Shown: positions 1-64,000 of the stretch, piece by piece
How the letters are laid out: every line of letters starts with the position of its first letter
Numbering within the stretch: position 1 is the first letter of the stretch
Notes under the pieces: generated by a model
The model's input: only the letters and a program-made list of their open reading frames with translations
Told to the model about the DNA's origin: nothing
The model's database searches: none
From: a virus
Lineage: Duplodnaviria > Caudoviricetes
Strand: one strand, 5' to 3'
Virus record (IMG/VR): IMGVR_UViG_3300010348_001730
Location: 1 to 64,000 of that record
Length of the DNA: 64,000 nt
Translations under genes and position numbers: made by a program

Positions 1-2
1 CT

Positions 3-3000
3 ATCAGTACAGCTAATACTATATTTGAATCAGCATCAGAAGCAGGAAGTGCTATGAAATCTTTTGAAGAAGATTTAAATAATAAATTAAATTCAGGAGA
101 TATTGATGAAAACACTTATAATGAGTTGTTAAAACAAAAAGGAGAATTAGGTAGAGATATGTTTTTAACAAATCTCGCAATTCTTGCTGGACCTAATATA
201 ATTAATACTAAATTATTATATGGTGTTAATAAAGAAGCTAAAAGTGCTGCTAAGTTTCTAACTAGAGATGCTGAAGGAAAGTTACTTGCAGAAGTAGCTA
301 CACCTTCTTTAAAATCTAAGTTAGGTGATATTAGTAAAGGATTTCTTAAAGCTCTTGGTAGAGAAGGTTTCTTTGAAGAAGGGTTACAATCTACTACTGA
401 GAATTACTTCAAGAAACAAGCTTCTAACGGTAAGCTTACAGATAGTTATTTAGATAACATTAATCTTAGTGATTTTGGTTCAGAATATCTTGATATGCTT
501 GCTACTACTGATGGACAAAAAGCTATTGCTTTAGGTGGATTATTAGGAGCTCCTTTAGATGTAATGCATGAGTTTAAGCAAGACTCTAGAGATAAAGCTG
601 AAACAGGTAGATTATTAGGAATACTTCAAAGTACTAATGATGCTTATCTTGCTACTACAATTACTCCAGATATCTGGAAAAGAACTGAAGCAATTGATCC
701 TGAAACAGGTGAACATGCTTATGAAATAGTTAATGGTAGAAGAGTTATTGATCCTGTAAAGAGAAATGAGGTAATTAAGAAAGCCTCTAACTCTGAAGAA
801 TTTGGTAAACTATTTGATTTAGCACAAGAGCTTGGTAACACAGAAGCTTTGACAATGCTTCAAACTATAGCTGAAGATAATCTTATTACTCCAATGATTA
901 TGAATAGTAATCTTGGATTAGAAGTTCTTGGTGAACATGTAAAAAGTAATCCTTCAATACCAGAAGATGCTAAGAAAAGAATTATGCAAAAAGCTGAAGT
1001 AATGCAGAAAGCTCATGATGACTTTCAAAACTTTGGTGGAGATGTAATTAAACTAGAACATAAAGATGCTACAGGAGATCAGAAGAAAAGATACTATGAC
1101 TTATTAAATCAAGCATTAATTGTTAATAAGTCTAGACAATTTCAAGCTGAACAAGATTTAGAGCCTATAAGAAAACAGATTACTGATATTTTAGCATCTA
1201 AAGGATTAACAGATGATGTAGCTTCTTCTGTTAAGAATAATTATGCTTCTACTGATATAAGACTAAGAAAGCTTTATGATGCTGAATTAGAGAATACAGA
1301 GAAGATTAAAAATCTTAAAAAGCAAGAAGATCTTATATGGAATCCTAAAGAACAGAAAAAAGCTTTTAATGAATTTATTGAAAATTCTAAAAAGACTTCT
1401 GATAGAGAAACTCCTGAGAAAGTAGAGAAAGCTAACGAGAAAATTGATAAAATTAATAAAGCTACTACAGCAAAAGAAGTAGCTGAAGCTGTAAGTACTG
1501 AAGATGCTGAATTACAAGATACTTCTGAAAATGTTAAGTCTAAACCTAAAAAGATTAAATCTGAACCTGATGATAAATTAGATCCTCAGACTGAAAAGGT
1601 TATCAACAAAATGGCTGATAACAAAATAGGAGTTATTACTGCAGCTCAAAATGCTGAGATTATTGCAGGTAATGAAGCTACTAAAGCAGGTGTAGAGAAT
1701 ATAAAAGAAGGTATTCTTAATGATGTACGACAATTAAATAATGTGGTTGTTGAAGGTAAAGAGTATATCTTTATAAATGCTTTTGGACTTGTAACAATGA
1801 ACACTGTAGATAATTCTGTATCTGAATCATTTGAAAATATTGAACAAGCTGTTGATTATATTAAAGCTATTTTAGATAAGAATGTAATACAAGAGACTCA
1901 GGAACAAGAAGTTAAAAATGAAATCTTTGAACCATCTCAAGCTTTGCATTTAGATCAATTAGAAGGAGATGATATTCTTAAAAATGATGAACAACATAAT
2001 GAAGCTGCAGCTGATGGAAGAAAACCTACAATAGGAACTACAGGTGTTGATAGAAAAGGATTATTACATGACTGGTTACCTGAAAAATTTAAAAACTGGT
2101 TAGTTAATCTTAAAGATAAAAAAGGAACTCCTGTAACATTTAGTATGCCTGATATTTCTAGATTTTCTTATGATGAGAAACAGACGGCTGCTGTTAAAAT
2201 GTTACAATCAGAAGATTTTACTAACAAAGATTTTTTATATCGACATTTACCAATACAAGTAAATATTGATAAAGATAATTTTACATTTATTGCTACATTA
2301 CAAGAAGATAAAGTAGAAGAAGGCACTGAAAGATATGTTGCTAGAAAAAACATAGTAGATTCTATTATAAACAACTCAGGTAAAGGTATTGATAAATACA
2401 AAGAAATCACATCTGTAATTGACTACCAAAAAGGAGGAGAATTAAATTATATTAAACCTCAACATGTTCTTGATGAACAAGGTTCTTTATTAAGTATCGA
2501 TTTAGTAGAAAATAATATTTCAGCAATATCTGAATTTAATAATGATTATAAAAAAGTTCCTTTATATTTTGTAAAAGATGAACAAGGTAATGTTTTTGAT
2601 GAAGATAAAAACGATGCTACTTTTAAATTTCCATCTAATCTTACTGCTAAACAAAAAGGATATGTTTATACTATTATAAAATCACATAACGGTACAAATG
2701 TTCCTGTAAAAATGAATATTAAAAAACTTGAATTACAACAAGCTTATTTAATATATGAAGTTTACAAAACATTATATTTATATAATAAAAATAATAAAGT
2801 TAAGTTAAATCAATATAATGCAAAACTTAGTGATATTTATTCTCAAAATAATAAATTAAAATTTACAATTGAAAAGTTTTTTGAAAAAGAATTAAGTATT
2901 TTTAAAAATAAAAATAATATTACTGTAGCTGATTTTATGACTATTTTTATTCACGATAATTTAGCATTAGATGGTTCAACAAAACCTTACACTACTAAAT

Positions 3001-3689
3001 ACAGAGGTGCAGGTATAACTTTTGGTGAAGAAAATTTTATAAATTTTGAAAAAGAATCAAGTGATTTTAAAGATGCATTTATAGATTTTTTAACTACACA
3101 AAAACGTCAAAATGTTAAATTAGACTTTTTAACAGGTTCAAGTAATGTTGATAAAAATAAATATAAGGAATATATTATCAACAATAAAATAATTAATGTA
3201 AATCTTGATACATCTAATCCTTTTAAAGGAGACATAAATGTATATATTAGTTCTGATGTAAATACTCCTAAAATAGAAATAGTAAAAAAAGAAAATTCTT
3301 TAGAAACAGATAATTTTCAATCTTTATCTGAAATAAAAGATATTCTTAAAAATGAATTTGATGATGTAAGTGATCTTGAAAAATATATATATTTAGACGG
3401 TATACATTACGTGAGCACTATTAATAATAATTATTATATTATACCAGATATTAATTCAGATCGTCCAGATGCTTTTCCTATGAAAGTTACTAAAGAACAA
3501 ATAATTAAACCTTTTAGAACAGAAGCTGAATGGAATAAAGTCGGGGTAACTTTCAAAAAAAATAATGAAAAAACTTTGAATTCTGAAAATAAAGATGTAT
3601 CTTTACCACCAGGTTCTAAAGGAGGTAAATTTAAGAAAAAAACAAATAATAATGATAATCCTGAAGGATTTAGTAAAAAAGGTTGTTAA
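3..3689 (+). CDS. Large virion cargo/ejection protein, 5'-partial (crAss-like RNAP-associated cargo)
   Basis: Frame is open from position 3 (ISTANTIFESASEAGSA-M), so the gene starts before the window; >1200 aa; 'REGFFEEGLQ' helical segment typical of ejection proteins; directly upstream of the virion RNAP. Confidence 0.7.
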   Translation: MSTANTIFESASEAGSAMKSFEEDLNNKLNSGDIDENTYNELLKQKGELGRDMFLTNLAILAGPNIINTKLLYGVNKEAKSAAKFLTRDAEGKLLAEVATPSLKSKLGDISKGFLKALGREGFFEEGLQSTTENYFKKQASNGKLTDSYLDNINLSDFGSEYLDMLATTDGQKAIALGGLLGAPLDVMHEFKQDSRDKAETGRLLGILQSTNDAYLATTITPDIWKRTEAIDPETGEHAYEIVNGRRVIDPVKRNEVIKKASNSEEFGKLFDLAQELGNTEALTMLQTIAEDNLITPMIMNSNLGLEVLGEHVKSNPSIPEDAKKRIMQKAEVMQKAHDDFQNFGGDVIKLEHKDATGDQKKRYYDLLNQALIVNKSRQFQAEQDLEPIRKQITDILASKGLTDDVASSVKNNYASTDIRLRKLYDAELENTEKIKNLKKQEDLIWNPKEQKKAFNEFIENSKKTSDRETPEKVEKANEKIDKINKATTAKEVAEAVSTEDAELQDTSENVKSKPKKIKSEPDDKLDPQTEKVINKMADNKIGVITAAQNAEIIAGNEATKAGVENIKEGILNDVRQLNNVVVEGKEYIFINAFGLVTMNTVDNSVSESFENIEQAVDYIKAILDKNVIQETQEQEVKNEIFEPSQALHLDQLEGDDILKNDEQHNEAAADGRKPTIGTTGVDRKGLLHDWLPEKFKNWLVNLKDKKGTPVTFSMPDISRFSYDEKQTAAVKMLQSEDFTNKDFLYRHLPIQVNIDKDNFTFIATLQEDKVEEGTERYVARKNIVDSIINNSGKGIDKYKEITSVIDYQKGGELNYIKPQHVLDEQGSLLSIDLVENNISAISEFNNDYKKVPLYFVKDEQGNVFDEDKNDATFKFPSNLTAKQKGYVYTIIKSHNGTNVPVKMNIKKLELQQAYLIYEVYKTLYLYNKNNKVKLNQYNAKLSDIYSQNNKLKFTIEKFFEKELSIFKNKNNITVADFMTIFIHDNLALDGSTKPYTTKYRGAGITFGEENFINFEKESSDFKDAFIDFLTTQKRQNVKLDFLTGSSNVDKNKYKEYIINNKIINVNLDTSNPFKGDINVYISSDVNTPKIEIVKKENSLETDNFQSLSEIKDILKNEFDDVSDLEKYIYLDGIHYVSTINNNYYIIPDINSDRPDAFPMKVTKEQIIKPFRTEAEWNKVGVTFKKNNEKTLNSENKDVSLPPGSKGGKFKKKTNNNDNPEGFSKKGC
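3575..3605 (+). promoter_or_regulatory. Possible Bacteroidota sigma70-type promoter upstream of the vRNAP gene
   Basis: TTTG-N19-TATCTTTA, one mismatch to the TTTG...TAnnTTTG consensus; lies inside the upstream CDS. Confidence 0.35.
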
Positions 3690-3699
3690 AAAATAAATT

Positions 3700-6600
3700 A
3701 TGGCATGTACGTATATTAATCCAAAAACTAAAAATGAATTAGCTCTGTCTAACATTTTAAGAGAATACTATAAACTAGACGATTCTAAAGAGTCGTCTCA
3801 GTTTTTAGATTCTAAAATTAAAATGTTCTTTACAGATGATTTTAAACAAATTTTTGGAGATTGGATAAATGAAGATAAAGAATTATTTGGTAATAGAGTA
3901 AATGAATTTGGAGAACCTAACTTATATAAAGATGGGGAAAACTTTTATGTTTATGATTTAAATAATGAAAAATATTTTATTAATAATAGAAGATTTGAAG
4001 GTTTAGAACAATATGAAGGTTTAGCTCAAGATTTATCAAAACTTAAAGAAGAAGGAACTTCAAAAATTGTAAATTATATATTTACAAAATATAAAAATAA
4101 AGATGAAGATATCACAGATCTTGAAAATATATCTTTTAATTTAGAAGATGAAGTTGATAATTTTTTCAAAGACCAAATTAAAGAAAATCCTTATCTTGAA
4201 GAAGATATGTCAATTCTTTCTCAATTTAAAGAAGATTTTGTTTTAGAAGTTAAAGATTATTTAAACAATATAAATATTGTTTATAATGAAGATCCTGATA
4301 CAGACGATCAATCTTATCAAGATTCTTTAGAAGATAATGGTGCAGTTGTCGGTAAAAGTTCTATTGAAAAAAATAGTAAAGATAATGCTACAGTATCTGT
4401 TAAATTAATGATGTCATTAATTCCAGATATTAACTCTGAATCAGAGTTTTTTACAGGATATAAATTACTACCATTTAGTAAAATATGGAATGATGTCCAA
4501 AAAACTTTATCAGATGTACCTAAAATAATGTCTGATGTTAATGGTAATGTTGTAGACCCTTATTCCATAATGATTTCTAGATTAAATAAAATGGCAATAA
4601 CTAAACCTTATATTCAAGGTTTAATTGATATTTTAGAAACATCTAGTAAAAATTTACAAACACAATTTGTTCAAGCTTTTGCAAATAATGGTAAATATAT
4701 TCAAGATACTCTTGAAATAGATCCTGCTACAGGAACTTATTCTTTAATAAATGCTGCAGAATCTTCATCTAAAAAATCTAAGTTATTGATTGAAGCAGGA
4801 TTAAATTTTAAATCATTGTTTACTACATTAGATACAAAAAGTGATAAAAGATCATTTGATTTACTATCTTATGAAAAATTTAGAAAAAAATATCTTGATT
4901 TACAACGTAATGAAAAAGAAACTAAAGGTTTATTAATACAGTTAAAAAATATTCAAAAAACTATTGAAAATACAGAAATTCCATCTAATGATAAAATTTT
5001 AGAAAGAGATAGAATTTTAAAAGACATTGTAAATCTTTTTTCAGAAATAATTACAAATTTAGGATTTCCTTTAACAGGAGATAGTTTAAATTATTTTCTT
5101 TCTGAAAATGGTAAATTAAGAGAACCTAGTGTTAATTCAACAATTAAACAAATTGAAGATTTTGTAATAAGTTTTAATTATATTGATAAATTTTTAATTC
5201 CCAACATTAATTTAACAAATGATCAAAAAATTAATGTTGCTACAGATAAATTGTTTGATAAATCTGGAAAATATTTAAATATTTATAAAGGTGAAAAAAA
5301 TCAAATTACTAGTCAAAAAGTAATTGAAAACATTGCTGAAGCTATTGGATTTTTTAACACAGATTTAAATGAAGATATGTTTTTCTCTGGAGATAAGCAA
5401 ATGTGGGTATATTCTCAAACATCTCATTTATATGATGTAATAAACATACTAAACAATGATCCTAAAGAAGTTGAAAAAAGATTATCGTTATCATTTACTA
5501 AAAATTCAAAATATTTAAAACTTTATCAAGAAGGAAAAAAACTTAAAATTCATCGTACAAACAGTATGATGGAAAAAGATAAAGCTTCTGAATCAAAAGA
5601 TAATGTTAATACTTCTAAAACAGATGCTATAAATAGAGAAATATTTGAAGCTCTTTTAGGTAAAAAACATAACGCAAATTCTATTTTTCCAACAGCAATT
5701 GCTGCTGATAAACCTACAACTTTAAAATTAGAAGTTCCAAATTTTATAGAATCAAGAGCTTTTGAAAATGAAGATGGTGAAATTCAATTATCAGAAGAAG
5801 TATTAGATATTTTTACAGGATATTTTGAAGATGAACTTTTAACAGCATTAGAAGCTAAAAAATTTATTGCTGACAATACAGATTCTAAAGGAAATGTTGA
5901 TGTATCAAAATTAACACAATATAAACATGTTAGTGCAGATGGATATGTTTTTAGTGTTTTAGATGCTAAAGGTAATTCAATATTAAAAACTAATAATGTT
6001 TTAGAAGCGGAAAATCTATATCAAAAAAATATTGAAAAAGGATATAGAAAAATATATCTTGGAGGAGTTTTTAAAAATTTTACAACACCTTCATTATCTC
6101 CAGAAAATCTTATTAAAAGACCTGAAATTTTTAAATTATTTTATAATTTAGATTTTACACCTATTTTAATTAATGAATTAACAGAACAACAAAAAATAAC
6201 AATAAAACCAATACTTAATAAATTATTAAGTAATTTAATAAAAGATAATATTAAATATGCCGTTGATGCAAAAGTTTTTAGGAAGAGTTTTGCTAAAAAT
6301 ACATTTGATTCTAATTTATATAAATTATATTCTGAGAATTATGATTTAAAAAGTACAGATTCTAATTATTTAAAAGATGCATATAAAGCAATTGTTACAG
6401 ATATAATGTCTGATTATACAATTAATAGTACTATTGCTCAAATCGAATTTTCTAAAATATTTAATGGTTCTATTAATAATCATAAAAATGCAGTTGATTA
6501 TTTTAAACGTGTACCTAAAACATATATTGATGGTAAAGGACTTAGATTAGGACTTACTGAAGGAGATCATAATTTCAATGTTACAGTATTGCAAGATGTA

Positions 6601-9600
6601 GAAACATCTTCACCTTATATAGATCAAATGGGTGAAGTTGGTAAAAAATTCTATAGTGGTGATAAAATAAATCAAGCTGATGCTCAAGCATATATTACAC
6701 CAGCAAGATGGAAATTTTTACTTGAAAGACTTGGTCAATTTGGTAACAATGAAAAAAAGGTATGGAATAAGATACAAAGAATGGAGAATGGTGAAAATGT
6801 AGAATTTAATACTAAAGAATTAAAAACTCTTTCTACAAAACCTTTAAAAGGAGTTTATTTCTCTAACGAAAATAATAATCCAGTGTACCTTAAATACTCT
6901 CAAACAGTGCTTTTAAAATCTCTTGTTAAAGGTACACCATTAGAACAATTGTTAAATCAAATGGAATCTCAAAATATATCTGAAGCTATTATGAATTCAG
7001 GTGTAAAAGTTGGAGCTAAATTAACTGAAAATAATACGTCTCAAAGTATTTTAAATTTAGAAAAAACTACTCTTAATTCAATACCTCTCGATAATAGATT
7101 TTGGAAATTACAACAAGATTTACCAAATAAAGGTTTTAAACAAACTCTTTTAGGTTCTCAAATTCAAAAAAATATTTTTGATAATTTTAATTTTGAAGGG
7201 GTTTATAAATTTGGTGATAAAACTTACACAGGAGAAGAAGTTTATGAGAATATACATTCAGCTATTGGAGAAATATCTAATAGAGGTATTACTAAAATAG
7301 TTAAAAAATTTCAAATTGATTCTAATTATATTATACGTAACTGGTCTCAATTCTCTAAAGAAATAGCAGACCAATTACGTAAAGAAAAAATTAATGAAAA
7401 CATTATTAAAGCTGTTGAAAAAGAATTAACACCTTATGTAATACCTCAAGCTAAAGATAAGATTCTTTCAACAATAATGAGTATTATTAATAAATCTGCA
7501 ATAAAATTAAAAACAAATGGTGGGTCGTTAATTCAAATGTCTAATTTTGGATTAGATCAAAATATTAAATCTGATACAGGTATTAGATGGTTAATTGATC
7601 CACAGCAATTAGCAGAACCTAGAAAAATTTTACAAGAAGATGGTACACCTTTAGTTATACCTGGACAGTGTTTTATATCAGGTAATTTATTAGGACAATA
7701 TATTCCTAATTGGAGAGAATATAGTAATGAAGAATTATTTGGAAATAATGGTATATTCCCAAAAGAAATTTTAAAAATGATTGGATATAGAATTCCTAAT
7801 CAAGCAATGTCTTCTAATGATGCTTTAGATATTGTAGGAATTCTTCCTGATACTTATATTGATACAATAGTTCCTTATACTGGTATTACAACTAAAACAG
7901 GATCTGACTTTGATATTGATAAAATGTTTATAATTCTTCCTTCATTTAGACCTAAATATACTAACAATGTTAAACTTTTAAATGAAGTTTACAAAGGAAA
8001 AACTATTTCTGAAACTACTGAATTATTAGCAGATCCATTAGATGAATTTAATATTCCTAACGAAATATCTAATGAAGATATTGTTAGAATGATGTTGTCT
8101 GATAAAGAAGATGGTGATATGAAAGAAATTATAAATTTTTATAGAGATATTGTTTTGTCTAATATTTTTAACAATAAAAAACTTTCTAAAGAATTCAGAA
8201 AAATCAATAAAGATTATATTAAAGTAGAAAAAGTAGAATATATTCATTTTGATGAAAATAAACTTATGAAAGAACAATCTACTGAAGCTATTAATAATAG
8301 ACTTTTTGAAATGTATCATTCAATTCTTACACAGCCAAGTAATTATGATAATTTAATTACACCAATTGATCATGCACATATTAAAGATTTTATTACTAAA
8401 ACTCTTTTTCCAGAAACAAATGTATTAAAAGATTATAAAGCTTTTTCTGCATTGTATCAGGTAGATATGAAATATGAATTTATTGCTGGTTCTTTTGGAA
8501 TAGGTCAAGTAGCAAATCAATTAGTTGATTCAGTAATGAATCAGGTTTCTCAAGAAAGACTATATCTTTATTTAGGTTGGGGAAATTATGATGAAATTCT
8601 AACTGATTCTAAATCAATATCTGAAAAAAGAAAAGTTACTGTTTTTGATAAAAAAGGAGATAAAGGTATTTATGATGAAGAAAATGCTTATAAAATAACA
8701 GATAGTTTAACTGCTTTATTAAATGGATTTGTGGATATTGCAAAAGATCCTTATATTACAAGAGGTAATTGGAATACTCAAACAACCAATACTGGAGCAA
8801 TGTTGTTAAGAGCAGGAGTACATCCTTATAAAGTTCTTTCATTTTTAGCACAACCTTCGTTAGTTGAAATGGTAAATATTACTTCTGAAAGAGAAGGTAT
8901 CTTAACAAAAAAAGGATCTTCTTCAACTGTAATTACTGAATTAAAAGATAAATATTTATTATTATTTAAAAAATCATTAATTTCAAATGGTATTTTAAAA
9001 TCGCAAAAAGACGATTACTGGAATGTTATTTTAAAAGATATTTCTAACAGAAATAAAACAGAATTAAATATTTCTGAAGATGTTATTACTACTAATAAAA
9101 TTCAAAATAGATCTTTAGATATTCTTGTAAAACATATTTCAGATAATAGATTAGATGTTGAAAAAGATTCACAATATTATCTTGATCAATATTTAACTTT
9201 AAAAGAATATGAAAGAATAAAACCTATTGTAAAAGAATTTACAAAATCAGTAGGATCTTCAAAATATGGAGAATCAGGAACAGGAAAATCATTAATTGAA
9301 CACATTATTCAAAGTAATAAAACCTCAGATGTTTATTATAAGAATATGATTGTGAATTTTGATAAAAAATTCTTTAATTTAGAACATCTTTCAGAAGGAA
9401 TTACTTCTTTAGGAACTTTTCATAAAAATACAGAAGTTTTTATGAATAACTTAATAAATAATAATCCTAAATTATTTATTACAGGTAATGATTTTTTTAA
9501 AGAAATAATGAATGAAATGTCTTCTGAAATTCATAAAAATAAAAAATATTTAGATGATGAAGAAATTGGAAAAATATTTGAACAATCATTTTACACAATG

Positions 9601-11112
9601 ATTACTTCTGAATCTAAACTTTTTAAAATGAGTGATGATGTTGTTAAAAGAGGAAATTTAGAAGTTCCAAAAGAATTTTTTTATTTATTTACAAAATCAA
9701 ATAGTATTACACCTGTAACAATTTCTGATTTAATTCTTACAACAAAACAAGAATTATTAGATCAAGGAAGAAATAATTTCTTATTAGATAATATTGAAAT
9801 TAAAGAAGACAATAAATTTGTTTTTATTGGAATCGATGGAATTCGTTTAAAACCTAATGATTTTACTGAAAAATTAATAAATGCTTGGAGAGATCTTGAA
9901 AAAGAATATCCCGCATTAGCTGAAGATTTAGTTAAATATGCTTATCAACAATCTGGGTTTAGATATAACGCAAATCAAATTTATCAATTTATTCCACATG
10001 AATATTTAATAAAATATAATTTTAATAATTATATTAATAAGATTGCAGATGAAATAAAAGAAGGTAAAATAGATCCTGAAATTATTAAAGATAATATTTA
10101 TAGACATAATTGGAATAATAGTAAAATTGTTCCTTTTGTAAATATTAAAAATATGTCTAAAAGAGAAGATAGTTCTATAGCATTATATAAAAATGATTTA
10201 GGTTTTAGATTATCTAAAAATTCAAATAGACATTCAGGTGAAGGATTTTATATTAGTGATGAAAATTCAATATTAACGTTTCCTAAGTTTGTAAATTATA
10301 ATGATAATTTATACGAACTAGAAGGTTATTTAAAAGGAGAACCTATTTATTTTAAAACAAATAAATTAGGATATCGTTCAAGTAAAGGTCAATTACACGA
10401 ATATTCTTTATATAAAAAACTTAATGAATCAAACATTAAAGAAAATAATTTAACAGAAGATGAAAAAGTTTTTATTAATAAAGCTAAAGAATCCTTAAAA
10501 GATCAAATTATTAAATACGAAGATGTTTTAATTGATAGAATAGTTCTACCAATTGTAAAAAGTTTTAATAGTAATGAATTAGTTTCTGATCTTGAAGTTG
10601 AAGAAGAAATAATCGAATTTAATGAAGAAATGAAAGAATATTCTAAAATCTTAATGCAGCCTGATAATATTGAAAAAATAAAGTCAGGGACTAAAACAAT
10701 AACTAATAGAACAGAATTATTTAATGACGGTATTTATATCATGCCTGATGGAACGAATATCAAATTGACACTATTAGGTAAAGCTAAAGCAGATAAGCCA
10801 GGAACAACTAATTTTGTAAGTTTTGATACTGTTAATGGTAGAGGAATTGAAGAAGATTGGGATAAAAATGATTTTGCAAAAAGTGAAGGTTTTAAAGATT
10901 GGAAAGATTTTGAAGAAAATAATAAATTCTCTAATAATTTTATTAATGGTACTTCTAGTAGATATATTTATTCAATAAATCTTGTTACAGCAGTAAAAAC
11001 ATTGTGGGAACAACATTATGAAAAAATCAATGATAAATTTCCAGATTTAACTTTTGATCAATTTAATCAAATGACTGATGAAGAACAGTCTAATTTAATA
11101 CAATGTTTATAA
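3700..11112 (+). CDS. Virion-packaged DNA-dependent RNA polymerase (crAss-like, phi14:2 gp66 type) with C-terminal ASCH-like domain
   Basis: 2470 aa; 'GYRIPNQ...TGSDFDIDKMF' catalytic DxDxD motif at ~7900-7923; 'DAQAYIT', 'KPLKG', 'VDIAKDP' conserved segments. Confidence 0.9.
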   Translation: MACTYINPKTKNELALSNILREYYKLDDSKESSQFLDSKIKMFFTDDFKQIFGDWINEDKELFGNRVNEFGEPNLYKDGENFYVYDLNNEKYFINNRRFEGLEQYEGLAQDLSKLKEEGTSKIVNYIFTKYKNKDEDITDLENISFNLEDEVDNFFKDQIKENPYLEEDMSILSQFKEDFVLEVKDYLNNINIVYNEDPDTDDQSYQDSLEDNGAVVGKSSIEKNSKDNATVSVKLMMSLIPDINSESEFFTGYKLLPFSKIWNDVQKTLSDVPKIMSDVNGNVVDPYSIMISRLNKMAITKPYIQGLIDILETSSKNLQTQFVQAFANNGKYIQDTLEIDPATGTYSLINAAESSSKKSKLLIEAGLNFKSLFTTLDTKSDKRSFDLLSYEKFRKKYLDLQRNEKETKGLLIQLKNIQKTIENTEIPSNDKILERDRILKDIVNLFSEIITNLGFPLTGDSLNYFLSENGKLREPSVNSTIKQIEDFVISFNYIDKFLIPNINLTNDQKINVATDKLFDKSGKYLNIYKGEKNQITSQKVIENIAEAIGFFNTDLNEDMFFSGDKQMWVYSQTSHLYDVINILNNDPKEVEKRLSLSFTKNSKYLKLYQEGKKLKIHRTNSMMEKDKASESKDNVNTSKTDAINREIFEALLGKKHNANSIFPTAIAADKPTTLKLEVPNFIESRAFENEDGEIQLSEEVLDIFTGYFEDELLTALEAKKFIADNTDSKGNVDVSKLTQYKHVSADGYVFSVLDAKGNSILKTNNVLEAENLYQKNIEKGYRKIYLGGVFKNFTTPSLSPENLIKRPEIFKLFYNLDFTPILINELTEQQKITIKPILNKLLSNLIKDNIKYAVDAKVFRKSFAKNTFDSNLYKLYSENYDLKSTDSNYLKDAYKAIVTDIMSDYTINSTIAQIEFSKIFNGSINNHKNAVDYFKRVPKTYIDGKGLRLGLTEGDHNFNVTVLQDVETSSPYIDQMGEVGKKFYSGDKINQADAQAYITPARWKFLLERLGQFGNNEKKVWNKIQRMENGENVEFNTKELKTLSTKPLKGVYFSNENNNPVYLKYSQTVLLKSLVKGTPLEQLLNQMESQNISEAIMNSGVKVGAKLTENNTSQSILNLEKTTLNSIPLDNRFWKLQQDLPNKGFKQTLLGSQIQKNIFDNFNFEGVYKFGDKTYTGEEVYENIHSAIGEISNRGITKIVKKFQIDSNYIIRNWSQFSKEIADQLRKEKINENIIKAVEKELTPYVIPQAKDKILSTIMSIINKSAIKLKTNGGSLIQMSNFGLDQNIKSDTGIRWLIDPQQLAEPRKILQEDGTPLVIPGQCFISGNLLGQYIPNWREYSNEELFGNNGIFPKEILKMIGYRIPNQAMSSNDALDIVGILPDTYIDTIVPYTGITTKTGSDFDIDKMFIILPSFRPKYTNNVKLLNEVYKGKTISETTELLADPLDEFNIPNEISNEDIVRMMLSDKEDGDMKEIINFYRDIVLSNIFNNKKLSKEFRKINKDYIKVEKVEYIHFDENKLMKEQSTEAINNRLFEMYHSILTQPSNYDNLITPIDHAHIKDFITKTLFPETNVLKDYKAFSALYQVDMKYEFIAGSFGIGQVANQLVDSVMNQVSQERLYLYLGWGNYDEILTDSKSISEKRKVTVFDKKGDKGIYDEENAYKITDSLTALLNGFVDIAKDPYITRGNWNTQTTNTGAMLLRAGVHPYKVLSFLAQPSLVEMVNITSEREGILTKKGSSSTVITELKDKYLLLFKKSLISNGILKSQKDDYWNVILKDISNRNKTELNISEDVITTNKIQNRSLDILVKHISDNRLDVEKDSQYYLDQYLTLKEYERIKPIVKEFTKSVGSSKYGESGTGKSLIEHIIQSNKTSDVYYKNMIVNFDKKFFNLEHLSEGITSLGTFHKNTEVFMNNLINNNPKLFITGNDFFKEIMNEMSSEIHKNKKYLDDEEIGKIFEQSFYTMITSESKLFKMSDDVVKRGNLEVPKEFFYLFTKSNSITPVTISDLILTTKQELLDQGRNNFLLDNIEIKEDNKFVFIGIDGIRLKPNDFTEKLINAWRDLEKEYPALAEDLVKYAYQQSGFRYNANQIYQFIPHEYLIKYNFNNYINKIADEIKEGKIDPEIIKDNIYRHNWNNSKIVPFVNIKNMSKREDSSIALYKNDLGFRLSKNSNRHSGEGFYISDENSILTFPKFVNYNDNLYELEGYLKGEPIYFKTNKLGYRSSKGQLHEYSLYKKLNESNIKENNLTEDEKVFINKAKESLKDQIIKYEDVLIDRIVLPIVKSFNSNELVSDLEVEEEIIEFNEEMKEYSKILMQPDNIEKIKSGTKTITNRTELFNDGIYIMPDGTNIKLTLLGKAKADKPGTTNFVSFDTVNGRGIEEDWDKNDFAKSEGFKDWKDFEENNKFSNNFINGTSSRYIYSINLVTAVKTLWEQHYEKINDKFPDLTFDQFNQMTDEEQSNLIQCL

Positions 11113-11465
11113 TGGATATAAAACAATTTTTATCTTCTCTATTTGAAATAGAGATAAATATACACATAGCTCATTTACAAACTACAAGTTTTTCAGAACA
11201 TAAAGCATTAGATGAAGTTTATACTGGAATTATAGATTTAAGAGATAGATTTATAGAATCTTATCAAGGTAAATATGGAGTTTATAAAGGATATCAATCA
11301 TTTCAAATTAAAGAAGCTATTGATCCTATTAATTATTTAAAAGAATTTTGTACTTTGTATGAAGAGTTTAGATTAACTTTAGAAGAAGGCTATTTACAAC
11401 AAATAACTGATGATATTTTAGAACTTTTTTACAGTGCAATATATAAATTAAAAACATTAAAATAA
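11112..11465 (+). CDS. Small ferritin/Dps-like four-helix protein (DUF5856-like)
   Basis: 'HIAHLQTTSFSEHKALDEVY...DRFIESYQGKYG...YKLKTL' pattern; ATG at 11112 overlaps the RNAP stop codon. Confidence 0.7.
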   Translation: MDIKQFLSSLFEIEINIHIAHLQTTSFSEHKALDEVYTGIIDLRDRFIESYQGKYGVYKGYQSFQIKEAIDPINYLKEFCTLYEEFRLTLEEGYLQQITDDILELFYSAIYKLKTLK

Positions 11466-11466
11466 T

Positions 11467-14400
11467 ATGAATAAACATTGTGTTAATCATAAAAATAAAG
11501 ATGTAGTAGACATAGCAAATAGTCTGGGTATTCACCCAGCTATTGCTGCGTCTAAAATTGCAATATGGCAAGAAAATAATGGTTTAGATAAATTTCCAAC
11601 AGTTGATGATTTAAATACAAGTTCTCAAAATCAACTTAAAAAAGAAATAGGTATTACTAATGGTAAAGAAATTTCTAATCAACAATTAATAAATATCAAA
11701 TCTAAAATTGCAAAAAAAAATAAAGAAAATATTAAGCTTGGAATACCTTTTAATTATCAAATAGAATATAAAAATATTTACGGAGATACTTATAATTATA
11801 CACTTAAAAAATATAAAGGTAATACAAATATTGCTAAAAAGATAGAAAGAGAAAATCAAAATATTGTAGATCCTTCTCAAAAAATTAAAAATAAAACATT
11901 AAATACTGATTCACAATTAAATTTATTTGATTCTAAAAAAAACTTTAAGAATTTAATTGGAGATAAACAAGTTTTTGGAGTATATAAAGAAGATGTTGAA
12001 GAAGATTTTCAAAAAGAATCAATAAAAGAAAAAATATCTTCAATTCTTTTCAATGGAAATATTGAAAATTTAAGTGCAAAAGAAGTATTATTAAATATTT
12101 TAAATTCAGGATTTTATAAAAATAATTCATTAAAATCAAATTTAATAAATAAACTTTTAGATACTGATGCTAAAGTTAATATTGTTGAAAGTTTTGACAA
12201 CAATGATACTTATATGAATTATGATTCTAAAAATAAAACAATTAATATTTCTGAAAATACTTTAGCTTACGTTGATTCTGTTGAAGAAGGTATTTCTAAA
12301 TTTTTACACGAAGTTATTCATAATAAAACAATTTCTACATTAAGAAATCCTAAAACTTCAGAAGAATTAAAACTTGTAGGAGATATTAAAAAAGAATATG
12401 TAAAAGTCAAAAATTTTTTAAAAGAAGATTATTCTCACGAATTATCTTCAATTGAGGAATTTACAGCTGCAATGTTTAGTAATAAAGAATTTGAAACAGA
12501 AGTAAAAGAATTGTTAAATAATAATAATTTTTGGAATAGTATTAAAAACTTTATTAAAAAAATATTTAATTTACCAAGTACATACGATAAGTTATTAGAA
12601 AATATTATTGATCTTTCAGAAAAAGAAAGTTCTGATTTTTTTGAAGACACTTTAGATTCAAAATATAATATAGGATTAAAAAAAAATGAAAAAAAGAATT
12701 CTTTAAATGATTTATCACATAAAATAAATGAAGTTTTAAAAGTATTAGAAATACAATCTTCAAGATTAGGTGAAAATTCTAAATTTAGAAAAAATTTAAA
12801 GAATACTACATCTCAAATAAAAGAAGCTGAAAAAAAGTTTGAAAATAATCTTGATGAATATCGTAAAGAAACAATTTCTGTATTTTTAAATTTTATGACA
12901 GACCAACTTTATAGAGTTGAATCTAGAATTAGCAACGATAAAATATTTAATAGTAGACTTTTTAATTCAAGTAAAGCTTACATTGATTCATTTATATCAA
13001 TTCAAGAAGATATTGATAACGCTTTAAATGAATTATTTAAATCAGAAATTCTTTCTGAAGAAGAATATTCAAAAATGAATAATTTGTTAAAAAATCTAGA
13101 AGGTGTTGCATTAAGATCAAAACAAGAATTAATAAAATCAGGAAAAAATTATATTAAATCAAATAACGGACAATTTATTAAAGGATATAGAGAGATTGAA
13201 TTAAAACATAAATATTTATACGAAAAAGAAGGTCGCGAAAAAGGTTATTTTGGAAATAATTTACAAGAATATGTTAATAAAAAAATGTCAGAAAATAGAG
13301 ATTTAATAAAAAAAGAAACTTCTGAAGATTTTAATAACATGTTAGATCATCCTATAGTAGATATTGATTCTTTATCAACAATGTTTAATTCTGAAAAAGA
13401 TTTTAATCATCCAATAATTAATATATTTTCATCAATTTTAGATAAAGTTAAAGATTTATATGAAAATAATATTCAAACAAAACTAGTTAATTTGCAAGAA
13501 AAAACTGATTCTTTTTTAAAAGACAAACGATTAAAATCTTCAGATGAAAATTTTAAAAACATGATTGAAATTTCAAAATCAGGAACTGTATTTTTAAAAG
13601 GAAATTATAAAATTGAATATTATGATTTGATAGAAGATTTAACAAATAAAAAAGAAAAAGCATTTAAAGAATTTGGTAAAGACTCTGAAGAATATAAAAA
13701 AGCTGTTGAAGATTTTGCAAACTTTATTAAAGAAAACACTATTGAATTAGATGATTTTAGAAAAGTACCTATTGAAAAATGGAAAAATGATTTTAAAGAC
13801 CTTACAGAAGATGAAAAAAGTTATTTAAAAGTTATTCAAAATTTAGCAAAAGAAAGTGATAGTTCTTATGGTATTAAAACCAAAAGTCTAAAAAAAACAG
13901 TAGGTTATGCAAGTTTTTATGAATTACCTAAGATAAGAAAATCACAAATTTCTTCATTAAAATCAGGAAATTTGATAGAAACAGCTAAAGAATTTTATAA
14001 TGAAACATTTACTAGACAAACAGACCAAGAAGATTTAGGACAAGAAGAATTTGAAAATAATATTTATAAAGTTTATACTAATCTTTCTGGTAAAGAAGTT
14101 AAATATGTACCTATTCATTATAGAATTCCTATTGATTTAAAACATCAATCTATTGATTTACCTACAATTTATGCTTTAGAATATCAAAATGCAGTTAAAT
14201 TTAAACACAAAAATATTGTAGCAAATGATCTTTTAATGTTTAAAGATGTAATTCAAGAAGGTAAATTTATTAAAAAGAAAGGTTTTGGTTCTAGAATAAT
14301 TTCAAGTGTTTATAATAAAAATAATACAGCTATTGAATACACTAAAGAAGATGCTCATTTAATTAAAATGTTAGATACAATTTTAAATAATAGATTGTAT

Positions 14401-15747
14401 GATAAAACTAACGAATATGCTGGAAAAATATTTGGTCAAGATGTTAATAAAGTAGAATCTTTTTTAAGAGGTACCATTTCTAAAGCATCAATGGCTTTAA
14501 ACAGTATTGGAGCACCTGCAAACTTAATTACAGGTAAAGCTCAAAATTTATTTGAAGTCATAAGAGATCCTAACTTGACATTAGATAATGTTAAAAATGC
14601 TGAAAAATATTATTATACTCATTTAGGAGGATTTATTGATGATATAGGTAGAAATGTTTATAAATCTATTGGTAATCAATTATTATTATCTTATGGAGGT
14701 TTAGTTTCTTCACATATGCTTCAAAATAATTTTGAAAAAAATAAAACGTTAGCTCTATTAAATGATAAACCTTTATATTTCTTTCAAGAAAGTGGTGAAC
14801 ACCATATTGCAGCAATTCATACAATGACAATTTTAGATTCTGCAAAAATTTTAGATAAAAATGGAAATTATTTAAACAGTAAAGGTCAAATTGTATCAAA
14901 TAAACAAGATGCTGCTAGTTTACTAGATATTTCTGTCATTGAAAAAGGAATGCTTACAACAACAATTAAAAAACCTTTTTATACAACTCTTGATAAAATA
15001 AATGAGTTTTCAAGAGGTGGTAAAAGTACAGTAAGGTCTTATATTCAATCATCTTTAATAAAAGCACAAGGTAATTATGGTTATGAATATACTTCAGAAT
15101 TACAAAGACATTTTTATGGTAAAGCATTGTTTCATTTTAAAAAACACATTATTTCTCCAGCATTATCAAGATGGAGAGGTATTAGTACAAATTTAGGAAA
15201 AGATGAAGATGTTATTTTAAAATATAATTATGATTTACAAAGACCTGATGAAGGTAATTATGTCACAACAATTCGTTTTATTAAAAATGTAGTTTTACCT
15301 AAAATTAAAGCTTTTCAATTATCTTTAATAATAAAAGAATTTAAAGATCGTGATTCTTGGGAACAAGCTAACATTAGAAGAACTTTTACAGAATTAGCTG
15401 TTATTTCAACATTTGCTTCACTTGCATATTTATTTGCAGCATCAGCAGGAGACGATGATGATGAAATGTGGTTTGCTGCAGCAGTATTTAGAAGACTTCA
15501 ATCTGAAGCATCACAATACTATGATATTACAGAAGCATGGAGAGTATTAAAAAATCCAATTAGTTCTTTAGCTTTTTTAGAATCAACTAGTAAATTATTA
15601 GGATCAATAACTAATTTTATAGATCCTTTCACAGATGACAGATTAGAACATTTTGAAAAAAATACAGTAAATATGACTAAATTTATTCCAGGTAATAAAA
15701 TCTTTAAAGAACCTAAAGAAGCTTTTGAATACTTGAATAGAAACTAA
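11467..15747 (+). CDS. Large virion cargo protein with zincin-like metallopeptidase motif
   Basis: 1426 aa; 'FLHEVIH...SSIEEFTAAMFSNKEF' (HExxH plus downstream E) at ~12307; C-terminal hydrophobic helix; third giant gene of the crAss-type cargo block. Confidence 0.75.
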   Translation: MNKHCVNHKNKDVVDIANSLGIHPAIAASKIAIWQENNGLDKFPTVDDLNTSSQNQLKKEIGITNGKEISNQQLINIKSKIAKKNKENIKLGIPFNYQIEYKNIYGDTYNYTLKKYKGNTNIAKKIERENQNIVDPSQKIKNKTLNTDSQLNLFDSKKNFKNLIGDKQVFGVYKEDVEEDFQKESIKEKISSILFNGNIENLSAKEVLLNILNSGFYKNNSLKSNLINKLLDTDAKVNIVESFDNNDTYMNYDSKNKTINISENTLAYVDSVEEGISKFLHEVIHNKTISTLRNPKTSEELKLVGDIKKEYVKVKNFLKEDYSHELSSIEEFTAAMFSNKEFETEVKELLNNNNFWNSIKNFIKKIFNLPSTYDKLLENIIDLSEKESSDFFEDTLDSKYNIGLKKNEKKNSLNDLSHKINEVLKVLEIQSSRLGENSKFRKNLKNTTSQIKEAEKKFENNLDEYRKETISVFLNFMTDQLYRVESRISNDKIFNSRLFNSSKAYIDSFISIQEDIDNALNELFKSEILSEEEYSKMNNLLKNLEGVALRSKQELIKSGKNYIKSNNGQFIKGYREIELKHKYLYEKEGREKGYFGNNLQEYVNKKMSENRDLIKKETSEDFNNMLDHPIVDIDSLSTMFNSEKDFNHPIINIFSSILDKVKDLYENNIQTKLVNLQEKTDSFLKDKRLKSSDENFKNMIEISKSGTVFLKGNYKIEYYDLIEDLTNKKEKAFKEFGKDSEEYKKAVEDFANFIKENTIELDDFRKVPIEKWKNDFKDLTEDEKSYLKVIQNLAKESDSSYGIKTKSLKKTVGYASFYELPKIRKSQISSLKSGNLIETAKEFYNETFTRQTDQEDLGQEEFENNIYKVYTNLSGKEVKYVPIHYRIPIDLKHQSIDLPTIYALEYQNAVKFKHKNIVANDLLMFKDVIQEGKFIKKKGFGSRIISSVYNKNNTAIEYTKEDAHLIKMLDTILNNRLYDKTNEYAGKIFGQDVNKVESFLRGTISKASMALNSIGAPANLITGKAQNLFEVIRDPNLTLDNVKNAEKYYYTHLGGFIDDIGRNVYKSIGNQLLLSYGGLVSSHMLQNNFEKNKTLALLNDKPLYFFQESGEHHIAAIHTMTILDSAKILDKNGNYLNSKGQIVSNKQDAASLLDISVIEKGMLTTTIKKPFYTTLDKINEFSRGGKSTVRSYIQSSLIKAQGNYGYEYTSELQRHFYGKALFHFKKHIISPALSRWRGISTNLGKDEDVILKYNYDLQRPDEGNYVTTIRFIKNVVLPKIKAFQLSLIIKEFKDRDSWEQANIRRTFTELAVISTFASLAYLFAASAGDDDDEMWFAAAVFRRLQSEASQYYDITEAWRVLKNPISSLAFLESTSKLLGSITNFIDPFTDDRLEHFEKNTVNMTKFIPGNKIFKEPKEAFEYLNRN

Positions 15748-15754
15748 AAGTCTA

Positions 15755-15801
15755 AAAAAAAGAAAGCCTATATTCACAATTAAGTGAGTATAGGCTTTTT
15801 T
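15755..15801. terminator. Bidirectional rho-independent terminator between convergent gene blocks
   Basis: AAAGCCTATATTCAC-aattaa-GTGAGTATAGGCTTT hairpin with an A-run on the left and a T-run on the right. Confidence 0.85.
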
Positions 15802-15804
15802 ATT

Positions 15805-16857
15805 TTAAAAAATATCTAATTTAATATTAAGTCCCATTGAAGAAACTTTTCTGATTTGACTTAAATAAAAAGAATTTATTTGATTTAACATTTCTTTTAC
15901 TGTTAAGTCTCTAATTTCATCTTTATCTTTTTCAGAAGAAACATATAGCTTATTTAAATAAGTTAAATTATCTCCAAAACGAATTGAATTTGTATCTAAA
16001 TTTAATTGTTTAATTACATTTTTAAATCCTGTAGATGAATAAGCTTTATTTTTAATAATTCTTTCAATATTACTTCTAATAAGCATTCCTATCTTTAAAG
16101 TACTTTTTTCAATATTAAAATTATTTAACATTTTAATACCTAATTCAACAGTTGTTGAATCTTTTGATTGAAGCATATTATTTATAGAATCATATATTTC
16201 AGCATTTAATTCTGTTGAATCTTTTGATACATATTTTTCAAGACTTTCCTCAGAAATACATTTATTTAAATTATTTAAAACATTGTTTATAAATTCTTCA
16301 GGATTATCAGAATTTTGAATATTAAATGCTTCAATATCGTGATAAACAGTATAATTGTTTCCTTGAATAAGAAATTTTTCTTGTAATAAATATACAAAAG
16401 AATCTTCTATTGAAGGTTTTGAAAATTCTTTATGAATTTGTGCACCATAATGATGATTACATAAATAAGAATTATTTGTTAATGTACATTCAACAATAAA
16501 TGAATTTTTACCGTGACGATTAAAAGATGAAACACTAATTATATTAGGTGTTATAATTTTAGTTGCATTTTCAATTTTAATTGTTTTTAAATTTTTACAA
16601 TTAGCTGAAAATTTAAATCTAGGATACTTACTTTCTTTAAAAAAATAAATGACATCTTTTTCCAAAATATCTACAGTTTTTTTAAAAATCTCATTATATT
16701 CAGAAATAAAATTTTTAAAATCTTGATTATTTTGAACATAAGTATAATTTTCATATCTACTTTGATTAAGATTGTATCCATCTTTACCTCCTGTTCTACC
16801 TCCATTCCAACTTCTACTTATTTGATATAGAAGCCTTCCATTCCATAATTTAATCAT
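15805..16857 (-). CDS. Hypothetical protein of the MoxR/vWA operon; contains the shared 'MLxSxD...L[AG]' helical motif
   Basis: 350 aa; start overlaps the AAA gene stop; 'NMLQSKDSTTVELGIKML'. Confidence 0.6.
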   Translation of the reverse strand: MIKLWNGRLLYQISRSWNGGRTGGKDGYNLNQSRYENYTYVQNNQDFKNFISEYNEIFKKTVDILEKDVIYFFKESKYPRFKFSANCKNLKTIKIENATKIITPNIISVSSFNRHGKNSFIVECTLTNNSYLCNHHYGAQIHKEFSKPSIEDSFVYLLQEKFLIQGNNYTVYHDIEAFNIQNSDNPEEFINNVLNNLNKCISEESLEKYVSKDSTELNAEIYDSINNMLQSKDSTTVELGIKMLNNFNIEKSTLKIGMLIRSNIERIIKNKAYSSTGFKNVIKQLNLDTNSIRFGDNLTYLNKLYVSSEKDKDEIRDLTVKEMLNQINSFYLSQIRKVSSMGLNIKLDIF

Positions 16858-18083
16858 TAGCCTATAATTTTTTGCATTATATTAGGATTTTGTAATAACT
16901 TATTTGTTCTTTTAGGATATTTTGCAACAATGTTTCTAATCATATTAAAAATTAAATCTTCTGCAAGAAGAGTTTTTTCAAAATTAACAATATCTAAAAT
17001 TCTATCAACAACTAATTGACTGTTTGAATTTTCATCTGTGTCAAAATAATTTTGTACAAAATTAATAAATCTTGTTGTAATTGTAGCTCCAATATCTGCA
17101 CGATAAGTATTATTTTCTCCTGAAAAAACAGATTCTTCTATTTCTTTTGAAACTTTATTCCAATCATTAAACAACATTTCATCAGGTTGAATTAATTTGT
17201 CTAATTTATTATTAATAAACATTGTAAACAAATTACCTACAACATCTTCTTTAGACGAAAAACATCCTTTAGATATTAATAATATTTTATATAAACTATC
17301 TGAAGTATTAAAATTTTTAATACCTGAGATAGTATTGAAAAAAGTAACAAGAGATCTTGCATTAACTGTTTGAACATTTCCTTCTTTTTTAAGAACTTCA
17401 GGATACATTAAAACAAAATTAATACATCTACCATCAATATTTTCAGTTTCTGCCCATTCAGCCCAAACATCTTTATCAAATCCTAAATTAAAACTTATAA
17501 ATCTTGTTCTTTGAGCATTGTCTATTGATGATACATTATAATCTCCATTATCAGGATTTGCAGTTAAACAAATAGTCCAATTAGGAGGTAATGACCAAGA
17601 AATATACTGACCTCTATCTAATAATTCCATTACAGCTTGTATAAATCTTTGATCAGCTCTATTCCAGTCATCAAGAATTAAAATTCCGCCATTAGGATTT
17701 GATTGTTTTGGTAACCATGCTGGAGGAGCATAAGACATTCTTGATTCAGAACCTTCAACAATAGTATATCCTAAAGAAACATAATTTTCAAGTAATGTTT
17801 CAGGTATCCATATACAATTACCGTCTTTAGAACAAACATGAAACTCTTTTAAAGGGTATCCTATTAAGTCACCTAATTCTTCAAGTTGTGCTAAATTTAA
17901 TTTAACAATATCCATGTCTCTTTGACTAGCTAATTGAATTATTGCTGAAGTTTTACCAATACCCGATTCTCCAATTACTTCAATAGCAGTGGTTTTTTTA
18001 CCTTCTTCTCTTAATCTAGCATTATTATCAACAATATAACTAGCAATTTCTTTTAATTCTTTAATATTTAATTCGTTATTCAT
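16857..18083 (-). CDS. MoxR-like AAA+ ATPase
   Basis: Walker A GESGIGKT, Walker B 'ILILDDWNRA', sensor 'TANP', 'RTRF'. Confidence 0.85.
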   Translation of the reverse strand: MNNELNIKELKEIASYIVDNNARLREEGKKTTAIEVIGESGIGKTSAIIQLASQRDMDIVKLNLAQLEELGDLIGYPLKEFHVCSKDGNCIWIPETLLENYVSLGYTIVEGSESRMSYAPPAWLPKQSNPNGGILILDDWNRADQRFIQAVMELLDRGQYISWSLPPNWTICLTANPDNGDYNVSSIDNAQRTRFISFNLGFDKDVWAEWAETENIDGRCINFVLMYPEVLKKEGNVQTVNARSLVTFFNTISGIKNFNTSDSLYKILLISKGCFSSKEDVVGNLFTMFINNKLDKLIQPDEMLFNDWNKVSKEIEESVFSGENNTYRADIGATITTRFINFVQNYFDTDENSNSQLVVDRILDIVNFEKTLLAEDLIFNMIRNIVAKYPKRTNKLLQNPNIMQKIIG

Positions 18084-19227
18084 TTTTTGGTATTTTAATT
18101 ATATATCCTGGAAGTTTATCCATTACTCGACCTGATGAGGAAATAATCCAAATCATATTTTTTGTTGGTTTAATATTTACAGTACATTCACCATCTGTAA
18201 AATAAACCAATGTTGTAAATTTATCTTTATGTTTATTGTAATAATCTATTACTGGATCAAAACTTGTACCTCCTCTACCAGTAATATATCCTCTAAATTT
18301 ACCAGTATATTGATACATATCTGAAATTTTAGAATCACATTCTAATACTGTAATTTTAGCACCAGCTTTCCATAAATGATGAAGTTCACTTTCTGCTTCC
18401 ATTATTTCAGCATTACTTACTGAACCTGAAGTATCTTTAGCATATAAAATATGGTGTTTTTGTTTAATTTTAATACCAGCAGAACCTTCAAATCTTTTAG
18501 AAAACTTACGTCTTGATTTTTTAGTATAAATTTCTTGAGAAGCACCTAAAGCTCTTCTAAGATACGCTTTCCAATTAAAGACAGGTTCTTCAATTTTAAA
18601 CAATTCATCAATTTTACTTTTTAATTCTCCAGGAATTAAACCTCTACTTTTATTAATACTTTCAGCAGTATTTTTTAAAATATAATCTGCTTGATTTTGT
18701 ATTAATTTTTTTTCAGTTTCTGTCAAACTTTCAAAATCTTTCCATGTTTCATGAATATCTTCATTTGAAGATAAAAGATTTTTTAAATTTTGATCTGGAT
18801 CATTAGAATTTAAATTTTTTAATAATTCATGATAATAATAATTAGTCCCTGCTTTAACATCTAGTGTAATTGTAGGGAAAGAATTTCTAGTAATAGCTCC
18901 TTCAGGTAACCATTCTTCTTTAATATATTGATTTATTTCTAAATCAGCAGCAATATTAAATAATTTTTTATTATTAAAAATATTTCTAGTTGTTAAATGA
19001 TAAAAACAAATATGTAAAAGTTCATGCTTTAATAAACCTAGTTTATGATTTTCACTTAACTTTCCCCAAAATTCTGGATTTATCCATAACATTTGATTAA
19101 TTCCCTGTTTTCCTACACCTGCTGTAGGTAGGGAATTGGAAAACTCCTTATGCAAATTTAATAAAAAAAACCCATAGAAAGGTTCATTCATCATAAGTAG
19201 TTTTCCAATTTTTCCTATATTATCCAT
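18076..19227 (-). CDS. Metallopeptidase-like + vWA domain protein (DUF2201-like), MoxR partner
   Basis: HELLH, 'NIAADLEINQ', MIDAS 'DTSGS', 'GRGGTSF', 'FTDG'. Confidence 0.85.
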   Translation of the reverse strand: MDNIGKIGKLLMMNEPFYGFFLLNLHKEFSNSLPTAGVGKQGINQMLWINPEFWGKLSENHKLGLLKHELLHICFYHLTTRNIFNNKKLFNIAADLEINQYIKEEWLPEGAITRNSFPTITLDVKAGTNYYYHELLKNLNSNDPDQNLKNLLSSNEDIHETWKDFESLTETEKKLIQNQADYILKNTAESINKSRGLIPGELKSKIDELFKIEEPVFNWKAYLRRALGASQEIYTKKSRRKFSKRFEGSAGIKIKQKHHILYAKDTSGSVSNAEIMEAESELHHLWKAGAKITVLECDSKISDMYQYTGKFRGYITGRGGTSFDPVIDYYNKHKDKFTTLVYFTDGECTVNIKPTKNMIWIISSSGRVMDKLPGYIIKIPKNE

Positions 19228-19405
19228 TAGTTTTGTATTGTTGTTCGTAAATTTCTCGCAATTTTAAATGTAATGTAATATAATCAAATCCTTTATTAGT
19301 AATATAAGGAAATTTACTTATTGTTTTTGAATCAGGAAGAACAACATCTTCTTGATGAAAAATTACATTTTTTATAAATTCTTCAAAAGTATCATATTTT
19401 TTCAT
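19220..19405 (-). CDS. Hypothetical protein
   Basis: 61 aa ORF packed between dUTPase and the vWA gene with overlapping start/stop. Confidence 0.5.
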   Translation of the reverse strand: MKKYDTFEEFIKNVIFHQEDVVLPDSKTISKFPYITNKGFDYITLHLKLREIYEQQYKTNG

Positions 19406-19836
19406 TTTCCTGTACTACCATGTCCACCAGCGCCTCTATCTGTATTTGATAGAAAAATTGTTTTATTAGGAGTTACTGATTTAAAAGGTATAATTATTAA
19501 TTGGGCAATTCTATCACCAACATTATATTTTTTTCTTGTAAAAAAACCTTTAAAAGTTCTATTGAAACGTACTTGAATACCTCCTCTATAACCTGCATCA
19601 ATAATACCTACATCATTTGCTAAAGTTAATGCAGCATCATTAGAAATAGAACTTCTTGGAACTATCATTCCAAAATGTCCTTTAGGAATTTCTACAGCAA
19701 TATCTGTATTGTACCAAACAGAAAATAGACTATTCTTTACAATCTTAGTTGCTGTGAGATCTAAACCTGCATCTCCTGGTTTTGCGTAAGAAGGTTCTTT
19801 TGCTAATTCACTTAATTTTGAATATTTAAGATCCAT
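19402..19836 (-). CDS. dut: dUTPase (trimeric)
   Basis: 'AGLDL', 'PRSS', 'GIIDAGYRG', 'RIAQL', 'RGAGGHGSTG' motifs. Confidence 0.95.
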   Translation of the reverse strand: MDLKYSKLSELAKEPSYAKPGDAGLDLTATKIVKNSLFSVWYNTDIAVEIPKGHFGMIVPRSSISNDAALTLANDVGIIDAGYRGGIQVRFNRTFKGFFTRKKYNVGDRIAQLIIIPFKSVTPNKTIFLSNTDRGAGGHGSTGK

Positions 19837-20401
19837 TATAATTTTTTATATTTTTAATTATATTAATTGTTTCGTTTTCGTTGTTTATTATTTCACCTAA
19901 TTCAGCATCAAAACTTAATGTAACACCTAATTGTTTTTCAATTTGTAATTTTAGTGTTTTATCTTTTTTAAATATTTGATCTATTTTTTTAATAATTTGA
20001 GGATTTAACCTTAAAGATTTTAAATATCTAATAATTAATTCTTGAGCATCTTTTCCATAAAAAGAATATTTGCTATTTTTAAAATGAAGATACTCTTCAA
20101 AATATTCACTAGGAAATTTTAAAACATAAAGTATTAGATTATTATTTAAATCATAATGCTTTACATAATTTTTTTCTTGAGTAAGATTAAATTCAAATTT
20201 ACTAAACTCAGGTGATTTATCGTATTTAAATAAAAGATATATACAATTTTCATGTAAATTATCTTCATCATAAATATATGTGTTTTTTAATAAATGTATA
20301 ATATTATCAGGAAAAACAAAAAACTCTGATAATAATGGAAATAAATAGGTCTTAGACCTGTTTGGAGTCATCTTTTCAACATCAATCATTCTCGTCTCCA
20401 T
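19826..20401 (-). CDS. Hypothetical protein
   Basis: 191 aa ORF in a tightly packed operon. Confidence 0.6.
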   Translation of the reverse strand: METRMIDVEKMTPNRSKTYLFPLLSEFFVFPDNIIHLLKNTYIYDEDNLHENCIYLLFKYDKSPEFSKFEFNLTQEKNYVKHYDLNNNLILYVLKFPSEYFEEYLHFKNSKYSFYGKDAQELIIRYLKSLRLNPQIIKKIDQIFKKDKTLKLQIEKQLGVTLSFDAELGEIINNENETINIIKNIKNYNGS

Positions 20402-20406
20402 TCTAA

Positions 20407-21405
20407 TTATTTAATAATTATGAAACTATCATCCAATTCTATTTCTTCATTCTCATAGAATTGTTTTGTTTCATTAAAAATTTGATTTTCAATATGCCAA
20501 CTAACAATATCAATCAATTCATCAATTCCTCGATAAACATATCCTGATTTAGTAGTAAAACCTTTCCACGAAGCATTATACCATTTTTTAGTAAAAATAA
20601 ATGTTTTTGGATTATTTAAATTATAAGTTGGTAAAAATATAAATTTAAAAGGTAATATTAGATAATCCTTTAATTTTGTATTTTTTATCCATTCTTCTAC
20701 AGCTTTTTGATATAGCCCTCCTTGAATATAATATTTATAATTAAAAAAACTTTTTATAAATTCATAAGAATCAACACTTCCTGATTTTAAATCTAAAGGT
20801 TGAATTGTTTTTTCATAATGATTTATAATTAATTTATCAAGAATTGTTTTAATATTTTTATTCTTATATTGATAAATTATTTCTAATTGGTATATTTCTT
20901 CGCAATGATTTTCACAATTAAAATATTTCTTTGTAGATTTATGATTAAATAAAGAAAATCTTGCATCAACAAGTTTAGTATATTCTGCGTAAGTAATAAA
21001 AGTTTTATCAGGATGTTTTCTTAAAAGAGAAACATAATGATCAAATTCAGGAGTATTAAATTTTTTTATTTTAGTTTCATTTTTTGTAACTGTTTTAAAA
21101 AAATTATTAGAATCGATTATTTTAATAACTTGTTCAAAATAATCTTCATCTAGTACTGTAAAACTACTATTTGCTACAATTTTAGCTAAAATTTCTAAAT
21201 CCCCACTCATTGAGTGATCTGCAACTAAATATTTTTTATTAAATTCTTCTGAAGAAAGACTAATAAAATCATCTAATCTTTTTCCAAAATCAATACCTGA
21301 ATTATGAATTTCAATTTTATTTACTAATGCTTGTGGGCCACTATCATCAACTGCTTTTAAAAGGGAATAACTTATATTATTACTGACTAATTGTTTTAGC
21401 GCCAT
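20407..21405 (-). CDS. PD-(D/E)XK exonuclease (RecB/Cas4/exonuclease VIII-like)
   Basis: 'ISYSLLK', 'Q.EI', 'LDKL...DLKS', 'YYIQGGLYQ'. Confidence 0.75.
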   Translation of the reverse strand: MALKQLVSNNISYSLLKAVDDSGPQALVNKIEIHNSGIDFGKRLDDFISLSSEEFNKKYLVADHSMSGDLEILAKIVANSSFTVLDEDYFEQVIKIIDSNNFFKTVTKNETKIKKFNTPEFDHYVSLLRKHPDKTFITYAEYTKLVDARFSLFNHKSTKKYFNCENHCEEIYQLEIIYQYKNKNIKTILDKLIINHYEKTIQPLDLKSGSVDSYEFIKSFFNYKYYIQGGLYQKAVEEWIKNTKLKDYLILPFKFIFLPTYNLNNPKTFIFTKKWYNASWKGFTTKSGYVYRGIDELIDIVSWHIENQIFNETKQFYENEEIELDDSFIIIK

Positions 21406-21643
21406 TTACATCAATTCTATTAATATATTCATTTGTAATAATAGTGTCTAATTGTTTTAATGTTTTTAATTTATTATAATTAAAAGATTCAATTTTTCTA
21501 GAAAAAATAATTTCATCAATTTTATCTTCAACAAACAATCTTGCACCATTTAAATTTTGTGAATTTATTTTAGCCATTAATAATTCATAGTCTTTTTCAA
21601 CCATACTTACTTTAGCTAAATTACTCACGAGTGTTATCTCCAT
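21380..21643 (-). CDS. Hypothetical protein
   Basis: 87 aa ORF, overlaps neighbours in operon. Confidence 0.5.
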   Translation of the reverse strand: MEITLVSNLAKVSMVEKDYELLMAKINSQNLNGARLFVEDKIDEIIFSRKIESFNYNKLKTLKQLDTIITNEYINRIDVNGAKTISQ

Positions 21644-21995
21644 AGGCTTGTATTAAAAGATTATAAAAGGTTTCTTTATTCATACTAACAAATTCTCCTT
21701 CTGTGAAGAATCTTGTACCTCTTTTTTCAACCTTTTTATGAAAAACTAAAAGAGGTTTTTTCTTATTAACATCTTTTCCGTTAATAAGTTCATTTAATTT
21801 AGGATAATTTTGATATACTTTATTTTGTATGAAATAAGGAAATTGTCCTTCAGGATCAAATATATCTACTTTAGTATTATCCATATTTCTGGATTCAGAA
21901 CGAGACGTGACAACTGTTTCAAAACCTAATTTTCTAAGTTCGTTAACTATGTCACGTTCGTACTGATTACCAGCATTTCTGTTACGATTTGCCAT
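21621..21995 (-). CDS. Holliday junction resolvase-like PD-(D/E)XK nuclease
   Basis: 'GNQYERDIVNEL...VDI...IQNK' pattern of Hjc-like resolvases. Confidence 0.7.
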   Translation of the reverse strand: MANRNRNAGNQYERDIVNELRKLGFETVVTSRSESRNMDNTKVDIFDPEGQFPYFIQNKVYQNYPKLNELINGKDVNKKKPLLVFHKKVEKRGTRFFTEGEFVSMNKETFYNLLIQAYGDNTRE

Positions 21996-21998
21996 TAA

Positions 21999-22667
21999 TT
22001 AAAAATCTATTGTATATTCTTTTCCGTTATTTTGTTCAAGAATATCATTAATTGTTTGGAATTTAAAATTCCACGCTCCAGGATTATAAGTATACTCTGA
22101 AGGATTTTCAAATGTTAAAAGATATTGTGTTCGTACATCAATTAAATCAATCAATTCACTTTTTTCATCCATACAAAAGATGATACCTGTATGATGATTT
22201 TGTATTGCATTAATTACTCCTACAATAAAATCTCTCCATTTTTCTTTATGACTTTTTTGAGTAGTTGTTGTTAAGCTTTCATTTAATAATAAAACCCCTT
22301 GATTCATTAAATATTCTAATGTGGAATCATGGACTATATTAAATCCGTTATAAAACTCATTTTCAATTTTAACTCTTAAAACTTCAGATGTAGGATGCAG
22401 ATCTATTTTTTTAACATTTGTATCAAAAGCTAAACCTCCTGAATAATCATCAAAAGGTTCATTTCCGATAAAAACCACTTTTAAATCATTAAAATCACAA
22501 TTGAAACATTTAAAAACATCTTTTTTTTCAGGATAAATTTTTATTTTATTAAATTTAAATTTTGATAATCCATATTGTGTATTTAAATAAGAAATTAAAT
22601 CATTAAAGTATTTTGAATCTAATAGTGATTTTAAAGGTTTCAACCACGTTTTAAACACTTCTTCCAT
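21999..22667 (-). CDS. Uracil-DNA glycosylase family protein (divergent active site)
   Basis: 'IYPEKKDVFKCF', 'LKVVFIGNEPF', 'GLAF', 'QGVLLLNESLT', 'H...W..F'. Confidence 0.8.
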   Translation of the reverse strand: MEEVFKTWLKPLKSLLDSKYFNDLISYLNTQYGLSKFKFNKIKIYPEKKDVFKCFNCDFNDLKVVFIGNEPFDDYSGGLAFDTNVKKIDLHPTSEVLRVKIENEFYNGFNIVHDSTLEYLMNQGVLLLNESLTTTTQKSHKEKWRDFIVGVINAIQNHHTGIIFCMDEKSELIDLIDVRTQYLLTFENPSEYTYNPGAWNFKFQTINDILEQNNGKEYTIDF

Positions 22668-24165
22668 TATTTCTAAATAATAAATCTGTTAAAGATTTTT
22701 CTTTCTTTTTTAAAAAAGAAATATTTTTTGAAAGTTTAATTTGCTCTTCTTCAAAAAAAGATCCTTTATTATTTGATTGCTTAGAAACTTCAATAAGTCG
22801 TTGATTTAACATATCTTTAAAAATAGAAGCCGTGTTTGTATAATTAGAAATAGTATATAAGTTTATATTTTTACTAACAGAAGGTGTTGTTAAAATTTTT
22901 GAAGTATAATTATTAACAAAATCTGTAATTACTAAACTTATTAATAAAAATAAAAACGCTTTTTCAAAATTATCAGGTACTGTAAAAATTCGATATTCAA
23001 TAGTTTTTTTATTTGTAAATATTAAAGGAATAATATTTAACCATTTATATCTTTCTTTCATATACCATTTTGCACTTTCTTGAGGATCTGACGGATGTGC
23101 TTGAATTTTGTCAAGTTCTACAAATTTTTCAAAATCTACATGATTTCCTGATAAAGCATAAACTATACTTTGATAATCTTCTTTTATTTTTTCAATACCA
23201 GTAGATTTAAAATTTAAAGAAGCCATTAATAAACTATCTAATGGCGCAGTATAACATTGTTTTTTAATACCATCGTTAACTCTTTTATATGAAGGAAATA
23301 ATTGAAAAATATTTTCTTGAAAATAATATCCAAATTTAAACATTGCCACAATAAATTCCATTGTTCTAGGAATACCTCCTACATGTACATGCATTGAACA
23401 AGTATAATTTGAATCAGTATATTTAATAATACTTTCAATAATTTCTTTAAAAGCAGCAACTCCTTTTTTACCATTTAAAGGAATTGTAACATATTCTAAT
23501 CCTGAAATTGAACCATCTCTAACAGGCATTACTCCTAAATTACGATAAACTGACATAGGAATTAATCCACGTGTTGTTTCTAACTCTATTCCAAAAGTAT
23601 ATTTATCAAATAAATGAGGTGCTATTTGATATAATAAATTACATTCTTCATCATTTTTTATTTTGAAAGATTTGTAATTTTCTGAAGCTTGTTCTTGTAA
23701 TGTTTTAAAATTATAAGGTAATAAGTTTTTAAGATTTGAATCAATAGCACGTCTAGGAAAAATTTGAGAATATGTAAAATAATCTGGATTATAAAAACAA
23801 TTACCTGGTCCTTCAATATAATTTAATTCTTGAGGAATATCTCTACTCATACAAAGAGCAGATTTAATTTCATTAATGTAAATATGTACTACAGGTGCTT
23901 CATTATTAAAACTTCCTACTTTAAAATTTTTATCTATAATTCCTTCTATTGTAGATGATTTTAAAACATATTTTTTTAAATAATGATCCCAAACAATTCT
24001 TTTTTTCTCTAAAGTGTAAAAAATATTATTAATTTGATAACAATCTCCTGAATCTTTTATTTCAGGATTACCAATTTTAAAATATCCATAAGTACCATCT
24101 TCTCTTTTAATTTTTCTGGCATCTTTTTTTAAAATTTCTTCTCCATTTATTGTTGTAACTTTCAT
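22651..24165 (-). CDS. Putative amidoligase (Amidoligase_2-like COOH-NH2 ligase)
   Basis: 'TFGIELET', 'RDGSISGLEYVTIPL', 'CSMHVHVG', 'RYKWLN', 'TIEYRIF'. Confidence 0.8.
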   Translation of the reverse strand: MKVTTINGEEILKKDARKIKREDGTYGYFKIGNPEIKDSGDCYQINNIFYTLEKKRIVWDHYLKKYVLKSSTIEGIIDKNFKVGSFNNEAPVVHIYINEIKSALCMSRDIPQELNYIEGPGNCFYNPDYFTYSQIFPRRAIDSNLKNLLPYNFKTLQEQASENYKSFKIKNDEECNLLYQIAPHLFDKYTFGIELETTRGLIPMSVYRNLGVMPVRDGSISGLEYVTIPLNGKKGVAAFKEIIESIIKYTDSNYTCSMHVHVGGIPRTMEFIVAMFKFGYYFQENIFQLFPSYKRVNDGIKKQCYTAPLDSLLMASLNFKSTGIEKIKEDYQSIVYALSGNHVDFEKFVELDKIQAHPSDPQESAKWYMKERYKWLNIIPLIFTNKKTIEYRIFTVPDNFEKAFLFLLISLVITDFVNNYTSKILTTPSVSKNINLYTISNYTNTASIFKDMLNQRLIEVSKQSNNKGSFFEEEQIKLSKNISFLKKKEKSLTDLLFRNNGRSV

Positions 24166-24167
24166 AT

Positions 24168-25919
24168 TCAGAATTTTAATTTATCATTAATAAATTGTTT
24201 AATAGATTCTAAAGCTGTTTTTATCTTATTTTGAGTAGCAACATCTTCAAAACTTTCATCTGTGTCGTCAATACAATAATCAACTGTAGCAATAATATTT
24301 TCATTATATAATTCTATAGCTGTATCATCATTAGACTTTTCTTTTTTAGTTTCTTGTTTAATATTATTTTCAGAAATTTTATTAAAAATTTCAAGATCTT
24401 CAGGAAGATAATACTTTTTATTTACATCAAAAGATAAATCTTTTTTTTCAATTGAAAAACTAAATCCATTTCTTAATTTAATAACATCTCTACCAATAAA
24501 ACTACAAAAACCTAATTCAGCGACACTTCCTCTAAAATAAGCTTTTGAATTAACATTTGAAATATCTCTTACAGGATAAACACTTGCTTCACTTATACCA
24601 GAATAATCAAAAAGTTCATAATTATCTTTTACAGGATTATAATCAGACATAGATCTTAAAAGAATTCCTTTTACAAAAGGTAAGATTATTTTATGTTTTA
24701 AATTTTCTAAATGATTATCTTCAATTATTCTTGTAAAACATGCATCAAAAGAAGTTAAATAATTACAAATATGAATTAAATTCATATTATTATCTAATAA
24801 ATAAACACCTTCCAATAATTCTTTATTTTTCCAAAATCTTAAATTTTCAAAATAAATTTCTCCTTTATTTACAAATTCTTTATGTTTTTCTTCAAACCAG
24901 TTTTTATGTTCAGAAAGACTATTTAAGTTTATTTTTTCTAAATTTAAAGATGATTTTTTAGAATTTTCATTTTTAGTAACCCATCTTCTAGTTTCTGGAT
25001 CCCATCTAGATGCTCCTGAAGGAATATTATTTACAGGTGCAATATAGATTTTATTTTGCATTACGTTACTACGATTAATAAAAGTTTTTTTAGCAGATAA
25101 AAAATCTCCATTTTTTATATCGTAAACAACATTACAATCTAATGCTTTAATTAACCCTTCATTATCATTAATTGCTTCTAAAGATTCTTTTATTGAAGAA
25201 TAATATAATAAATTAGGTTCTGCTTGATAAATGAAAAGAGGTCTTTCTTCAGTTAATTCTTTATCATATTGAAATTTTTTAGAAGCACCATGATAAAGAT
25301 AAAGATTATTTTTTCTTTTAGTATTATACATTGCTAAAGCAGCTGCTCCTTCATATTCTTCTAATACATTGAAATTTGCATTTTTATAAATAATTTCTAA
25401 AAGAATTTCAGAATCAATTTTAGTTCTATTAAAAAATCCAGAACCATTATAAATTTTTTCTTCTTTTGTAACACTTACTCCGTATTTTTTTGCTAAATCT
25501 AAATGATTAAATAATGTACCATTATGTGTTCCAATAAAATGATAAAAAGATTTATTTTCACCAAAACCAAAAGGATGTGCATTATATTCATCGTGTGTCC
25601 CACCAGTAGCCATTCTAGTATGTCCTAAAACAACAGGTAAAATTTCAGGAGCTCCAATATTGCAATCTGAAATTAAATCTTTGAATAATTTTTGTTTATT
25701 TGTACCATAAATAATGTCTCCGTCTAAAGTTATTCCACAAGAATGGCCTCCTCTAGAATCATTATAAATACCTAATATTTTTAATTTATCGATATTAATT
25801 TTACTAATATCGTCAGTAGCTACGCCAAATAATCCGCAGCTAAAAATTGTGTATTTAGGTTTAAACAATAAGTTATAACCTAATTGTAATAATCCAAAGA
25901 TTAAAATTGTGTTTATCAT
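24168..25919 (-). CDS. Class II (Ntn) glutamine amidotransferase with N-terminal leader
   Basis: 'CGLFG', 'RGGHSCG', 'GHTRMAT', 'NAHPF', 'HNGTL', 'DSE', 'ERPL'. Confidence 0.85.
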   Translation of the reverse strand: MINTILIFGLLQLGYNLLFKPKYTIFSCGLFGVATDDISKINIDKLKILGIYNDSRGGHSCGITLDGDIIYGTNKQKLFKDLISDCNIGAPEILPVVLGHTRMATGGTHDEYNAHPFGFGENKSFYHFIGTHNGTLFNHLDLAKKYGVSVTKEEKIYNGSGFFNRTKIDSEILLEIIYKNANFNVLEEYEGAAALAMYNTKRKNNLYLYHGASKKFQYDKELTEERPLFIYQAEPNLLYYSSIKESLEAINDNEGLIKALDCNVVYDIKNGDFLSAKKTFINRSNVMQNKIYIAPVNNIPSGASRWDPETRRWVTKNENSKKSSLNLEKINLNSLSEHKNWFEEKHKEFVNKGEIYFENLRFWKNKELLEGVYLLDNNMNLIHICNYLTSFDACFTRIIEDNHLENLKHKIILPFVKGILLRSMSDYNPVKDNYELFDYSGISEASVYPVRDISNVNSKAYFRGSVAELGFCSFIGRDVIKLRNGFSFSIEKKDLSFDVNKKYYLPEDLEIFNKISENNIKQETKKEKSNDDTAIELYNENIIATVDYCIDDTDESFEDVATQNKIKTALESIKQFINDKLKF

Positions 25920-25930
25920 TTTATTTCTGT

Positions 25931-26713
25931 TTATTCTTTATTTGTATTGATTAATTCTTTTATAATTTTAAATTCTTGTTTTGAAACTCTTTCTCCTTGA
26001 TTAAATTGTGTAATAGTATCTTGAACACAGTCCCATACTTTTTTAAGACTTAATTCATCTTTTAATAATGAACTACCTAAAGATCTACATTCTAAACCAT
26101 AAGGTTTAAGTCTATATTCTCCAGATTTACCATAAAATTTTCTTCTATTATGAGGATCATATTCCTCATTCATTAATTTTAAAGTAACATTTTTTTCAAA
26201 AAGTTTAACAATTTCTCTACTTATTTCAGGAGAATGATTATCATAACCAAAATGAATATGAAATCCTCCAACTCTAATAGTACTAAATTGTTTTTCAACA
26301 ATTGACTGTTCAAAATCAATATCAGGAATTACATCTCCTTCATCATTATAATCTACAATTAATACAGGATCACATCCAAATTCTAGAGCTTTCTGATTTA
26401 AAAGAAGTCTTTGAGGAGCTATTTCACTACAACTATAATGTAAATCTAAATGAGGATAATTTTCAAGAATATAATGTTTAATATATGAAATATATTTAAA
26501 AAAATCTTCAAAAGAAGTTACTGGAGGAATATTTGCTTCAACTAAAATGTTATCTTCTTGAATATAACATAAATTACCAATATATTTTGGTTCTTTTTTA
26601 GTTCCTCCAAAAACACCAATTGCTGATTCTAATTCACCAGTAGTTTTATTTTTTAAAAATAATTCTAAATCACTACCAATAGTAACATTTTGTAATTTAA
26701 AGTGTTTTTTCAT
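25931..26713 (-). CDS. phiEco32-like COOH-NH2 ligase type 2
   Basis: 'TIGSDLELFL', 'EDNILVEANIPP', 'FGCDP', 'GGFHIHFG', 'RRKFYGKSGEYRLKPYGLECRSL'. Confidence 0.85.
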   Translation of the reverse strand: MKKHFKLQNVTIGSDLELFLKNKTTGELESAIGVFGGTKKEPKYIGNLCYIQEDNILVEANIPPVTSFEDFFKYISYIKHYILENYPHLDLHYSCSEIAPQRLLLNQKALEFGCDPVLIVDYNDEGDVIPDIDFEQSIVEKQFSTIRVGGFHIHFGYDNHSPEISREIVKLFEKNVTLKLMNEEYDPHNRRKFYGKSGEYRLKPYGLECRSLGSSLLKDELSLKKVWDCVQDTITQFNQGERVSKQEFKIIKELINTNKE

Positions 26714-27737
26714 AAGCTTTTAAATCAAGGGTTCTATTATTTAAATCTGTAAAAAAAGCTGAACAATTTTTTCCAAATTGAGATTCTACAAATGTTTTCA
26801 TTTCTCCTCTTTCTCCAACCCAGTGTGAATTAGGATCATATGAAGAAACATATTTAGGATCATTTATCAATGAAAATAATTTTAAATAACGTTTTTTTTC
26901 AAATAAATGCATTAAATAAATAATATTTAATTTCATTGAATTCGTAGAAAAAGAGTTATTTTGATTTTGATTTCTTGAAATAGAATCTATAAATTCAGAA
27001 AAAGATCTTGCTTTTGGAGATAAATAATTAATAAAAAAAGGAGATCTGTAATAATAAAGCATACCTGTAGAAGAATCAGATTTATTATGATAATCATTAT
27101 CTTGATTACCAAATCTAGCAATATTTAAAATATCCCAATTAGATAAATGACTTAAAGATTTTAATTTTCTTAATCTTAAAGTATCATATACCATAAAAAA
27201 ATATACAGGAGAACCGATATATCTTATTAAAGACAATAAAAATAAATTTTTATATGAATATCCTACTGAAGTATCTTTTTTGATAGCAAAATAAACATGT
27301 TTTTTATTAAAAGAAAAACTAATATTTTTTTCTTGCCAAAATTCAGGAATTAAAAGTGTTTCTTTATCATGATGTAACAAATATATTTCTGAAAAAGGAA
27401 AAGTTTCATTTATAAAATCAACCCATTGTTTCAAATAAGACAAAGATCTATATTTTGAAGGTAATGTTGTTAAAGAATATCTAACAAACATCCATTCATA
27501 TTTAGGATAACGATTACCTTGATAAAATTTAGAATTCATACTATGTGTACAACATCCATTAGCTTCATAATGTGAATCAGCTACAATTTTATTTGATGTA
27601 TAGTTATATTCTGAAAAAGTAAGATATGTTGAAGTGTTTGTCGTAATATTTTCTTTTTTGTTGTGTATTTTGCTAAAAATTCTTTTATTTATCGTTCCCA
27701 TTTTCCTGATTCTATTTTGTTTTTTAATCCGTACCAA
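26697..27737 (-). CDS. Hypothetical protein within the amidoligase cluster
   Basis: 346 aa ORF; real start may be the downstream ATG (MGTINK). Confidence 0.55.
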   Translation of the reverse strand: MVRIKKQNRIRKMGTINKRIFSKIHNKKENITTNTSTYLTFSEYNYTSNKIVADSHYEANGCCTHSMNSKFYQGNRYPKYEWMFVRYSLTTLPSKYRSLSYLKQWVDFINETFPFSEIYLLHHDKETLLIPEFWQEKNISFSFNKKHVYFAIKKDTSVGYSYKNLFLLSLIRYIGSPVYFFMVYDTLRLRKLKSLSHLSNWDILNIARFGNQDNDYHNKSDSSTGMLYYYRSPFFINYLSPKARSFSEFIDSISRNQNQNNSFSTNSMKLNIIYLMHLFEKKRYLKLFSLINDPKYVSSYDPNSHWVGERGEMKTFVESQFGKNCSAFFTDLNNRTLDLKAYEKTL

Positions 27738-28075
27738 TTGTTAATTAAATAAATATTTGCGTTTTTATCGCCAATAGTTATTATTTTTTTATCATAAAGT
27801 CCGTTTTCTGGATTTTGTTTATTATATCCTTCCAACATGTCTAATCTTTTTTTAGTTTCTTCATCAGAAACTGCCCATATTTCACCATGAATAGATGTGT
27901 TTCCATTCTCAGTTACTCCAGGAAATCCTCCTAAATGATAAAGATTATATTTAGGTTCTGTAACAGCTTCTTCAATAAATTTTGCTGTTGGAGAATTTTG
28001 AAATATTCTATTATTTCCATATCCTCTTTTTAATGTTCCATATACAAAGTAATATTCGGTATTTTCAGTATTCAT
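27689..28075 (-). CDS. Gamma-glutamylcyclotransferase (AIG2-like)
   Basis: 'FVYGTLKRG', 'FPG', 'GEIW', 'LDMLEG'. Confidence 0.9.
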   Translation of the reverse strand: MNTENTEYYFVYGTLKRGYGNNRIFQNSPTAKFIEEAVTEPKYNLYHLGGFPGVTENGNTSIHGEIWAVSDEETKKRLDMLEGYNKQNPENGLYDKKIITIGDKNANIYLINNWYGLKNKIESGKWER

Positions 28076-28089
28076 TTTTATTTATTTTA

Positions 28090-29121
28090 TTAAAAAGGAA
28101 GTGTATCACTAATTAATTCGTAAAGCACTTCACAAGCTTTTTTTTTACCATGATTAAGAATAAGATCACTAAAATCTTTAGATTCTAAATCTTCAGGAAT
28201 TTCAATTTGAAAAAGATTATATTCATCTGACAATTTTTGTCCAAACTCTCTACCCCAATTAACAGGTTTATCAAAATCATTATCATATAAAACATAAATT
28301 GTTTCAAAACGATTTTTTAATTCATCCATTACTTGTTGTTTTGGTAAAATCTTTTCATTTTGTAATCCTGCTACAGGAATACCTGTATTTTCATAAATAG
28401 ACATTATGTCTTTTCTAGATTTTGTAATAATTAAATTTTTACCTTTTTCAGGTAATTGTGTCCAACCATACCATACTGATGAATTATGATTTTTCATCCA
28501 TTTTTGATTATTGTAAGGTTGATATACAGTAATTGTCTTTTCATTATCTTTATATTCTACAAAAACATATGCGTATTTATCTAATTTAAATATTTTTTCA
28601 CCAACCATTGCATATTCTGCAGGAAAAACATTATATTTTTCTAATGTTGATAAAGTAATACCAAATTGTTTCCAAAATTGTAAATCATGTTCTTGCCAAG
28701 ATCTTATTTTAGCACTAAGATAAACTTCTTTTTTAAATTTTTTTATTTCATTTTCAGTACTTTTTAAAAATTTTTTATTTTCTTTTATTATTTTTTTATC
28801 TAAATCATAAAGATGAAAGTGTTCTTGTAAATCTAGATCAATTACAATTTTATTACACGCTTCACGATAATTTAAATTATATTTATACATGACAAACAAA
28901 ATAAAATTACCTCCTCCTAAAACATAGTCGTTATAATATAATTTGTTTGTGATAGAATTGTATCCAATATTAAAAGAAGCATAATCATCTTTTCTAAAAG
29001 GAGAACTAAAAGATTTTCCAATTTTAAAATCTCCAATATAATATTTAAAAATATCGTAATCTGAAACGTGTTTTAATAAATTTTCTTCATTTATAAATGT
29101 TTTTATTTTAAAATTATACAT
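28090..29121 (-). CDS. DNA primase (crAss-type, TOPRIM)
   Basis: 'SPFRKDDYASF', 'IITKSRKD', 'YDND', 'KDFSD'. Confidence 0.85.
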   Translation of the reverse strand: MYNFKIKTFINEENLLKHVSDYDIFKYYIGDFKIGKSFSSPFRKDDYASFNIGYNSITNKLYYNDYVLGGGNFILFVMYKYNLNYREACNKIVIDLDLQEHFHLYDLDKKIIKENKKFLKSTENEIKKFKKEVYLSAKIRSWQEHDLQFWKQFGITLSTLEKYNVFPAEYAMVGEKIFKLDKYAYVFVEYKDNEKTITVYQPYNNQKWMKNHNSSVWYGWTQLPEKGKNLIITKSRKDIMSIYENTGIPVAGLQNEKILPKQQVMDELKNRFETIYVLYDNDFDKPVNWGREFGQKLSDEYNLFQIEIPEDLESKDFSDLILNHGKKKACEVLYELISDTLPF

Positions 29122-29338
29122 TTGAAAACTGTTCTAATATTTGAATTAAAAGATTAAGTGTTAATTCATCACTATCTATTTTATTTAAAAAATTATTTTT
29201 TTCAACTTCTGTTAAAAATCCAGAATTAAATAATCTATGAGATTCATAAAAAATATACATTTGTTTAAAACGAAAACTTCTTTTATGTTCAGAATTATCT
29301 TTAATTCTTTTAAACGGAGTATTTTTAATATTTTCCAA
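29114..29338 (-). CDS. Hypothetical protein (weak member of the shared C-terminal motif family)
   Basis: 74 aa; ends 'KIDSDELTLNLLIQILEQ'. Confidence 0.45.
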   Translation of the reverse strand: MENIKNTPFKRIKDNSEHKRSFRFKQMYIFYESHRLFNSGFLTEVEKNNFLNKIDSDELTLNLLIQILEQFSNV

Positions 29339-29341
29339 AAT

Positions 29342-29625
29342 TTAATTATTATTTAATCGTTCAAGTATAATTTGTTTTGCTAATTCAACATTTTCAAATA
29401 AATCAGATTCTATAAGTAAATTAATTTTAGAAATTTCATTTTCTGAAAAATAAATATTATGTCCTAATTCATCATAATATTTTAATTGAGCCAAAAGATT
29501 AACAATCTCATATTTTGTGTTGAATGCATATAATTAAAATCTAAAACAATTAGGTAAGGCATAAATTTATTTTGATTATTTCTTTTAGCTTTATCGTAAG
29601 CTTCTGAAAATACATCTATTTTCAT
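29342..29625 (-). pseudogene. Frameshifted small ORF of the shared C-terminal motif family
   Basis: ATG at 29625 (MKIDVFSEAY...) and a second frame ending 'LLIESDLFENVELAKQIILERLNNN*' at 29342; span is 284 nt, one short of a multiple of 3, break near 29535. Confidence 0.55.
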
Positions 29626-29633
29626 AATAAAAT

Positions 29634-29657
29634 AAAAAAGGGAGCCGAAGCTCCCTT
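29634..29657 (-). terminator. Rho-independent terminator
   Basis: AAGGGAGC-TTCG-GCTCCCTTTTTT on the - strand. Confidence 0.85.
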
Positions 29658-29665
29658 AATTAATA

Positions 29666-30250
29666 TTATACCCAACCAGTTAATGCTGGATCTGAACTTG
29701 TAGTAGAATTAACATTTGAATCAATTCTTTCAATTTGATCTAAATTACTAGCAGTAAGTTTAGAATTTTCTTCAGATGCTTTTTCAATAAATGGTGTCCA
29801 AGATCTAACTTGTAAATATTTTTTAGGATTAGATTTTGTTCCATAATTTGCAAAAACATTAAATGATTTACCTAAAACCGCATTTTTCAAAAGCATTGCC
29901 ATTTTATCAACCATTTCTTGAGGTGAAGCTGCTTGAACTGTAGGGTCACCATCTGCTGCAACAATAATTGAAGCAAATTTATTCCATTGTTTTTCAACAG
30001 CTTTTTCAAAAGGTCCATATTGAGCATTATGTGTCTTTTCATTTAAATAATACACACCATCATTAGTACTAGCTCCTTTTGAATCAGTATAAGTGATTTG
30101 ATAATCAGGTTTATTTTTACCTTCATCCTGATAATCTACTCCTTTTTTAGCAATTGATACAGTTACATTTTCTACACGACCTGCAACTCCATCATTAAAG
30201 ATTAATACTCCATTTCCTTCTTTTACGTTTTCTTTTCCGAATGTAAACAT
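29666..30250 (-). CDS. Hypothetical protein, possibly ssDNA-binding protein
   Basis: 194 aa, next to the Sak4-like ATPase, flexible C-terminal tail ending in W-V; function inferred from position only. Confidence 0.45.
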   Translation of the reverse strand: MFTFGKENVKEGNGVLIFNDGVAGRVENVTVSIAKKGVDYQDEGKNKPDYQITYTDSKGASTNDGVYYLNEKTHNAQYGPFEKAVEKQWNKFASIIVAADGDPTVQAASPQEMVDKMAMLLKNAVLGKSFNVFANYGTKSNPKKYLQVRSWTPFIEKASEENSKLTASNLDQIERIDSNVNSTTSSDPALTGWV

Positions 30251-30309
30251 ATTAATTATTTTATATTTAAGTTATTAATTGATTTGACTTTTATTTAGAA
30301 GTCTAACTA

Positions 30310-31074
30310 TTATTCATTAATAAATATTTGTGACCAATCTATAGAAATTTTTCCATCAAAATCACTTTCAGCAATAACGATTTGTTTACCTCTTAAATGC
30401 TCTGATCTAGCACCAACAATTGCTGATTCTGATGGAGCAAAATTAAGAATAGTTTTATTTTCATGTCGATATAAATACGCTATTGCATCAGCATCAGCAC
30501 AAACCATTGAAGGTATTCTTCCTGTTAAATCTAATGATTTTTCATCAATTTCTCCATCTTCAGTAGTAATATTTTTTCTTTTAACATGTCCTACCAAGAT
30601 TAATGTATCACATACTTTTTCAAATTGATTAATTACAAAGAAAAAAGCATCTCTAACATAAGTATATCCTGCACCCATAGGAAGTTTTCTAACATCATTT
30701 CCCATCCAATTTGATCCCATTGGAGTTTGACGATACATATCTGCTGCTAATGGAAGAAGAATATCTTCTAATACTGTTACAGTATCTAAAGATATATATT
30801 TATAAGGATTTTTACCTATTTTAGATTTTACTTCATTGAGTTCTTTTATAATTTGTTTTACAACATCTAAAGAATGAACTCCTTGTTCTTCAGCTTGTTT
30901 AGGTACATTTATTTTTAAACCTTCAACAAAATCAGAACCACCTTCCAAATCTACAATTAAATTGTTTTCAAGATTTGCTAAACAAGTGGTTTTACCTGAT
31001 TTAGGTTGACTAAAAATTATTAATTTTTTTGGGTTTTTTCTACTTGCCCCTATTTTTTTTTGAGGTAATATCAT
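30310..31074 (-). CDS. AAA_24/Sak4-like P-loop ATPase (single-strand annealing)
   Basis: 'SQPKSGKTT', 'DLEGGS', 'LDTVTVLED', 'GAGY', 'LVGH'. Confidence 0.8.
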   Translation of the reverse strand: MILPQKKIGASRKNPKKLIIFSQPKSGKTTCLANLENNLIVDLEGGSDFVEGLKINVPKQAEEQGVHSLDVVKQIIKELNEVKSKIGKNPYKYISLDTVTVLEDILLPLAADMYRQTPMGSNWMGNDVRKLPMGAGYTYVRDAFFFVINQFEKVCDTLILVGHVKRKNITTEDGEIDEKSLDLTGRIPSMVCADADAIAYLYRHENKTILNFAPSESAIVGARSEHLRGKQIVIAESDFDGKISIDWSQIFINE

Positions 31075-31091
31075 TAATTTTATTTTTACTA

Positions 31092-32009
31092 TTAAATTTC
31101 ACATCCTGCACCACTACACGCAGCTTCTCCACTAAGATTAGTATTATCTTGTAATTCAATTACTTTAGATAAATCTACATCTTTTAATACAGACATCATT
31201 TTTTCATAAGTTTCTTCACTACAATCTTCAAATGGAGTTTGTTGATATGTACCACCATTATAAGGTAATACACTAAGACCATTATAATAATCTTTATTTA
31301 CCCACATCCATTCACCAACAATTTTCCATTCATCTGGTCTAACAGAAACAGTACAAGATACATTATGTGTGTTTTGTCCTCTTACATGTCCATTTTTTAC
31401 CCAGTTTTTAGAAATAAATTTAACTCTTTCAAGTAAATCTAATGTTGATTCATGTCTTGTTATAGCTCCTTCTGGAGCTTTTTGTGGAACAGAAATTACA
31501 GATTGAGTATTAGGACTAAAATATTCATCTTCAAGCAATTCAGGATGATATATTGCTAAATATGAATATATCGCTTCATTTTTTCCTAAGCGCATTCTAC
31601 GAATATAATAATCATTATGCCATGCATGTATACCTGAAGAAGTACCAAGCACAAGACTAGTAGTTCCTGCGGGTTTAACTGCGGTAGTTCTGGCTGCAGC
31701 ATTAATACCAATTATTTCTGCTAAATTTACATTTTCACTTTTGACAATTTCAGAAGCTTGTTCATAATCTAATTGTAAATTACTTTCAGAAGCAATACCA
31801 GTCATAGAAACACCTAATAAGGCATCTTTTTCAGTATTTTTTCTCCAAATGTCTCTTAAATAGTGAAAATCAGTATAACTTGCTTGTAATGTTGCAATAA
31901 AAGATGCAGCTCTAGCTCTATTATTTAAATCATTTTGATCTAATATATCAGACATATTTATTTCCACAAGATTACAAAACTGATATGGTCTTAAAGCAAT
32001 TTCACAACA
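31092..32009 (-). CDS. nrdJ: Class II ribonucleotide reductase, exon 3
   Basis: 'CCEIALRPYQFCNLVE', 'VKPAGTTS', 'SSGIH', C-terminal 'ACSGAGCEI'. Confidence 0.9.
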   Translation of the reverse strand, partial: CCEIALRPYQFCNLVEINMSDILDQNDLNNRARAASFIATLQASYTDFHYLRDIWRKNTEKDALLGVSMTGIASESNLQLDYEQASEIVKSENVNLAEIIGINAAARTTAVKPAGTTSLVLGTSSGIHAWHNDYYIRRMRLGKNEAIYSYLAIYHPELLEDEYFSPNTQSVISVPQKAPEGAITRHESTLDLLERVKFISKNWVKNGHVRGQNTHNVSCTVSVRPDEWKIVGEWMWVNKDYYNGLSVLPYNGGTYQQTPFEDCSEETYEKMMSVLKDVDLSKVIELQDNTNLSGEAACSGAGCEI

Positions 32010-32811
32010 CAATTTTATTACTCTATATATATATTATAGAGGATTAGTCATTTCTGCTAATCTCTTCATTTCCCAATGAAGTTTGGACTATCTCATCATC
32101 TGATTTCTCAGAGTTTAACGTAGGAATAGGAAACTTATACTCAAAAGATTTAAAAATATATGGTTTGCATCCTTCATATAATTTATTATAATCTTTATTT
32201 CTAAGTCTCAATTCGTAATATCCTTTGTTATTTACAACATTAAACATTATTCCTAAATTTTCTTCAATCGCTTTTTTTATCAATAAATTATCTCCATATG
32301 AAAATGAATTTGTATGAATATACAAATTAGATAGTCTTCCATCTTTTGTAGATGAAGAACCATCATCTTGGATTAATATTGTTAAAGATTCAAAATCTAA
32401 TAATTTAAGATAATGAGGATTAATTACTTTCTTATTTTGTAAATACAATCGTTTTCTTAATTTTTCATAAATAGGATGAGTCCTACTTCTGATAACTTTA
32501 TTTTGAGAATGATTTTTATTTTTAATTTTTCTATCATACTCTGAACAATTGGTAATATTTTCTAAAATACTTTTTTTCCACATCAAATAATCTAAATTAT
32601 CAACATTATGTGAAATAGATATTCTTGAGTTTTTACCATGTTTCTCTAACGATCCGTCTCCCATTATAAAAAATGAGAGTAATTTAATTAATTCTTTTCT
32701 ATTCATAGTCTCTACACAACTCATATCGAGTTAGCACGGGATTTTCTGTTCTAGATTTTCCCCGTTTTTAGTTAAATTTTCTATGTTAATCACTTAACAA
32801 AGCCCCCGTTG
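32010..32811 (-). mobile_element. Group I intron 2 in nrdJ (802 nt)
   Basis: Removal restores GTNP|CCEI; 5' exon ends in U, intron ends in G; P1 CCCU/GGGG; core elements ACGGGGAAA, AAUCCCGUGC, GUAGAGACUA and GAGAUAGUCC (P7). Confidence 0.85.
32044..32724 (-). CDS. LAGLIDADG homing endonuclease (intron-encoded)
   Basis: 'LSFFIMGDGSL' and 'LTILIQDDGS' motifs; 'LYIHTNSF'. Confidence 0.85.
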   Translation of the reverse strand: MSCVETMNRKELIKLLSFFIMGDGSLEKHGKNSRISISHNVDNLDYLMWKKSILENITNCSEYDRKIKNKNHSQNKVIRSRTHPIYEKLRKRLYLQNKKVINPHYLKLLDFESLTILIQDDGSSSTKDGRLSNLYIHTNSFSYGDNLLIKKAIEENLGIMFNVVNNKGYYELRLRNKDYNKLYEGCKPYIFKSFEYKFPIPTLNSEKSDDEIVQTSLGNEEISRND

Positions 32812-33417
32812 AGGGTTTGTACCCCAATCTCTATCATTAGTTAAATATATACCAGGCTCACCACTTCCTGATGCTTCAATTCTTTCCCAAACTTTATCAA
32901 ATGTTTTTTTGTCAATTTTATGACGTAATAAAGTTACAGAATTGTTTGCTCTACCTCTTTGAGGATTAGTTTCCCACCAATTACCAGCTTTACAATTTAA
33001 CATAGCATCACTATCTAAATCAAATAAACTAATCATAGCAGCACGTCTAATACCTCCTGCCAATACTGCATCTGCAATATGACATTGTATATCGTGACAT
33101 TCAATATCAGTTAATTTAGAAGATTCTTCTTTTTCTCTTAAAATAGCTTCAATTTTTACTAATGCTATTCTTAATGGTTCAGGACCAGGTGCTTTACCAC
33201 CAGCTGTAACTAATAGCGCTCCTTTTGGTCTAATATCTGACAAATCAAATTCTATATGTGAAGTAATACTACCAGTATAAGATTTAAATAATGTTTTAAT
33301 AGCATCAGCCCAACCAATAATACTGTCCTGAACAACGTATTTTTTCTTTCTATTATAATTAGGTTTTCTAATTTCAGGTAATTTGTCAATATGGTGATTT
33401 TGTACACTATAACCAAC
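32812..33417 (-). CDS. nrdJ: Class II ribonucleotide reductase, exon 2
   Basis: 'VGYSVQ...IRPKGA..VTAGGKAPGPEPL...VLAGGIRRAAMISL...RGRANNS...GEPG...GTNP'; 202 codons. Confidence 0.9.
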
Positions 33418-33660
33418 CACGGTTTGTTATCGTAGCTTTTTTAATTACTACTTCTGTATTTTCTTTTGTTATATACAGTTCAGACTATCTCTTCATTTTT
33501 ATAAAAAAAATGTTGGACGCTCTTGGATATATTATATTCTAATTAAAAAAGAAGTTTCAGCCGCTGCTTCACCGTAAAATTCCCTCTTTCAGAATTCACT
33601 GTTATCTTCTTTTATAATTAGTTTCAATATCTAGTCGTTGCACCTTCAAGTAGTGTTTAA

Positions 33661-34470
33661 CTACAAGCTTGGCTCAGGATTGTCCACTTCTGGAGTTTCC
33701 CTGAATTCATCCAATTTTACACGGGCGTTGGAAATATAAAATTGCTCCTTATATAATTTATCAATATTTCTTCGTATAGTAGGTGAAGATACTTTTAAAT
33801 AATTAGCAGTCATTTTAAAACTTTCAAATTCTAAAATTTCATTATTTACAGTGTTGTAAATAAATATTTTTTTATTATTTTGTTTAAAATTTAATCTCCC
33901 AATATATTTTCCTGGATTTTCACCATAAGTTATTTGATAGTTTTTCCATCTTTTAACTTTTTTACTTAATACTTTTTCTAAACTACTTTGAGGAACATTT
34001 AGTATTTTAACACATTCTGAACAAGAATTAAAATTTTGTATAAAATTACCATTTAAATCAAAAATAGAAATTTTAACAGTATTTGTTGGTTTAATTAAAT
34101 TATTTTCATACTTATATTTTAAAGTATTACTTATTTTTAATTTTTGAGAATTTGATATAATTTTATTTTTATAACCCTCTCCTCTATCATCATGGTTTGT
34201 TAAATTATAATTATATTTTAAAGCTTTTTTAATATAATTTTTTTCAACTTCATGTGAATAAGACCAACCTTCTACAATTTTTAATTCTTTTATTTTTGGT
34301 ATTAAACCTTGTTTTAATAAAGATTGAATCCAAAAATCCCGATGTGTCTGTTTTAATTTGGATTTTGAAATATGACCAATTAATCTTTTATTTAAAGATT
34401 GCGTTGTTCTACCTATATATCTTATTTTACAAGTTATAGGATCTATTAATGTGTATATTTTTACTTTCAT
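33661..34470 (-). CDS. GIY-YIG homing endonuclease with NUMOD1-like repeats (intron-encoded)
   Basis: 'IYTL...RYIGRT...KRL..H...E..YI...LTN'; C-terminal 'FDLNGNFIQNFNS' and 'FESFKMTANYL' repeats; ATG at 34470. Confidence 0.85.
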   Translation of the reverse strand: MKVKIYTLIDPITCKIRYIGRTTQSLNKRLIGHISKSKLKQTHRDFWIQSLLKQGLIPKIKELKIVEGWSYSHEVEKNYIKKALKYNYNLTNHDDRGEGYKNKIISNSQKLKISNTLKYKYENNLIKPTNTVKISIFDLNGNFIQNFNSCSECVKILNVPQSSLEKVLSKKVKRWKNYQITYGENPGKYIGRLNFKQNNKKIFIYNTVNNEILEFESFKMTANYLKVSSPTIRRNIDKLYKEQFYISNARVKLDEFRETPEVDNPEPSL

Positions 34471-34474
34471 AATA

Positions 34475-34506
34475 CAAATATACAATATTTTTATTTAATT
34501 TCCAAA
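34475..34506 (-). promoter_or_regulatory. Bacteroidota sigma70 promoter inside intron 1 driving the endonuclease
   Basis: TTTG-N20-TATATTTG, a perfect -33/-7 consensus, a few nt upstream of the HEG ATG. Confidence 0.7.
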
Positions 34507-34541
34507 TATTTTACTAATTATTTTATAATTTTATTTATTAT

Positions 34542-34877
34542 ACCCGTACCACCTAATAGTAAAAACATAGTTTCACTAAAACTACGTATATCATCAATAG
34601 GTAAAAAAGCACAATTGTAAATTCTAGAATTATTTAAGTTTATTGCTCTACCACCAAACTGTAACGAACGCATTGATGGTAATATTTTTTTAGGAAATAC
34701 AAAATCTTTGTAAATTCCTCGAATATCTGCTTCTAATTGCGGATATTTTGTAATATGCATATTCATATTACGAGTAACTAATTCCTCCCAAGTTTCTCTT
34801 CTTTCTAACTCAGGTAGATATTTTGCATATTTTGTATATACAGTAATATCACTTAAAATTTTTTTATCTAACTCCAT
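34542..34877 (-). CDS. nrdJ: Class II ribonucleotide reductase, exon 1
   Basis: 'KYAKY...RRETWEE...LPSMRSLQFGG...YNCAF...FLLLGGTG'; 112 codons; spliced product 619 aa. Confidence 0.9.
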
Positions 34878-34901
34878 TCAATCTCTCTGCAAAAATTTTA
34901 A

Positions 34902-35729
34902 TTATCTTCCTTTAAATTCTGGATAGAGTTCTTTTGCCCTATCACTTTGATAATATTCTTTAGTATCTATATTCATAACTGTAATTCTACCAAACCATCC
35001 ACCTCCTGTGTCAAGGTTCCATATATTTGCAGCATGCATAGGAGTATCTTTTCCCCAAAATTCTGTTGAAGTATGTCCAATGAATATTTCTTTGAACTCA
35101 TCAACCATTTTAAATTTTGGTTTATAATTAGCTATAGGATCAGGAACATCATGAACAGGACATCTATCCATACCTACCATAGATTCATAAGATAAAGCTT
35201 GACTCCACAAATCTCTATCCCACCAATAAACAAATTCATCCTGATCTTCTAACTTATAATGTCTGTTAAAACCACCATGAATAAATAGTCTACCTTTTTC
35301 ATCTTCGTAATAAGGTAACTGATTCTTAAACAAATCCCTATGAGACTGAGGAATCATATAAGGTTTTAAATTTCTTAAAATACCCATATGTTGTTCATCA
35401 ATAGCTCTTGCAGGGTTACCATTAATCATACAATTTTTAGCGTAAGAAAATCCTGTTGCAGCTTGTCCTTGTTGCCAATTTGTAGCTGGAATACCTGTTG
35501 TAAGAAAATCATTCCACCAATCATCATGGTTACCTTTAACTAAATGTTTATTTTTGATTTTAAGTAATTCTTCAATTACTTCAAATGTTTCAGAATGACC
35601 ATCACATAAATCACCTAATGAAATAAGTTCATCATTTTCATAATCAAACCCTGCTCTTTGTAAAGCTTGTTTAAAACCTTTATAGTTACCATGAATGTCA
35701 CCTACTACAAATTTTCTTTTATTTTTCAT
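34902..35729 (-). CDS. Calcineurin-like metallophosphoesterase (Ser/Thr phosphatase family)
   Basis: 'GDIHG', 'LGDLCD', 'GNHD', 'HGG', 'GHT', 'LDTG'. Confidence 0.9.
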   Translation of the reverse strand: MKNKRKFVVGDIHGNYKGFKQALQRAGFDYENDELISLGDLCDGHSETFEVIEELLKIKNKHLVKGNHDDWWNDFLTTGIPATNWQQGQAATGFSYAKNCMINGNPARAIDEQHMGILRNLKPYMIPQSHRDLFKNQLPYYEDEKGRLFIHGGFNRHYKLEDQDEFVYWWDRDLWSQALSYESMVGMDRCPVHDVPDPIANYKPKFKMVDEFKEIFIGHTSTEFWGKDTPMHAANIWNLDTGGGWFGRITVMNIDTKEYYQSDRAKELYPEFKGR

Positions 35730-36099
35730 GTTCTATTAATTTTTTTCTTAAAGTTTCAATAGGAAACGTAATAGGACCATATTCTGAATCAGAACAATCA
35801 AAAATTACTTGATTTCCTACTAAACTTAAATAAGCGTTTCTGTTGTATTTTGCTTCACCTAAAAAAACATAAGACATTTTGACATCTTGGTCAGTCTGAC
35901 TAATCTGACTAGTCTGACTAACCAGACTTTGTAATTTTTGAATGTACAAAATAGCATCCATTAATTCTTGTTTTAAGTGTTCTAAAAAATCATCAGAATT
36001 ATTTTCAGCTAACGTTGTACCATATTTTTTAATACCTAATTCAGAACGTTTTCTGAATTGATTAATTATACTTTCTACAATAGAATCTGTTTTACTCAT
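35719..36099 (-). CDS. All-alpha NTP pyrophosphohydrolase-like protein with C-terminal extension
   Basis: 'R..LGIKKYGTTL...LEHLKQELMDAILY' motif; linker encoded by 9-nt tandem repeats. Confidence 0.55.
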   Translation of the reverse strand: MSKTDSIVESIINQFRKRSELGIKKYGTTLAENNSDDFLEHLKQELMDAILYIQKLQSLVSQTSQISQTDQDVKMSYVFLGEAKYNRNAYLSLVGNQVIFDCSDSEYGPITFPIETLRKKLIEHEK

Positions 36100-36215
36100 T
36101 ACTAATTTATTTTAGTTTATAAATTTTCTTTGATGAATCTGAAGATGATTTTTATTATCTTCAGATTCAAACTTCAGAAAAGACAATATTCTGTCAATAT
36201 TGTCGATAAACATAA

Positions 36216-36476
36216 TTATTTTACTTTAAAAACTTCTCCTGCAATTTTAATTGCATTAATAGTTCTTGGGTCAACACTACGATAACCTTTATCTTGTGCA
36301 GAATACATACGAATATATCCTGTACGAGTAGTATTTTCTTTTTTACACAGTCCATTAATAGTTCTGTCATTACCATCTTTCTTTACAAAAGTTACAGTAA
36401 AGAATTTACCAGCATTGTCATTAATCATGCTGACTGCTTTTGTTCGAGTTATTGTTTTATTTTTACTCATTTTCAT
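36216..36476 (-). CDS. Small SH3/WYL-like beta-barrel protein
   Basis: 'FFTVTFVKKDGNDR...YRSV...I..IKI' pattern. Confidence 0.55.
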   Translation of the reverse strand: MKMSKNKTITRTKAVSMINDNAGKFFTVTFVKKDGNDRTINGLCKKENTTRTGYIRMYSAQDKGYRSVDPRTINAIKIAGEVFKVK

Positions 36477-36612
36477 TAATTTTAGATTTTAAACCTCTTG
36501 ATTTTTTAGTGAATACTCCTCCACTAACTGTTTTTACATTTTTGTCAGGTGTTAAACCCATACCTCCAATAGTGTAAAATATTTTTCTTCTTGTTTTCTT
36601 TTCTGAAGCCAT
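36463..36612 (-). CDS. Small basic hypothetical protein (49 aa, not in the ORF track)
   Basis: ATG overlaps the prs stop; MASEKKTRRKIFYTIGGMG...NENE*. Confidence 0.4.
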   Translation of the reverse strand: MASEKKTRRKIFYTIGGMGLTPDKNVKTVSGGVFTKKSRGLKSKINENE

Positions 36613-37526
36613 TAGAATATGTTTAATTGTTTTAATTTATGTAACTGATTATCATTTACAAGTGAGAAATTATCATCATTCATATCAACATATGAATTAG
36701 TACAATAAATACCATCAAAATATTTATTAAGTTCTTTTAAACCTTTTGAAAATATTCCATGAGTTATTATTAAATATATTTTTGGTTGCTCAACAGAATT
36801 ATGAACTCTATCTCTAATAGTTTTTGCAATATTAATAAATGTTGCGCCACCATCACAAATATCATCTATAATAATAAGATCTTTACCCGTAAATTCATAA
36901 GGTACATTTACTTTACTTAATTGACCATGTTCATCACGAGACTTACTACAAGTAATAATATCTCCTTTATAACCAATTTGTTCAGCTACTTTAAAAATCT
37001 TTTTATTTGCACCAGAATCTGGAGATACTAAAATAAAATCATCATCATAAAATTTTCCAGTATCTTCTGATAATTTTAACATAGAAGAGAGACTAAATTT
37101 AATTAAATCTAAGTTACTATTTTTGTTAAAATTATTTAAACAAGCTTCTAACACATCACTATGAGGATCTAAAACAGTTACAGAATCAAAATTCAAACTA
37201 TTGATAATAGGACAAATTACATCTTTAAGATAATTATTAGAACCTTCTTCAAATTTTCTATCACTTCTACTTCCTAAGAAATAAGGAGTATAAAGATTAA
37301 TATTTTGAATTCCTAATTCTCTTAATGATTTTGTAGCACAAATAATTAATTCTAAATCTTTAAAATTGTTTAATCTTGCTTTTATTTGAACATCTGTTCT
37401 TAAATGAGGTTCACCATATTGATAATCTTCATCTTCAAAAAGATCTTTACAACTTAATATTTTAACTTGTTGTTGACCATCTGGAAATCTAGAAATTTCA
37501 TATTTAATTTCCAAATTTTTAGACAA
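36612..37526 (-). CDS. prs: Ribose-phosphate pyrophosphokinase-like protein
   Basis: 'FPDGQ', 'PYFLGSRSDR', 'DPHS', 'VSPDSGA', 'IIDDICDGGATF', 'THGIFS', 'TNS'. Confidence 0.85.
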   Translation of the reverse strand: MSKNLEIKYEISRFPDGQQQVKILSCKDLFEDEDYQYGEPHLRTDVQIKARLNNFKDLELIICATKSLRELGIQNINLYTPYFLGSRSDRKFEEGSNNYLKDVICPIINSLNFDSVTVLDPHSDVLEACLNNFNKNSNLDLIKFSLSSMLKLSEDTGKFYDDDFILVSPDSGANKKIFKVAEQIGYKGDIITCSKSRDEHGQLSKVNVPYEFTGKDLIIIDDICDGGATFINIAKTIRDRVHNSVEQPKIYLIITHGIFSKGLKELNKYFDGIYCTNSYVDMNDDNFSLVNDNQLHKLKQLNIF

Positions 37527-37588
37527 CTATTTTTAAATTATTTATAACCATCGGTTAAATATAAACTGTTTATTTTAAATGACATGTT

Positions 37589-38680
37589 TTAATTTTTTAT
37601 TCTTGTTATAATATCCTCATATCCAATAAGAATATTGTTAATCCACTTCTCATCTACTGTGTTCATAAGAACAAGTATGTGTATCTGTGCTTCGTGATTT
37701 TTTCTTTTTCTAATAATTCTACCTATTCTTTGAAATAAATTCTTAGGGTTAGAATTACATTGAAGTATTACTCCAATATCAAGATTTTTAATATTTTCAC
37801 CTTCATTTAAAGATTCAACTACACCTAATCTGTTAATTTTTTCATTAACAAATAAATCATAGTATTTATCAGTTGTTTTAGAATGATAAATTTCAGTCAT
37901 AATTTCCTCAATTTGTTTAATGCTTTGAGAAAATATTAAAATTCTTTTATCTGAAGGTAATTTAGCTAAGAGTTTCTTAGCATATTCTGTTTTTGTACTA
38001 GAATTATAAATAAATCTTGCTCTTAAAAGATAATCCATTTGAGTAGGAAAAGCTTTTTCATCTATTTTTTTACATAGATATTCATACATACCTTTTTCTG
38101 ACTGAAGAAAACTTATTTTCTTAGTTTTTACTCTAATGTTTCTAATAACATTAAGATTTAATTCATGAAGATAAATTTTAAGAGGTGCCACAATTCCGAT
38201 TTCAATAGCTTTTTTTAAAGATAATTCATATATAATATTACATTTTAACATGTTAAATAATATATGTTTTTTTTGGTCATCTCGTGGAATTGTTGCAGTT
38301 AAAACTAATAATTTTAATCTTTCATGATGATTTTTAAATGGTTGTACATTATTTATACTTATATTATGACCTTCGTCTAAACAACAACCATCATATTGAC
38401 TTAAATCTATTTTAGAAAGACTTGCGTAACAACATCTGGTAATATAAGTGTTATAAATATGTAATTTATTCCATTTTTTAAATTCTTCTTTCCAATTTTT
38501 ATCTCGTAATTTTTCAGTAGGAACTACTAATAACCAAGGTTTTTTTTCTTTAGAAACTATATCTATTAAAATTTTACTTTTTCCTGAACCAGTAGCTAAT
38601 GCAGCAGTACCTTTACAATTATTTTCGTACCATTTTTTTTCTACATCTTTCTGTATTTCTTCTTGCAAGTTCATTATCAA
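37589..38680 (-). CDS. Superfamily 2 helicase
   Basis: 'ATGSGKS', 'DEGH', 'LTAT', 'LNEG', 'QRIGRIIR'. Confidence 0.85.
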   Translation of the reverse strand: MIMNLQEEIQKDVEKKWYENNCKGTAALATGSGKSKILIDIVSKEKKPWLLVVPTEKLRDKNWKEEFKKWNKLHIYNTYITRCCYASLSKIDLSQYDGCCLDEGHNISINNVQPFKNHHERLKLLVLTATIPRDDQKKHILFNMLKCNIIYELSLKKAIEIGIVAPLKIYLHELNLNVIRNIRVKTKKISFLQSEKGMYEYLCKKIDEKAFPTQMDYLLRARFIYNSSTKTEYAKKLLAKLPSDKRILIFSQSIKQIEEIMTEIYHSKTTDKYYDLFVNEKINRLGVVESLNEGENIKNLDIGVILQCNSNPKNLFQRIGRIIRKRKNHEAQIHILVLMNTVDEKWINNILIGYEDIITRIKN

Positions 38681-38948
38681 GTTTTAATTTTAATATTTCA
38701 AAAGCTAGATTTTCATTCATCGTCATAGATCCTTGAAAAAATTCAAATTTTTTATCAGATAAGATAAGAGTTTTTAAATCTTCTTCAATATGAATATTAC
38801 ATCCTCTTTTTTTAAATCCAAAATGTTCATTTAAAGGTCTTAAACGACAACCATATGTAGATGAAAATTGGATATTTAAAGAAACAACTATAATATTATA
38901 TTTAATTTCAGAACCTTTTTTAGTTTTATGATAAATAATTTTAGCCAT
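38619..38948 (-). CDS. Hypothetical protein (shared motif family)
   Basis: 109 aa; 'NENLAFEILK'. Confidence 0.45.
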   Translation of the reverse strand: MAKIIYHKTKKGSEIKYNIIVVSLNIQFSSTYGCRLRPLNEHFGFKKRGCNIHIEEDLKTLILSDKKFEFFQGSMTMNENLAFEILKLKLDNELARRNTERCRKKMVRK

Positions 38949-39195
38949 TTAATTTTTCAATTTTTTGTTTAATTATTTCTTTACCTAGCTTAATATTATT
39001 TATATCCTCACTTAAAAATAAATTTATAACATTATCTTCTAAAAAAAGATTTATTTTTATTTCAGATTTAAAAAAATCTGAAGCTAGAAAAATGTTTTTA
39101 TGAATAATATCATTAATTATTAATAATTTTAATTCACAAATTCCAATTGTAAAATTATTTTTAGTATCTCGATATAAAATAGTATACTCTTTCAA
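38941..39195 (-). CDS. Hypothetical protein (shared motif family)
   Basis: 84 aa; 'LFLSEDINNIKLGKEIIKQ'. Confidence 0.55.
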   Translation of the reverse strand: MKEYTILYRDTKNNFTIGICELKLLIINDIIHKNIFLASDFFKSEIKINLFLEDNVINLFLSEDINNIKLGKEIIKQKIEKLNG

Positions 39196-39197
39196 AA

Positions 39198-39467
39198 TTA
39201 TTTTTTTAAAACTTCATATTTTTCAATAATTAATAAACAAGAATCACCAACTTTCCATTGATTTTCTAAACTAAATGGAATTTCAACTTCTATAGTATTT
39301 TTATTATCTTGTACCCATATTCTAGGAAGAGTTGCGACTCTTCCAACATGTCCTTCAGAAAAAGCTGAAACTTTACCTTTTATTACTTCTTGACCAACAT
39401 GTCTATATTGAGGTTCTTCACAAGAAAACAATGATATTAGAAACAATAAAAATAATATTTTTTTCAT
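39198..39467 (-). CDS. Putative lipoprotein
   Basis: MKK + hydrophobic stretch + 'LFSC' lipobox. Confidence 0.65.
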   Translation of the reverse strand: MKKILFLLFLISLFSCEEPQYRHVGQEVIKGKVSAFSEGHVGRVATLPRIWVQDNKNTIEVEIPFSLENQWKVGDSCLLIIEKYEVLKK

Positions 39468-39766
39468 TGTTGTAGTTTATTACGTTCATCTCTAAGTCTT
39501 GCAGCATCTTCATAACGTTGTTCTGCTACAGCTTCTGCAATTTTAGTATCATATTCCTTAATAACTTCATTCTTTGTTTTCTTAGGAACATATACTGTAA
39601 CAATTTTAGTCATTGTATCGTCATGAGAAGTAAATGTTCTTGTAATAATTTTACAATCTTCAGTATTAGTGATTTCTTCACTAACAATTCCTAAATCCAC
39701 TAATTCTGAGAAATTTAATCCTTCTTGAATACCGTTTAATAACCAATCAATAATTGTTTGTTTCAT
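39464..39766 (-). CDS. UVR (UvrB/UvrC coiled-coil) motif protein
   Basis: C-terminal 'IAEAVAEQRYEDAARLRDE'. Confidence 0.7.
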   Translation of the reverse strand: MKQTIIDWLLNGIQEGLNFSELVDLGIVSEEITNTEDCKIITRTFTSHDDTMTKIVTVYVPKKTKNEVIKEYDTKIAEAVAEQRYEDAARLRDERNKLQQ

Positions 39767-39767
39767 T

Positions 39768-40715
39768 TTATTTATCTTTTGTTTCTGTTAATTGAAAATT
39801 TTTCCAGATCATACTTGATCCTTTTTTAAATTGAGTAAAATCCCAATGTTCTCTTCTGGTTTCAACTCTGAATAACCAGTCAAAATACATTCCCCATCTT
39901 GAAGCTACGTATGGTGATGTATTTAGTGTGGGAGCAGTATTAACCTCCAGTACATAAGCAGTACCTCCACATAACATTACATCAACACCACTCATATCTA
40001 AACCAATTGCGGCTGTAGCTTTAAGGGCTTCTTCTAAAACACATTTAAGATTTTGATCATCTACTTGATTCCAAGAAATATAAGTAAAAGGTTCTGTATC
40101 ATTTTGTGCTCTATTCCAAGCAATGTTACCATTATTAGGATTAGATTTTTCCATTACTGCTAACACTTTACTATGTGCACAGTGAATTCTAAACTCTCTT
40201 TCTTTATTAATAAATTGAGAATAATACCAACTGGAATTATTTCTAACGTAATGATTTACAAATTCTTCTCTTGTATTTAAAACTACAAAGTTTTTTCCTT
40301 TTGAATGTGTAAATGGTCGTGCAATAATAGGTAAATATTCTTCTCTGAATGTATCAGGTGTTACAAGAGCAGGTGTGTTTACATTGTTTGCTATAAATGT
40401 TTCTCTTGATAATCTTTTATCAGTAGCAATAGCAATTGCTTTAGATTGATTATAAACAATTGTTGTTTTATCAGTATCTATTTCTTCTCTTGTTCCCCAA
40501 CGAACAACTATCGAGTTAAGAAAACTCATAGTTTTTTCTTTTATTAGCGTTCTAGTATTATTTGTGAATACACGATAATATTGTTTAAGTAGTTTTCTAC
40601 CAATTTTACTAAACACTTGTCTTCTTTGAACTAACGTTCCAGATGACATAGACGCATATACTTCTAAAGTTGAAGGTCTACCATGTTTTCCAGTTAGTAT
40701 TATTTTATTTTTCAT
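39768..40715 (-). CDS. ATP-grasp ligase (RimK-like, phiEco32-type)
   Basis: 'VRWG', 'DKR', 'REFRIH', 'GLDMSGVDV', 'LEVNTAP'. Confidence 0.85.
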   Translation of the reverse strand: MKNKIILTGKHGRPSTLEVYASMSSGTLVQRRQVFSKIGRKLLKQYYRVFTNNTRTLIKEKTMSFLNSIVVRWGTREEIDTDKTTIVYNQSKAIAIATDKRLSRETFIANNVNTPALVTPDTFREEYLPIIARPFTHSKGKNFVVLNTREEFVNHYVRNNSSWYYSQFINKEREFRIHCAHSKVLAVMEKSNPNNGNIAWNRAQNDTEPFTYISWNQVDDQNLKCVLEEALKATAAIGLDMSGVDVMLCGGTAYVLEVNTAPTLNTSPYVASRWGMYFDWLFRVETRREHWDFTQFKKGSSMIWKNFQLTETKDK

Positions 40716-41008
40716 TTTTTGATATTTTTAATTCTTTGTTTAATTATTTCTACAGCTAATAGAAATTGTAAATGATCTGATGAAAAAAGTAAATCATATA
40801 CTTTTTGTTTTATAAAAGTATGTGAACTTCTTATTTTACGAGGTTTTAAAAAAAATTTATTAATTTCAGAAATAGTTTCATTATTTATTAAATTGTATAT
40901 TGTTAAATATTTTTCATTCTTTAAAGGAATTTCATAATAACTAATTAATTTATTATGTTCAGCAATTTCTATTTTATAAATTTTTAATTTTATTATTTTT
41001 TCTTCCAT
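40712..41008 (-). CDS. Hypothetical protein (shared motif family)
   Basis: 'LLFSSDHLQFLLAVEIIKQ'. Confidence 0.55.
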   Translation of the reverse strand: MEEKIIKLKIYKIEIAEHNKLISYYEIPLKNEKYLTIYNLINNETISEINKFFLKPRKIRSSHTFIKQKVYDLLFSSDHLQFLLAVEIIKQRIKNIKK

Positions 41009-41403
41009 TTTATAGGAGATCTTAAATATTCATAATAATTTGGAAATATTTGTTTAAATATCACAGAAGCTAAACTTAAATTAAGTTTATCTGAACTTTC
41101 TAAAAGAAGAAAAAAATATTCAGGTATTTCCACATATTTAACTCTTTCTAAAACATCTACTGTAAAATTTGAAAAATCATATTTTCTAGTAGATAACTTA
41201 TAAAAAATCCATTTGTAGTTTTTACCAATTGATTTACTTGGATCATTTATTATATTATTAATGTAATTATCTAAAATTATAATATTTAAATAGTAATACT
41301 GTTTTTTAATTCTACTTTTTTCAATTCTAAAATATACAGAATCACCATGATATCCTTTTACTTTTACAGTAGCTATTTCTTTTAATGTTTCATTCTTTTT
41401 CAT
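40993..41403 (-). CDS. Hypothetical protein (shared motif family)
   Basis: 'LLESSDKLNLSLASVIFKQ'. Confidence 0.55.
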   Translation of the reverse strand: MKKNETLKEIATVKVKGYHGDSVYFRIEKSRIKKQYYYLNIIILDNYINNIINDPSKSIGKNYKWIFYKLSTRKYDFSNFTVDVLERVKYVEIPEYFFLLLESSDKLNLSLASVIFKQIFPNYYEYLRSPIKWKKK

Positions 41404-41659
41404 AAAGAGTATTAATAATTTCCCAAGCTAATTTTAAATTATCTCTATCTTCTTGACTCGCTACAATCATCTCTACAAGATTACCTAATTCAAGATATTT
41501 ATGTTTTCCTTCAGGATAACACATTTGTTTATTATATATTGAACGATATATAACTTCTCTAACATTATACATTTGAATAGTTTTAGAAGATGTCCAAATT
41601 TTAATAACACTTGGAGTATCTTCTTTTTCTATTTTTATGTGAACTCGATAAATACTCAT
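41390..41659 (-). CDS. Hypothetical protein (shared motif family)
   Basis: 'MIVASQEDRDNLKLAWEII'. Confidence 0.55.
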   Translation of the reverse strand: MSIYRVHIKIEKEDTPSVIKIWTSSKTIQMYNVREVIYRSIYNKQMCYPEGKHKYLELGNLVEMIVASQEDRDNLKLAWEIINTLYEKE

Positions 41660-41976
41660 ATTTTATCACATTGAGCTTTTAAAATTTCAATTCCTAGTTT
41701 TTTTGTTAAAGGATCTGAAGAATCTAACATACTAAATCCTATATCAGATAATTCATGATCTCCCATAAGTTCAACTTCATCACTAAATATTGAGTCAGAA
41801 TATTGAATTTCAGGAAAAAATACATGTTTAATATCTGAGTTAACTAGTAAATAAAGTACACTTGTTCTCTTATTAATATAATAATCTTTACAACTACTAA
41901 GAGGAATTATTTCATAATAAGTTCTAGGATTAAATCCTTTCTTTCTAACTGTAACAATAGATATTTCACATCTCAT
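41656..41976 (-). CDS. Hypothetical protein (shared motif family)
   Basis: 'MLDSSDPLTKKLGIEILK'. Confidence 0.55.
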   Translation of the reverse strand: MRCEISIVTVRKKGFNPRTYYEIIPLSSCKDYYINKRTSVLYLLVNSDIKHVFFPEIQYSDSIFSDEVELMGDHELSDIGFSMLDSSDPLTKKLGIEILKAQCDKI

Positions 41977-41979
41977 TTT

Positions 41980-42231
41980 TTAATCTTTTAAAATCAGTTT
42001 TTTATCAATTCTATCTTTAAAAATTTTAATAATTGCTTCATTTACAATTTTAGATCTGTCTTCATCAATATGATCAATCCAATTTATTTCAGTTGTATAT
42101 TCTGTTTCACCATATTCATCTTCATAAAGTTTATTAAAAGTAATTAAAAATCTAATTCCATTATATTGTCCTTTATAAATTTTAGTAAATTCATGTGGTG
42201 AATTATTTATACCTATTTTATTTATGCTCAT
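41980..42231 (-). CDS. Hypothetical protein
   Basis: 83 aa ORF in operon. Confidence 0.5.
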   Translation of the reverse strand: MSINKIGINNSPHEFTKIYKGQYNGIRFLITFNKLYEDEYGETEYTTEINWIDHIDEDRSKIVNEAIIKIFKDRIDKKLILKD

Positions 42232-43309
42232 TATTTCTGTTGTTTATAACTATTTGTTTTACTTTTTCTATTTCAGAAGATTGATCTGCTTTAGGTAATT
42301 CTTTGAAATAATTAACTGCTCCATTAAAATATAGTGCACAAATAGTACCAGCTCCACCAGATCTTCCTCCTAAAATTTCTAAAAAACGAATATTATCTTT
42401 AAAAAATTTTATATCATAACCTTCATATTCTGGTATATGATGTCTGAAAGGACTAAATAATCCAAAAATAACATTTGCATCTTGTTGTGTTGTTTTATTT
42501 TCACCTAAACCGTCAAGTGTTGGCCTAAGTCTATTTGCTTTCATATTATCAACAGATTCTTGAGCTGCAGCTTGTTGTTGAATTAATACTGGTATTTGAT
42601 AATATTTATTTCTTAATTGAATAAAATATTTACTTGACAAATCTCCAATAGCTTGAGCTACAGTTCCTCCATTTTCAGTTGAAAGTAATTTTGCGTGATC
42701 AACAATACACATTACATATTCTTCTGGATTATTTTCTTCATAATAATCATCTACTTCTTCATTAGTAAAAGCAACATTTTTTTTATGTTGTTTTCCATTT
42801 TTTAAAGCATACGATCTCATATAATTAAATATTCCAAAAGGGTTTCTAATATTATCAATAAATTCTACACAAGATAAAAATTCATTAATATAATCAGAAT
42901 GAGATTCTATAAAATCTAAAACTTCAGAATTTATAGGATTTCTAGCACTAGATAAATCTGTAGGAGAAATTATTAAGCGCATATTACTCATAACAAAAAC
43001 TAAATGACATAAAAATTGTAAAGTTTTTTCTTCTTTAGACATTTCTAAAGAAAAATACTTAATTACTAATTTAATAGGTAATTTTTTTTCTTTTATTTGT
43101 CTAAAAGGATTGTATACGAATAAAAAATCAGTAATTTGTGTTTTACCAACTTTACTATTTGCTGTTAAAAGATAATATTTTGCTTTTTCAATACCAGGAT
43201 TAAAGGCTTCAAACTTAGGTAACCCCCAAGGGATGCAATTAATTTTTCCTGTTAAAACTCTTTCTCTACGATCTTTTATATATTTAAAAACTCTATCAAA
43301 TAAACTCAT
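42218..43309 (-). CDS. DnaB-like replicative helicase (crAss-type)
   Basis: Walker A 'ANSKVGKT', 'FSLEMS', 'IVDH', 'IQQQ', 'QDANVIFGLFSP', 'GRSGG'. Confidence 0.85.
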   Translation of the reverse strand: MSLFDRVFKYIKDRRERVLTGKINCIPWGLPKFEAFNPGIEKAKYYLLTANSKVGKTQITDFLFVYNPFRQIKEKKLPIKLVIKYFSLEMSKEEKTLQFLCHLVFVMSNMRLIISPTDLSSARNPINSEVLDFIESHSDYINEFLSCVEFIDNIRNPFGIFNYMRSYALKNGKQHKKNVAFTNEEVDDYYEENNPEEYVMCIVDHAKLLSTENGGTVAQAIGDLSSKYFIQLRNKYYQIPVLIQQQAAAQESVDNMKANRLRPTLDGLGENKTTQQDANVIFGLFSPFRHHIPEYEGYDIKFFKDNIRFLEILGGRSGGAGTICALYFNGAVNYFKELPKADQSSEIEKVKQIVINNRNNEHK

Positions 43310-43469
43310 TTAATTATTTTCATTTCATGAACCCATATCGATTTAGGAGTTCTTTCTCTTTTTATTTTTTCTTTAACCATTATCATTGCATTGTATGCAT
43401 TGTTAGCAACAATTTGTTCAACAATTTCATAAGAATCATCTATTCTAATATGTAGTTCATAATTTGTCA

Positions 43470-45008
43470 TTAGCTTTTATAGAATTTTTGTGAATATGTT
43501 ATTCCATTATAATTTCTAACTTTAATAATATACCATCCTATAGATAAAGATGAAACATCATTATTTTCAGAAACAAGTTTTCCTGAAAGATCATATATTT
43601 TTAATGTATAATTTTTTAAATTAAATACATTTATAATATTGTCTTTTACAAAGATTTTAACACCTAAATTATTTACAATGTATGTTTGTTGTAAATCATT
43701 ATAACCTTGTGATGTCCAAGTATTTAAATTAGCAAATCTTATAGAATAAGCAATATTGTTGTTTTCAGGTAAATTTAAATATAATTTATATGTACCATTA
43801 GGTAAACTATATTGCGATAAATCTGTAGCTATAGTACTTGTTGTGTTTTTAAACCATTTTCTAGTATTTACTTGTAATAAAAAAGGATAATCTATATTTG
43901 TAGTTGTACTTTTAAAAACTAGATAAACTTTTCTATTTTTCATAATATTACTAAAACCTGTATTATTTAAACTAATATTTAACCAGTTTCCAATAATTTG
44001 GCTATTTAATAATTCAAATCTGTAACCGAGTCTTTTTCTAACTTCTGTTAATTCTGTAGCACTCCAAGAAGATAATACGGAAGTATTATAATCAATATTT
44101 AAAGTTAACCAATTAGTTAAATTCATTTCATTTAAAGCATTAGAACCTAAAGTTCTAGGTTGATTAACTTTACAAGTTTCACCTGTCATTGGTATATATT
44201 TACTATCATTTGATAAAAATAAATAATCAGATGTTCCTACAGGATTACCTGTTTGACCTGTACCACTATATGTACCAGAATCTCCCCATTCATTTAAGAA
44301 ACAATCATTATAAAATCCAACTCTTGAATTAAAAGAATTTACAAAAGCTGAAGTATCGTTTAATTGTGTTGTTCCATAAATTGTTTTTTTAATAGTAACA
44401 TATCTTACTTGAATTGGAATTTCAGAATCAATATTATTAACCAAATTATCAAGAACTTCTTTTCTGTTATTCCATTGCGTTGTATTAATAATATCTCTTT
44501 CCCCAAATTCAGAAGAATTACCTGTAGTATACCATTCACCCCATGTACCAATAAATCCAGCTTGTAAACTAATAATCACATCTTTATTATTATTAATTAC
44601 AGAAGATAATTGTTGAATATGTTGTAGTATTAAAGATTTTACAGGCTGTTGAACAGCTAAAGTTTCATCTTTACTATATACAAATCTAATTACAGCTTTT
44701 AATCCTGAACTTCTTAAAATATTAAAATCATTTTGAACATTAGTTAAATAAGAAGAACTAATTGTTGTTGTTAAAAATTGATTTAAATAAAATTGACGAT
44801 TAATCACAGTAATACCTTCTACTGTTCTGTAATTTGTTAAAACAGATTGTTGTAAAGGTACATATACAGTTGGTGCTGAAGAAGACATTGAACTTAATTG
44901 ATGATAAAAACCTCTTTCAGGATTTGTAACAACATTAGGGTCTACTTGATAATTTATTACTTGTGCTTGTAAATTAACACAAAACAATAATAAAAATAAT
45001 TTTTTCAT
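43470..45008 (-). CDS. Secreted glycoside-hydrolase-like protein (DUF4874/DUF4832-like) with T9SS type A C-terminal sorting domain
   Basis: Signal peptide 'MKKLFLLLFCVNLQAQ'; 'NPERGFY', 'QAGFIGTWGEW', 'GFYNDCFL', 'GETC', 'LGYRF'; CTD 'KIYDLSGKLV...LSIGWYIIKV...SQKFYK'. Confidence 0.8.
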   Translation of the reverse strand: MKKLFLLLFCVNLQAQVINYQVDPNVVTNPERGFYHQLSSMSSSAPTVYVPLQQSVLTNYRTVEGITVINRQFYLNQFLTTTISSSYLTNVQNDFNILRSSGLKAVIRFVYSKDETLAVQQPVKSLILQHIQQLSSVINNNKDVIISLQAGFIGTWGEWYTTGNSSEFGERDIINTTQWNNRKEVLDNLVNNIDSEIPIQVRYVTIKKTIYGTTQLNDTSAFVNSFNSRVGFYNDCFLNEWGDSGTYSGTGQTGNPVGTSDYLFLSNDSKYIPMTGETCKVNQPRTLGSNALNEMNLTNWLTLNIDYNTSVLSSWSATELTEVRKRLGYRFELLNSQIIGNWLNISLNNTGFSNIMKNRKVYLVFKSTTTNIDYPFLLQVNTRKWFKNTTSTIATDLSQYSLPNGTYKLYLNLPENNNIAYSIRFANLNTWTSQGYNDLQQTYIVNNLGVKIFVKDNIINVFNLKNYTLKIYDLSGKLVSENNDVSSLSIGWYIIKVRNYNGITYSQKFYKS

Positions 45009-45190
45009 TCTATGATTTTTAAATATTTTTTTTGATCAGAAGATTTTATATAACCTTTATATTTTCTATCTTTATACGAAAATAATGATAAATCTCCAAA
45101 TGAATCTTTTTCAGCAAAAAGAATATCTCCAAAAAGCATTAATCTTCTTTTACCTAAAGTAGTAAAATTTGTTATAACTTCTAACTTCAT
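45005..45190 (-). CDS. Hypothetical protein
   Basis: 61 aa, overlapping start/stop with neighbours. Confidence 0.45.
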   Translation of the reverse strand: MKLEVITNFTTLGKRRLMLFGDILFAEKDSFGDLSLFSYKDRKYKGYIKSSDQKKYLKIIE

Positions 45191-45576
45191 GATGTTAAAA
45201 AATAATAAGTTAATAATAATTGTAAATAATGTAAAAATTGATCAAAACCAATACTTACAAAAAAATTATGAATTTTTTTATCTTCCCATAATTTAGAATT
45301 TAATCTACTAGTAAAAAAATCAGTTACTGTATGTGCTATAAAAGTAATACTAGTAAAACAAATTAATTGACTAAAAGATAAATTAGTACTGAATAAGAAA
45401 TATTTAGAAGAAGTTATAATTCCTAAAATAAACCATACAATACTATAAGTAAAAGTATGTTCTAATAAATATTTCATACTTTTACTTTTATTTGTAGCTT
45501 GTTTGTCTGTTTGTGTTACAAAGTCTGCAAACCAATGTACAAATAAAATACTTAATACAATATATATATTAATCAT
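45187..45576 (-). CDS. DUF3307-like membrane protein
   Basis: 'HWFADFVTQ', 'H..TD', 'GFDQFLH'; four hydrophobic segments. Confidence 0.8.
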   Translation of the reverse strand: MINIYIVLSILFVHWFADFVTQTDKQATNKSKSMKYLLEHTFTYSIVWFILGIITSSKYFLFSTNLSFSQLICFTSITFIAHTVTDFFTSRLNSKLWEDKKIHNFFVSIGFDQFLHYLQLLLTYYFLTS

Positions 45577-45634
45577 CTAATTCTGACAAAAAGAACATTA
45601 ATATAATAACTCCAAAAATAATTGTCGTCATATT

Positions 45635-46279
45635 TTAAATTGAATTTGTAGTCCAATCATCGTTAGAATTTGAAACATTATCTTCAGACATTGTTTCAAG
45701 AATAATTTCAAATTCTCTTTGATTTAACCAAGTTAATGAATTTTTCATATACGTCATGTTATTGTTTTTATTATTAACATCTTTACGTAATTTGATTTCA
45801 TAACGTAATGCTTTAATAATATCTTCATGAAGTATTCCTTCAGAAAGTAAAGAAAGATATTTTTTTTTACATATTTCTTTATTTCCTTTTAATAAACGAG
45901 TTCTTCGATATATTCCGTGCTCATCAGAACTAGGAAATGTCATCCAAAATTCGTCAAATTTATGTTGATTACTAATTGTTTTCTTTATTTCAGGTGTTTC
46001 TTTTAAAACAGTATTTTTTTTATTAACAAAAGAATCTATTAAAAGTCTTCCTTTTTCTCTTAAATGAAAAGTTAATACTTCATTTTCATTAAAAGCTTTT
46101 ATAAGACCTTTTGCTTCTAAATCAAGATATGTGTTTAACATATCTGATTCGTAATATATCTTTCTAGAATTTGTTTCATAGCTGTATAGTTTATATAAAG
46201 CTAAAAATTCATCAAAAGATAATCCTAAACGCTCAATTTCATCAATCAACTCTTCCCACATACGCGTATTATAAATCAA
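45635..46279 (-). CDS. Winged-helix/replication initiator-like hypothetical protein
   Basis: 'FDEFW..FP...K..Y...YMKNSLTWLNQ' C-terminal pattern seen in phage replication organisers. Confidence 0.5.
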   Translation of the reverse strand: MIYNTRMWEELIDEIERLGLSFDEFLALYKLYSYETNSRKIYYESDMLNTYLDLEAKGLIKAFNENEVLTFHLREKGRLLIDSFVNKKNTVLKETPEIKKTISNQHKFDEFWMTFPSSDEHGIYRRTRLLKGNKEICKKKYLSLLSEGILHEDIIKALRYEIKLRKDVNNKNNNMTYMKNSLTWLNQREFEIILETMSEDNVSNSNDDWTTNSI

Positions 46280-46481
46280 AAATATAGCTCATACTTAAAC
46301 TATATTCCATTTTTCGATGTTCAAGTTCATAATTTTCTGTTAATATTTCATGAACTTCTTTTGGTGATACTTCAATATTTAAAGTATCTTTAATTTTTTT
46401 AGAAATTATGTTTACATCTGTTGTTTTATATGACTCAGAAACTAATTCTGTATAAAATCTTTTTTCTAAATTCTCATTCAT
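46269..46481 (-). CDS. Hypothetical protein
   Basis: 70 aa ORF in operon. Confidence 0.5.
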   Translation of the reverse strand: MNENLEKRFYTELVSESYKTTDVNIISKKIKDTLNIEVSPKEVHEILTENYELEHRKMEYSLSMSYIFDL

Positions 46482-46490
46482 TATTCATTA

Positions 46491-48371
46491 TTAAAATAAT
46501 GTTAATTGATTATGACGATCTATTTCGTCAATAATTTCTTGTGTTTTACTAATATAATATTGATAATTAATTTTATAATCTTCCCAAGATTTTTCTTTAT
46601 AATTATTAAAAAGTTTAACACCTTGTCCAACATTTACATGTTGAAATGTACCTGTATCATATTTTCTTTTATATAAATAAGGTGCTGTTTTAGAAAAATA
46701 ATATCTATTTAAATTTTGTTGTTTTTCACCATTATGATAAACTGTAAAATCTTTACTAATCTTATTAGATTTACAATAATCAAATATACTAATATTATAT
46801 TTTTCAGGATTTGATATGAATTCTCTAGGATTAATGTTTTTAGTATAATACGCATTTAATGCTTTAGATATTATTACTTCATCACATGAATCACCTAAAG
46901 GTATTTCTCTTTGTCCTTTTTCATTAAAAGGTAATTTAAAAAGACCTTTTCTTTTAACATCTCCTTTTTGAGTTATTGCTATATAATTGTTAACATTTTT
47001 GTAAAATATTTTTTCATAAACTTCATGTTCTAATTTTAAATTAAATAATTCAATAGTTTTATCAAGAAGTTCATAATATTTATTTTCTTGATCTACAGGC
47101 ACAATAACTTCAATACCATCTGTATTAGCAGAAACAACTTTCCAATTATTTATAATACATACTTCAATACATTTTGTTAGAATTAATTGACCTATAAGTC
47201 TTAATCTCATAGCTCCTTCAGGAAAATATAAAAAACAATGTTCCATATCTAATAAACCTGAAGTTCCATTAAGAATAAGTTTAAAAAATAAATCTTTTTG
47301 TTTTTCTTTATTTTTTTTAGCAATAACTCTTTCTGTTTTAATATTTCCATATTGTTCTAATACTTCTGGAAATCTTATACATTTTTTGTTAATTATTATG
47401 TTAGGATATAGACTTTCAACATCTGAAGTAATAACTTTATGTGTATCTGTAGTATAATATTTTTCATTTTCATTTACAGAATGTAATCCTCCAATACCAT
47501 AAGTTAACATAATACTAGTATTATTATAATTAACTGGTAAATTTTTACTAAAACTATTAGTAGAATTTAAAATTTCTTCATACAATTTTTTAAAAATAGG
47601 TAATTCAAATTTAGGATCAAATCCTGTAAGAACATCTTTTAAGTAAATTGTATTTTTAATAAATCTAAGATCTCTTGTTAATTTAAGATTTTTACCTGTT
47701 ATTTCACAATAATTTTTTAATAACGCTTCAAGAGCTACTTTTGGAGCATCCCAAGACCAACAAAATAAACCATAATCTTTAACAACATTATGTCTAAGAA
47801 TAATTTGTTCTTGTTGAGCATCTGTAAGCATTTCTAAAATACCTAAATCATGAGTATAATTATAATATCTTAATATAGGTAAATCTTCTTTTTTTAAAAT
47901 AGTATCGTGCTTATATGGTAATTCCTGTATTACAGGATAGCCTAATTGTACACCTAACGCTTTAAGACTAATTTTTTTAGATATTCTAATACCTTTAGAC
48001 CAATATAAAAATAAATCTATATCAATCCAACCCGTATTCATATATTTAATTTTTTTAGTTGCTTCGTCATATACTGTAGTATTTATAATTTTATCTGAAA
48101 ACCATTTTAAATCTGCAGTAATATTATCCCAACTTAAATTTTTATAATTTTCATAATTACTAAGATAATATTTAATAACCATATTGTCATAATGAATACC
48201 GTTAAAACTTATAAGAAATCCTGTAAAAGTCATAAAAAAATGAAAAATTAATTCCCGATCATCTTTTTCTTCACTTATTTCATAAAAAGTAATTTCTTTA
48301 GTTTCATAATCTTTAATTCCTACACAAAAAAAATTTTTAAATATTTCTATGTCGTATAATTTTTTCTTCAT
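46491..48371 (-). CDS. DNA polymerase family B (crAss-type)
   Basis: Exonuclease 'YDIE', 'FNGIHYD'; polymerase 'SDVESLYP', 'KLILNGTSG', 'NTDGI'. Confidence 0.9.
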   Translation of the reverse strand: MKKKLYDIEIFKNFFCVGIKDYETKEITFYEISEEKDDRELIFHFFMTFTGFLISFNGIHYDNMVIKYYLSNYENYKNLSWDNITADLKWFSDKIINTTVYDEATKKIKYMNTGWIDIDLFLYWSKGIRISKKISLKALGVQLGYPVIQELPYKHDTILKKEDLPILRYYNYTHDLGILEMLTDAQQEQIILRHNVVKDYGLFCWSWDAPKVALEALLKNYCEITGKNLKLTRDLRFIKNTIYLKDVLTGFDPKFELPIFKKLYEEILNSTNSFSKNLPVNYNNTSIMLTYGIGGLHSVNENEKYYTTDTHKVITSDVESLYPNIIINKKCIRFPEVLEQYGNIKTERVIAKKNKEKQKDLFFKLILNGTSGLLDMEHCFLYFPEGAMRLRLIGQLILTKCIEVCIINNWKVVSANTDGIEVIVPVDQENKYYELLDKTIELFNLKLEHEVYEKIFYKNVNNYIAITQKGDVKRKGLFKLPFNEKGQREIPLGDSCDEVIISKALNAYYTKNINPREFISNPEKYNISIFDYCKSNKISKDFTVYHNGEKQQNLNRYYFSKTAPYLYKRKYDTGTFQHVNVGQGVKLFNNYKEKSWEDYKINYQYYISKTQEIIDEIDRHNQLTLF

Positions 48372-48636
48372 TTCTAATATTTAAAAGTCAAACAAAAACT
48401 CCATAATAAATTACGGAGCTGTTGTTATTAATTTTTTATAATATATTTGTTAGGCTTAAACTGAACAGGTCGTTCAAATCTTAATTCTTCTTTTTCATTT
48501 TGAATAAAAGAAGATAATATTTTAACTTCCCTTTTAATTTTTGAAAGTTCAGATCTACCAGACATATTATAAAAAATCAATATTTTTATTCAGTGATTTG
48601 GTTTGCTTTCTCATCGTATTGAATTTACCAGAATGA

Positions 48637-48858
48637 TTATTCAACTTCAAAAGTTACAGCATGTAAATCATGACAAATATCATTAATATGTTGAACAACT
48701 TTTGTAAGATCTAAAGGTTTTCCTTTCTCATCATAAAAAAATTGTTTATTAATGTTTTGACTTTGAAACGTACCGTCTGCAAATTTAAAAGTTATAGTTC
48801 CGTTTTCTTTGTCTTTGATACGAAGTAGCGTAGCAATCAAGTTATCTAGTTTAGACAT
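48637..48858 (-). CDS. Hypothetical protein
   Basis: 73 aa ORF in operon. Confidence 0.55.
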   Translation of the reverse strand: MSKLDNLIATLLRIKDKENGTITFKFADGTFQSQNINKQFFYDEKGKPLDLTKVVQHINDICHDLHAVTFEVE

Positions 48859-48859
48859 T

Positions 48860-49114
48860 TTAAGAAGGATTTAGCAAATTTTCAATGTTTGATAGAACCC
48901 CTTTGGATTCTTCAATGGAGTTTTTAGATGCTTCAATTTCAGCATCAATTTGATCACGTTGTAAAACAAGATTTTCAACGTAAACTTTTTCTTCATCAAT
49001 TACTTTGAGAAGATCTTCTTTCATTTTTGTAAAAACAGAAACAATTTTTGTTCTTTTTTTACTAAATTTGGCTGAAGATTTAACCAAAAAACCAAATAAT
49101 AGTTTTTTAACCAT
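48860..49114 (-). CDS. Hypothetical coiled-coil protein
   Basis: 84 aa, heptad-like C-terminal half. Confidence 0.55.
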   Translation of the reverse strand: MVKKLLFGFLVKSSAKFSKKRTKIVSVFTKMKEDLLKVIDEEKVYVENLVLQRDQIDAEIEASKNSIEESKGVLSNIENLLNPS

Positions 49115-49474
49115 TTATACTTCTAAGGTTTTTACTGTTTCAAAGAATTTGTTTCCTACTTGTTGAGGATCCACATCTTTAATTAAAACTTGTTTTTTTT
49201 GACTCAAGAGATAATTTGAAACTTTTTCAACTCTAGATTCAGCAATTTCAGCTCCAACGGATTTTACAAAAGGATCATTTACATGATTACCTGCAATACC
49301 TATGAGAAGCGTTTTTGTTTCAGGAAAATATTTTCCTGCAAACGTTCTTCTCGTGTGCTTGTTGCCTGAAACAAAAGTTTCAACAATTTCAGGATTACCT
49401 CCTTTATTGACAACCTTCATTCTTTTTTTCAAAGAATGTGGTTTTTGGTGAACAAGATAGATTCTTTGTTCCAT
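49115..49474 (-). CDS. Hypothetical protein
   Basis: 119 aa; 'D.F.K..G..IA..R' motif common in phage proteins. Confidence 0.55.
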   Translation of the reverse strand: MEQRIYLVHQKPHSLKKRMKVVNKGGNPEIVETFVSGNKHTRRTFAGKYFPETKTLLIGIAGNHVNDPFVKSVGAEIAESRVEKVSNYLLSQKKQVLIKDVDPQQVGNKFFETVKTLEV

Positions 49475-49574
49475 AATATAATAAATTAAAAATTACATTT
49501 TAAAAATTATTACACGGAGTAGTTTTTAAACTACCCCATGTAATAAAAACCAATCTACGACGTCCAATTCGTAG

Positions 49575-49648
49575 TGGTCCCACTTGGAATCGAACCAAGC
49601 ACCTACTGATTATGAGTCAGTTGCTCTAACCGAATGAGCTATAGGACC
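49575..49648 (-). tRNA. tRNA with CAU anticodon (Ile2 or elongator Met)
   Basis: GGUCCUA acceptor, ACUGA-CUCAUAA-UCAGU anticodon arm, UUCGAUU T loop; CCA not encoded. Confidence 0.9.
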
Positions 49649-49802
49649 CATCCAAGTTAATTAACTCTATTACTAGCGTTGATTAAAATTTGAGGATTTT
49701 TGTAAGTACTGTTTTGGACAGTATTTATCATCCATCTAATAAAATTTTTTTGTCTGTCAAGTTTTTCTGAAGGTCTTGAAGGACTTTGAGTTAATATTGC
49801 GT

Positions 49803-50591
49803 TCATAAATTGGTTTTTAAAATATCTTTTAAAATATTAAAATTAGAAGAATACTTATCATTTTTATGATAATTATTCAGGACGCCTAAATGAAAAAGAG
49901 TTTCTTGGAAAGATTTACTTTGATAAGTTATAAAACTTACAAATTCTTCCACATCTGCTCTTAAAATATATTTTACAACTCGAATGTTGAAAATAAATTT
50001 TTCATTACGAATAATATCATTAACAGTTCTAAGATTATAAACTGCTCGATGATTTAAATCATGTTCGATACTTGGTATATTACCAGTATACTCAGCAAGA
50101 TAGGTAAAAATAACGTCATTTTGAATTTTTTCTCTTTCAAGAATTTCTTTAATTCGCATTTCATGACTGCCTGTTATTTTAATATCATCTACAAAGACAA
50201 GAATTTCTCCTTCACGAATACATGATTTATCAAGATACATCATGTCTGATGAAATAGCAGCAATACGATCTTCTTTATTCATCAATCCATAATCGTCATC
50301 ATAAGAATACTCTCTAAAAATTTTAGATTGTTTAATTATGATATTTTTTTGAATAAATTGATTTGCTAAAGATGAAAGTAAATAATCTTTTAAAGCATTA
50401 CTTGCTGCGGGAACATTGTTGTAAGGTGCTGCATAAAAAACTAATGTAGAACCTTCTTGAAAATCACAAACTTGAGCTAATTGTTGACCAAATTTTCTAG
50501 CTTGTGTTTTACTACCATGTTTGAATTTACTGTAGTCTTGATAAAAGTCTTCAGTAAAACTATCTGATTTAATTAAACTTATTGTCTGCAT
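49803..50591 (-). CDS. Phosphoribosyltransferase-like protein of the Ter cluster
   Basis: 'YSKFKHG', PRPP-loop 'VFVDDIKITGSHE'. Confidence 0.75.
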   Translation of the reverse strand: MQTISLIKSDSFTEDFYQDYSKFKHGSKTQARKFGQQLAQVCDFQEGSTLVFYAAPYNNVPAASNALKDYLLSSLANQFIQKNIIIKQSKIFREYSYDDDYGLMNKEDRIAAISSDMMYLDKSCIREGEILVFVDDIKITGSHEMRIKEILEREKIQNDVIFTYLAEYTGNIPSIEHDLNHRAVYNLRTVNDIIRNEKFIFNIRVVKYILRADVEEFVSFITYQSKSFQETLFHLGVLNNYHKNDKYSSNFNILKDILKTNL

Positions 50592-51217
50592 CTTTCTGAA
50601 ATAATGTGATAAGCATCTTTAATTGTTCTGGAATTACTATTAATAATTATTGGTTCAGATCCAGCTCTTTTAGCACCTAAATAATCAGTATTATGATTAT
50701 CACCAATATGATAATGACTTTTACTATACATTTCTTTATTAGGTTTACTAACCAAAAGATCACTACTAAAATTAAAATTCGTAAAATAATTAAAAATACC
50801 TAAATTATCAATTATTGTAAATAATGTTTTAGCTTCAAGTAATAATGTATTACTACTTAATATTAAAAGATGATTTTCTGATAATAAACGGAGATATTTA
50901 ATCGTATCTTCACTATAAAGTAATGGTGGATATTTAATAGCTAAATCTTGATAAGCTCTGTAAAACTCAATAGTTTTTAATAAATTTGGATCTGAAGGAC
51001 TGAAATAACTATTTAATAATTTAATAATTAATTCTTTTGAAGGTTGCCAACCAGTTCTTTCAATAATACAATCAAGATTGTTTTTGATAGTTTTAAAATT
51101 GTGATTACTAAGCATTTCACTACAAGAAAAAAACTCTTTTGTAAGTTCTGTTTTCTTTAAATGAAATAATGGAGAACTCTTAATAAGAGTTCCCCATAAA
51201 TCTATACTAATATTCAT
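50579..51217 (-). CDS. HAD-superfamily hydrolase of the Ter cluster
   Basis: 'IDLWGTLI', 'SSN', 'SKP', 'HIGDN..TD..GA'. Confidence 0.8.
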   Translation of the reverse strand: MNISIDLWGTLIKSSPLFHLKKTELTKEFFSCSEMLSNHNFKTIKNNLDCIIERTGWQPSKELIIKLLNSYFSPSDPNLLKTIEFYRAYQDLAIKYPPLLYSEDTIKYLRLLSENHLLILSSNTLLLEAKTLFTIIDNLGIFNYFTNFNFSSDLLVSKPNKEMYSKSHYHIGDNHNTDYLGAKRAGSEPIIINSNSRTIKDAYHIISERCRQ

Positions 51218-51231
51218 TTAGACTTTTAATT

Positions 51232-51336
51232 TTATGACCAATTAATAGTCTTAACCCAGGCTACAATTTTAGCTCCCCAACCAAGGAAAGTTTCTAAAAC
51301 CATACCTATGACAATACTGATAATAGTTGATAGCAT
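51232..51336 (-). CDS. Small membrane peptide (34 aa, not in the ORF track)
   Basis: MLSTIISIVIGMVLETFLGWGAKIVAWVKTINWS*; ATG overlaps the vWA gene stop. Confidence 0.45.
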   Translation of the reverse strand: MLSTIISIVIGMVLETFLGWGAKIVAWVKTINWS

Positions 51337-52052
51337 TATTTAATAAGGTTTAAATTTCTTGCTTGAGCAACCCATCCAGGAAACTCATTCATCAATGACG
51401 GATAGAGTTGAGAGTCTGGGAAATTCTTAATATCTGAGATACTAAAGAAATTCGCATTATCAATTTTTCTACCTTTTAGATCATCAAGTTTTTGTAAAAA
51501 ACTAAATGATTCTCTTCCAATACCTACAAATTGTATGAAAAAGCCTTGTTCAGACATACTTCTTACAATATCTTCAGTTTCTGATCTATCAAAATTATCA
51601 CCATCAGTGATAAAAATGATATATACAGGATCTTTCATTTTACCAGGAGTACCGCCAAGACCAAGGAATGAACCTTGTTTTTTAGGTGCAAAATCACGTT
51701 GAATTTCTCTCAACACTGGAGCATAATTAGTACCACCCATAGAGTATTTACCAATTACTTTATTTTGAATGTAGCCATCCAAATTTTTCAAAGTGATGTT
51801 TTCAGGTAATTTAACTGAGCCGTTTTCAAACAAATAGAAATCAACTTCTCCATTGTCATCAAAAGCTAAACCAAGTGGTAAAATTCTTTCTACGGTATCT
51901 TGTACAGTACCGTTTGCATAAAGACTTCCCATTGAACCAGAGTAGTCCAGAGCCAGTACAACTTGAGCTTTTTGAGAACCTAATCCCATATCTTTTTTCA
52001 AGTTAAGTACTGACTCTTTTCTTTCTCTAAGCTTTACTAAATCTAACGCCAT
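51336..52052 (-). CDS. vWA domain protein (TerF-associated type)
   Basis: 'LDYSGSM', 'FDDNG', 'GGTNYAP', 'FITDG', 'QFVGIG', 'DNANFF'. Confidence 0.85.
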   Translation of the reverse strand: MALDLVKLRERKESVLNLKKDMGLGSQKAQVVLALDYSGSMGSLYANGTVQDTVERILPLGLAFDDNGEVDFYLFENGSVKLPENITLKNLDGYIQNKVIGKYSMGGTNYAPVLREIQRDFAPKKQGSFLGLGGTPGKMKDPVYIIFITDGDNFDRSETEDIVRSMSEQGFFIQFVGIGRESFSFLQKLDDLKGRKIDNANFFSISDIKNFPDSQLYPSLMNEFPGWVAQARNLNLIK

Positions 52053-52053
52053 T

Positions 52054-52692
52054 TTATTGATGTTGAGATAATAAAGCGTTTAAATCTCCTGTAAATCCTT
52101 GACCTAAAGCACGAACTTTTAGATCTTCATTGTTCCAGTAGATTTCACCAACAATTACACCTGATTCAATTGAGAAATCCTCTTTCAAATCATAGCGAAT
52201 ATGTTCTTTACCATCAGAACCTTTGATGCTGCAATAAGCTCCATCAACCATTCCCATAGCTTGTTTTCTCTTATCTGCTTCGTAAATATTTACGGCAATA
52301 AGAATTTTCTTGTCTTTTGGTAATAGAGAAGAATTGATGAATAAAGTTTCATCATCTCCATCACCTTGGCCGGTACGATTGTCTTTAGTAATTACAACAG
52401 GAGCATTTGCTAAAATACTCTTAGCTGTGGCCACCACATCTGTTGAAGAAGCATACGCGACATCAGAAGAGGTTCCTTTACCATCAACATTACCATAGAA
52501 AAAGAAATTTGCTTCTGTAGCACCTTTTCCATCACTGGCATTAACAATAAGACCAACAACATCAAGATCATAATCATCTTTGACACTGCTGTCATTTTTA
52601 ACATTCCAACCTAAACCAACTTGAAGTTCATTTAAGTTTAGATCAGCTTTCTCTAACTTGAGATTCTGACCTTTTTGAAGTGATAGTGACAT
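52054..52692 (-). CDS. terD: TerD-family stress protein
   Basis: 'LSLQKGQN', 'VGLGW', 'DLD', 'DNRTGQGDGDDE', 'RALGQG'. Confidence 0.9.
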   Translation of the reverse strand: MSLSLQKGQNLKLEKADLNLNELQVGLGWNVKNDSSVKDDYDLDVVGLIVNASDGKGATEANFFFYGNVDGKGTSSDVAYASSTDVVATAKSILANAPVVITKDNRTGQGDGDDETLFINSSLLPKDKKILIAVNIYEADKRKQAMGMVDGAYCSIKGSDGKEHIRYDLKEDFSIESGVIVGEIYWNNEDLKVRALGQGFTGDLNALLSQHQ

Positions 52693-52712
52693 ATAAAAAA
52701 TTTAAAAATTTA

Positions 52713-53438
52713 CTAATTGTTTTTCTTACCAAACATGATAGGAAATAGGAATACAGTCAATGTAATAGCACTAAATATTAAATCAGTGTTATGTCCATTA
52801 AGAATTGCGTGAATTTTTGTTTCTGGAAAGAAATCAAATATTCCTGCTAAAGCCATTTTAAGACCTAATAGTAATATTACGTAAAATACACTTAATTCTA
52901 ATGAAGGATATTTATTAAGTATTGATGAAAAATATTGTGCAACAAATCTCATAGCTAATATACCTAATGCTACAGCACTACATACAATCCAGAAATTATT
53001 ACTTAGACTGACAACTGCTACCAGATTATCAATACTAAATACAATATCTAAAAATTCCACCATTACTACTGTAGTCCAGAATTTATTTAAACCTATCCAA
53101 TTACATAATTTTTGTAACCAACCTGGTTCTTTTCCTTCTTCAACACTATCAGGTTCTACTGTTAAATGTGTGTAAAACAAATGACATAAATACAATCCAC
53201 CTGCAATTTTAAACCACGCTCCTACAGAAGGATTATAAATAATCCAACTTACAAAAGCTAAAGATAATCCTCTAAAAAGATAAGCTCCAATAATACCATA
53301 TGTCATGGCATGTTTTCTTTGTTTCTCATCTTTTAAATTTTTGTTAACAATAACTGCAATAACGCTCGCATTATCAACACTAAGTATAACTTCAATCAAT
53401 AAGATATTAAGAAATACTAAAATACTTGTTGTAATCAT
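52713..53438 (-). CDS. terC: TerC-family membrane protein
   Basis: 'EVILSVDNASVIA', 'YGIIGAYLFR', 'DIVFSIDN', 'GILAMRF'. Confidence 0.9.
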   Translation of the reverse strand: MITTSILVFLNILLIEVILSVDNASVIAVIVNKNLKDEKQRKHAMTYGIIGAYLFRGLSLAFVSWIIYNPSVGAWFKIAGGLYLCHLFYTHLTVEPDSVEEGKEPGWLQKLCNWIGLNKFWTTVVMVEFLDIVFSIDNLVAVVSLSNNFWIVCSAVALGILAMRFVAQYFSSILNKYPSLELSVFYVILLLGLKMALAGIFDFFPETKIHAILNGHNTDLIFSAITLTVFLFPIMFGKKNN

Positions 53439-53796
53439 AATAATTGGTTTTAACTGTTTTCTTTTTTTTTTAATTTACGTAATGTTTGATCTTTTCAATA
53501 TTTATATTATTATGCTGATAACCTTTCTTGAGTTGGTTACGAGGACTGGATACCTCCATCTTATAGGTTACGAGCCTAATGAGCATTATATAAATATTAT
53601 TCAATCAGTCAGAGCATACCTGAATATTTAGCTGAAGACTTAATTTATGAATTTTAAAAATGATAAAGTTAGCACCCTCTTGTCTTATTCACAGAATGGC
53701 AACCTTAATAGGTAATCTCTGCTATTATAAGAGTAGGGTCACGTAGTTTGGTGTTTCAACTCACCAGATTGTTCGCCAAAGCTTTTTTTACTACTT

Positions 53797-53892
53797 GCTG
53801 AGAACTCATTTGTGTTATGTAGCTAATAGATTTCTCTATAATGTTTGCTTATTGCTACCTGCTTTGATTCCTTTCTCAAGGGAACAACACAT
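53797..53892 (-). ncRNA. Candidate structured RNA with pseudoknot
   Basis: UGUGUU/AACACA closing stem, UUCC/GGAA hairpin whose loop UGAGAA is complementary to downstream UUCUCA, AUAGA-GAAA-UCUAU hairpin; lies in a 1 kb ORF-free region. Confidence 0.4.
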
Positions 53893-54516
53893 CTAGGATT
53901 ACTCCAAATAAAACTTTTGAGATAAAACTGCAAGTTTGCAAACTTTGTTATTCATATTTTTATTTATCCTGTCAATTCAGGATTAGTATCTTTATGTAAA
54001 TTAATAAGAATGGACTTTAAAAGTCTGACAAACTTTTTCTTATTTACAAAGGTATTCAATGTTTAACCTTTATTTTATTTTAAAAAGTTAAATATCTCTT
54101 ATACATAATACTATTACATATTACGTTCTGTACTTTCTTTTTTCTAATTAGATTTCTAATCCTTATTAGTTATAGATTTCCCTCAAGATACAATTTCTTA
54201 TTCCTAGGAAGACTTGTCACTTATGAGTAAGACTTACGTGAAGGTAGTTCTACCATCATTAATATTTAACTTTTATATTTTAAAAAATCACTTGTCCATA
54301 TCTAGTGGAATAACTTCATACTACACCCCAGTTACGAGGATACCCTCACTACTTCAAACAGCCCATTCAGCACTTTATACATTACGCCTAAGTAGTTACT
54401 CTATTATTTTTCATTAACCTTTACAATAAACACAACTGCTAGTACAGTTTTAATAAGGAGCTTTGTTTCAAGCATTAGAAATCTCTGACATATTTGTTTA
54501 TCTTCAAGCAAGTGAT

Positions 54517-54666
54517 TTATTTTATTGATTTTAATGAATCTGATTTTCTATAAGCCATAACATCAAAAGTAATTCCTGATTGAGAATTATCATTTCTTGT
54601 TTTATGAATTAAAGAACCATTCATATAAATATAAGTTTCATTATTTTCGTTTAAAACTATAACCAT
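54517..54666 (-). CDS. Small hypothetical protein
   Basis: ATG at 54666 just downstream of tRNA-Leu (MVIVLNENNE...). Confidence 0.4.
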   Translation of the reverse strand: MVIVLNENNETYIYMNGSLIHKTRNDNSQSGITFDVMAYRKSDSLKSIK

Positions 54667-54680
54667 AATTATAAATTTTG

Positions 54681-54766
54681 TACTCAGAGCGGGACTTGAA
54701 CCCGCACGGACATTGCTGTTCACTGGATTTTAAGTCCAGCGTGTCTACCAATTTCACCATCCGAGC
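54681..54766 (-). tRNA. tRNA-Leu(UAA)
   Basis: GCUCGGA acceptor, CUGGA-CUUAAAA-UCCAG anticodon arm, long variable arm, GCGGG-UUCAAGU-CCCGC T arm. Confidence 0.95.
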
Positions 54767-54772
54767 AAATGA

Positions 54773-54940
54773 TTAATCAAAATCAAAATCGCTGAAATCA
54801 TCAATATCAATATCTCCTCCTTGAAGAAGTATTGCAATTGCTGCTCCAACAGCGGCACCACATAATATATGAAGCATTGTATATTTTATAATACCTCCAA
54901 TTATTGCACCTAAAACAGTAAATACTAATAATAAAATCAT
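54773..54940 (-). CDS. Small two-helix membrane protein with acidic tail
   Basis: ATG at 54940 just after tRNA-Arg; two hydrophobic stretches then 'DIDIDDFSDFDFD'. Confidence 0.5.
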   Translation of the reverse strand: MILLLVFTVLGAIIGGIIKYTMLHILCGAAVGAAIAILLQGGDIDIDDFSDFDFD

Positions 54941-54942
54941 AG

Positions 54943-55016
54943 TATCTCCAGTAGGATTCAAACCTACGACCTATAGGTTAGAAACCTATTGCTCTATTCA
55001 ACTGAGCTATGGAGAC
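54943..55016 (-). tRNA. tRNA-Arg(UCU)
   Basis: GUCUCCA acceptor, AUAGG-UUUCUAA-CCUAU anticodon arm, GUAGG-UUUGAAU-CCUAC T arm. Confidence 0.9.
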
Positions 55017-55022
55017 GTAAAT

Positions 55023-55163
55023 GCTGTGTACCTGATTGCGCAATAAACAGGTTTTTTCTTTATCTACGGAGTTTATTCTCTTCTCAGCTTACACGCCCTA
55101 TTGAGTGTTGCTTTGAGTCGTGTTAGGGCACGTGAATTTGTTGTACAGATAATATAACACAGC
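55023..55163 (-). ncRNA. Candidate structured RNA between tmRNA and tRNA-Arg
   Basis: GCUGUGU/ACACAGC closing stem; internal GCCCUA/UAGGGC and CCUG/CAGG stems. Confidence 0.4.
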
Positions 55164-55193
55164 TTTTGTTTTTATGAGGAATATCCTCTTTAG

Positions 55194-55550
55194 TGGAGAC
55201 GGGGAGAGTCGAACTCCCGTCATACTAATTTTTCAATAAAATAAATTTACAGCTTTTAGGGTCAAAAGTTTTTGACTACCACCACTTCATTTTATGGTTG
55301 AAGAACCTCGATAGCAATTTTATTAATTGTCAATTTCCTATTTAAGCTTAGGCAGCTACTAACATTGGTGCAACATAAGTTCCTTTACCAATAACAGTTT
55401 CGCTATTAAGAATATTATGAACTACTTTCATGTTAGCTTTTACTTGGTTGTTTTCTACGTTTCCGTTTATTGAATTTCACCTTAGTTTACAGTTATCTCT
55501 CTGGCTGTTTATTTTACTTACTAGATTCGCATTCAAATCCATTCGTCCCC
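55194..55550 (-). ncRNA. ssrA: tmRNA
   Basis: 5' GGGGACG pairs with 3' CGUCUCC-A with G3.U Ala identity; GGAUUUGA 5' motif; GGGAG-UUCGACU-CUCCC T arm; internal tag ORF 55464-55348 ending LVAA*. Confidence 0.9.
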
Positions 55551-55663
55551 TTTCGATTTTTTATTATTTTTCAATTTTTTAATAAATCTAAAAGATTCAA
55601 TAATTGTTAAAAAAATACACCAAAAAACAAGAAATATTATTGAAAAATATATTTTATTCATAG

Positions 55664-56765
55664 TCAGATTAATTTTAATAATTCAAATTTCAGTTTTGAT
55701 TTTTTATTGTTGCTGTAATTAATCTTTTCAACTTACATTTTTTTTTCGAGGACTAGTTGCTGACCAATTCGCATAGTTAAATTCGATTCGAACGAATATA
55801 CACCAGTTTTAATCTAAAATTGCTGTTAGTAAGTTTGTCAGATAACTCCGATATTCCACACCAAGTGCCTCGGCTATAGGGCTAGGGAATCGAACCCATT
55901 TCGTCTCTTGTGACAAAAAAGTGATAGAGTGAAATTTGCTGTTTGTTATCTTATCAGTAGTGCTTTTTTTGAAGTAATCGGATTTGCAGTCTGAGTTTCA
56001 TAAAAAATTTGCTGTGACACTACTTTTCAATTTCCATTTTAACGAATACAAATTAAAAGTTTGTTGTTTATAAATTTGCTGTTAGGAAATTTATCAGCTT
56101 TCATTTTTTGACAACCAGTCTTCAAGATAGGAATCGAACCTCTCTAGAGCATAATGGAGCTTAAATGTAATTTGCTGTTAGAAAGCTTTTCAGATCATAT
56201 AATAATACGTGCTCTAACCAACTGAGCTAAAGATAAGACATTCTTATCCTCTCAGACTCGAACTGAGGACCACGAGGTTGACAGCCTATTTATAAATTGC
56301 AGTAAATGATCTTGTCAGAATGTATTTTACGTTGTGTTACATTACACCATGTTGAACGAATGTTCTCACTGGATTTTTACCAGAACCACGGCACCAAAAG
56401 CTTTTAAATTGCTGTTGACATTCTTATCAGGATACATCTGGTTTTTCAAAGTATAGAAAGTTTTGAATTGCTGTAAATATCCTTATCCTCCTAGTTTCCT
56501 AGGGGATTAAATGAATGAGTTTTCATTATGTTTACAATCAGACATTTAGTATTGAACAGGTGTAGTTTCAATATCTGAAGTTATTAAATAATGTTTCTCA
56601 TTTTCGTAGCGTGTCTAATTTTTAGTATTTAGATTTGCTGTTTCTACACCTAAATATCAGCTTGTTATAGCTGTATTGTTAGGGGTGCTCACTTGCAGGC
56701 TGTGAGTTAGTCTTAATATAGGTAAGATTTATAATTGTGAGTTTGCAGTTCATAACCTGACAGGT
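55664..56765 (-). repeat. Tandem array of stem-ACAGCAA RNA units carrying tRNA-like inserts (Y-RNA-like)
   Basis: 9 abutting units (55664-56485) plus 2 looser units; each is a 7-bp stem, 2 nt, AC(A/U)GCAA, variable insert, complementary stem, GAHA linker. Confidence 0.85.
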
Positions 56766-56791
56766 TAAGTAATGCCGTCCACCCCATATCT

Positions 56792-58471
56792 TTACATCTT
56801 TATCAGATGCATTATTTCTTGATCCATTGCTGCTTCAAATAATTCGGCAGCAGTTGAAGGTGCTTTTTTCTCAGCTTGTTCTTCTGTTCCTGTAAGGAAT
56901 GCTACAGTAGAACCATCATAGCCTGAAAAATAAAAAATGTTTTTTACATCACCATAAGTTTCAAATTTATTTCCAGCTCCTCTACGTTGAAGATTCCATA
57001 AAACAATTTGAAAATTAGCAACATATTCTTTAGAAAATCCTGCATGTTTTAATAACTGTAATGCTGATTCAACATTAGTCTTGTTTAATTGACCGGGATT
57101 AAATTCATTATCTGAAATACAAAGTATTCCTGTAGGAAATTCTGATTCAGAAATACCTTTTGATTTAATAGAACATAATAGTTGAATTACTGATAAAAAT
57201 TCTGTACTACCAACATAATGGCTGCTATCATTTACCCATTTTTCATAAGGTGTAGAACCTTTCCAAAAATGTAATTTTGCAGAACTATTAAATTCTATCC
57301 AAGCATTAGCAAAAGCACCTTTAGGTAACATTTCACTGAAGAATAAAGCTAAAGCTTTTGCAATACCAAAACAAGATTGCGTTGTACCTGTAGCTGGTGA
57401 AATCATAGATCCAGAAGTATCTCTTACTACAATAAGTGAAGTATTTTGATTAGCTCCTTTTTTGGCAGTTTCAACTAATCCTCTAAATTGAGAATTTAAA
57501 GTATCAATTTGATATTTCTTTTGAGATATCTTAGTAAACAATTCATGAGGATATCCTGTAAATTTAGCAACAGGTCTTGACTCAATCCATTTCTCATACT
57601 TAGCTTCTAATTTATTATTAGCTAAATATTTACCGGACACCATTAAAGCTAATGCTCTACCATGTACAGTATCAAAATCTACAAGGTTATGTTTACCTTG
57701 TGAAATTAATTGTTGCCATTGATGTGCAGTACCAGATGTTTTAAGCTTTCTATATGTTCTATAGTTTTTATAATTATCCTCTTGTGTTTTACCACCAAAT
57801 AATAAACTACAAATCCATTTAGCAATAAGATTATCTGCTTGAGCTTCAACAGTATTACATTTAGAATTGGCTTTTATTTGTGGTAAATATTTCTTTACGA
57901 GATTTGTAGAATTTTCATTCTCAAGTCCAGCTAATAATAATTTACCAAAATTATTCCAATCTAATTGTCTATCTTTCCAACCATTGTATTGTAAATCATA
58001 AGATAACATTTGAATAATATCTTTCCATGAACCAGCAGAAATGTATAATTGGATATTGTTCCAAAATACATTTTTGTGGTTGATTGAAAGCCATATCATT
58101 CTAACAATACCTTCATGTCTCAATCCAGAACCTCTTTGAACTGATTTAGTTTTTGTACCATCAAATAATGATACAACACGAGTAATCATTCTAATAAAGA
58201 AGATTAAACAAACAGTTAATCTTGGATTTTTTCCATACAACGTGGAAACATCTCTTGAGATATCTGAATAGCTTCTAGGACTTTTCATTGTTCCAAGCTG
58301 TCCAAATTGATCTACAAAATCATTACCTGTTGTAGAGTATTTTATTGCTCCATTTTCTGATTTAACAGTAGCTGTTTTTTGTTGCGCTGCTGATAAAAAA
58401 GAATTTTTTGTTGCAACATTAGAATCAGATGATGAGGTTGAAAACAACCTACTTTTTTTTGCTTCAAACAT
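56792..58471 (-). CDS. TROVE/Ro60-related protein (DUF2828-like helical domain + vWA)
   Basis: 'GNDFVDQF', 'GSGLR', 'GSWKD', 'KYLP', 'YRKL', 'YPHEL', MIDAS 'VVRDTSGSM', 'ISDNEFN', 'IVLWNL', 'SGY'. Confidence 0.8.
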   Translation of the reverse strand: MFEAKKSRLFSTSSSDSNVATKNSFLSAAQQKTATVKSENGAIKYSTTGNDFVDQFGQLGTMKSPRSYSDISRDVSTLYGKNPRLTVCLIFFIRMITRVVSLFDGTKTKSVQRGSGLRHEGIVRMIWLSINHKNVFWNNIQLYISAGSWKDIIQMLSYDLQYNGWKDRQLDWNNFGKLLLAGLENENSTNLVKKYLPQIKANSKCNTVEAQADNLIAKWICSLLFGGKTQEDNYKNYRTYRKLKTSGTAHQWQQLISQGKHNLVDFDTVHGRALALMVSGKYLANNKLEAKYEKWIESRPVAKFTGYPHELFTKISQKKYQIDTLNSQFRGLVETAKKGANQNTSLIVVRDTSGSMISPATGTTQSCFGIAKALALFFSEMLPKGAFANAWIEFNSSAKLHFWKGSTPYEKWVNDSSHYVGSTEFLSVIQLLCSIKSKGISESEFPTGILCISDNEFNPGQLNKTNVESALQLLKHAGFSKEYVANFQIVLWNLQRRGAGNKFETYGDVKNIFYFSGYDGSTVAFLTGTEEQAEKKAPSTAAELFEAAMDQEIMHLIKM

Positions 58472-58475
58472 CTTG

Positions 58476-58874
58476 TTACGTTTTAAAAGATTTAATAATT
58501 TTTTTAATTGTTTTGATTCTTTGTTTGTTACCTTTTTTAGTTAAAGGTAATAAAAAACCTGAATTTTCAATTTCATATCTTTGTTTTAAAGATAATTTAG
58601 GTGGAACATTTTCAAAATGTGTTAAAACAACATTTTGAAAATGTTCTTTTTCTTTTGAATTAATAATATCTTCAAGACATAATTTATCGATTATTTGACA
58701 AATACCAAAATAATCTTTTTTTTTACCACTTATTTTCAATTCAGAAATAATTAATTTGAATATTTTTATTTCTTTTTCTTTTTTAGAATCATACTCTAAA
58801 AAAAGATAAATAAAAATACATATAATTATTATAAAAATTAAAAATTGAATTGAAATTGAAACATAATTATCCAT
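58476..58874 (-). CDS. Hypothetical protein with N-terminal transmembrane helix
   Basis: 132 aa; hydrophobic N-terminus. Confidence 0.5.
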   Translation of the reverse strand: MDNYVSISIQFLIFIIIICIFIYLFLEYDSKKEKEIKIFKLIISELKISGKKKDYFGICQIIDKLCLEDIINSKEKEHFQNVVLTHFENVPPKLSLKQRYEIENSGFLLPLTKKGNKQRIKTIKKIIKSFKT

Positions 58875-59088
58875 TATCTATATTTTTACTAGGTCTGTTT
58901 GTAGAAGGAGCTTCAAAAGGTTTTTTATCTTTACTAACTCTTTTGGCATTTTTAGCAGAACCTTCACAAATTGTGCATGATGCTTTTTTACCATCTTGCG
59001 TTATGTTGTGTAACCTCATTCCTTTACCATAAGTAATATCTTGAAATTCACTAGTACATTTACATCTTAATACAGTTGTTTTTGACAT
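58867..59088 (-). CDS. Small Zn-ribbon-like protein
   Basis: 'CKC..EFQD..YGKGMRLHN...CTIC'. Confidence 0.6.
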   Translation of the reverse strand: MSKTTVLRCKCTSEFQDITYGKGMRLHNITQDGKKASCTICEGSAKNAKRVSKDKKPFEAPSTNRPSKNIDNG

Positions 59089-59090
59089 TT

Positions 59091-59327
59091 TTAATTTTTA
59101 AGTTCGTCAATATTTTTAAGATTAAATCTAAGATTAAATTTAGCCATTTTGTTAGCAAAATTTACTCTAAATTGTTTTAAAGAATTATTAAATCCTGCTG
59201 GATTTCTTTGTTTTAATTCTTTATAATCTCTTTTAGCTCGTTTTTTTTCCTCTTTTGTGAACAAGTTGTTTGGACACAATCTTAATGGAAAATATTCACT
59301 TACAATAGGTTGCTGGAAATTAGACAT
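59091..59327 (-). CDS. Hypothetical basic protein
   Basis: 78 aa ORF. Confidence 0.45.
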   Translation of the reverse strand: MSNFQQPIVSEYFPLRLCPNNLFTKEEKKRAKRDYKELKQRNPAGFNNSLKQFRVNFANKMAKFNLRFNLKNIDELKN

Positions 59328-59342
59328 AAAAGAGAATCCGGA

Positions 59343-59537
59343 TTATTTATTTAACGTTAAAGTAAACGATTGAATTTCATTTTTGTAAATAGTTTTTCCA
59401 TTTACATCTACAAAGTTACCTCTGTGATCTCTTTTTGGACCGAAACCTCTTCCTTTCACAACTTGTAAACATTTTGTACTTTTTGGAGAACCTTTAAAAG
59501 GAACATACGACAGCGTGTAAGTTTTTTGCTGAGCCAT
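59343..59537 (-). CDS. Hypothetical basic protein
   Basis: 64 aa ORF with A-rich translation initiation region. Confidence 0.5.
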   Translation of the reverse strand: MAQQKTYTLSYVPFKGSPKSTKCLQVVKGRGFGPKRDHRGNFVDVNGKTIYKNEIQSFTLTLNK

Positions 59538-60901
59538 AATTTTATTTTTGATTTAGTTTTGAAAAAATAACTAAAAGAAATCTACAAAACTTTTAGTTAT
59601 ATTTTGCATAATATTTTAAAATAAGAACGTATTAGATTTTTTCGATAATTAAAATTGTTTTTTCTTCATGACAATAATAATTAATTATGCTGACTATTAA
59701 TAATAGTAAAAATAACAGAGCTTGAACCACTATTTATATAATAGGCTTTGAGACCTACGGTATCACCGTACATTGGTATCCTATCTAACGTCTCTTGATA
59801 AAAATAGTACTCTGTATGAGGTTCTTTGATAATAAACCTGTAATTATGTACACTCATTACAGGTTGGGAAAAATACAATTCCCTTTTCTAAATCATTAAT
59901 AGGTGTACACCTATTACTGTTCAGCTTTTTAATTGTGCACATTAGAAAAGCCTTTATAAAAAATCTAATTTGAACAGTTTTAATTAGACATATTAGATAT
60001 GTGACAAATCCATCAATAGAGCCGTTGACAGGATATTGACAGATTTGAATCACATGTTTCAATAACAAAATGTAGCAATAATGCTAAATATACCTTTAAT
60101 TAGAAGATATGTTAAATAGAGTAATGTTATTATACAAATACTTACTAAAATCCAAGCATAATAACCTGATAGAATAATCCTATCGTAGGATTTAAATTCT
60201 AAATAATGTCGTACTTTCATTTCTTTTTTGTTAATAAGATATATTTATTTCTTAGTTTAACCCATTGTCTTCCGTATTTATCAAAGAATAAATCTTTCCA
60301 TGATATTTTTTTATTTGTTGTAATCATGATAAATAATTTTTTGATTAATACTATTGTTAAATTGGTAACTGTTCAAGACAGCTTAACGTACACGCCATGA
60401 GTATTTCAACTCTGAGGGTTTTAACATTGTGTACTTGTCCCAACATTTGTTGGGAACTTTTTACTCTTACTCTCACGTATACTTGAGAGATAACACTAAC
60501 TAGAATACTAGTATTTATACTACACTGACAGAGCTTACAAGAAATAATTATCCTGCGATCAATTAAATGATTCTCCATCCTAAAAATATTTCATTCTAAA
60601 ATCAATGATTAACAGTGTGTGTTAACTATAAATAGATAAGAGTGGTAGAATAAAGAATAATGTGCTAATTTATATCCATAATTACACAATCAGGATATAA
60701 TGTTGTAAACTTTTTTCTTGCTTCAACATCATCTGTTGCGTAATTAGAGGCTTGATTACTTCGACCTAAATGATCTTTGTAAAAGATAGTAAATTTTCTC
60801 ATGTTAAAAATTGTATTGTTGGTTGTTTAATGCAATAATACCTTGTTGAATTTGAATCTGAGGTTTATATGCAAATAATGCCACGTTAGATTGATTTTTC
60901 A

Positions 60902-61420
60902 TTATTTTTTTGATAAAATTACACCTTCATTTTTTACTTCTTGAACAGTAGCTTCCATACAACAACCATAAGTTTTAGTAGCAATTTCTAAAGCTTTTTT
61001 TCTGGTTGTAGTATATATTGCAACTTTTTCAGGATTGAAGTATGGACGTGTTACAATGAATGGTTTTAAATTAGACATAACTTTTTGATTTTTGTTGGAC
61101 GTAAAAGAACAATATAATGTTAATGAAAAAATACAAATTGCAGCTAACATACATGCTATTATAGCATATAATCCTGTGTAATCAGGTTTTTCATAAATTA
61201 TTTTTTCTTTTTGGGTTATGATTTCTCTAGTATCAGATAACTGATATGTACCTACAGCTTCTTCAGAATGATTTGTGTAGTTACCTATAAACAAAATACC
61301 TTTTGAAGAACTAAAAAGATTATTATCGAGAAAGTATTCTAAATTATTACCATCTTTGTAAAGTTTAGAACCACCATCTCGATAAGTTTCTTTTAACGTT
61401 AATATTGTAATCTTATTCAC
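60902..61420 (-). CDS. Hypothetical membrane protein
   Basis: 172 aa; one TM helix; start overlaps the upstream stop. Confidence 0.5.
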   Translation of the reverse strand: MNKITILTLKETYRDGGSKLYKDGNNLEYFLDNNLFSSSKGILFIGNYTNHSEEAVGTYQLSDTREIITQKEKIIYEKPDYTGLYAIIACMLAAICIFSLTLYCSFTSNKNQKVMSNLKPFIVTRPYFNPEKVAIYTTTRKKALEIATKTYGCCMEATVQEVKNEGVILSKK

Positions 61421-61793
61421 GAGAGTAAGTATCTATAATACCACTTAAATGTTTTAATTTTAATGTGGTAGAAGTTAATTCATAGATTAAATATCTTTCG
61501 TCATCAATTGTTATAATTTTTTCTGGAGATACAGAATAATTATCAAAAGATGTTATAAGATTACAACTAGGAGCTTTATACAAATATGTAATAAACTCAT
61601 AATTAGTTCTAAATTCAATCTTACGATTTAAACAAGGTGTATTATTATAAATAACAATATCAGAACCTTGCTCTGTAGATTGTATTTTCCAAGTTCCTAT
61701 AAGAGAACCTTCTGTAGATTGTATCCTACTAGAAGAATCTGAACTACAGGATATTATTGTAATTAACAATAATAAAAATAAATAATTTTTCAT
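61413..61793 (-). CDS. Lipocalin-like lipoprotein
   Basis: Lipobox 'IISC', 'LIGTWKI', 'IYELTSTTLKL' typical of Bacteroidota lipocalin-like domains. Confidence 0.7.
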   Translation of the reverse strand: MKNYLFLLLLITIISCSSDSSSRIQSTEGSLIGTWKIQSTEQGSDIVIYNNTPCLNRKIEFRTNYEFITYLYKAPSCNLITSFDNYSVSPEKIITIDDERYLIYELTSTTLKLKHLSGIIDTYSRE

Positions 61794-62132
61794 ATAGATT
61801 GGTTTTAATGTTTTTAAAATAAATAGAAATAGGTTGAGAAGATTCTCTTAGAGTAGGCTTTGCTTCTTCTTTATCAACTCTTACGTGTCACAGCTTTTAG
61901 TGTCTATTTCTATTTTGCAGTGTTGCTATGTTTAGTGGGTTGTTTTCTTTTTAAAACTCCTTAATATTTTCTATTTTAAATTCTTATAATTTCTTTCATT
62001 ATAATATTAAGGAGTTGTTTATTAACTGAATGTCTTAGTTTAGTTATATATCTTAGTCATATAAACGTACTTATGTCTTGAACCACGTAAAGGTGCATTC
62101 TCTATCAAGACTACCCTCAAAGAGGGTTGTTT

Positions 62133-62402
62133 TTAAAGTAAAGTTTGAATTTCTTTCAATGTTATTGCAAGTTTATCATCTTCACTTAAAAAGTTCTCAA
62201 GTTTAGCTTTCGCAGTATTGAGTTTGGTAATGGTTTCATGTTGAGAAAGAACGGAAGCTCTAACTTTCAAATCATGTAACCATGCTTCGGCAGGATAACC
62301 AAGCCATTCAAAAGCAGGAAAAGTTGTTAGAATTAATTCATTACATAGTTCATGGTGATGAGCTATTATTGCTATGTTAACACCATGTATTTTCATAATC
62401 AA
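62133..62402 (-). CDS. Hypothetical protein (start uncertain)
   Basis: 89 aa; 'FEWLGYPAEAWLHDLKVR...LSEDDK'. Confidence 0.4.
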   Translation of the reverse strand: MIMKIHGVNIAIIAHHHELCNELILTTFPAFEWLGYPAEAWLHDLKVRASVLSQHETITKLNTAKAKLENFLSEDDKLAITLKEIQTLL

Positions 62403-62913
62403 TAATATTCATATTCATCAGCATCAGAATCATTATAATATTCTAATTCATATGAATTATCTGATTTTTTAATTAAATTAAAATGATCTTCCAATACAAG
62501 CATCAGTTGACAATTCATCCCAAACATAGAATAAATAACCATAGTTTAATGCGTTTAGTAGAATGATGAGAATTATAATGAATGATATCATAATAGCTAT
62601 GAATTAAAATGTGAATGAATTTGTTGAGTGAGTTATTTTGTCATATTGTGGTGTGGTGATTAAACCCACAACTCCACACTCACAAAGAATCAACTAAACC
62701 TACTATAACACAGACAGTTACATTGATTAAACTTAGTATTGAGTAGTATTCATAACAGGATTTATTGTTACTAATTGACAATAAAAACAATAAGATTAGT
62801 GCTACAATAACAGATAACACAAACTATACAACCCATATTTTAAACAGTATTTTTCGCATAGTGTATTAAATTAATGATTACGTAGTGTACATTATTACCA
62901 TAAGTCAAGACAT

Positions 62914-62942
62914 AAAAGAAAAGCCCTGCTTTCACAGGGCAA
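62914..62942 (-). terminator. Rho-independent terminator
   Basis: GCCCTG-TGAAAG-CAGGGC-TTTTCTTTT on the - strand, just after ORF 62950..63321. Confidence 0.8.
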
Positions 62943-62949
62943 TTCCTTA

Positions 62950-63321
62950 CTAAGCTATATACTCCTCACCTTTAGGAGTTTTTGCAGGCTCAAACACATC
63001 AATTGTCTGTGGAGCACCAAAGTGCGACATAGCCTCAAGAAGCTCACTAAAGCCAAGTTCCTTAATAGTACTGTATCGAAACTGACGACCATTATCTGGG
63101 TCTTCATCAATTTCTTCAGCTTTCATTAAGTAAGCTTTACCACTTTCCATACCAGCTCTTTCAGCTACAGTACCAGAAAGTATACGTTTGTTGGGACATT
63201 TACCAGCAACAACGTCCAGAATAACTGGCATTTTGTCATTTTTGTCCTCTTTTGCAGGTTTTTCTGCAGAACCATTGTACATTTTTACACTCGCTACGAA
63301 TGTTGTGGCTAACTTTGACAT
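62950..63321 (-). CDS. Hypothetical protein, first gene of the - strand block
   Basis: 123 aa, followed by its own terminator. Confidence 0.65.
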   Translation of the reverse strand: MSKLATTFVASVKMYNGSAEKPAKEDKNDKMPVILDVVAGKCPNKRILSGTVAERAGMESGKAYLMKAEEIDEDPDNGRQFRYSTIKELGFSELLEAMSHFGAPQTIDVFEPAKTPKGEEYIA

Positions 63322-63449
63322 AATACTTTAATTTAAGTTAAACAATTTACAGTTACTTTGATACCAGGGAGGGGTATCACCAATTTTAAAAAAGAGTGGG
63401 GTGGGTTTGTGGGATTAACCCATACACTCAAAAATATTTCAAAAAAAAT

Positions 63450-63480
63450 TTTGTTTTTTAAAAAATTTTATGTATCTTAG
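63450..63480 (+). promoter_or_regulatory. Bacteroidota sigma70-type promoter at the strand switch
   Basis: TTTG-N19-TATCTTAG about 30 nt upstream of ATG 63510. Confidence 0.55.
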
Positions 63481-63509
63481 CTATAAAATAATCAAAAAAT
63501 ATATAAAAT

Positions 63510-63755
63510 ATGAATAATATTACTAAATTAAACAACTCATCAGTATTAAAATCCTCATATCTTACATATATCGCAACTAATAATACAAATCCTTACTATA
63601 TAGGCTCTGCTAGAGTAAAAGAAATACATGAAAAAGCTCTCAGTTCATCTCTAGATGCAGAAACAATTGTAAAATTGTTTAGATTATCTTATTCAGAACT
63701 AAATGAAGATTTAGTTTTAGCTGAAGAAATATTAAAAATAAACTCATATGTTTGA
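63510..63755 (+). CDS. Hypothetical protein (shared motif family)
   Basis: 'LSYSELNEDLVLAEEILK'. Confidence 0.55.
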   Translation: MNNITKLNNSSVLKSSYLTYIATNNTNPYYIGSARVKEIHEKALSSSLDAETIVKLFRLSYSELNEDLVLAEEILKINSYV

Positions 63756-64000
63756 ACAATTAAAAACAGATAATGTTTATAAATATTATCCATTAAATAA
63801 TGGACAAATAGATTCTTTTTTTAGTAATTTCAAAATTATACAATTAAAAAGAGAAACACAAAGACTTTTAGAAGAATTAATTTTTGTAAATATTATTGAT
63901 GAAAAAGATAATTTAAATTCAACAGAATTAAATAATCTTGAAAAATTAATAAATTCTGGTTTAGAAGAGAATTTAGTATTAGCAAATCAAATAATATTAG
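63748..64000 (+). CDS. Hypothetical protein, 3'-partial (shared motif family)
   Basis: ATG at 63748, open to the window end: MFEQLKTDN...KLINSGLEENLVLANQIIL. Confidence 0.55.
   Translation, partial: MFEQLKTDNVYKYYPLNNGQIDSFFSNFKIIQLKRETQRLLEELIFVNIIDEKDNLNSTELNNLEKLINSGLEENLVLANQIIL

What the first reader, a model, noticed from the sequence alone, without database searches (positions are those of the whole stretch)
55664..58471. TROVE/Ro60-like gene followed by a tandem array of about 11 Y-RNA-like units: candidate multiplexed RNP system
Seen in sequence (- strand): nine units abut exactly (56427-56485, 56315-56426, 56190-56314, 56094-56189, 56027-56093, 55954-56026, 55838-55953, 55728-55837, 55664-55727), with two looser units at 56556-56652 and about 56657-56765. 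Each reads [7-nt stem]-NN-AC(A/U)GCAA-[variable insert]-[complementary stem]-GAHA. The stems all differ yet stay paired: AGGAUAU/GUAUCCU, AGAAUGU/ACAUUCU, AGAUCAU/AUGAUCU, AGCUUUC/GAAAGCU, AAUUUCC/GGAAAUU, AGUAGUG/CACUACU, AGAUAAC/GUUAUCU, AACUUAC/GUAAGUU, AGAUUAA/UUAAUCU. This is strong internal covariation, so structure rather than sequence is being conserved. The array starts about 30 nt after the stop of a DUF2828/TROVE-vWA gene on the same strand. Established: Ro60/Rsr proteins bind Y RNAs through a terminal stem and are usually encoded beside them. Inference: stem+ACAGCAA is the binding handle for this protein, the GAHA linkers are processing sites, and the array yields a set of RNPs with one handle and different payloads, CRISPR-like in logic.
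Basis: partly seen in the sequence, partly recalled or inferred. Interest (0 to 1): 0.95.

Follow-up and report, generated by a model that had tools for sequence, protein, structure and literature searches.

The report
Phage Ro60-like protein with RNA array
A gut-type phage encodes a ring-shaped Ro60-like protein followed by ten back-to-back small RNA genes that share one "handle" and carry tRNA parts. This protein-RNA pairing recurs across very distant phages, has no published description that I could find, and closely resembles the unexplained Class I RNAs of social amoebae.

Summary
On the minus strand, a 559-aa gene (56792-58471) is followed by 10 clear units and one doubtful unit. Each unit reads [A-G/A-N5-6 arm]-N1-2-AC(A/U)GCAA-[variable insert]-[complementary arm]-G-N3. 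Nine of them tile exactly, with 4-nt GAHA linkers.

- **Protein:** the predicted fold is that of Ro60 (Z 22.4 to Xenopus Ro60), with a complete MIDAS motif.
- **Helix:** the terminal helix covaries strongly, with 96.8% of cells paired against 30-41% in slid controls.
- **Linkage:** a covariance model built from the units hits beside the homologous gene in crAss-like contigs and in a Leptolyngbya phage. It also hits beside the gene in Listeria A511, Enterococcus EFDG1, Bacillus Tsamsa, Fusobacterium Fnu1, Klebsiella KP2025, a Felixounavirus and a Saprospiraceae MAG, where protein identity falls to about 23%. An RNA-first scan recovers the gene (Fisher p = 8e-10).
- **Cargo:** the inserts are tRNA parts. 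Un-permuting unit U3 gives a complete tRNA-Asp.
- **Known families:** no Rfam family reaches its gathering score. The only sub-threshold hits on the units are YrlA and Dictyostelium Class I RNA.

Best reading: these are partner RNAs of a Ro60-like protein, forming a set of RNPs with tRNA-mimic cargo. They probably act in phage-host conflict over tRNA. Binding and processing are untested.

This scan has already found the same pairing on at least 19 other genomes. This window holds one of the largest and most regular arrays.

The parts
56792..58471 (-). Gene for a 559-aa Ro60-like protein (Pfam DUF7788, weak DUF2828; PHROG 850 'RNA-binding protein'): HEAT-repeat ring plus vWA domain with MIDAS D351-x-S353-x-S355, T423, D454
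58426..58473 (-). Possible handle mimic over the gene's own start codon: AG-AUG (58473-58469), then UUUGAAGCAA, then CAUCU (58431-57427 region: 58431-58427) and G. It is weak here (5 bp, degenerate motif) and clear in relatives L001, L005 and L006. Candidate autoregulatory site
56655..56758 (-). Doubtful first unit (AGGUUAU-GA-ACUGCAA ... AUAAC-AAG-CU-GAUA, bulged helix)
   Evidence: not detected by model R1
56554..56651 (-). Unit U0b: AGGUGUAG-AA-ACAGCAA ... CUACACCU-GUUC, AU-rich cargo with hairpins
   Evidence: weak R1 hit
56484..56553 (-). 70-nt spacer with a GC-rich hairpin, ending in GAUA
56425..56483 (-). Unit U1 (59 nt), short cargo hairpin. Best window match to Rfam Dicty_Class_I_RNA (32 bits)
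56313..56424 (-). Unit U2 (112 nt), degenerate tRNA-like cargo
56188..56312 (-). Unit U3 (125 nt, ACUGCAA variant). Cargo is a circularly permuted tRNA-Asp(GUC): anticodon arm, T arm, acceptor stem closed by a loop, D arm
   Evidence: (YrlA 28 bits)
56092..56187 (-). Unit U4 (96 nt), cargo with a T-loop-like GGUUCGAUUCC
56025..56091 (-). Unit U5 (67 nt), cargo hairpin CAAA-CUUUUAA-UUUG, read as a Lys(UUU)-type anticodon arm
   Evidence: read directly from the sequence (the unconstrained fold does not draw this hairpin)
55952..56024 (-). Unit U6 (73 nt), cargo with a Cys(GCA)-like loop CUGCAAA on an imperfect stem
55836..55951 (-). Unit U7 (116 nt), cargo with T arm GGG-UUCGAUU-CCC
55726..55835 (-). 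Unit U8 (110 nt), cargo with T arm AUUCG-UUCGAAU-CGAAU
55662..55725 (-). Unit U9 (64 nt), last unit, AU-rich cargo
55191..55550 (-). tmRNA gene directly downstream on the same strand. With tRNA-Arg (54942-55016) and tRNA-Leu (54680-54766) it forms a co-directional non-coding RNA tract. No terminator is predicted on this strand between the gene and these RNAs

Best explanation
The units are genes for the partner RNAs of the adjacent Ro60-like protein. The gene, the array and probably the downstream tmRNA and tRNAs are transcribed together. The transcript is cut at or near the fixed 4-nt linkers into about ten RNAs of 59-125 nt. Each RNA is closed by a 7-8-bp helix with conserved outer A-U and G-C pairs, an unpaired G after the 3' arm, and single-stranded ACAGCAA just inside the 5' arm. 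The ring-plus-vWA protein binds this common handle, as Ro60 binds the closing helix of Y RNAs. The variable module points outward. It consists of tRNA parts: anticodon-arm-like hairpins, T arms, and in U3 a whole permuted tRNA-Asp with a sealed acceptor end that cannot be charged. The result is a panel of RNPs that present different tRNA look-alikes. They most likely serve the phage in the conflict over tRNA, either as decoys or sponges for host tRNA-directed nucleases, or as tethers that bring tRNA-processing or repair enzymes to the ring.

Shown here: the anatomy, the covariation, the Ro60 fold and the gene-RNA linkage across phyla. Inferred: transcription, cleavage at the linkers, binding, and the biological role.
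For: Fold: Z 22.4, rmsd 3.9 A over 414 residues to Xenopus Ro60; Z 21.8 to human Ro60; Z 15.7 to Thermus phage phiLo Ro60; Z 13.3 to Deinococcus Rsr. Foldseek agrees. A family profile finds Ro60 as its best PDB hit. The MIDAS residues are invariant.

Helix: 96.8% of cells are paired against 30-41% when the partner is slid, and all 8 pairs show compensatory changes.

Linkage: model R1 gives 81 hits in the window plus 15 homologous loci, and all but 2 lie on the gene's strand beside the gene. R1 also hits beside the gene in Lbo-JY46, A511 and KP2025, a Saprospiraceae MAG, Tsamsa, EFDG1 and Fnu1 and a Felixounavirus. Units in Synechococcus phage B3 were found by eye.

RNA-first scan: 23 of 34 loci with an array hold the gene (24 with one hmmsearch rescue), against 2 of 46 loci without an array, p = 8e-10. 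Strand matched in all 23.

Linker: exactly 4 nt in 54 of 75 consecutive unit pairs.

Cargo: 55 seven-nucleotide hairpin loops against 11 +/- 2.7 in shuffles; 34 Y-U-NNN-R-N loops against 0.7. Un-permuted U3 is called tRNA-Asp. Of 41 long units in related loci, 15 give tRNAs, against 0 in reversed controls.

Function clues: the Ro60-like gp130 of Bas63, which lies directly upstream of the tRNA genes of a Felixounavirus, counters the Ppl defence and can be moved to T7 (same genus and gene position). The GAP32 homologue lies next to an RNA ligase. One amoeba-transcriptome homologue is fused to a 2H phosphoesterase domain.
Against: There is no expression, processing or binding evidence for this phage; no RNA run was listed. 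The handle is not the Y RNA/YrlA helix, and YrlA stays far below its gathering score (28-40 against 69 bits), so Ro60-type binding is an analogy. In the preprint gp130 protected T7 when expressed alone from a plasmid, so the protein may work without phage RNAs. GAP32 has the gene but no detectable unit nearby. In several phages the gene sits in a tRNA cluster, so part of the linkage could reflect shared tRNA-operon location.
Confidence: 0.7

Rival explanations
1. The handle is a processing or stability signal read by host RNases, for example an acceptor-stem-like 7-bp helix with a discriminator-like G handled by RNase P/Z. The RNAs would then act on their own as tRNA decoys. The Ro60-like gene would be a neighbour only because both belong to phage tRNA islands.
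For: The terminal helix is 7-8 bp with one conserved unpaired 3' G, and the units lie in or beside tRNA clusters in A511, KP2025, Tsamsa, EFDG1 and the Felixounavirus. The window array continues into tmRNA and tRNAs. gp130 alone sufficed against Ppl.
Against: The linkage holds in loci with no nearby tRNA cluster (Fnu1; several crAss-like loci) and across about 23% protein identity. The units flip from downstream to upstream of the gene but stay adjacent and on its strand. Single-stranded ACAGCAA is invariant without any obvious role for RNase P/Z. A handle mimic over the gene's own start codon is easier to explain if the protein binds the handle.
Confidence: 0.13
2. The units are mainly cis-acting protein-binding sites in the gene's untranslated regions, used for autoregulation or titration of the protein. 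They would not be independent functional RNAs.
For: The units lie in the gene's 3' or 5' flank. In 7 of 15 relatives a handle-like element overlaps the start codon. The non-coding AG at -2/-1 occurs only where CAUCUG follows downstream.
Against: Ten units with elaborate and different tRNA-like cargo, exact 4-nt spacing, arrays 2.6-4 kb from the gene in L001, and units scattered between tRNA genes in the Felixounavirus all go beyond what a regulatory site needs.
Confidence: 0.05
3. The array is a graveyard of decayed or rearranged tRNA genes, or a DNA-level repeat, with no function as RNA.
For: Several cargos are degenerate: U2, U4, U7 and U8 give no tRNA after un-permutation.
Against: The helix arms differ in every unit yet stay paired, with G-U pairs on this strand only. 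The motif is invariant over 27 aligned units from 16 genomes. The architecture is conserved across bacterial phyla.
Confidence: 0.02

Closest known systems
Ro60/Rsr with Y RNAs, especially bacterial and phage YrlA (Rfam RF02553; Chen et al. 2014, PMC4201824) and Thermus phage phiLo Ro60 with Yrl1/Yrl2 (PMC12135203, PDB 9KOP/9L5Y)
   Same: A ring of HEAT repeats plus a vWA/MIDAS domain. The small RNA genes lie beside the protein gene. The RNA is closed by a helix of its 5' and 3' ends. The second module mimics tRNA (T arm, acceptor stem closed by a loop, D arm). Occurrence in phages is known.
   Different: There is no Pfam TROVE match; the protein belongs to DUF7788/DUF2828, with about 10% identity to Ro60. 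The handle (outer A-U and G-C pairs, then NN-ACAGCAA, then a 3' G) is unlike the Y RNA helix. YrlA scores reach only 28-40 of the 69 bits required. There are up to 10-11 units in exact tandem instead of one or two. The cargo often includes a complete anticodon arm.
Dictyostelium Class I RNAs (Rfam RF01414; Kjellin et al. 2021, PMC7919456)
   Same: Same layout and partly the same letters: (A)AG start, a 6-7-bp covarying terminal stem...UUACAGCAA right after the 5' arm, a variable middle, an A-rich stretch before the 3' arm, a CUG(U) end, and about 60 nt in length. RF01414 hits fall only on units (32 bits in the window, up to 39.3 in Lbo-JY46, against a gathering score of 41.5). See also the joint alignment.
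   Different: Class I RNAs are eukaryotic, transcribed singly from DUSE promoters, and reported as unique to Dictyostelia. Their only proven binder is the RRM protein Rnp1A/CIBP. They show no tRNA-like cargo and no arrays. Whether dictyostelids have a DUF2828-type protein could not be tested here.
Bas63 (Escherichia phage JohannRWettstein) gp130, the anti-Ppl protein of the PhageMaP preprint (10.1101/2024.10.10.617714)
   Same: A Ro60-like phage protein directly upstream of the tRNA genes of a Felixounavirus. The DUF2828-family homologue occupies that same position in another Felixounavirus, with units between the tRNAs. The authors guessed that some 'tRNA genes' might be Y RNAs.
   Different: I did not align gp130 itself. 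No RNA partner was identified in that work, and the protein acted without phage RNAs when expressed from a plasmid. The window's phage is unrelated, and its protein is only about 23% identical to the related Klebsiella phage KP2025 homologue.
Phage tRNA operons and circularly permuted tRNA genes
   Same: Head-to-tail small structured RNA genes that need endonucleolytic processing. The U3 cargo is a permuted tRNA-Asp.
   Different: The units have no free acceptor end or CCA, so they cannot be charged. The permutation point carries the handle. ARAGORN and Rfam's tRNA model do not call them.
CRISPR arrays
   Same: One transcript with constant elements alternating with variable modules, beside the gene of the presumed binding protein.
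   Different: The constant part is a split helix whose sequence differs in every unit. The variable part is structured tRNA mimicry rather than captured spacers. There are no cas genes. The likeness is one of layout only.

Membership tests
Ro60 / TROVE proteins | Ring of alpha-helical HEAT-like repeats followed by a vWA domain | tested here: met
   AF2 model with pLDDT 92.7. Z 22.4 to Xenopus Ro60 (1yvr, 414 residues aligned), 21.8 to human Ro60 (9nf8), 15.7 to phiLo Ro60 (9kop), 13.3 to Deinococcus Rsr (2nvo). Foldseek's top hits are all Ro60.
Ro60 / TROVE proteins | MIDAS motif (DxSxS...T...D) in the vWA domain | tested here: met
   D351, S353 and S355 are invariant, and T423 and D454 nearly invariant, in 77 homologues. 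The profile aligns this stretch to the Ro60 MIDAS.
Ro60 / TROVE proteins | Sequence match to the Pfam TROVE domain | tested here: not met
   The Pfam scan at E <= 0.01 returns only DUF7788 and DUF2828. The profile-to-PDB match to Ro60 covers only the vWA part, at E 6e-4.
Ro60 / TROVE proteins | Binds the closing helix of a Y RNA | not testable with these tools
   Only the gene-RNA linkage is shown.
Pfam DUF7788 / DUF2828 | Score above the curated cut-off | tested here: met
   DUF7788 scores 39.2 bits against a cut-off of 27.1. DUF2828 scores only 15.2 against 29, but many close homologues carry both. PHROG 850 matches at E 7e-33.
YrlA / Y RNA (Rfam RF02553) | Rfam gathering score (69 bits) | tested here: not met
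   28.1 bits on U3, and at most 40.1 bits on a KP2025 unit.
YrlA / Y RNA (Rfam RF02553) | tRNA-like module: T arm, acceptor stem closed by a loop, D arm | tested here: met
   U3 aligns to model positions 24-84. Un-permuted U3 is called tRNA-Asp by ARAGORN. This holds for U3 only; U2, U4, U7 and U8 are degenerate, and the short units lack the module.
Dictyostelium Class I RNA (Rfam RF01414) | Rfam gathering score (41.5 bits) | tested here: not met
   32.0 and 17.9 bits in the window. The best in relatives is 39.3 bits.
Dictyostelium Class I RNA (Rfam RF01414) | Short covarying stem joining the 5' and 3' ends, the 11-nt motif CCUUACAGCAA next to the 5' arm, (A)AG start, CUGU end, about 60 nt | tested here: inconclusive
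   Met: the stem, the AG start, the CUG end, the length of the short units, and 7-9 of the 11 motif letters (UUACAGCAA in U1 and U9). The first letters of the motif and the linker length differ by one nucleotide. Promoter and taxon criteria do not apply to a phage.
CRISPR array | Identical direct repeats separated by unique spacers, with cas genes | tested here: not met
   The arms differ in every unit, only a 7-nt motif is constant, and no cas gene is nearby.

The most novel reading that the evidence does not exclude
The stem-ACAGCAA RNAs and the DUF2828/DUF7788 Ro60-like proteins are an ancient RNP pair that reaches from phages of at least five bacterial phyla into eukaryotes, and the Class I RNAs of Dictyostelia are its amoebal members. 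If so, these RNAs, orphan for 20 years, should bind a Ro60-like (DUF2828 or TROVE) protein. One candidate is DDB_G0281243, the protein of unknown function pulled down with Class I RNA DdR-21. The phage arrays would be multiplexed versions that display tRNA mimics to disarm tRNA-directed immunity.
Probability: 0.3. Interest if true: 0.9.

Novelty: new variant of a known kind. Interest (0 to 1): 0.8.

Why it matters
- **Protein family:** it gives a large, unstudied family a concrete RNA partner and a testable mode of action. The family is present in 711 GenBank phage records, including Listeria A511/P100, Felix O1-type, Enterococcus, Bacillus, Vibrio, Campylobacter and mycobacterial phages.
- **RNA family:** it defines an RNA family that is absent from Rfam.
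- **Modularity:** Ro/Y-type RNPs can be multiplexed, here as one handle with ten different tRNA-like payloads. That suggests a general phage answer to tRNA-cleaving defences. It connects with the one functional datum available, in which a Ro60-like phage protein (Bas63 gp130), placed in this family by genus and gene position, counters the Ppl defence.
- **Class I RNAs:** the near-identity of the handle with Dictyostelium Class I RNAs turns their unknown function into something that can be tested directly.

Tried and rejected
- **Single-sequence AF2:** the model was useless (pLDDT 38.5). The alignment-based model replaced it.
- **The search for related loci:** Distant single queries gave almost nothing.
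- **RNA sequencing runs:** no RNA holder was listed for the array, so read laying could not be used.
- **Promoter and terminator scan:** promoter-like sites were no more frequent than in shuffles, and no terminator lies in the array on its strand. Bacteroidota-type promoters are not covered by that scan.
- **Genome-wide R1 search of the Saprospiraceae MAG:** it found nothing because only 150 of 15,348 candidates were scored. A direct search of the locus did find the units.
- **GAP32:** the gene is present but no unit was found within 3 kb.
- **Longer fused forms of the protein:** none was found, which is weak evidence.
- **Cellular distribution:** a Pfam DUF2828 match was found in only 1 of 301 sampled genomes of the class that holds the Saprospiraceae MAG.
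- **DUF2828 in Dictyostelium:** this could not be tested. No eukaryotic genome is searchable here. DDB_G0281243 appears in no held supplement or other paper. Amoebozoan transcriptome homologues (Rhizamoeba, Stereomyxa) are about 50% identical to Bacteroidota proteins, so they may come from prey bacteria or their phages.
- **L016, the 'giant virus MAG' contig:** its protein clusters with phage proteins, so I do not count it as a giant virus.
- **Literature:** searches for DUF2828 and UCP015417 gave no functional study.
- **53.3-54.8 kb region:** it has no Rfam match.
- **U2, U4, U7 and U8:** they give no tRNA after un-permutation.
Full report
**What is there.** The window is AT-rich (74% A+T). 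It belongs to a 93.8-kb virus record estimated to be 94% complete.

On the minus strand, ORF 56792-58471 encodes a 559-aa protein. From 33 nt after its stop to 55662 lies a run of units with one plan:
- a 5' arm that starts A-G (or A-A);
- one or two free nucleotides;
- AC(A/U)GCAA;
- an insert of 32-98 nt;
- the exact complement of the 5' arm, ending C-U (or U-U);
- G and three more nucleotides.

Nine units (U1-U9, 56483 down to 55662) tile with no base between them. Each four-nucleotide linker (GAUA, GACA, GAAA, GACU) is followed directly by the next A-G. A tenth unit, U0b (56558-56651), has an 8-bp helix and a perfect motif, and a 70-nt spacer separates it from U1. An eleventh candidate (56655-56758) has a bulged helix and I rate it doubtful. 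The nine tiled units and U0b all close with the terminal helix in their minimum-free-energy fold.

The array runs straight into a tmRNA (55191-55550), tRNA-Arg and tRNA-Leu on the same strand. No terminator is predicted on that strand between them.

**Is it more than chance?** Twenty-seven short units from the window and 15 related contigs align cleanly.
- ACAGCAA and the G after the 3' arm are invariant.
- The eight helix positions are paired in 96.8% of cells, against 30-41% when the 3' partner is slid by 1-3 columns.
- All eight pairs show changes on both sides, and none of 500 shuffles reaches the observed covariation.

A covariance model built on this alignment (R1) finds 81 matches at E < 1 in the window plus 15 loci. 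All but two lie beside the gene and on its strand. In the whole genome of this phage R1 hits only the array.

**The protein.**
- **Families:** Pfam gives DUF7788 above its cut-off and DUF2828 below it. PHROGs gives family 850, 'RNA-binding protein'.
- **Fold:** with an alignment of 77 diverse homologues the AlphaFold model is confident (pLDDT 92.7). Its best structural matches, over the whole length, are Ro60 proteins: Xenopus (Z 22.4, 414 residues, rmsd 3.9 A), human (Z 21.8), Thermus phage phiLo (Z 15.7) and Deinococcus Rsr (Z 13.3). Isolated vWA domains follow at Z 10-12.
- **MIDAS:** the residues D351, S353, S355, T423 and D454 are conserved. A family profile finds Ro60 as its best PDB hit.
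- **Standing:** this is a Ro60-fold protein that Pfam's TROVE model does not recognise.

**Linkage of gene and RNA.** Starting from the protein:
- **Close homologues:** all 15 IMG/VR homologues (42-69% identity) have units nearby. They lie mostly directly downstream, directly upstream in two loci, and 2.6-4 kb downstream in one.
- **Distant GenBank phages:** R1 hits lie within about 600 nt of the gene and on its strand.

| Phage or genome | Protein identity | Units found |
|---|---|---|
| Leptolyngbya phage Lbo-JY46 | 48% | five |
| Listeria phage A511 | 24% | three by eye |
| Klebsiella phage KP2025 | 23% | five, two with YrlA-like bodies |
| Bacillus phage Tsamsa | about 25% | two |
| Enterococcus phage EFDG1 | about 23% | one by R1, a second by eye |
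| Fusobacterium phage Fnu1 | about 24% | one |
| A Felixounavirus (VpaE1_ev108) | not measured | three R1 matches between tRNA genes (E 6e-4, 0.014, 0.21) |
| A Saprospiraceae MAG contig | not measured | six |
| Synechococcus phage B3 | about 24% | found by eye |
| Cronobacter phage GAP32 | about 23% | none |

Starting from the RNA, I scanned IMG/VR for the junction pattern CTGATAAG-N7-ACAGCAA. It returned 80 loci.
- 34 loci hold two or more units on one strand, and 23 of these contain a family gene (24 with one hmmsearch rescue).
- Of the 46 loci with fewer than two units, only 2 contain the gene (Fisher p = 8e-10).
- Strand agrees in all 23 cases.

The family is present in 711 GenBank phage records.

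**The cargo.**
- **tRNA-type loops:** across 121 units from 21 loci, seven-nucleotide hairpin loops number 55, against 11 +/- 2.7 in shuffled inserts. Loops of the tRNA type Y-U-NNN-R-N number 34 against 0.7. About 13 of these are T loops and about 21 are anticodon-like.
- **U3:** it carries an Asp(GUC) anticodon arm, a T arm, an acceptor stem closed by a small loop and a D arm. When I rejoin the two halves in tRNA order, ARAGORN calls a complete tRNA-Asp.
- **Other long units:** the same operation yields tRNAs for 15 of 41 long units in related loci and none in reversed controls.
- **Other window units:** U5 carries a Lys(UUU)-type arm. U6 carries a Cys-like loop. U4, U7 and U8 carry T arms.
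- **Consequence:** the sealed acceptor end means these mimics cannot be charged.

**Spacing.** In loci chosen through the protein, 54 of 75 consecutive unit pairs are separated by exactly four nucleotides. Such a fixed ruler suggests that the linker is either part of what is recognised or a defined cleavage site. This is inference.

**Comparison with known RNA families.** No Rfam family reaches its gathering score on the units. Below threshold, two families hit, and they hit only units.
- **YrlA:** it matches the tRNA-like bodies, at 28-40 bits against the 69 required.
- **Dicty_Class_I_RNA:** it matches the short units, at 32 bits in the window and 39.3 in Lbo-JY46 against the 41.5 required.

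The Class I consensus and the published D. discoideum sequences share several features with the phage units:
- an (A)AG start;
- a covarying 6-7-bp terminal stem;
- UUACAGCAA just after the 5' arm;
- an A-rich run before the 3' arm;
- a CUG(U) end;
- a length of about 60 nt.

Kjellin et al. report Class I RNAs as unique to Dictyostelia (PMC7919456).

**Function.**
- **Published precedent:** bacterial and phage Ro60 bind adjacent Y RNAs whose second module mimics tRNA, and they recruit PNPase or accompany RtcB (PMC4201824, PMC12135203, PMC7824862).
- **The DUF2828 branch:** the one experiment I found is the PhageMaP preprint. The Ro60-like gp130 of Bas63, directly upstream of the tRNA genes, counters the Ppl defence and protects T7 when transferred. 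Bas63 is a Felixounavirus, and in another member of that genus the DUF2828 homologue holds exactly that position.
- **Links to RNA repair:** the GAP32 homologue sits next to an RNA ligase. One amoeba-transcriptome homologue is fused to a 2H phosphoesterase domain.
- **My reading:** the array most likely supplies a panel of handle-tagged tRNA mimics that, held on the Ro60-like ring, engage host enzymes that act on tRNA. I cannot yet separate a decoy role from a tethering role.

**A possible feedback site.** In seven of fifteen crAss-like relatives, including weakly the window (58473-58426), the mRNA reads AG-AUG-UU..(A)CAGCAA or AAGCAA...(A)CAUCU-G. This is a handle-like element that encloses the start codon. 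R1 detects it in three loci. The non-coding AG at -2/-1 is present in exactly the seven loci that also have CAUCUG downstream. This fits translational autoregulation by the protein, but N-terminal peptide conservation is a confounder.

**Standing within this scan.** After reaching these conclusions I looked up earlier notes. The same pairing and the same Class I resemblance have been reported on at least 19 other genomes since mid-October, so this is not a first sighting for the scan. One of those notes led me to the PhageMaP preprint, which I then read myself.

New in this report:
- the size and regularity of this array;
- the 4-nt ruler;
- the un-permutation test;
- the start-codon handle mimic;
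- the lead that the DdR-21 pull-down included a protein of unknown function, DDB_G0281243. I could not identify it with these tools.

**Verdict.** The feature is real. Its strongest support is covariation plus two-way linkage across phyla. It is a new variant of the Ro60/Y RNA kind, with an undescribed RNA family. Transcription, processing, binding and role remain to be shown.

Noticed in passing
window 58426-58473 (-); L001, L005, L006 at 3999-4064: A handle-like element (AG-AUG-UUU-AACAGCAA ... AAACAUCU-G) overlaps the start codon of the Ro60-like gene in several relatives and, in weaker form, in the window. The non-coding AG before the ATG co-occurs with CAUCUG downstream in 7 of 7 loci. 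This may be an autoregulatory site.
   Followed up: partly
bioRxiv 10.1101/2020.04.05.026054 (no window coordinates): The pull-down with Dictyostelium Class I RNA DdR-21 gave GuaB, NdkC, CIBP/Rnp1A and DDB_G0281243. The last has no known function and is conserved in all Dictyostelia. Whether it is a DUF2828/TROVE-type protein is unknown and would be decisive for the amoeba link.
   Followed up: partly
L018:2498-3049 (Listeria phage A511): A ROOL-like RNA (87.5 bits, E 3e-16, below the gathering score of 99.1) lies between the tRNA genes and the units upstream of gp57. Large structured RNA, tRNAs, handle RNAs and the Ro60-like gene thus form one island.
   Followed up: no
window 53606-54509: An ORF-poor stretch of about 900 nt downstream of the tRNAs, flagged by another reader as ROOL/GOLLD-like. 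It has no Rfam match at E <= 1.
   Followed up: partly
window 55191-55550 (-): The phage tmRNA lies directly after the array. ARAGORN predicts an unusually long tag peptide (29 residues, ending LVAA).
   Followed up: no
P0238 (EukProt, Rhizamoeba saxonica transcriptome): An 843-aa protein joins DUF2828+DUF7788 to a 2H phosphoesterase/LigT-like domain (PF13563). Its nearest relatives are Bacteroidota proteins at about 50% identity, so a eukaryotic origin is uncertain.
   Followed up: partly
L025 (Cronobacter phage GAP32) 1504-4452: The DUF2828 homologue lies directly after an RNA ligase gene, and no stem-CAGCAA unit was found within 3 kb. It is the one clade sampled without a detectable partner RNA.
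   Followed up: partly
L016:1-125 (-) (IMG/VR 'GVMAG' contig): Identical 53-nt tandem repeats at the contig end each carry a handle (AAAUAC-AUC-CAGCAA ... GUAUUU-UGU). They lie on the strand opposite the adjacent DUF2828 gene. The protein clusters with phage proteins, so the giant-virus label is doubtful.
   Followed up: partly
window 52713-53438 (-): The phage encodes a TerC-family membrane protein (Pfam E 2e-42) a few kb downstream of the RNA island.
   Followed up: no
L027:4740-4870 and about 4990 (Synechococcus phage B3): Units with a variant motif CAGCCA (AGAUGAU-U-CAGCCA ... AUCAUCU-AG) flank a 'pseudo-tRNA' that appears to carry an insertion.
   Followed up: no

What the first reader, a model, noticed from the sequence alone, without database searches (positions are those of the whole stretch)
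55664..56652. Array units display different tRNA anticodon arms: possible decoy panel against anticodon nucleases
Seen in sequence (- strand), clearer cases: ACAAA-CUUUUAA-UUUGU (Lys UUU, unit 56027-56093); UCAGA-CUGCAAA-UCCGA (Cys GCA, 55954-56026); CUUUU-UUGUCAC-AAGAG (Asp GUC, 55838-55953); AGG-CUGUCAA-CCU (GUC, 56190-56314); GC-UUUUGGU-GC (Gln UUG, 56315-56426). Weaker cases: CUACGAA (Arg ACG, 56556-56652), UUUAAGC and AUUAAAA (Leu UAA, 56094-56189 and 55728-55837), UCAAA-ACUGAAA-UUUGA (Ser/Phe-like, 55664-55727). The short units keep only the anticodon arm, so they cannot act in translation. Established: host defences such as PrrC and PARIS AriB cut tRNA-Lys, and RloC/VapC-type toxins cut other anticodon loops. 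Inference: the RNAs act as protein-stabilised decoy substrates or inhibitors for anticodon nucleases, or titrate tRNA-modifying enzymes or synthetases.
Basis: partly seen in the sequence, partly recalled or inferred. Interest (0 to 1): 0.85.

Follow-up and report, generated by a model that had tools for sequence, protein, structure and literature searches.

The report
Anticodon-arm mimics on phage Ro60-partner RNAs
A crAss-like gut phage encodes ten small RNAs in a row behind a Ro60-shaped RNA-binding protein; about half carry a copy of a tRNA anticodon loop, a design that recurs far above chance in related phages and looks like bait for proteins that read or cut tRNA anticodons, though nobody has tested this.

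Summary
The stretch holds ten tandem RNA units on the minus strand. Each is closed by a 7-9 bp stem whose sequence differs between units, followed by ACAGCAA, and most units are joined by 4-nt GAYA linkers. The array lies directly behind a gene whose predicted fold is Ro60.

Five units show an anticodon-like arm:
- Lys UUU and Asp GUC are canonical.
- Cys GCA has one mismatch in the stem.
- Gln UUG and a second Asp GUC are short hairpins stacked on a tRNA-like body.

In this window alone the signal is marginal (p about 0.02-0.1). Across 263 non-redundant units from 74 related loci it is decisive: 66 canonical arms against 10.8 expected. Loops are often letter-identical to real phage tRNA loops while the stems differ. 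G37 occurs mostly with G36, as in the real tRNAs of these loci. Lys UUU is over-represented (13 of 66 mimics against 12 of 307 real tRNAs).

So tRNA anticodon mimicry is real and under selection. The decoy-for-anticodon-nuclease function is plausible but untested.

This scan has found the same system, and the same anticodon display, on other DNA several times. I found no published description.

The parts
56792..58471 (-). Gene for a 559-aa Ro60-like protein (helical ring plus vWA domain); the presumed partner of the array RNAs
   Evidence: Pfam DUF7788 at 5.8e-10 and weak DUF2828, no TROVE hit. AlphaFold2 model with pLDDT 83 and pTM 0.83. The top 12 Foldseek PDB hits are all Ro60/Rsr/phage phiLo Ro60 over the full length, E 4e-6 to 7e-4.
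56558..56651 (-). U1, 94 nt. Handle AGGUGUAG/CUACACCU plus ACAGCAA.
56429..56483 (-). U2, 55 nt. Handle plus a hairpin UUCAAA/UUUGAA with an 11-nt loop. Best Rfam match is Dictyostelium Class I RNA, 32 bits, below the cut-off of 41.5
56317..56424 (-). U3, 108 nt. Handle, then GC-UUUUGGU-GC directly followed by CGU (56401-56388), which pairs with ACG after a D-like arm. This gives a composite 5-bp arm with a Gln UUG loop. The tRNA-like body is degenerate
   Evidence: Relatives share the layout: L023 UUCUGGU, L005 UUUUCAU, L057 AUUUCAA, L075 AUUUUAA. UUUUGGU is also the loop of real tRNA-Gln genes in related loci.
56192..56312 (-). U4, 121 nt. Handle (ACUGCAA variant); AGG-CUGUCAA-CCU-CGU (56287-56272; Asp GUC loop); T arm 56268-56248; loop-capped acceptor 56247-56233; D arm plus ACG 56229-56208. 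A circularly rearranged tRNA mimic of the YrlA type
   Evidence: Rfam YrlA model positions 24-84, 28.1 bits, E 0.0026, below the cut-off of 69. Relatives: L009 AGC-CUCUUAC-GCU-CGU, L040 AUC-CUGUUAA-GAU-CGU. The structure is feasible at -20.1 kcal/mol against an MFE of -26.9.
56096..56187 (-). U5, 92 nt. Handle plus T-arm-like AGAGG-UUCGAUU-CCUAU.
56029..56091 (-). U6, 63 nt. Handle plus a bare Lys-type arm: stub AAC/GUU, a bulged A, then ACAAA-CUUUUAA-UUUGU (56064-56048). No acceptor, T or D arm
   Evidence: The CUUUUAA-type (Lys) loop occurs in units of 26 of 81 loci with different stems. All five stem pairs show compensatory changes. It is identical to the commonest real tRNA-Lys loop of the related loci.
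55956..56024 (-). U7, 69 nt. Handle plus UCAGA-CUGCAAA-UCCGA (55994-55978): a Cys GCA loop with one A.C mismatch in the stem
   Evidence: CUGCAAA is the loop of 10 of 11 real tRNA-Cys genes in related loci. The same loop occurs as cargo in L006 6298-6356 and L012 1918-1977.
55840..55951 (-). U8, 112 nt. Handle; CUUUU-UUGUCAC-AAGAG (55921-55905; Asp GUC); short T arm GGG-UUCGAUU-CCC (55897-55885); then a conserved 3' module ...GGCACUUGGUGUGGAAUAUCGGA
   Evidence: Units of the same type in L010, L024, L025, L056, L018 and L089 carry other loops, such as AUUUGGA and UUUGGAU.
55730..55835 (-). U9, 106 nt. Handle; weak UUAG-AUUAAAA-CUGG (55817-55803; Leu UAA-like, two G-U pairs); T arm AUUCG-UUCGAAU-CGAAU (55797-55781); a D arm resembling those of long-arm tRNAs
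   Evidence: The arm itself is at chance level.
55666..55725 (-). U10, 60 nt. Handle (ACAGCAA followed by CAAUA), and hairpin UCAAA-ACUGAAA-UUUGA (55699-55683): a 7-nt loop with C at position 33, so not anticodon-like

Best explanation
The ten units are small RNAs cut from one transcript. They share a "handle": 5' A-G plus 5-7 variable base pairs, then single-stranded ACAGCAA(A/U)UU, with a closing ...C-U 3' arm. Eight of the nine junctions are 4-nt GAYA linkers; U1 and U2 are separated by a 74-nt gap. The handle most likely docks each RNA on the Ro60-like ring protein encoded just upstream, as Y RNAs dock on Ro60.

The variable inserts are tRNA mimics of graded completeness:
- a whole L-shaped body with a capped acceptor (U4, and a degenerate version in U3);
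- a 3'-half-like anticodon arm plus T arm (U8, U9);
- a bare anticodon arm (U6, U7).

Five units expose a 7-nt loop with U33 and a purine at 37, carrying Lys UUU, Cys GCA, Gln UUG and, twice, Asp GUC. I infer that the particle presents these loops as baits to proteins that recognise tRNA anticodon loops. The most likely targets are host anticodon nucleases, so the RNAs would act as competitive decoys or traps that spare the real tRNAs.

Shown here: the anatomy, the link to the gene, the fold of the protein, and the excess and tRNA-like rules of the loops. Inferred: expression and processing, protein binding, and any effect on nucleases.

My odds: about 0.85 that the anticodon mimicry is real and selected; about 0.3 that anticodon nucleases specifically are the target.
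For: Handle and linkage:
- Ten units have different but always paired stems and the ACAGCAAWT motif (8 in the array, against 1.5 expected in the whole window).
- The same handle lies on the gene's strand in 81 of 95 related loci: 328 units against 22 on the opposite strand.
- No protein-coding neighbour is shared by more than 15 of 94 loci.

Protein: predicted Ro60 fold.

Mimicry:
- 66 canonical arms against 10.75 +/- 3.28 in shuffles, in 263 non-redundant units (0 of 300). For short units, 36 against 3.2.
- U33 is 62% against 29% expected.
- All five stem pairs of the Lys-type arm covary while the loop stays CUUUUAA.
- 12 of 13 composite arms keep U33 and R37, with 10 different anticodons.
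- 34 of 58 mimic loops are identical to a real tRNA loop of the same anticodon, although the stems differ at a median of 4-5 of 10 nt.
- G37 goes with G36 in the mimics (Fisher p 2.5e-5), as in the 307 real tRNAs of the loci.

Target:
- Lys UUU makes up 13 of 66 mimics but 12 of 307 real tRNAs (p 5e-5).
- It is established knowledge that tRNA-Lys(UUU) is the substrate of PrrC and of the PARIS effector AriB.
- The phage itself carries only tRNA-Met, tRNA-Arg and tRNA-Leu, so the loops are not copies of its own tRNA genes.
Against: - In this window alone the excess is marginal.
- Energy models do not favour the AU-rich arms. U6 in the mimic fold is -1.4 kcal/mol against an MFE of -7.0, in which the handle motif pairs with the arm. 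U7 is -2.2 against -9.0. The arms would therefore need the protein, or base modifications, to form.
- Only about a quarter of units in the family carry a canonical arm. Five of ten units here carry none.
- Apart from Lys, the anticodon repertoire is not distinguishable from that of ordinary phage tRNA genes.
- There is no evidence of expression, processing, binding or cleavage.
- No anticodon nuclease of the unknown host was identified.
- The unit parser has about 7% false positives, and it mis-parsed at least one unit (L002 6044).
Confidence: 0.5

Rival explanations
1. The mimicry is real, but the targets are other anticodon readers: tRNA-modifying enzymes (for U34, A37 or G37), aminoacyl-tRNA synthetases, or the ribosomal decoding site. 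The particle would titrate, recruit or be modified by them, or engage ribosomes stalled at particular codons.
For: - The loops obey the G36-G37 rule, which marks TrmD substrates in real tRNAs (the TrmD link is established knowledge).
- U34 is enriched: 58% against 35% expected.
- Salmonella YrlA is modified by tRNA enzymes (PMC4201824).
- A phage tmRNA gene lies immediately downstream.
- Apart from Lys, the repertoire mirrors ordinary phage tRNAs.
Against: - Eleven of 66 mimics carry Leu or Ser anticodons, whose synthetases ignore the anticodon. This weakens the synthetase version.
- The excess of Lys UUU has no obvious reason under this reading.
- A tmRNA gene lies near the system in only 4 of the 61 loci scanned (60 loci plus the window).
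Confidence: 0.25
2. The units act as a sentinel rather than a decoy. Cleavage of an exposed anticodon loop on the particle reports tRNA-directed attack and switches on a response, as damaged tRNA fragments switch on the Rtc repair operon in Salmonella.
For: - Rsr and Y RNA genes lie in the rsr-yrlBA-rtcBA operon, which is regulated by damaged tRNAs (PMC7790460, listed).
Against: No ligase, cyclase or regulator gene lies beside the system in this phage, or in more than a small subset of the 94 loci.
Confidence: 0.1
3. The arms are evolutionary leftovers. The inserts arose from captured pieces of tRNA genes, and the anticodon loops are inherited baggage with no function of their own.
For: - Long units plainly derive from tRNAs: T arms in 52 units, D arms, and variable loops such as GGGUC.
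- Many loops are identical to real tRNA loops.
Against: - The stems have diverged at 4-6 of 10 positions and covary, while the loops stay exact.
- Bare arms exist without any tRNA body, in a conserved stub-A-arm-4 nt-stub layout with swapped anticodons.
- U33 and R37 are kept in 12 of 13 composite arms.
Confidence: 0.1
4. The arms are chance hairpins in AU-rich RNA.
For: - Window-only statistics are marginal.
- U-rich loops such as CUUUUAA are among the likelier 7-mers in this base composition.
Against: - There is a six-fold excess over dinucleotide-preserving shuffles across 74 loci.
- UUU is seen 13 times against 0.43 expected.
- A mirrored control pattern is not enriched: 16 against 11.2.
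Confidence: 0.03

Closest known systems
Bacterial and phage Y RNAs of the YrlA type with Ro60/Rsr (Rfam RF02553; Chen et al. 2014, PMC4201824; structure preprint 10.1101/312249)
   Same: - Small RNAs are encoded beside a Ro60-fold protein, and their ends are closed by a stem.
- One module mimics the tRNA T arm, D arm and a loop-capped acceptor. U4 aligns to YrlA model positions 24-84.
- Several RNAs accompany each protein gene.
   Different: - The protein is not matched by Pfam TROVE; it matches DUF7788 and DUF2828.
- The handle is a short stem plus ACAGCAA, not the Ro-binding helix. The GNCGAAN0-1G motif is absent.
- There are ten units in tandem with 4-nt linkers.
- YrlA replaces the anticodon arm with the stem that leads to the Ro site. 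Here a canonical 7-nt anticodon loop is kept, or is displayed alone.
- All units score below the RF02553 cut-off.
Ro60 of Thermus phage phiLo with Yrl1 and Yrl2 (PDB 9KOP, 9L5Y; PMC12135203)
   Same: - It is a phage-encoded Ro60-fold protein, and the best structural match to the model here (TM 0.50/0.58).
- It binds phage-encoded Y-like RNAs.
- It is proposed to act against host functions: it attenuates PNPase.
   Different: - Sequence identity is only 12-15%.
- By its abstract, the paper reports two Y-like RNAs and does not mention anticodon display.
- Whether its RNAs share the ACAGCAA handle was not checked here.
Class I RNAs of Dictyostelium (Rfam RF01414; Kjellin et al. 2021, PMC7919456)
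   Same: - Length is about 60 nt.
- A short terminal stem has many compensatory changes.
- A conserved single-stranded motif, CCUUACAGCAA, lies next to the 5' arm, and the interior is variable.
- The start is AAG and the end is CUGU. Stand-alone phage units also end CUGU.
- Twelve short units match the whole model at 18-36 bits.
   Different: - All matches are below the gathering score of 41.5.
- Class I RNAs are single eukaryotic genes with their own promoter element, and are reported as unique to dictyostelids.
- Their known binder is an RRM protein.
- No anticodon-like cargo has been described for them.
- Whether Dictyostelium has a DUF2828 protein could not be tested here.
Phage tRNAs that replace or evade cleaved host tRNAs (for example T5 tRNA-Lys against PARIS, and T4 repair of PrrC-cut tRNA-Lys); from my own knowledge
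   Same: They address the same presumed conflict, namely host nucleases that cut anticodon loops, with tRNA-Lys(UUU) as the classic target.
   Different: Those are complete, chargeable tRNAs or repair enzymes. The units here cannot be charged, so they would work by competition or capture, not by replacement.

Membership tests
Y RNA / YrlA (RF02553) partner of Ro60 | Encoded next to a Ro60 orthologue | tested here: met
   The array starts 141 nt after the stop codon of a protein with a predicted Ro60 fold. The pairing recurs in 81 of 95 loci.
Y RNA / YrlA (RF02553) partner of Ro60 | Partner protein carries the TROVE domain by sequence | tested here: not met
   Pfam gives DUF7788 and a weak DUF2828 match only. 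There is no sequence match to any PDB chain.
Y RNA / YrlA (RF02553) partner of Ro60 | Reaches the Rfam gathering score | tested here: not met
   U4 scores 28.1 bits against 69. Relatives score 26-37 bits.
Y RNA / YrlA (RF02553) partner of Ro60 | tRNA-like domain with T arm, capped acceptor stem and D arm | tested here: met
   U4 aligns to model positions 24-84 with all three helices. The domain is partial or degenerate in U3, U8 and U9.
Y RNA / YrlA (RF02553) partner of Ro60 | Conserved Ro-binding helix and GNCGAAN0-1G motif | tested here: not met
   No match to the motif on the array strand. The conserved element is instead a stem plus ACAGCAA.
Y RNA / YrlA (RF02553) partner of Ro60 | Bound by the Ro60 protein | not testable with these tools
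   Needs co-immunoprecipitation or a gel-shift assay.
Dictyostelium Class I RNA (RF01414) | Short terminal stem with compensatory changes, and conserved motif ...ACAGCAA beside the 5' arm | tested here: met
   Ten units have ten different paired stems. Nine have ACAGCAA and one has ACUGCAA.
Dictyostelium Class I RNA (RF01414) | Reaches the Rfam gathering score | tested here: not met
   32.0 and 17.9 bits in the window, and up to 35.8 bits in relatives, against 41.5.
Dictyostelium Class I RNA (RF01414) | Conserved ends: AAG start and CUGU end | tested here: inconclusive
   Within arrays the junction reads ...CU-GAYA-AG..., and the true ends are unknown. Stand-alone relatives read A-AG...CU-GU.
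Functional tRNA | Cloverleaf with a free acceptor end, recognised by tRNA finders | tested here: not met
   ARAGORN and RF00005 call none of the ten units. The acceptor is loop-capped in U4 and absent in U6 and U7.
Functional tRNA | Seven-nt anticodon loop with U33 and purine 37 on a 5-bp stem | tested here: met
   Met by U6 and U8 outright, by U7 with one mismatch, and by U3 and U4 as composite stems.
CRISPR array | Identical repeats, spacers of uniform length, cas genes nearby | tested here: not met
   The conserved parts are the two halves of a stem that differs in every unit. Inserts range from 30 to 95 nt and are structured. No cas gene was seen among the window ORFs scanned.
Anticodon-nuclease decoy (functional class, not a sequence family) | Is bound or cut by an anticodon nuclease and protects tRNA or the phage | not testable with these tools
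   The support is only indirect: an excess of Lys UUU mimics.

The most novel reading that the evidence does not exclude
The Ro60-like ring plus handle RNAs form a modular display particle. Its exchangeable cargo is a kit of anticodon loops that captures or blocks tRNA-cutting defence enzymes, with the anticodon letters swapped over evolutionary time to follow the host's nucleases. The same handle in Dictyostelium Class I RNAs would then point to a shared, ancient protein-RNA partnership that reaches into eukaryotes.
Probability: 0.25. Interest if true: 0.9.

Novelty: new variant of a known kind. Interest (0 to 1): 0.7.

Why it matters
Ro60 and its Y RNAs have been known for decades, yet the purpose of the tRNA-like part of bacterial Y RNAs is still open. 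Here a large, unannotated branch of the family (3177 clusters at 50% identity) carries RNAs that expose true anticodon loops, either alone or on a tRNA-shaped body, with the anticodon letters varying between relatives.

That turns a vague "tRNA mimic" into a testable proposal: these particles engage proteins that read anticodons.

If the targets are anticodon nucleases, this would be an RNA-based counter-defence of a new type in very abundant gut phages, and a source of specific inhibitors for such nucleases. It also gives a candidate protein partner and a functional lead for the unexplained Class I RNAs of social amoebae.

Tried and rejected
- Rfam at gathering thresholds finds only the tmRNA and three tRNAs. 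The array is in no Rfam family.
- The first enrichment count was inflated because T loops (UUCGAAU) also satisfy U33/R37. I repeated it with T loops excluded, and again after removing four "units" that enclosed real tRNA genes.
- Plain MFE folding does not recover the composite arms or the AU-rich bare arms.
- MAFFT misaligned the 3' handle arms, so only the anticodon stem came out of RNAalifold.
- The sigma-70 promoter and terminator scan gave nothing above chance.
- A literature search for DUF2828 found only incidental mentions in plant and tardigrade papers. A search for decoys of anticodon nucleases found no description of such RNAs.
- The paper naming the four Class I RNA-binding proteins (Avesson 2011) is not in the library. 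No tool gave access to a Dictyostelium proteome, so the DUF2828-Class I link is untested.
- Considered and rejected: CRISPR array, functional permuted tRNA genes, and chance hairpins.
- A neighbour-gene survey found no conserved protein partner and no RNA ligase or kinase.
Full report
**Setting.** The window comes from a 93.8-kb IMG/VR virus record, estimated 94% complete. Its layout is that of a crAss-like phage, with giant ORFs at 3-15747. On the minus strand lies a 559-aa gene at 58471-56792. It is followed by the array (56651-55666), a tmRNA (55550-55193), tRNA-Arg and tRNA-Leu, and further downstream a Ter-type cluster (terC, terD, vWA-TerF, HAD, PRTase).

**Anatomy of the array.** Reading the minus strand and parsing it gives ten units of 55-121 nt.
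- Each unit begins A-G (A-A in two units), followed by 5-7 variable nucleotides.
- After 0-2 nt comes ACAGCAA(A/U)UU; one unit has ACUGCAA.
- Each unit ends with the exact complement of the variable nucleotides plus C-U.
- Eight of the nine junctions are 4-nt linkers: GAUA, GACA or GAAA. The exception is a 74-nt gap between U1 and U2.
- The stem differs in every unit but always pairs. ACAGCAAWT occurs 8 times in the array, against 1.5 expected in the whole window.

So the "repeat" is really the two halves of a closing helix plus a single-stranded motif. I call this a handle, with a variable insert.

**The neighbouring protein.**
- Pfam gives DUF7788 (a vWA-type C-terminal domain, 5.8e-10) and a weak DUF2828 match, but not TROVE.
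- No PDB chain matches by sequence.
- An AlphaFold2 model built on 20 homologues has pLDDT 83 and pTM 0.83.
- The first twelve Foldseek hits are all Ro60 proteins aligned over essentially the full length: Thermus phage phiLo (9KOP, 9L5Y), Xenopus (1YVP, 2I91, 1YVR), Deinococcus Rsr (2NVO) and human. E-values run from 4e-6 to 7e-4, with TM up to 0.58.
- The family is very large: 3177 clusters at 50% identity.

**Linkage.** I fetched 94 related loci.
- A parser for "AG-stem / ACAGCAA / stem-CU followed by G" finds 328 units on the gene's strand, against 22 on the other strand.
- At least one unit is present in 81 of 95 loci.
- In closer relatives the units are tandem with GAYA linkers. In more distant ones they are separate genes ending CUGU.
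- No protein-coding neighbour is shared by more than 15 of 94 loci.

The RNA handle is therefore the constant companion of this gene.

- U6 carries ACAAA-CUUUUAA-UUUGU inside a 3-bp stub AAC/GUU, with a bulged A before the arm and 4 nt after it. It has no other tRNA part.
- U8 carries CUUUU-UUGUCAC-AAGAG, followed by a short T arm.
- U7 carries UCAGA-CUGCAAA-UCCGA, with one A.C mismatch.
- U4 is a rearranged tRNA. It has a T arm, an acceptor stem closed by a loop, and a D arm, all enclosed by CGU...ACG. This is the YrlA layout (Rfam YrlA positions 24-84, 28 bits). The hairpin AGG-CUGUCAA-CCU sits immediately 5' of CGU, so the two helices can stack into a 6-bp arm that ends in a 7-nt loop.
- U3 has the same layout with GC-UUUUGGU-GC-CGU (2 + 3 bp), on a degenerate body.
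- The other proposals fail. CUACGAA (U1) and UUUAAGC (U5) have no stem. ACUGAAA (U10) has C33. AUUAAAA (U9) has a 4-bp stem with two G-U pairs, which is chance level, although it sits where an anticodon arm should, 5' of a T arm.

**Is it more than chance?** T loops also fit "U at loop position 2, purine at position 6", so they must be excluded; my first count was inflated by them.
- Window only, T loops excluded: 2 canonical arms (stem at least 5 bp) against 0.43 expected (34 of 400 shuffles reach this), or 4 against 1.05 with stems of at least 4 bp (7 of 400).
- Window only, loops identical to a real tRNA loop from other loci and closed by at least 2 pairs: 3 against 0.93 (139 of 2000). Taken alone, the window is only suggestive.
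- Family: across 263 non-redundant units from 74 loci, after removing four that enclosed real tRNAs, there are 66 canonical arms against 10.75 +/- 3.28 (0 of 300 shuffles). They fall in 65 units.
- Short units account for 36 arms against 3.2 expected, and long units for 30 against 7.5.
- A mirrored control pattern is not enriched (16 against 11.2). U33 is 62% against 29%, and C32 is 39% against 22%.

**Comparative tests.**
1. The CUUUUAA-type (Lys) loop is found in units of 26 of 81 loci on quite different stems, for example ACAAA/UUUGU, UUCUA/UGGAA, AUAGU/ACUGU and CAAGA/UCUUG. RNAalifold on 18 such units returns exactly the 5-bp arm, with compensatory changes at all five pairs (pair tables). 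The stub also covaries: AAC/GUU, AGC/GCU, AGG/CCU.
2. In the same stub-A-arm-4 nt-stub layout, other loci carry CUUGUAA, CUUCUAA, CUGAUAA and CUCAUAA. Only the three anticodon letters differ.
3. The composite layout of U3 and U4 recurs in 13 units. Twelve of them have U33 and R37, with 10 different anticodons.
4. The 307 real tRNA genes of these loci provide a yardstick. Their loops for Lys (CUUUUAA), Cys (CUGCAAA), Gln (UUUUGGU, AUUUGGA), Met (CUCAUAA) and Asp (CUGUCAC, UUGUCAA) are the same as, or one letter from, the mimic loops.
5. Of 58 mimics with a real counterpart, 34 have an identical loop, while their stems differ at a median of 4-5 of 10 positions. They are therefore not recent copies of tRNA genes.
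6. G37 occurs mostly with G36 in the mimics (10 of 14 G37 loops; G36: 10 G37 against 6 A37; all others: 4 against 46; p 2.5e-5). The real tRNAs show the same rule.
7. Compared with the real tRNA genes, the mimic repertoire is similar except for Lys UUU (13 of 66 against 12 of 307, p 5e-5). Gly UCC and Ala UGC mimics are absent (0 against 18 and 16).
8. The phage's own tRNAs are Met, Arg and Leu only.

**Mechanism.** What is shown:
- a conserved handle tied to a Ro60-fold gene;
- inserts that mimic tRNA to different degrees;
- anticodon loops kept by selection.

What is inferred: the RNAs are processed at the linkers; the handle docks on the ring protein; and the exposed loops engage proteins that recognise anticodon loops.

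The excess of Lys UUU points to anticodon nucleases, because tRNA-Lys(UUU) is the classic substrate of PrrC and of PARIS AriB (established knowledge). A decoy or trap is my preferred reading, at about 0.3.

Rival readings are modification enzymes or the decoding site (the G36-G37 rule, the U34 bias, and the tmRNA next door), a sentinel that reports tRNA damage, or inherited baggage.

Synthetase titration is weakened by the 11 Leu or Ser mimics. A weakness common to all readings is that the AU-rich arms are not the predicted minimum-energy folds.

**Comparison with what is known.**
- The closest system is Ro60/Rsr with YrlA-type Y RNAs. YrlA mimics the T arm, D arm and acceptor stem, but not the anticodon loop (PMC4201824).
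- The phage phiLo Ro60 with two Y-like RNAs is also close (PMC12135203).
- The units fail the Rfam cut-offs for YrlA and lack its sequence motif. The protein fails Pfam TROVE. I therefore call this a Y-RNA-like system, not a member of the family.
- The handle has the same design as Dictyostelium Class I RNAs: start AAG, a short covarying stem, CCUUACAGCAA, about 60 nt, and end CUGU (PMC7919456). Twelve short units match that model end to end at 18-36 bits, below the cut-off of 41.5. Those RNAs were reported as unique to dictyostelids.

**Novelty and precedent.** I found no paper describing anticodon display on Ro60-partner RNAs. This scan, however, has met the same protein-handle system, and the same anticodon display, on other DNA several times. 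The present window is one more instance. It contributes a ten-unit array in a crAss-like phage, plus the real-tRNA yardstick tests.

**Limits.**
- The host is unknown.
- The parser has about 7% false positives and misses or truncates some units.
- The shuffles ignore phylogeny.
- The real tRNA set was not de-duplicated.
- Nothing here bears on expression or biochemistry.

Noticed in passing
window 56484-56557 (- strand): The 74-nt gap between U1 and U2 has no ACAGCAA motif. It contains a CCUAG-GAAA-CUAGG hairpin and ends ...GGAG-GAUA like a unit end. It may be a degenerate unit or a different small RNA.
   Followed up: no
window 56652-56791 (- strand): The leader between the stop codon of the Ro60-like gene and U1 has long-range GGGGUG/CACCCC pairing and a CAGCU-AUAACA-AGCUG hairpin ending CUGAUA. 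It could be a processing or entry element for the array.
   Followed up: no
window 55193-55550 (- strand): A phage tmRNA lies directly after the array, with an unusually long predicted tag of 29 residues ending VAA. tmRNA genes also lie near the system in L005, L034 and L067.
   Followed up: partly
window 49803-53438 (- strand): A Ter-type stress cluster in a crAss-like phage: TerC, TerD, vWA-TerF, a HAD hydrolase and a ComF-like PRTase. An ATP-grasp gene and a second PRTase-like gene lie further on.
   Followed up: partly
window 53606-54509: An ORF-poor stretch of about 900 nt between tRNA-Leu and terC. Another first-stage note flags it as a possible large structured RNA. It has no Rfam hit at gathering score.
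   Followed up: no
L037 1473-7000, L044 6746-8230 and about ten similar loci: In one group of related phages the Ro60-like gene sits among NAD-salvage genes: NAMPT/NAPRTase, NAD synthase, isochorismatase-type amidase and NADAR. From my own knowledge, such genes are known to counter NAD-depleting defences. This suggests the system lies in a counter-defence neighbourhood there.
   Followed up: partly
L024 6820-6893, L025 6711-6782, L048 434-514, L056 6719-6793, L059 6938-7015: tRNA genes with anticodon CUA (amber-suppressor type) lie next to the arrays, which hints at TAG recoding in these phages. Some mimic loops carry stop-codon-reading anticodons: UCA in L024 5953-6095 and UUA in L046 6044-6158.
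   Followed up: no
L015 6540-6755: A group I intron (92 bits) lies just downstream of the array in a related phage.
   Followed up: no
L047 1714-3327; L062 6303-7751: A Band-7/SPFH protein and an AAA/STAND-like ATPase recur near the Ro60-like gene in small subsets of loci (6-7 each).
   Followed up: no
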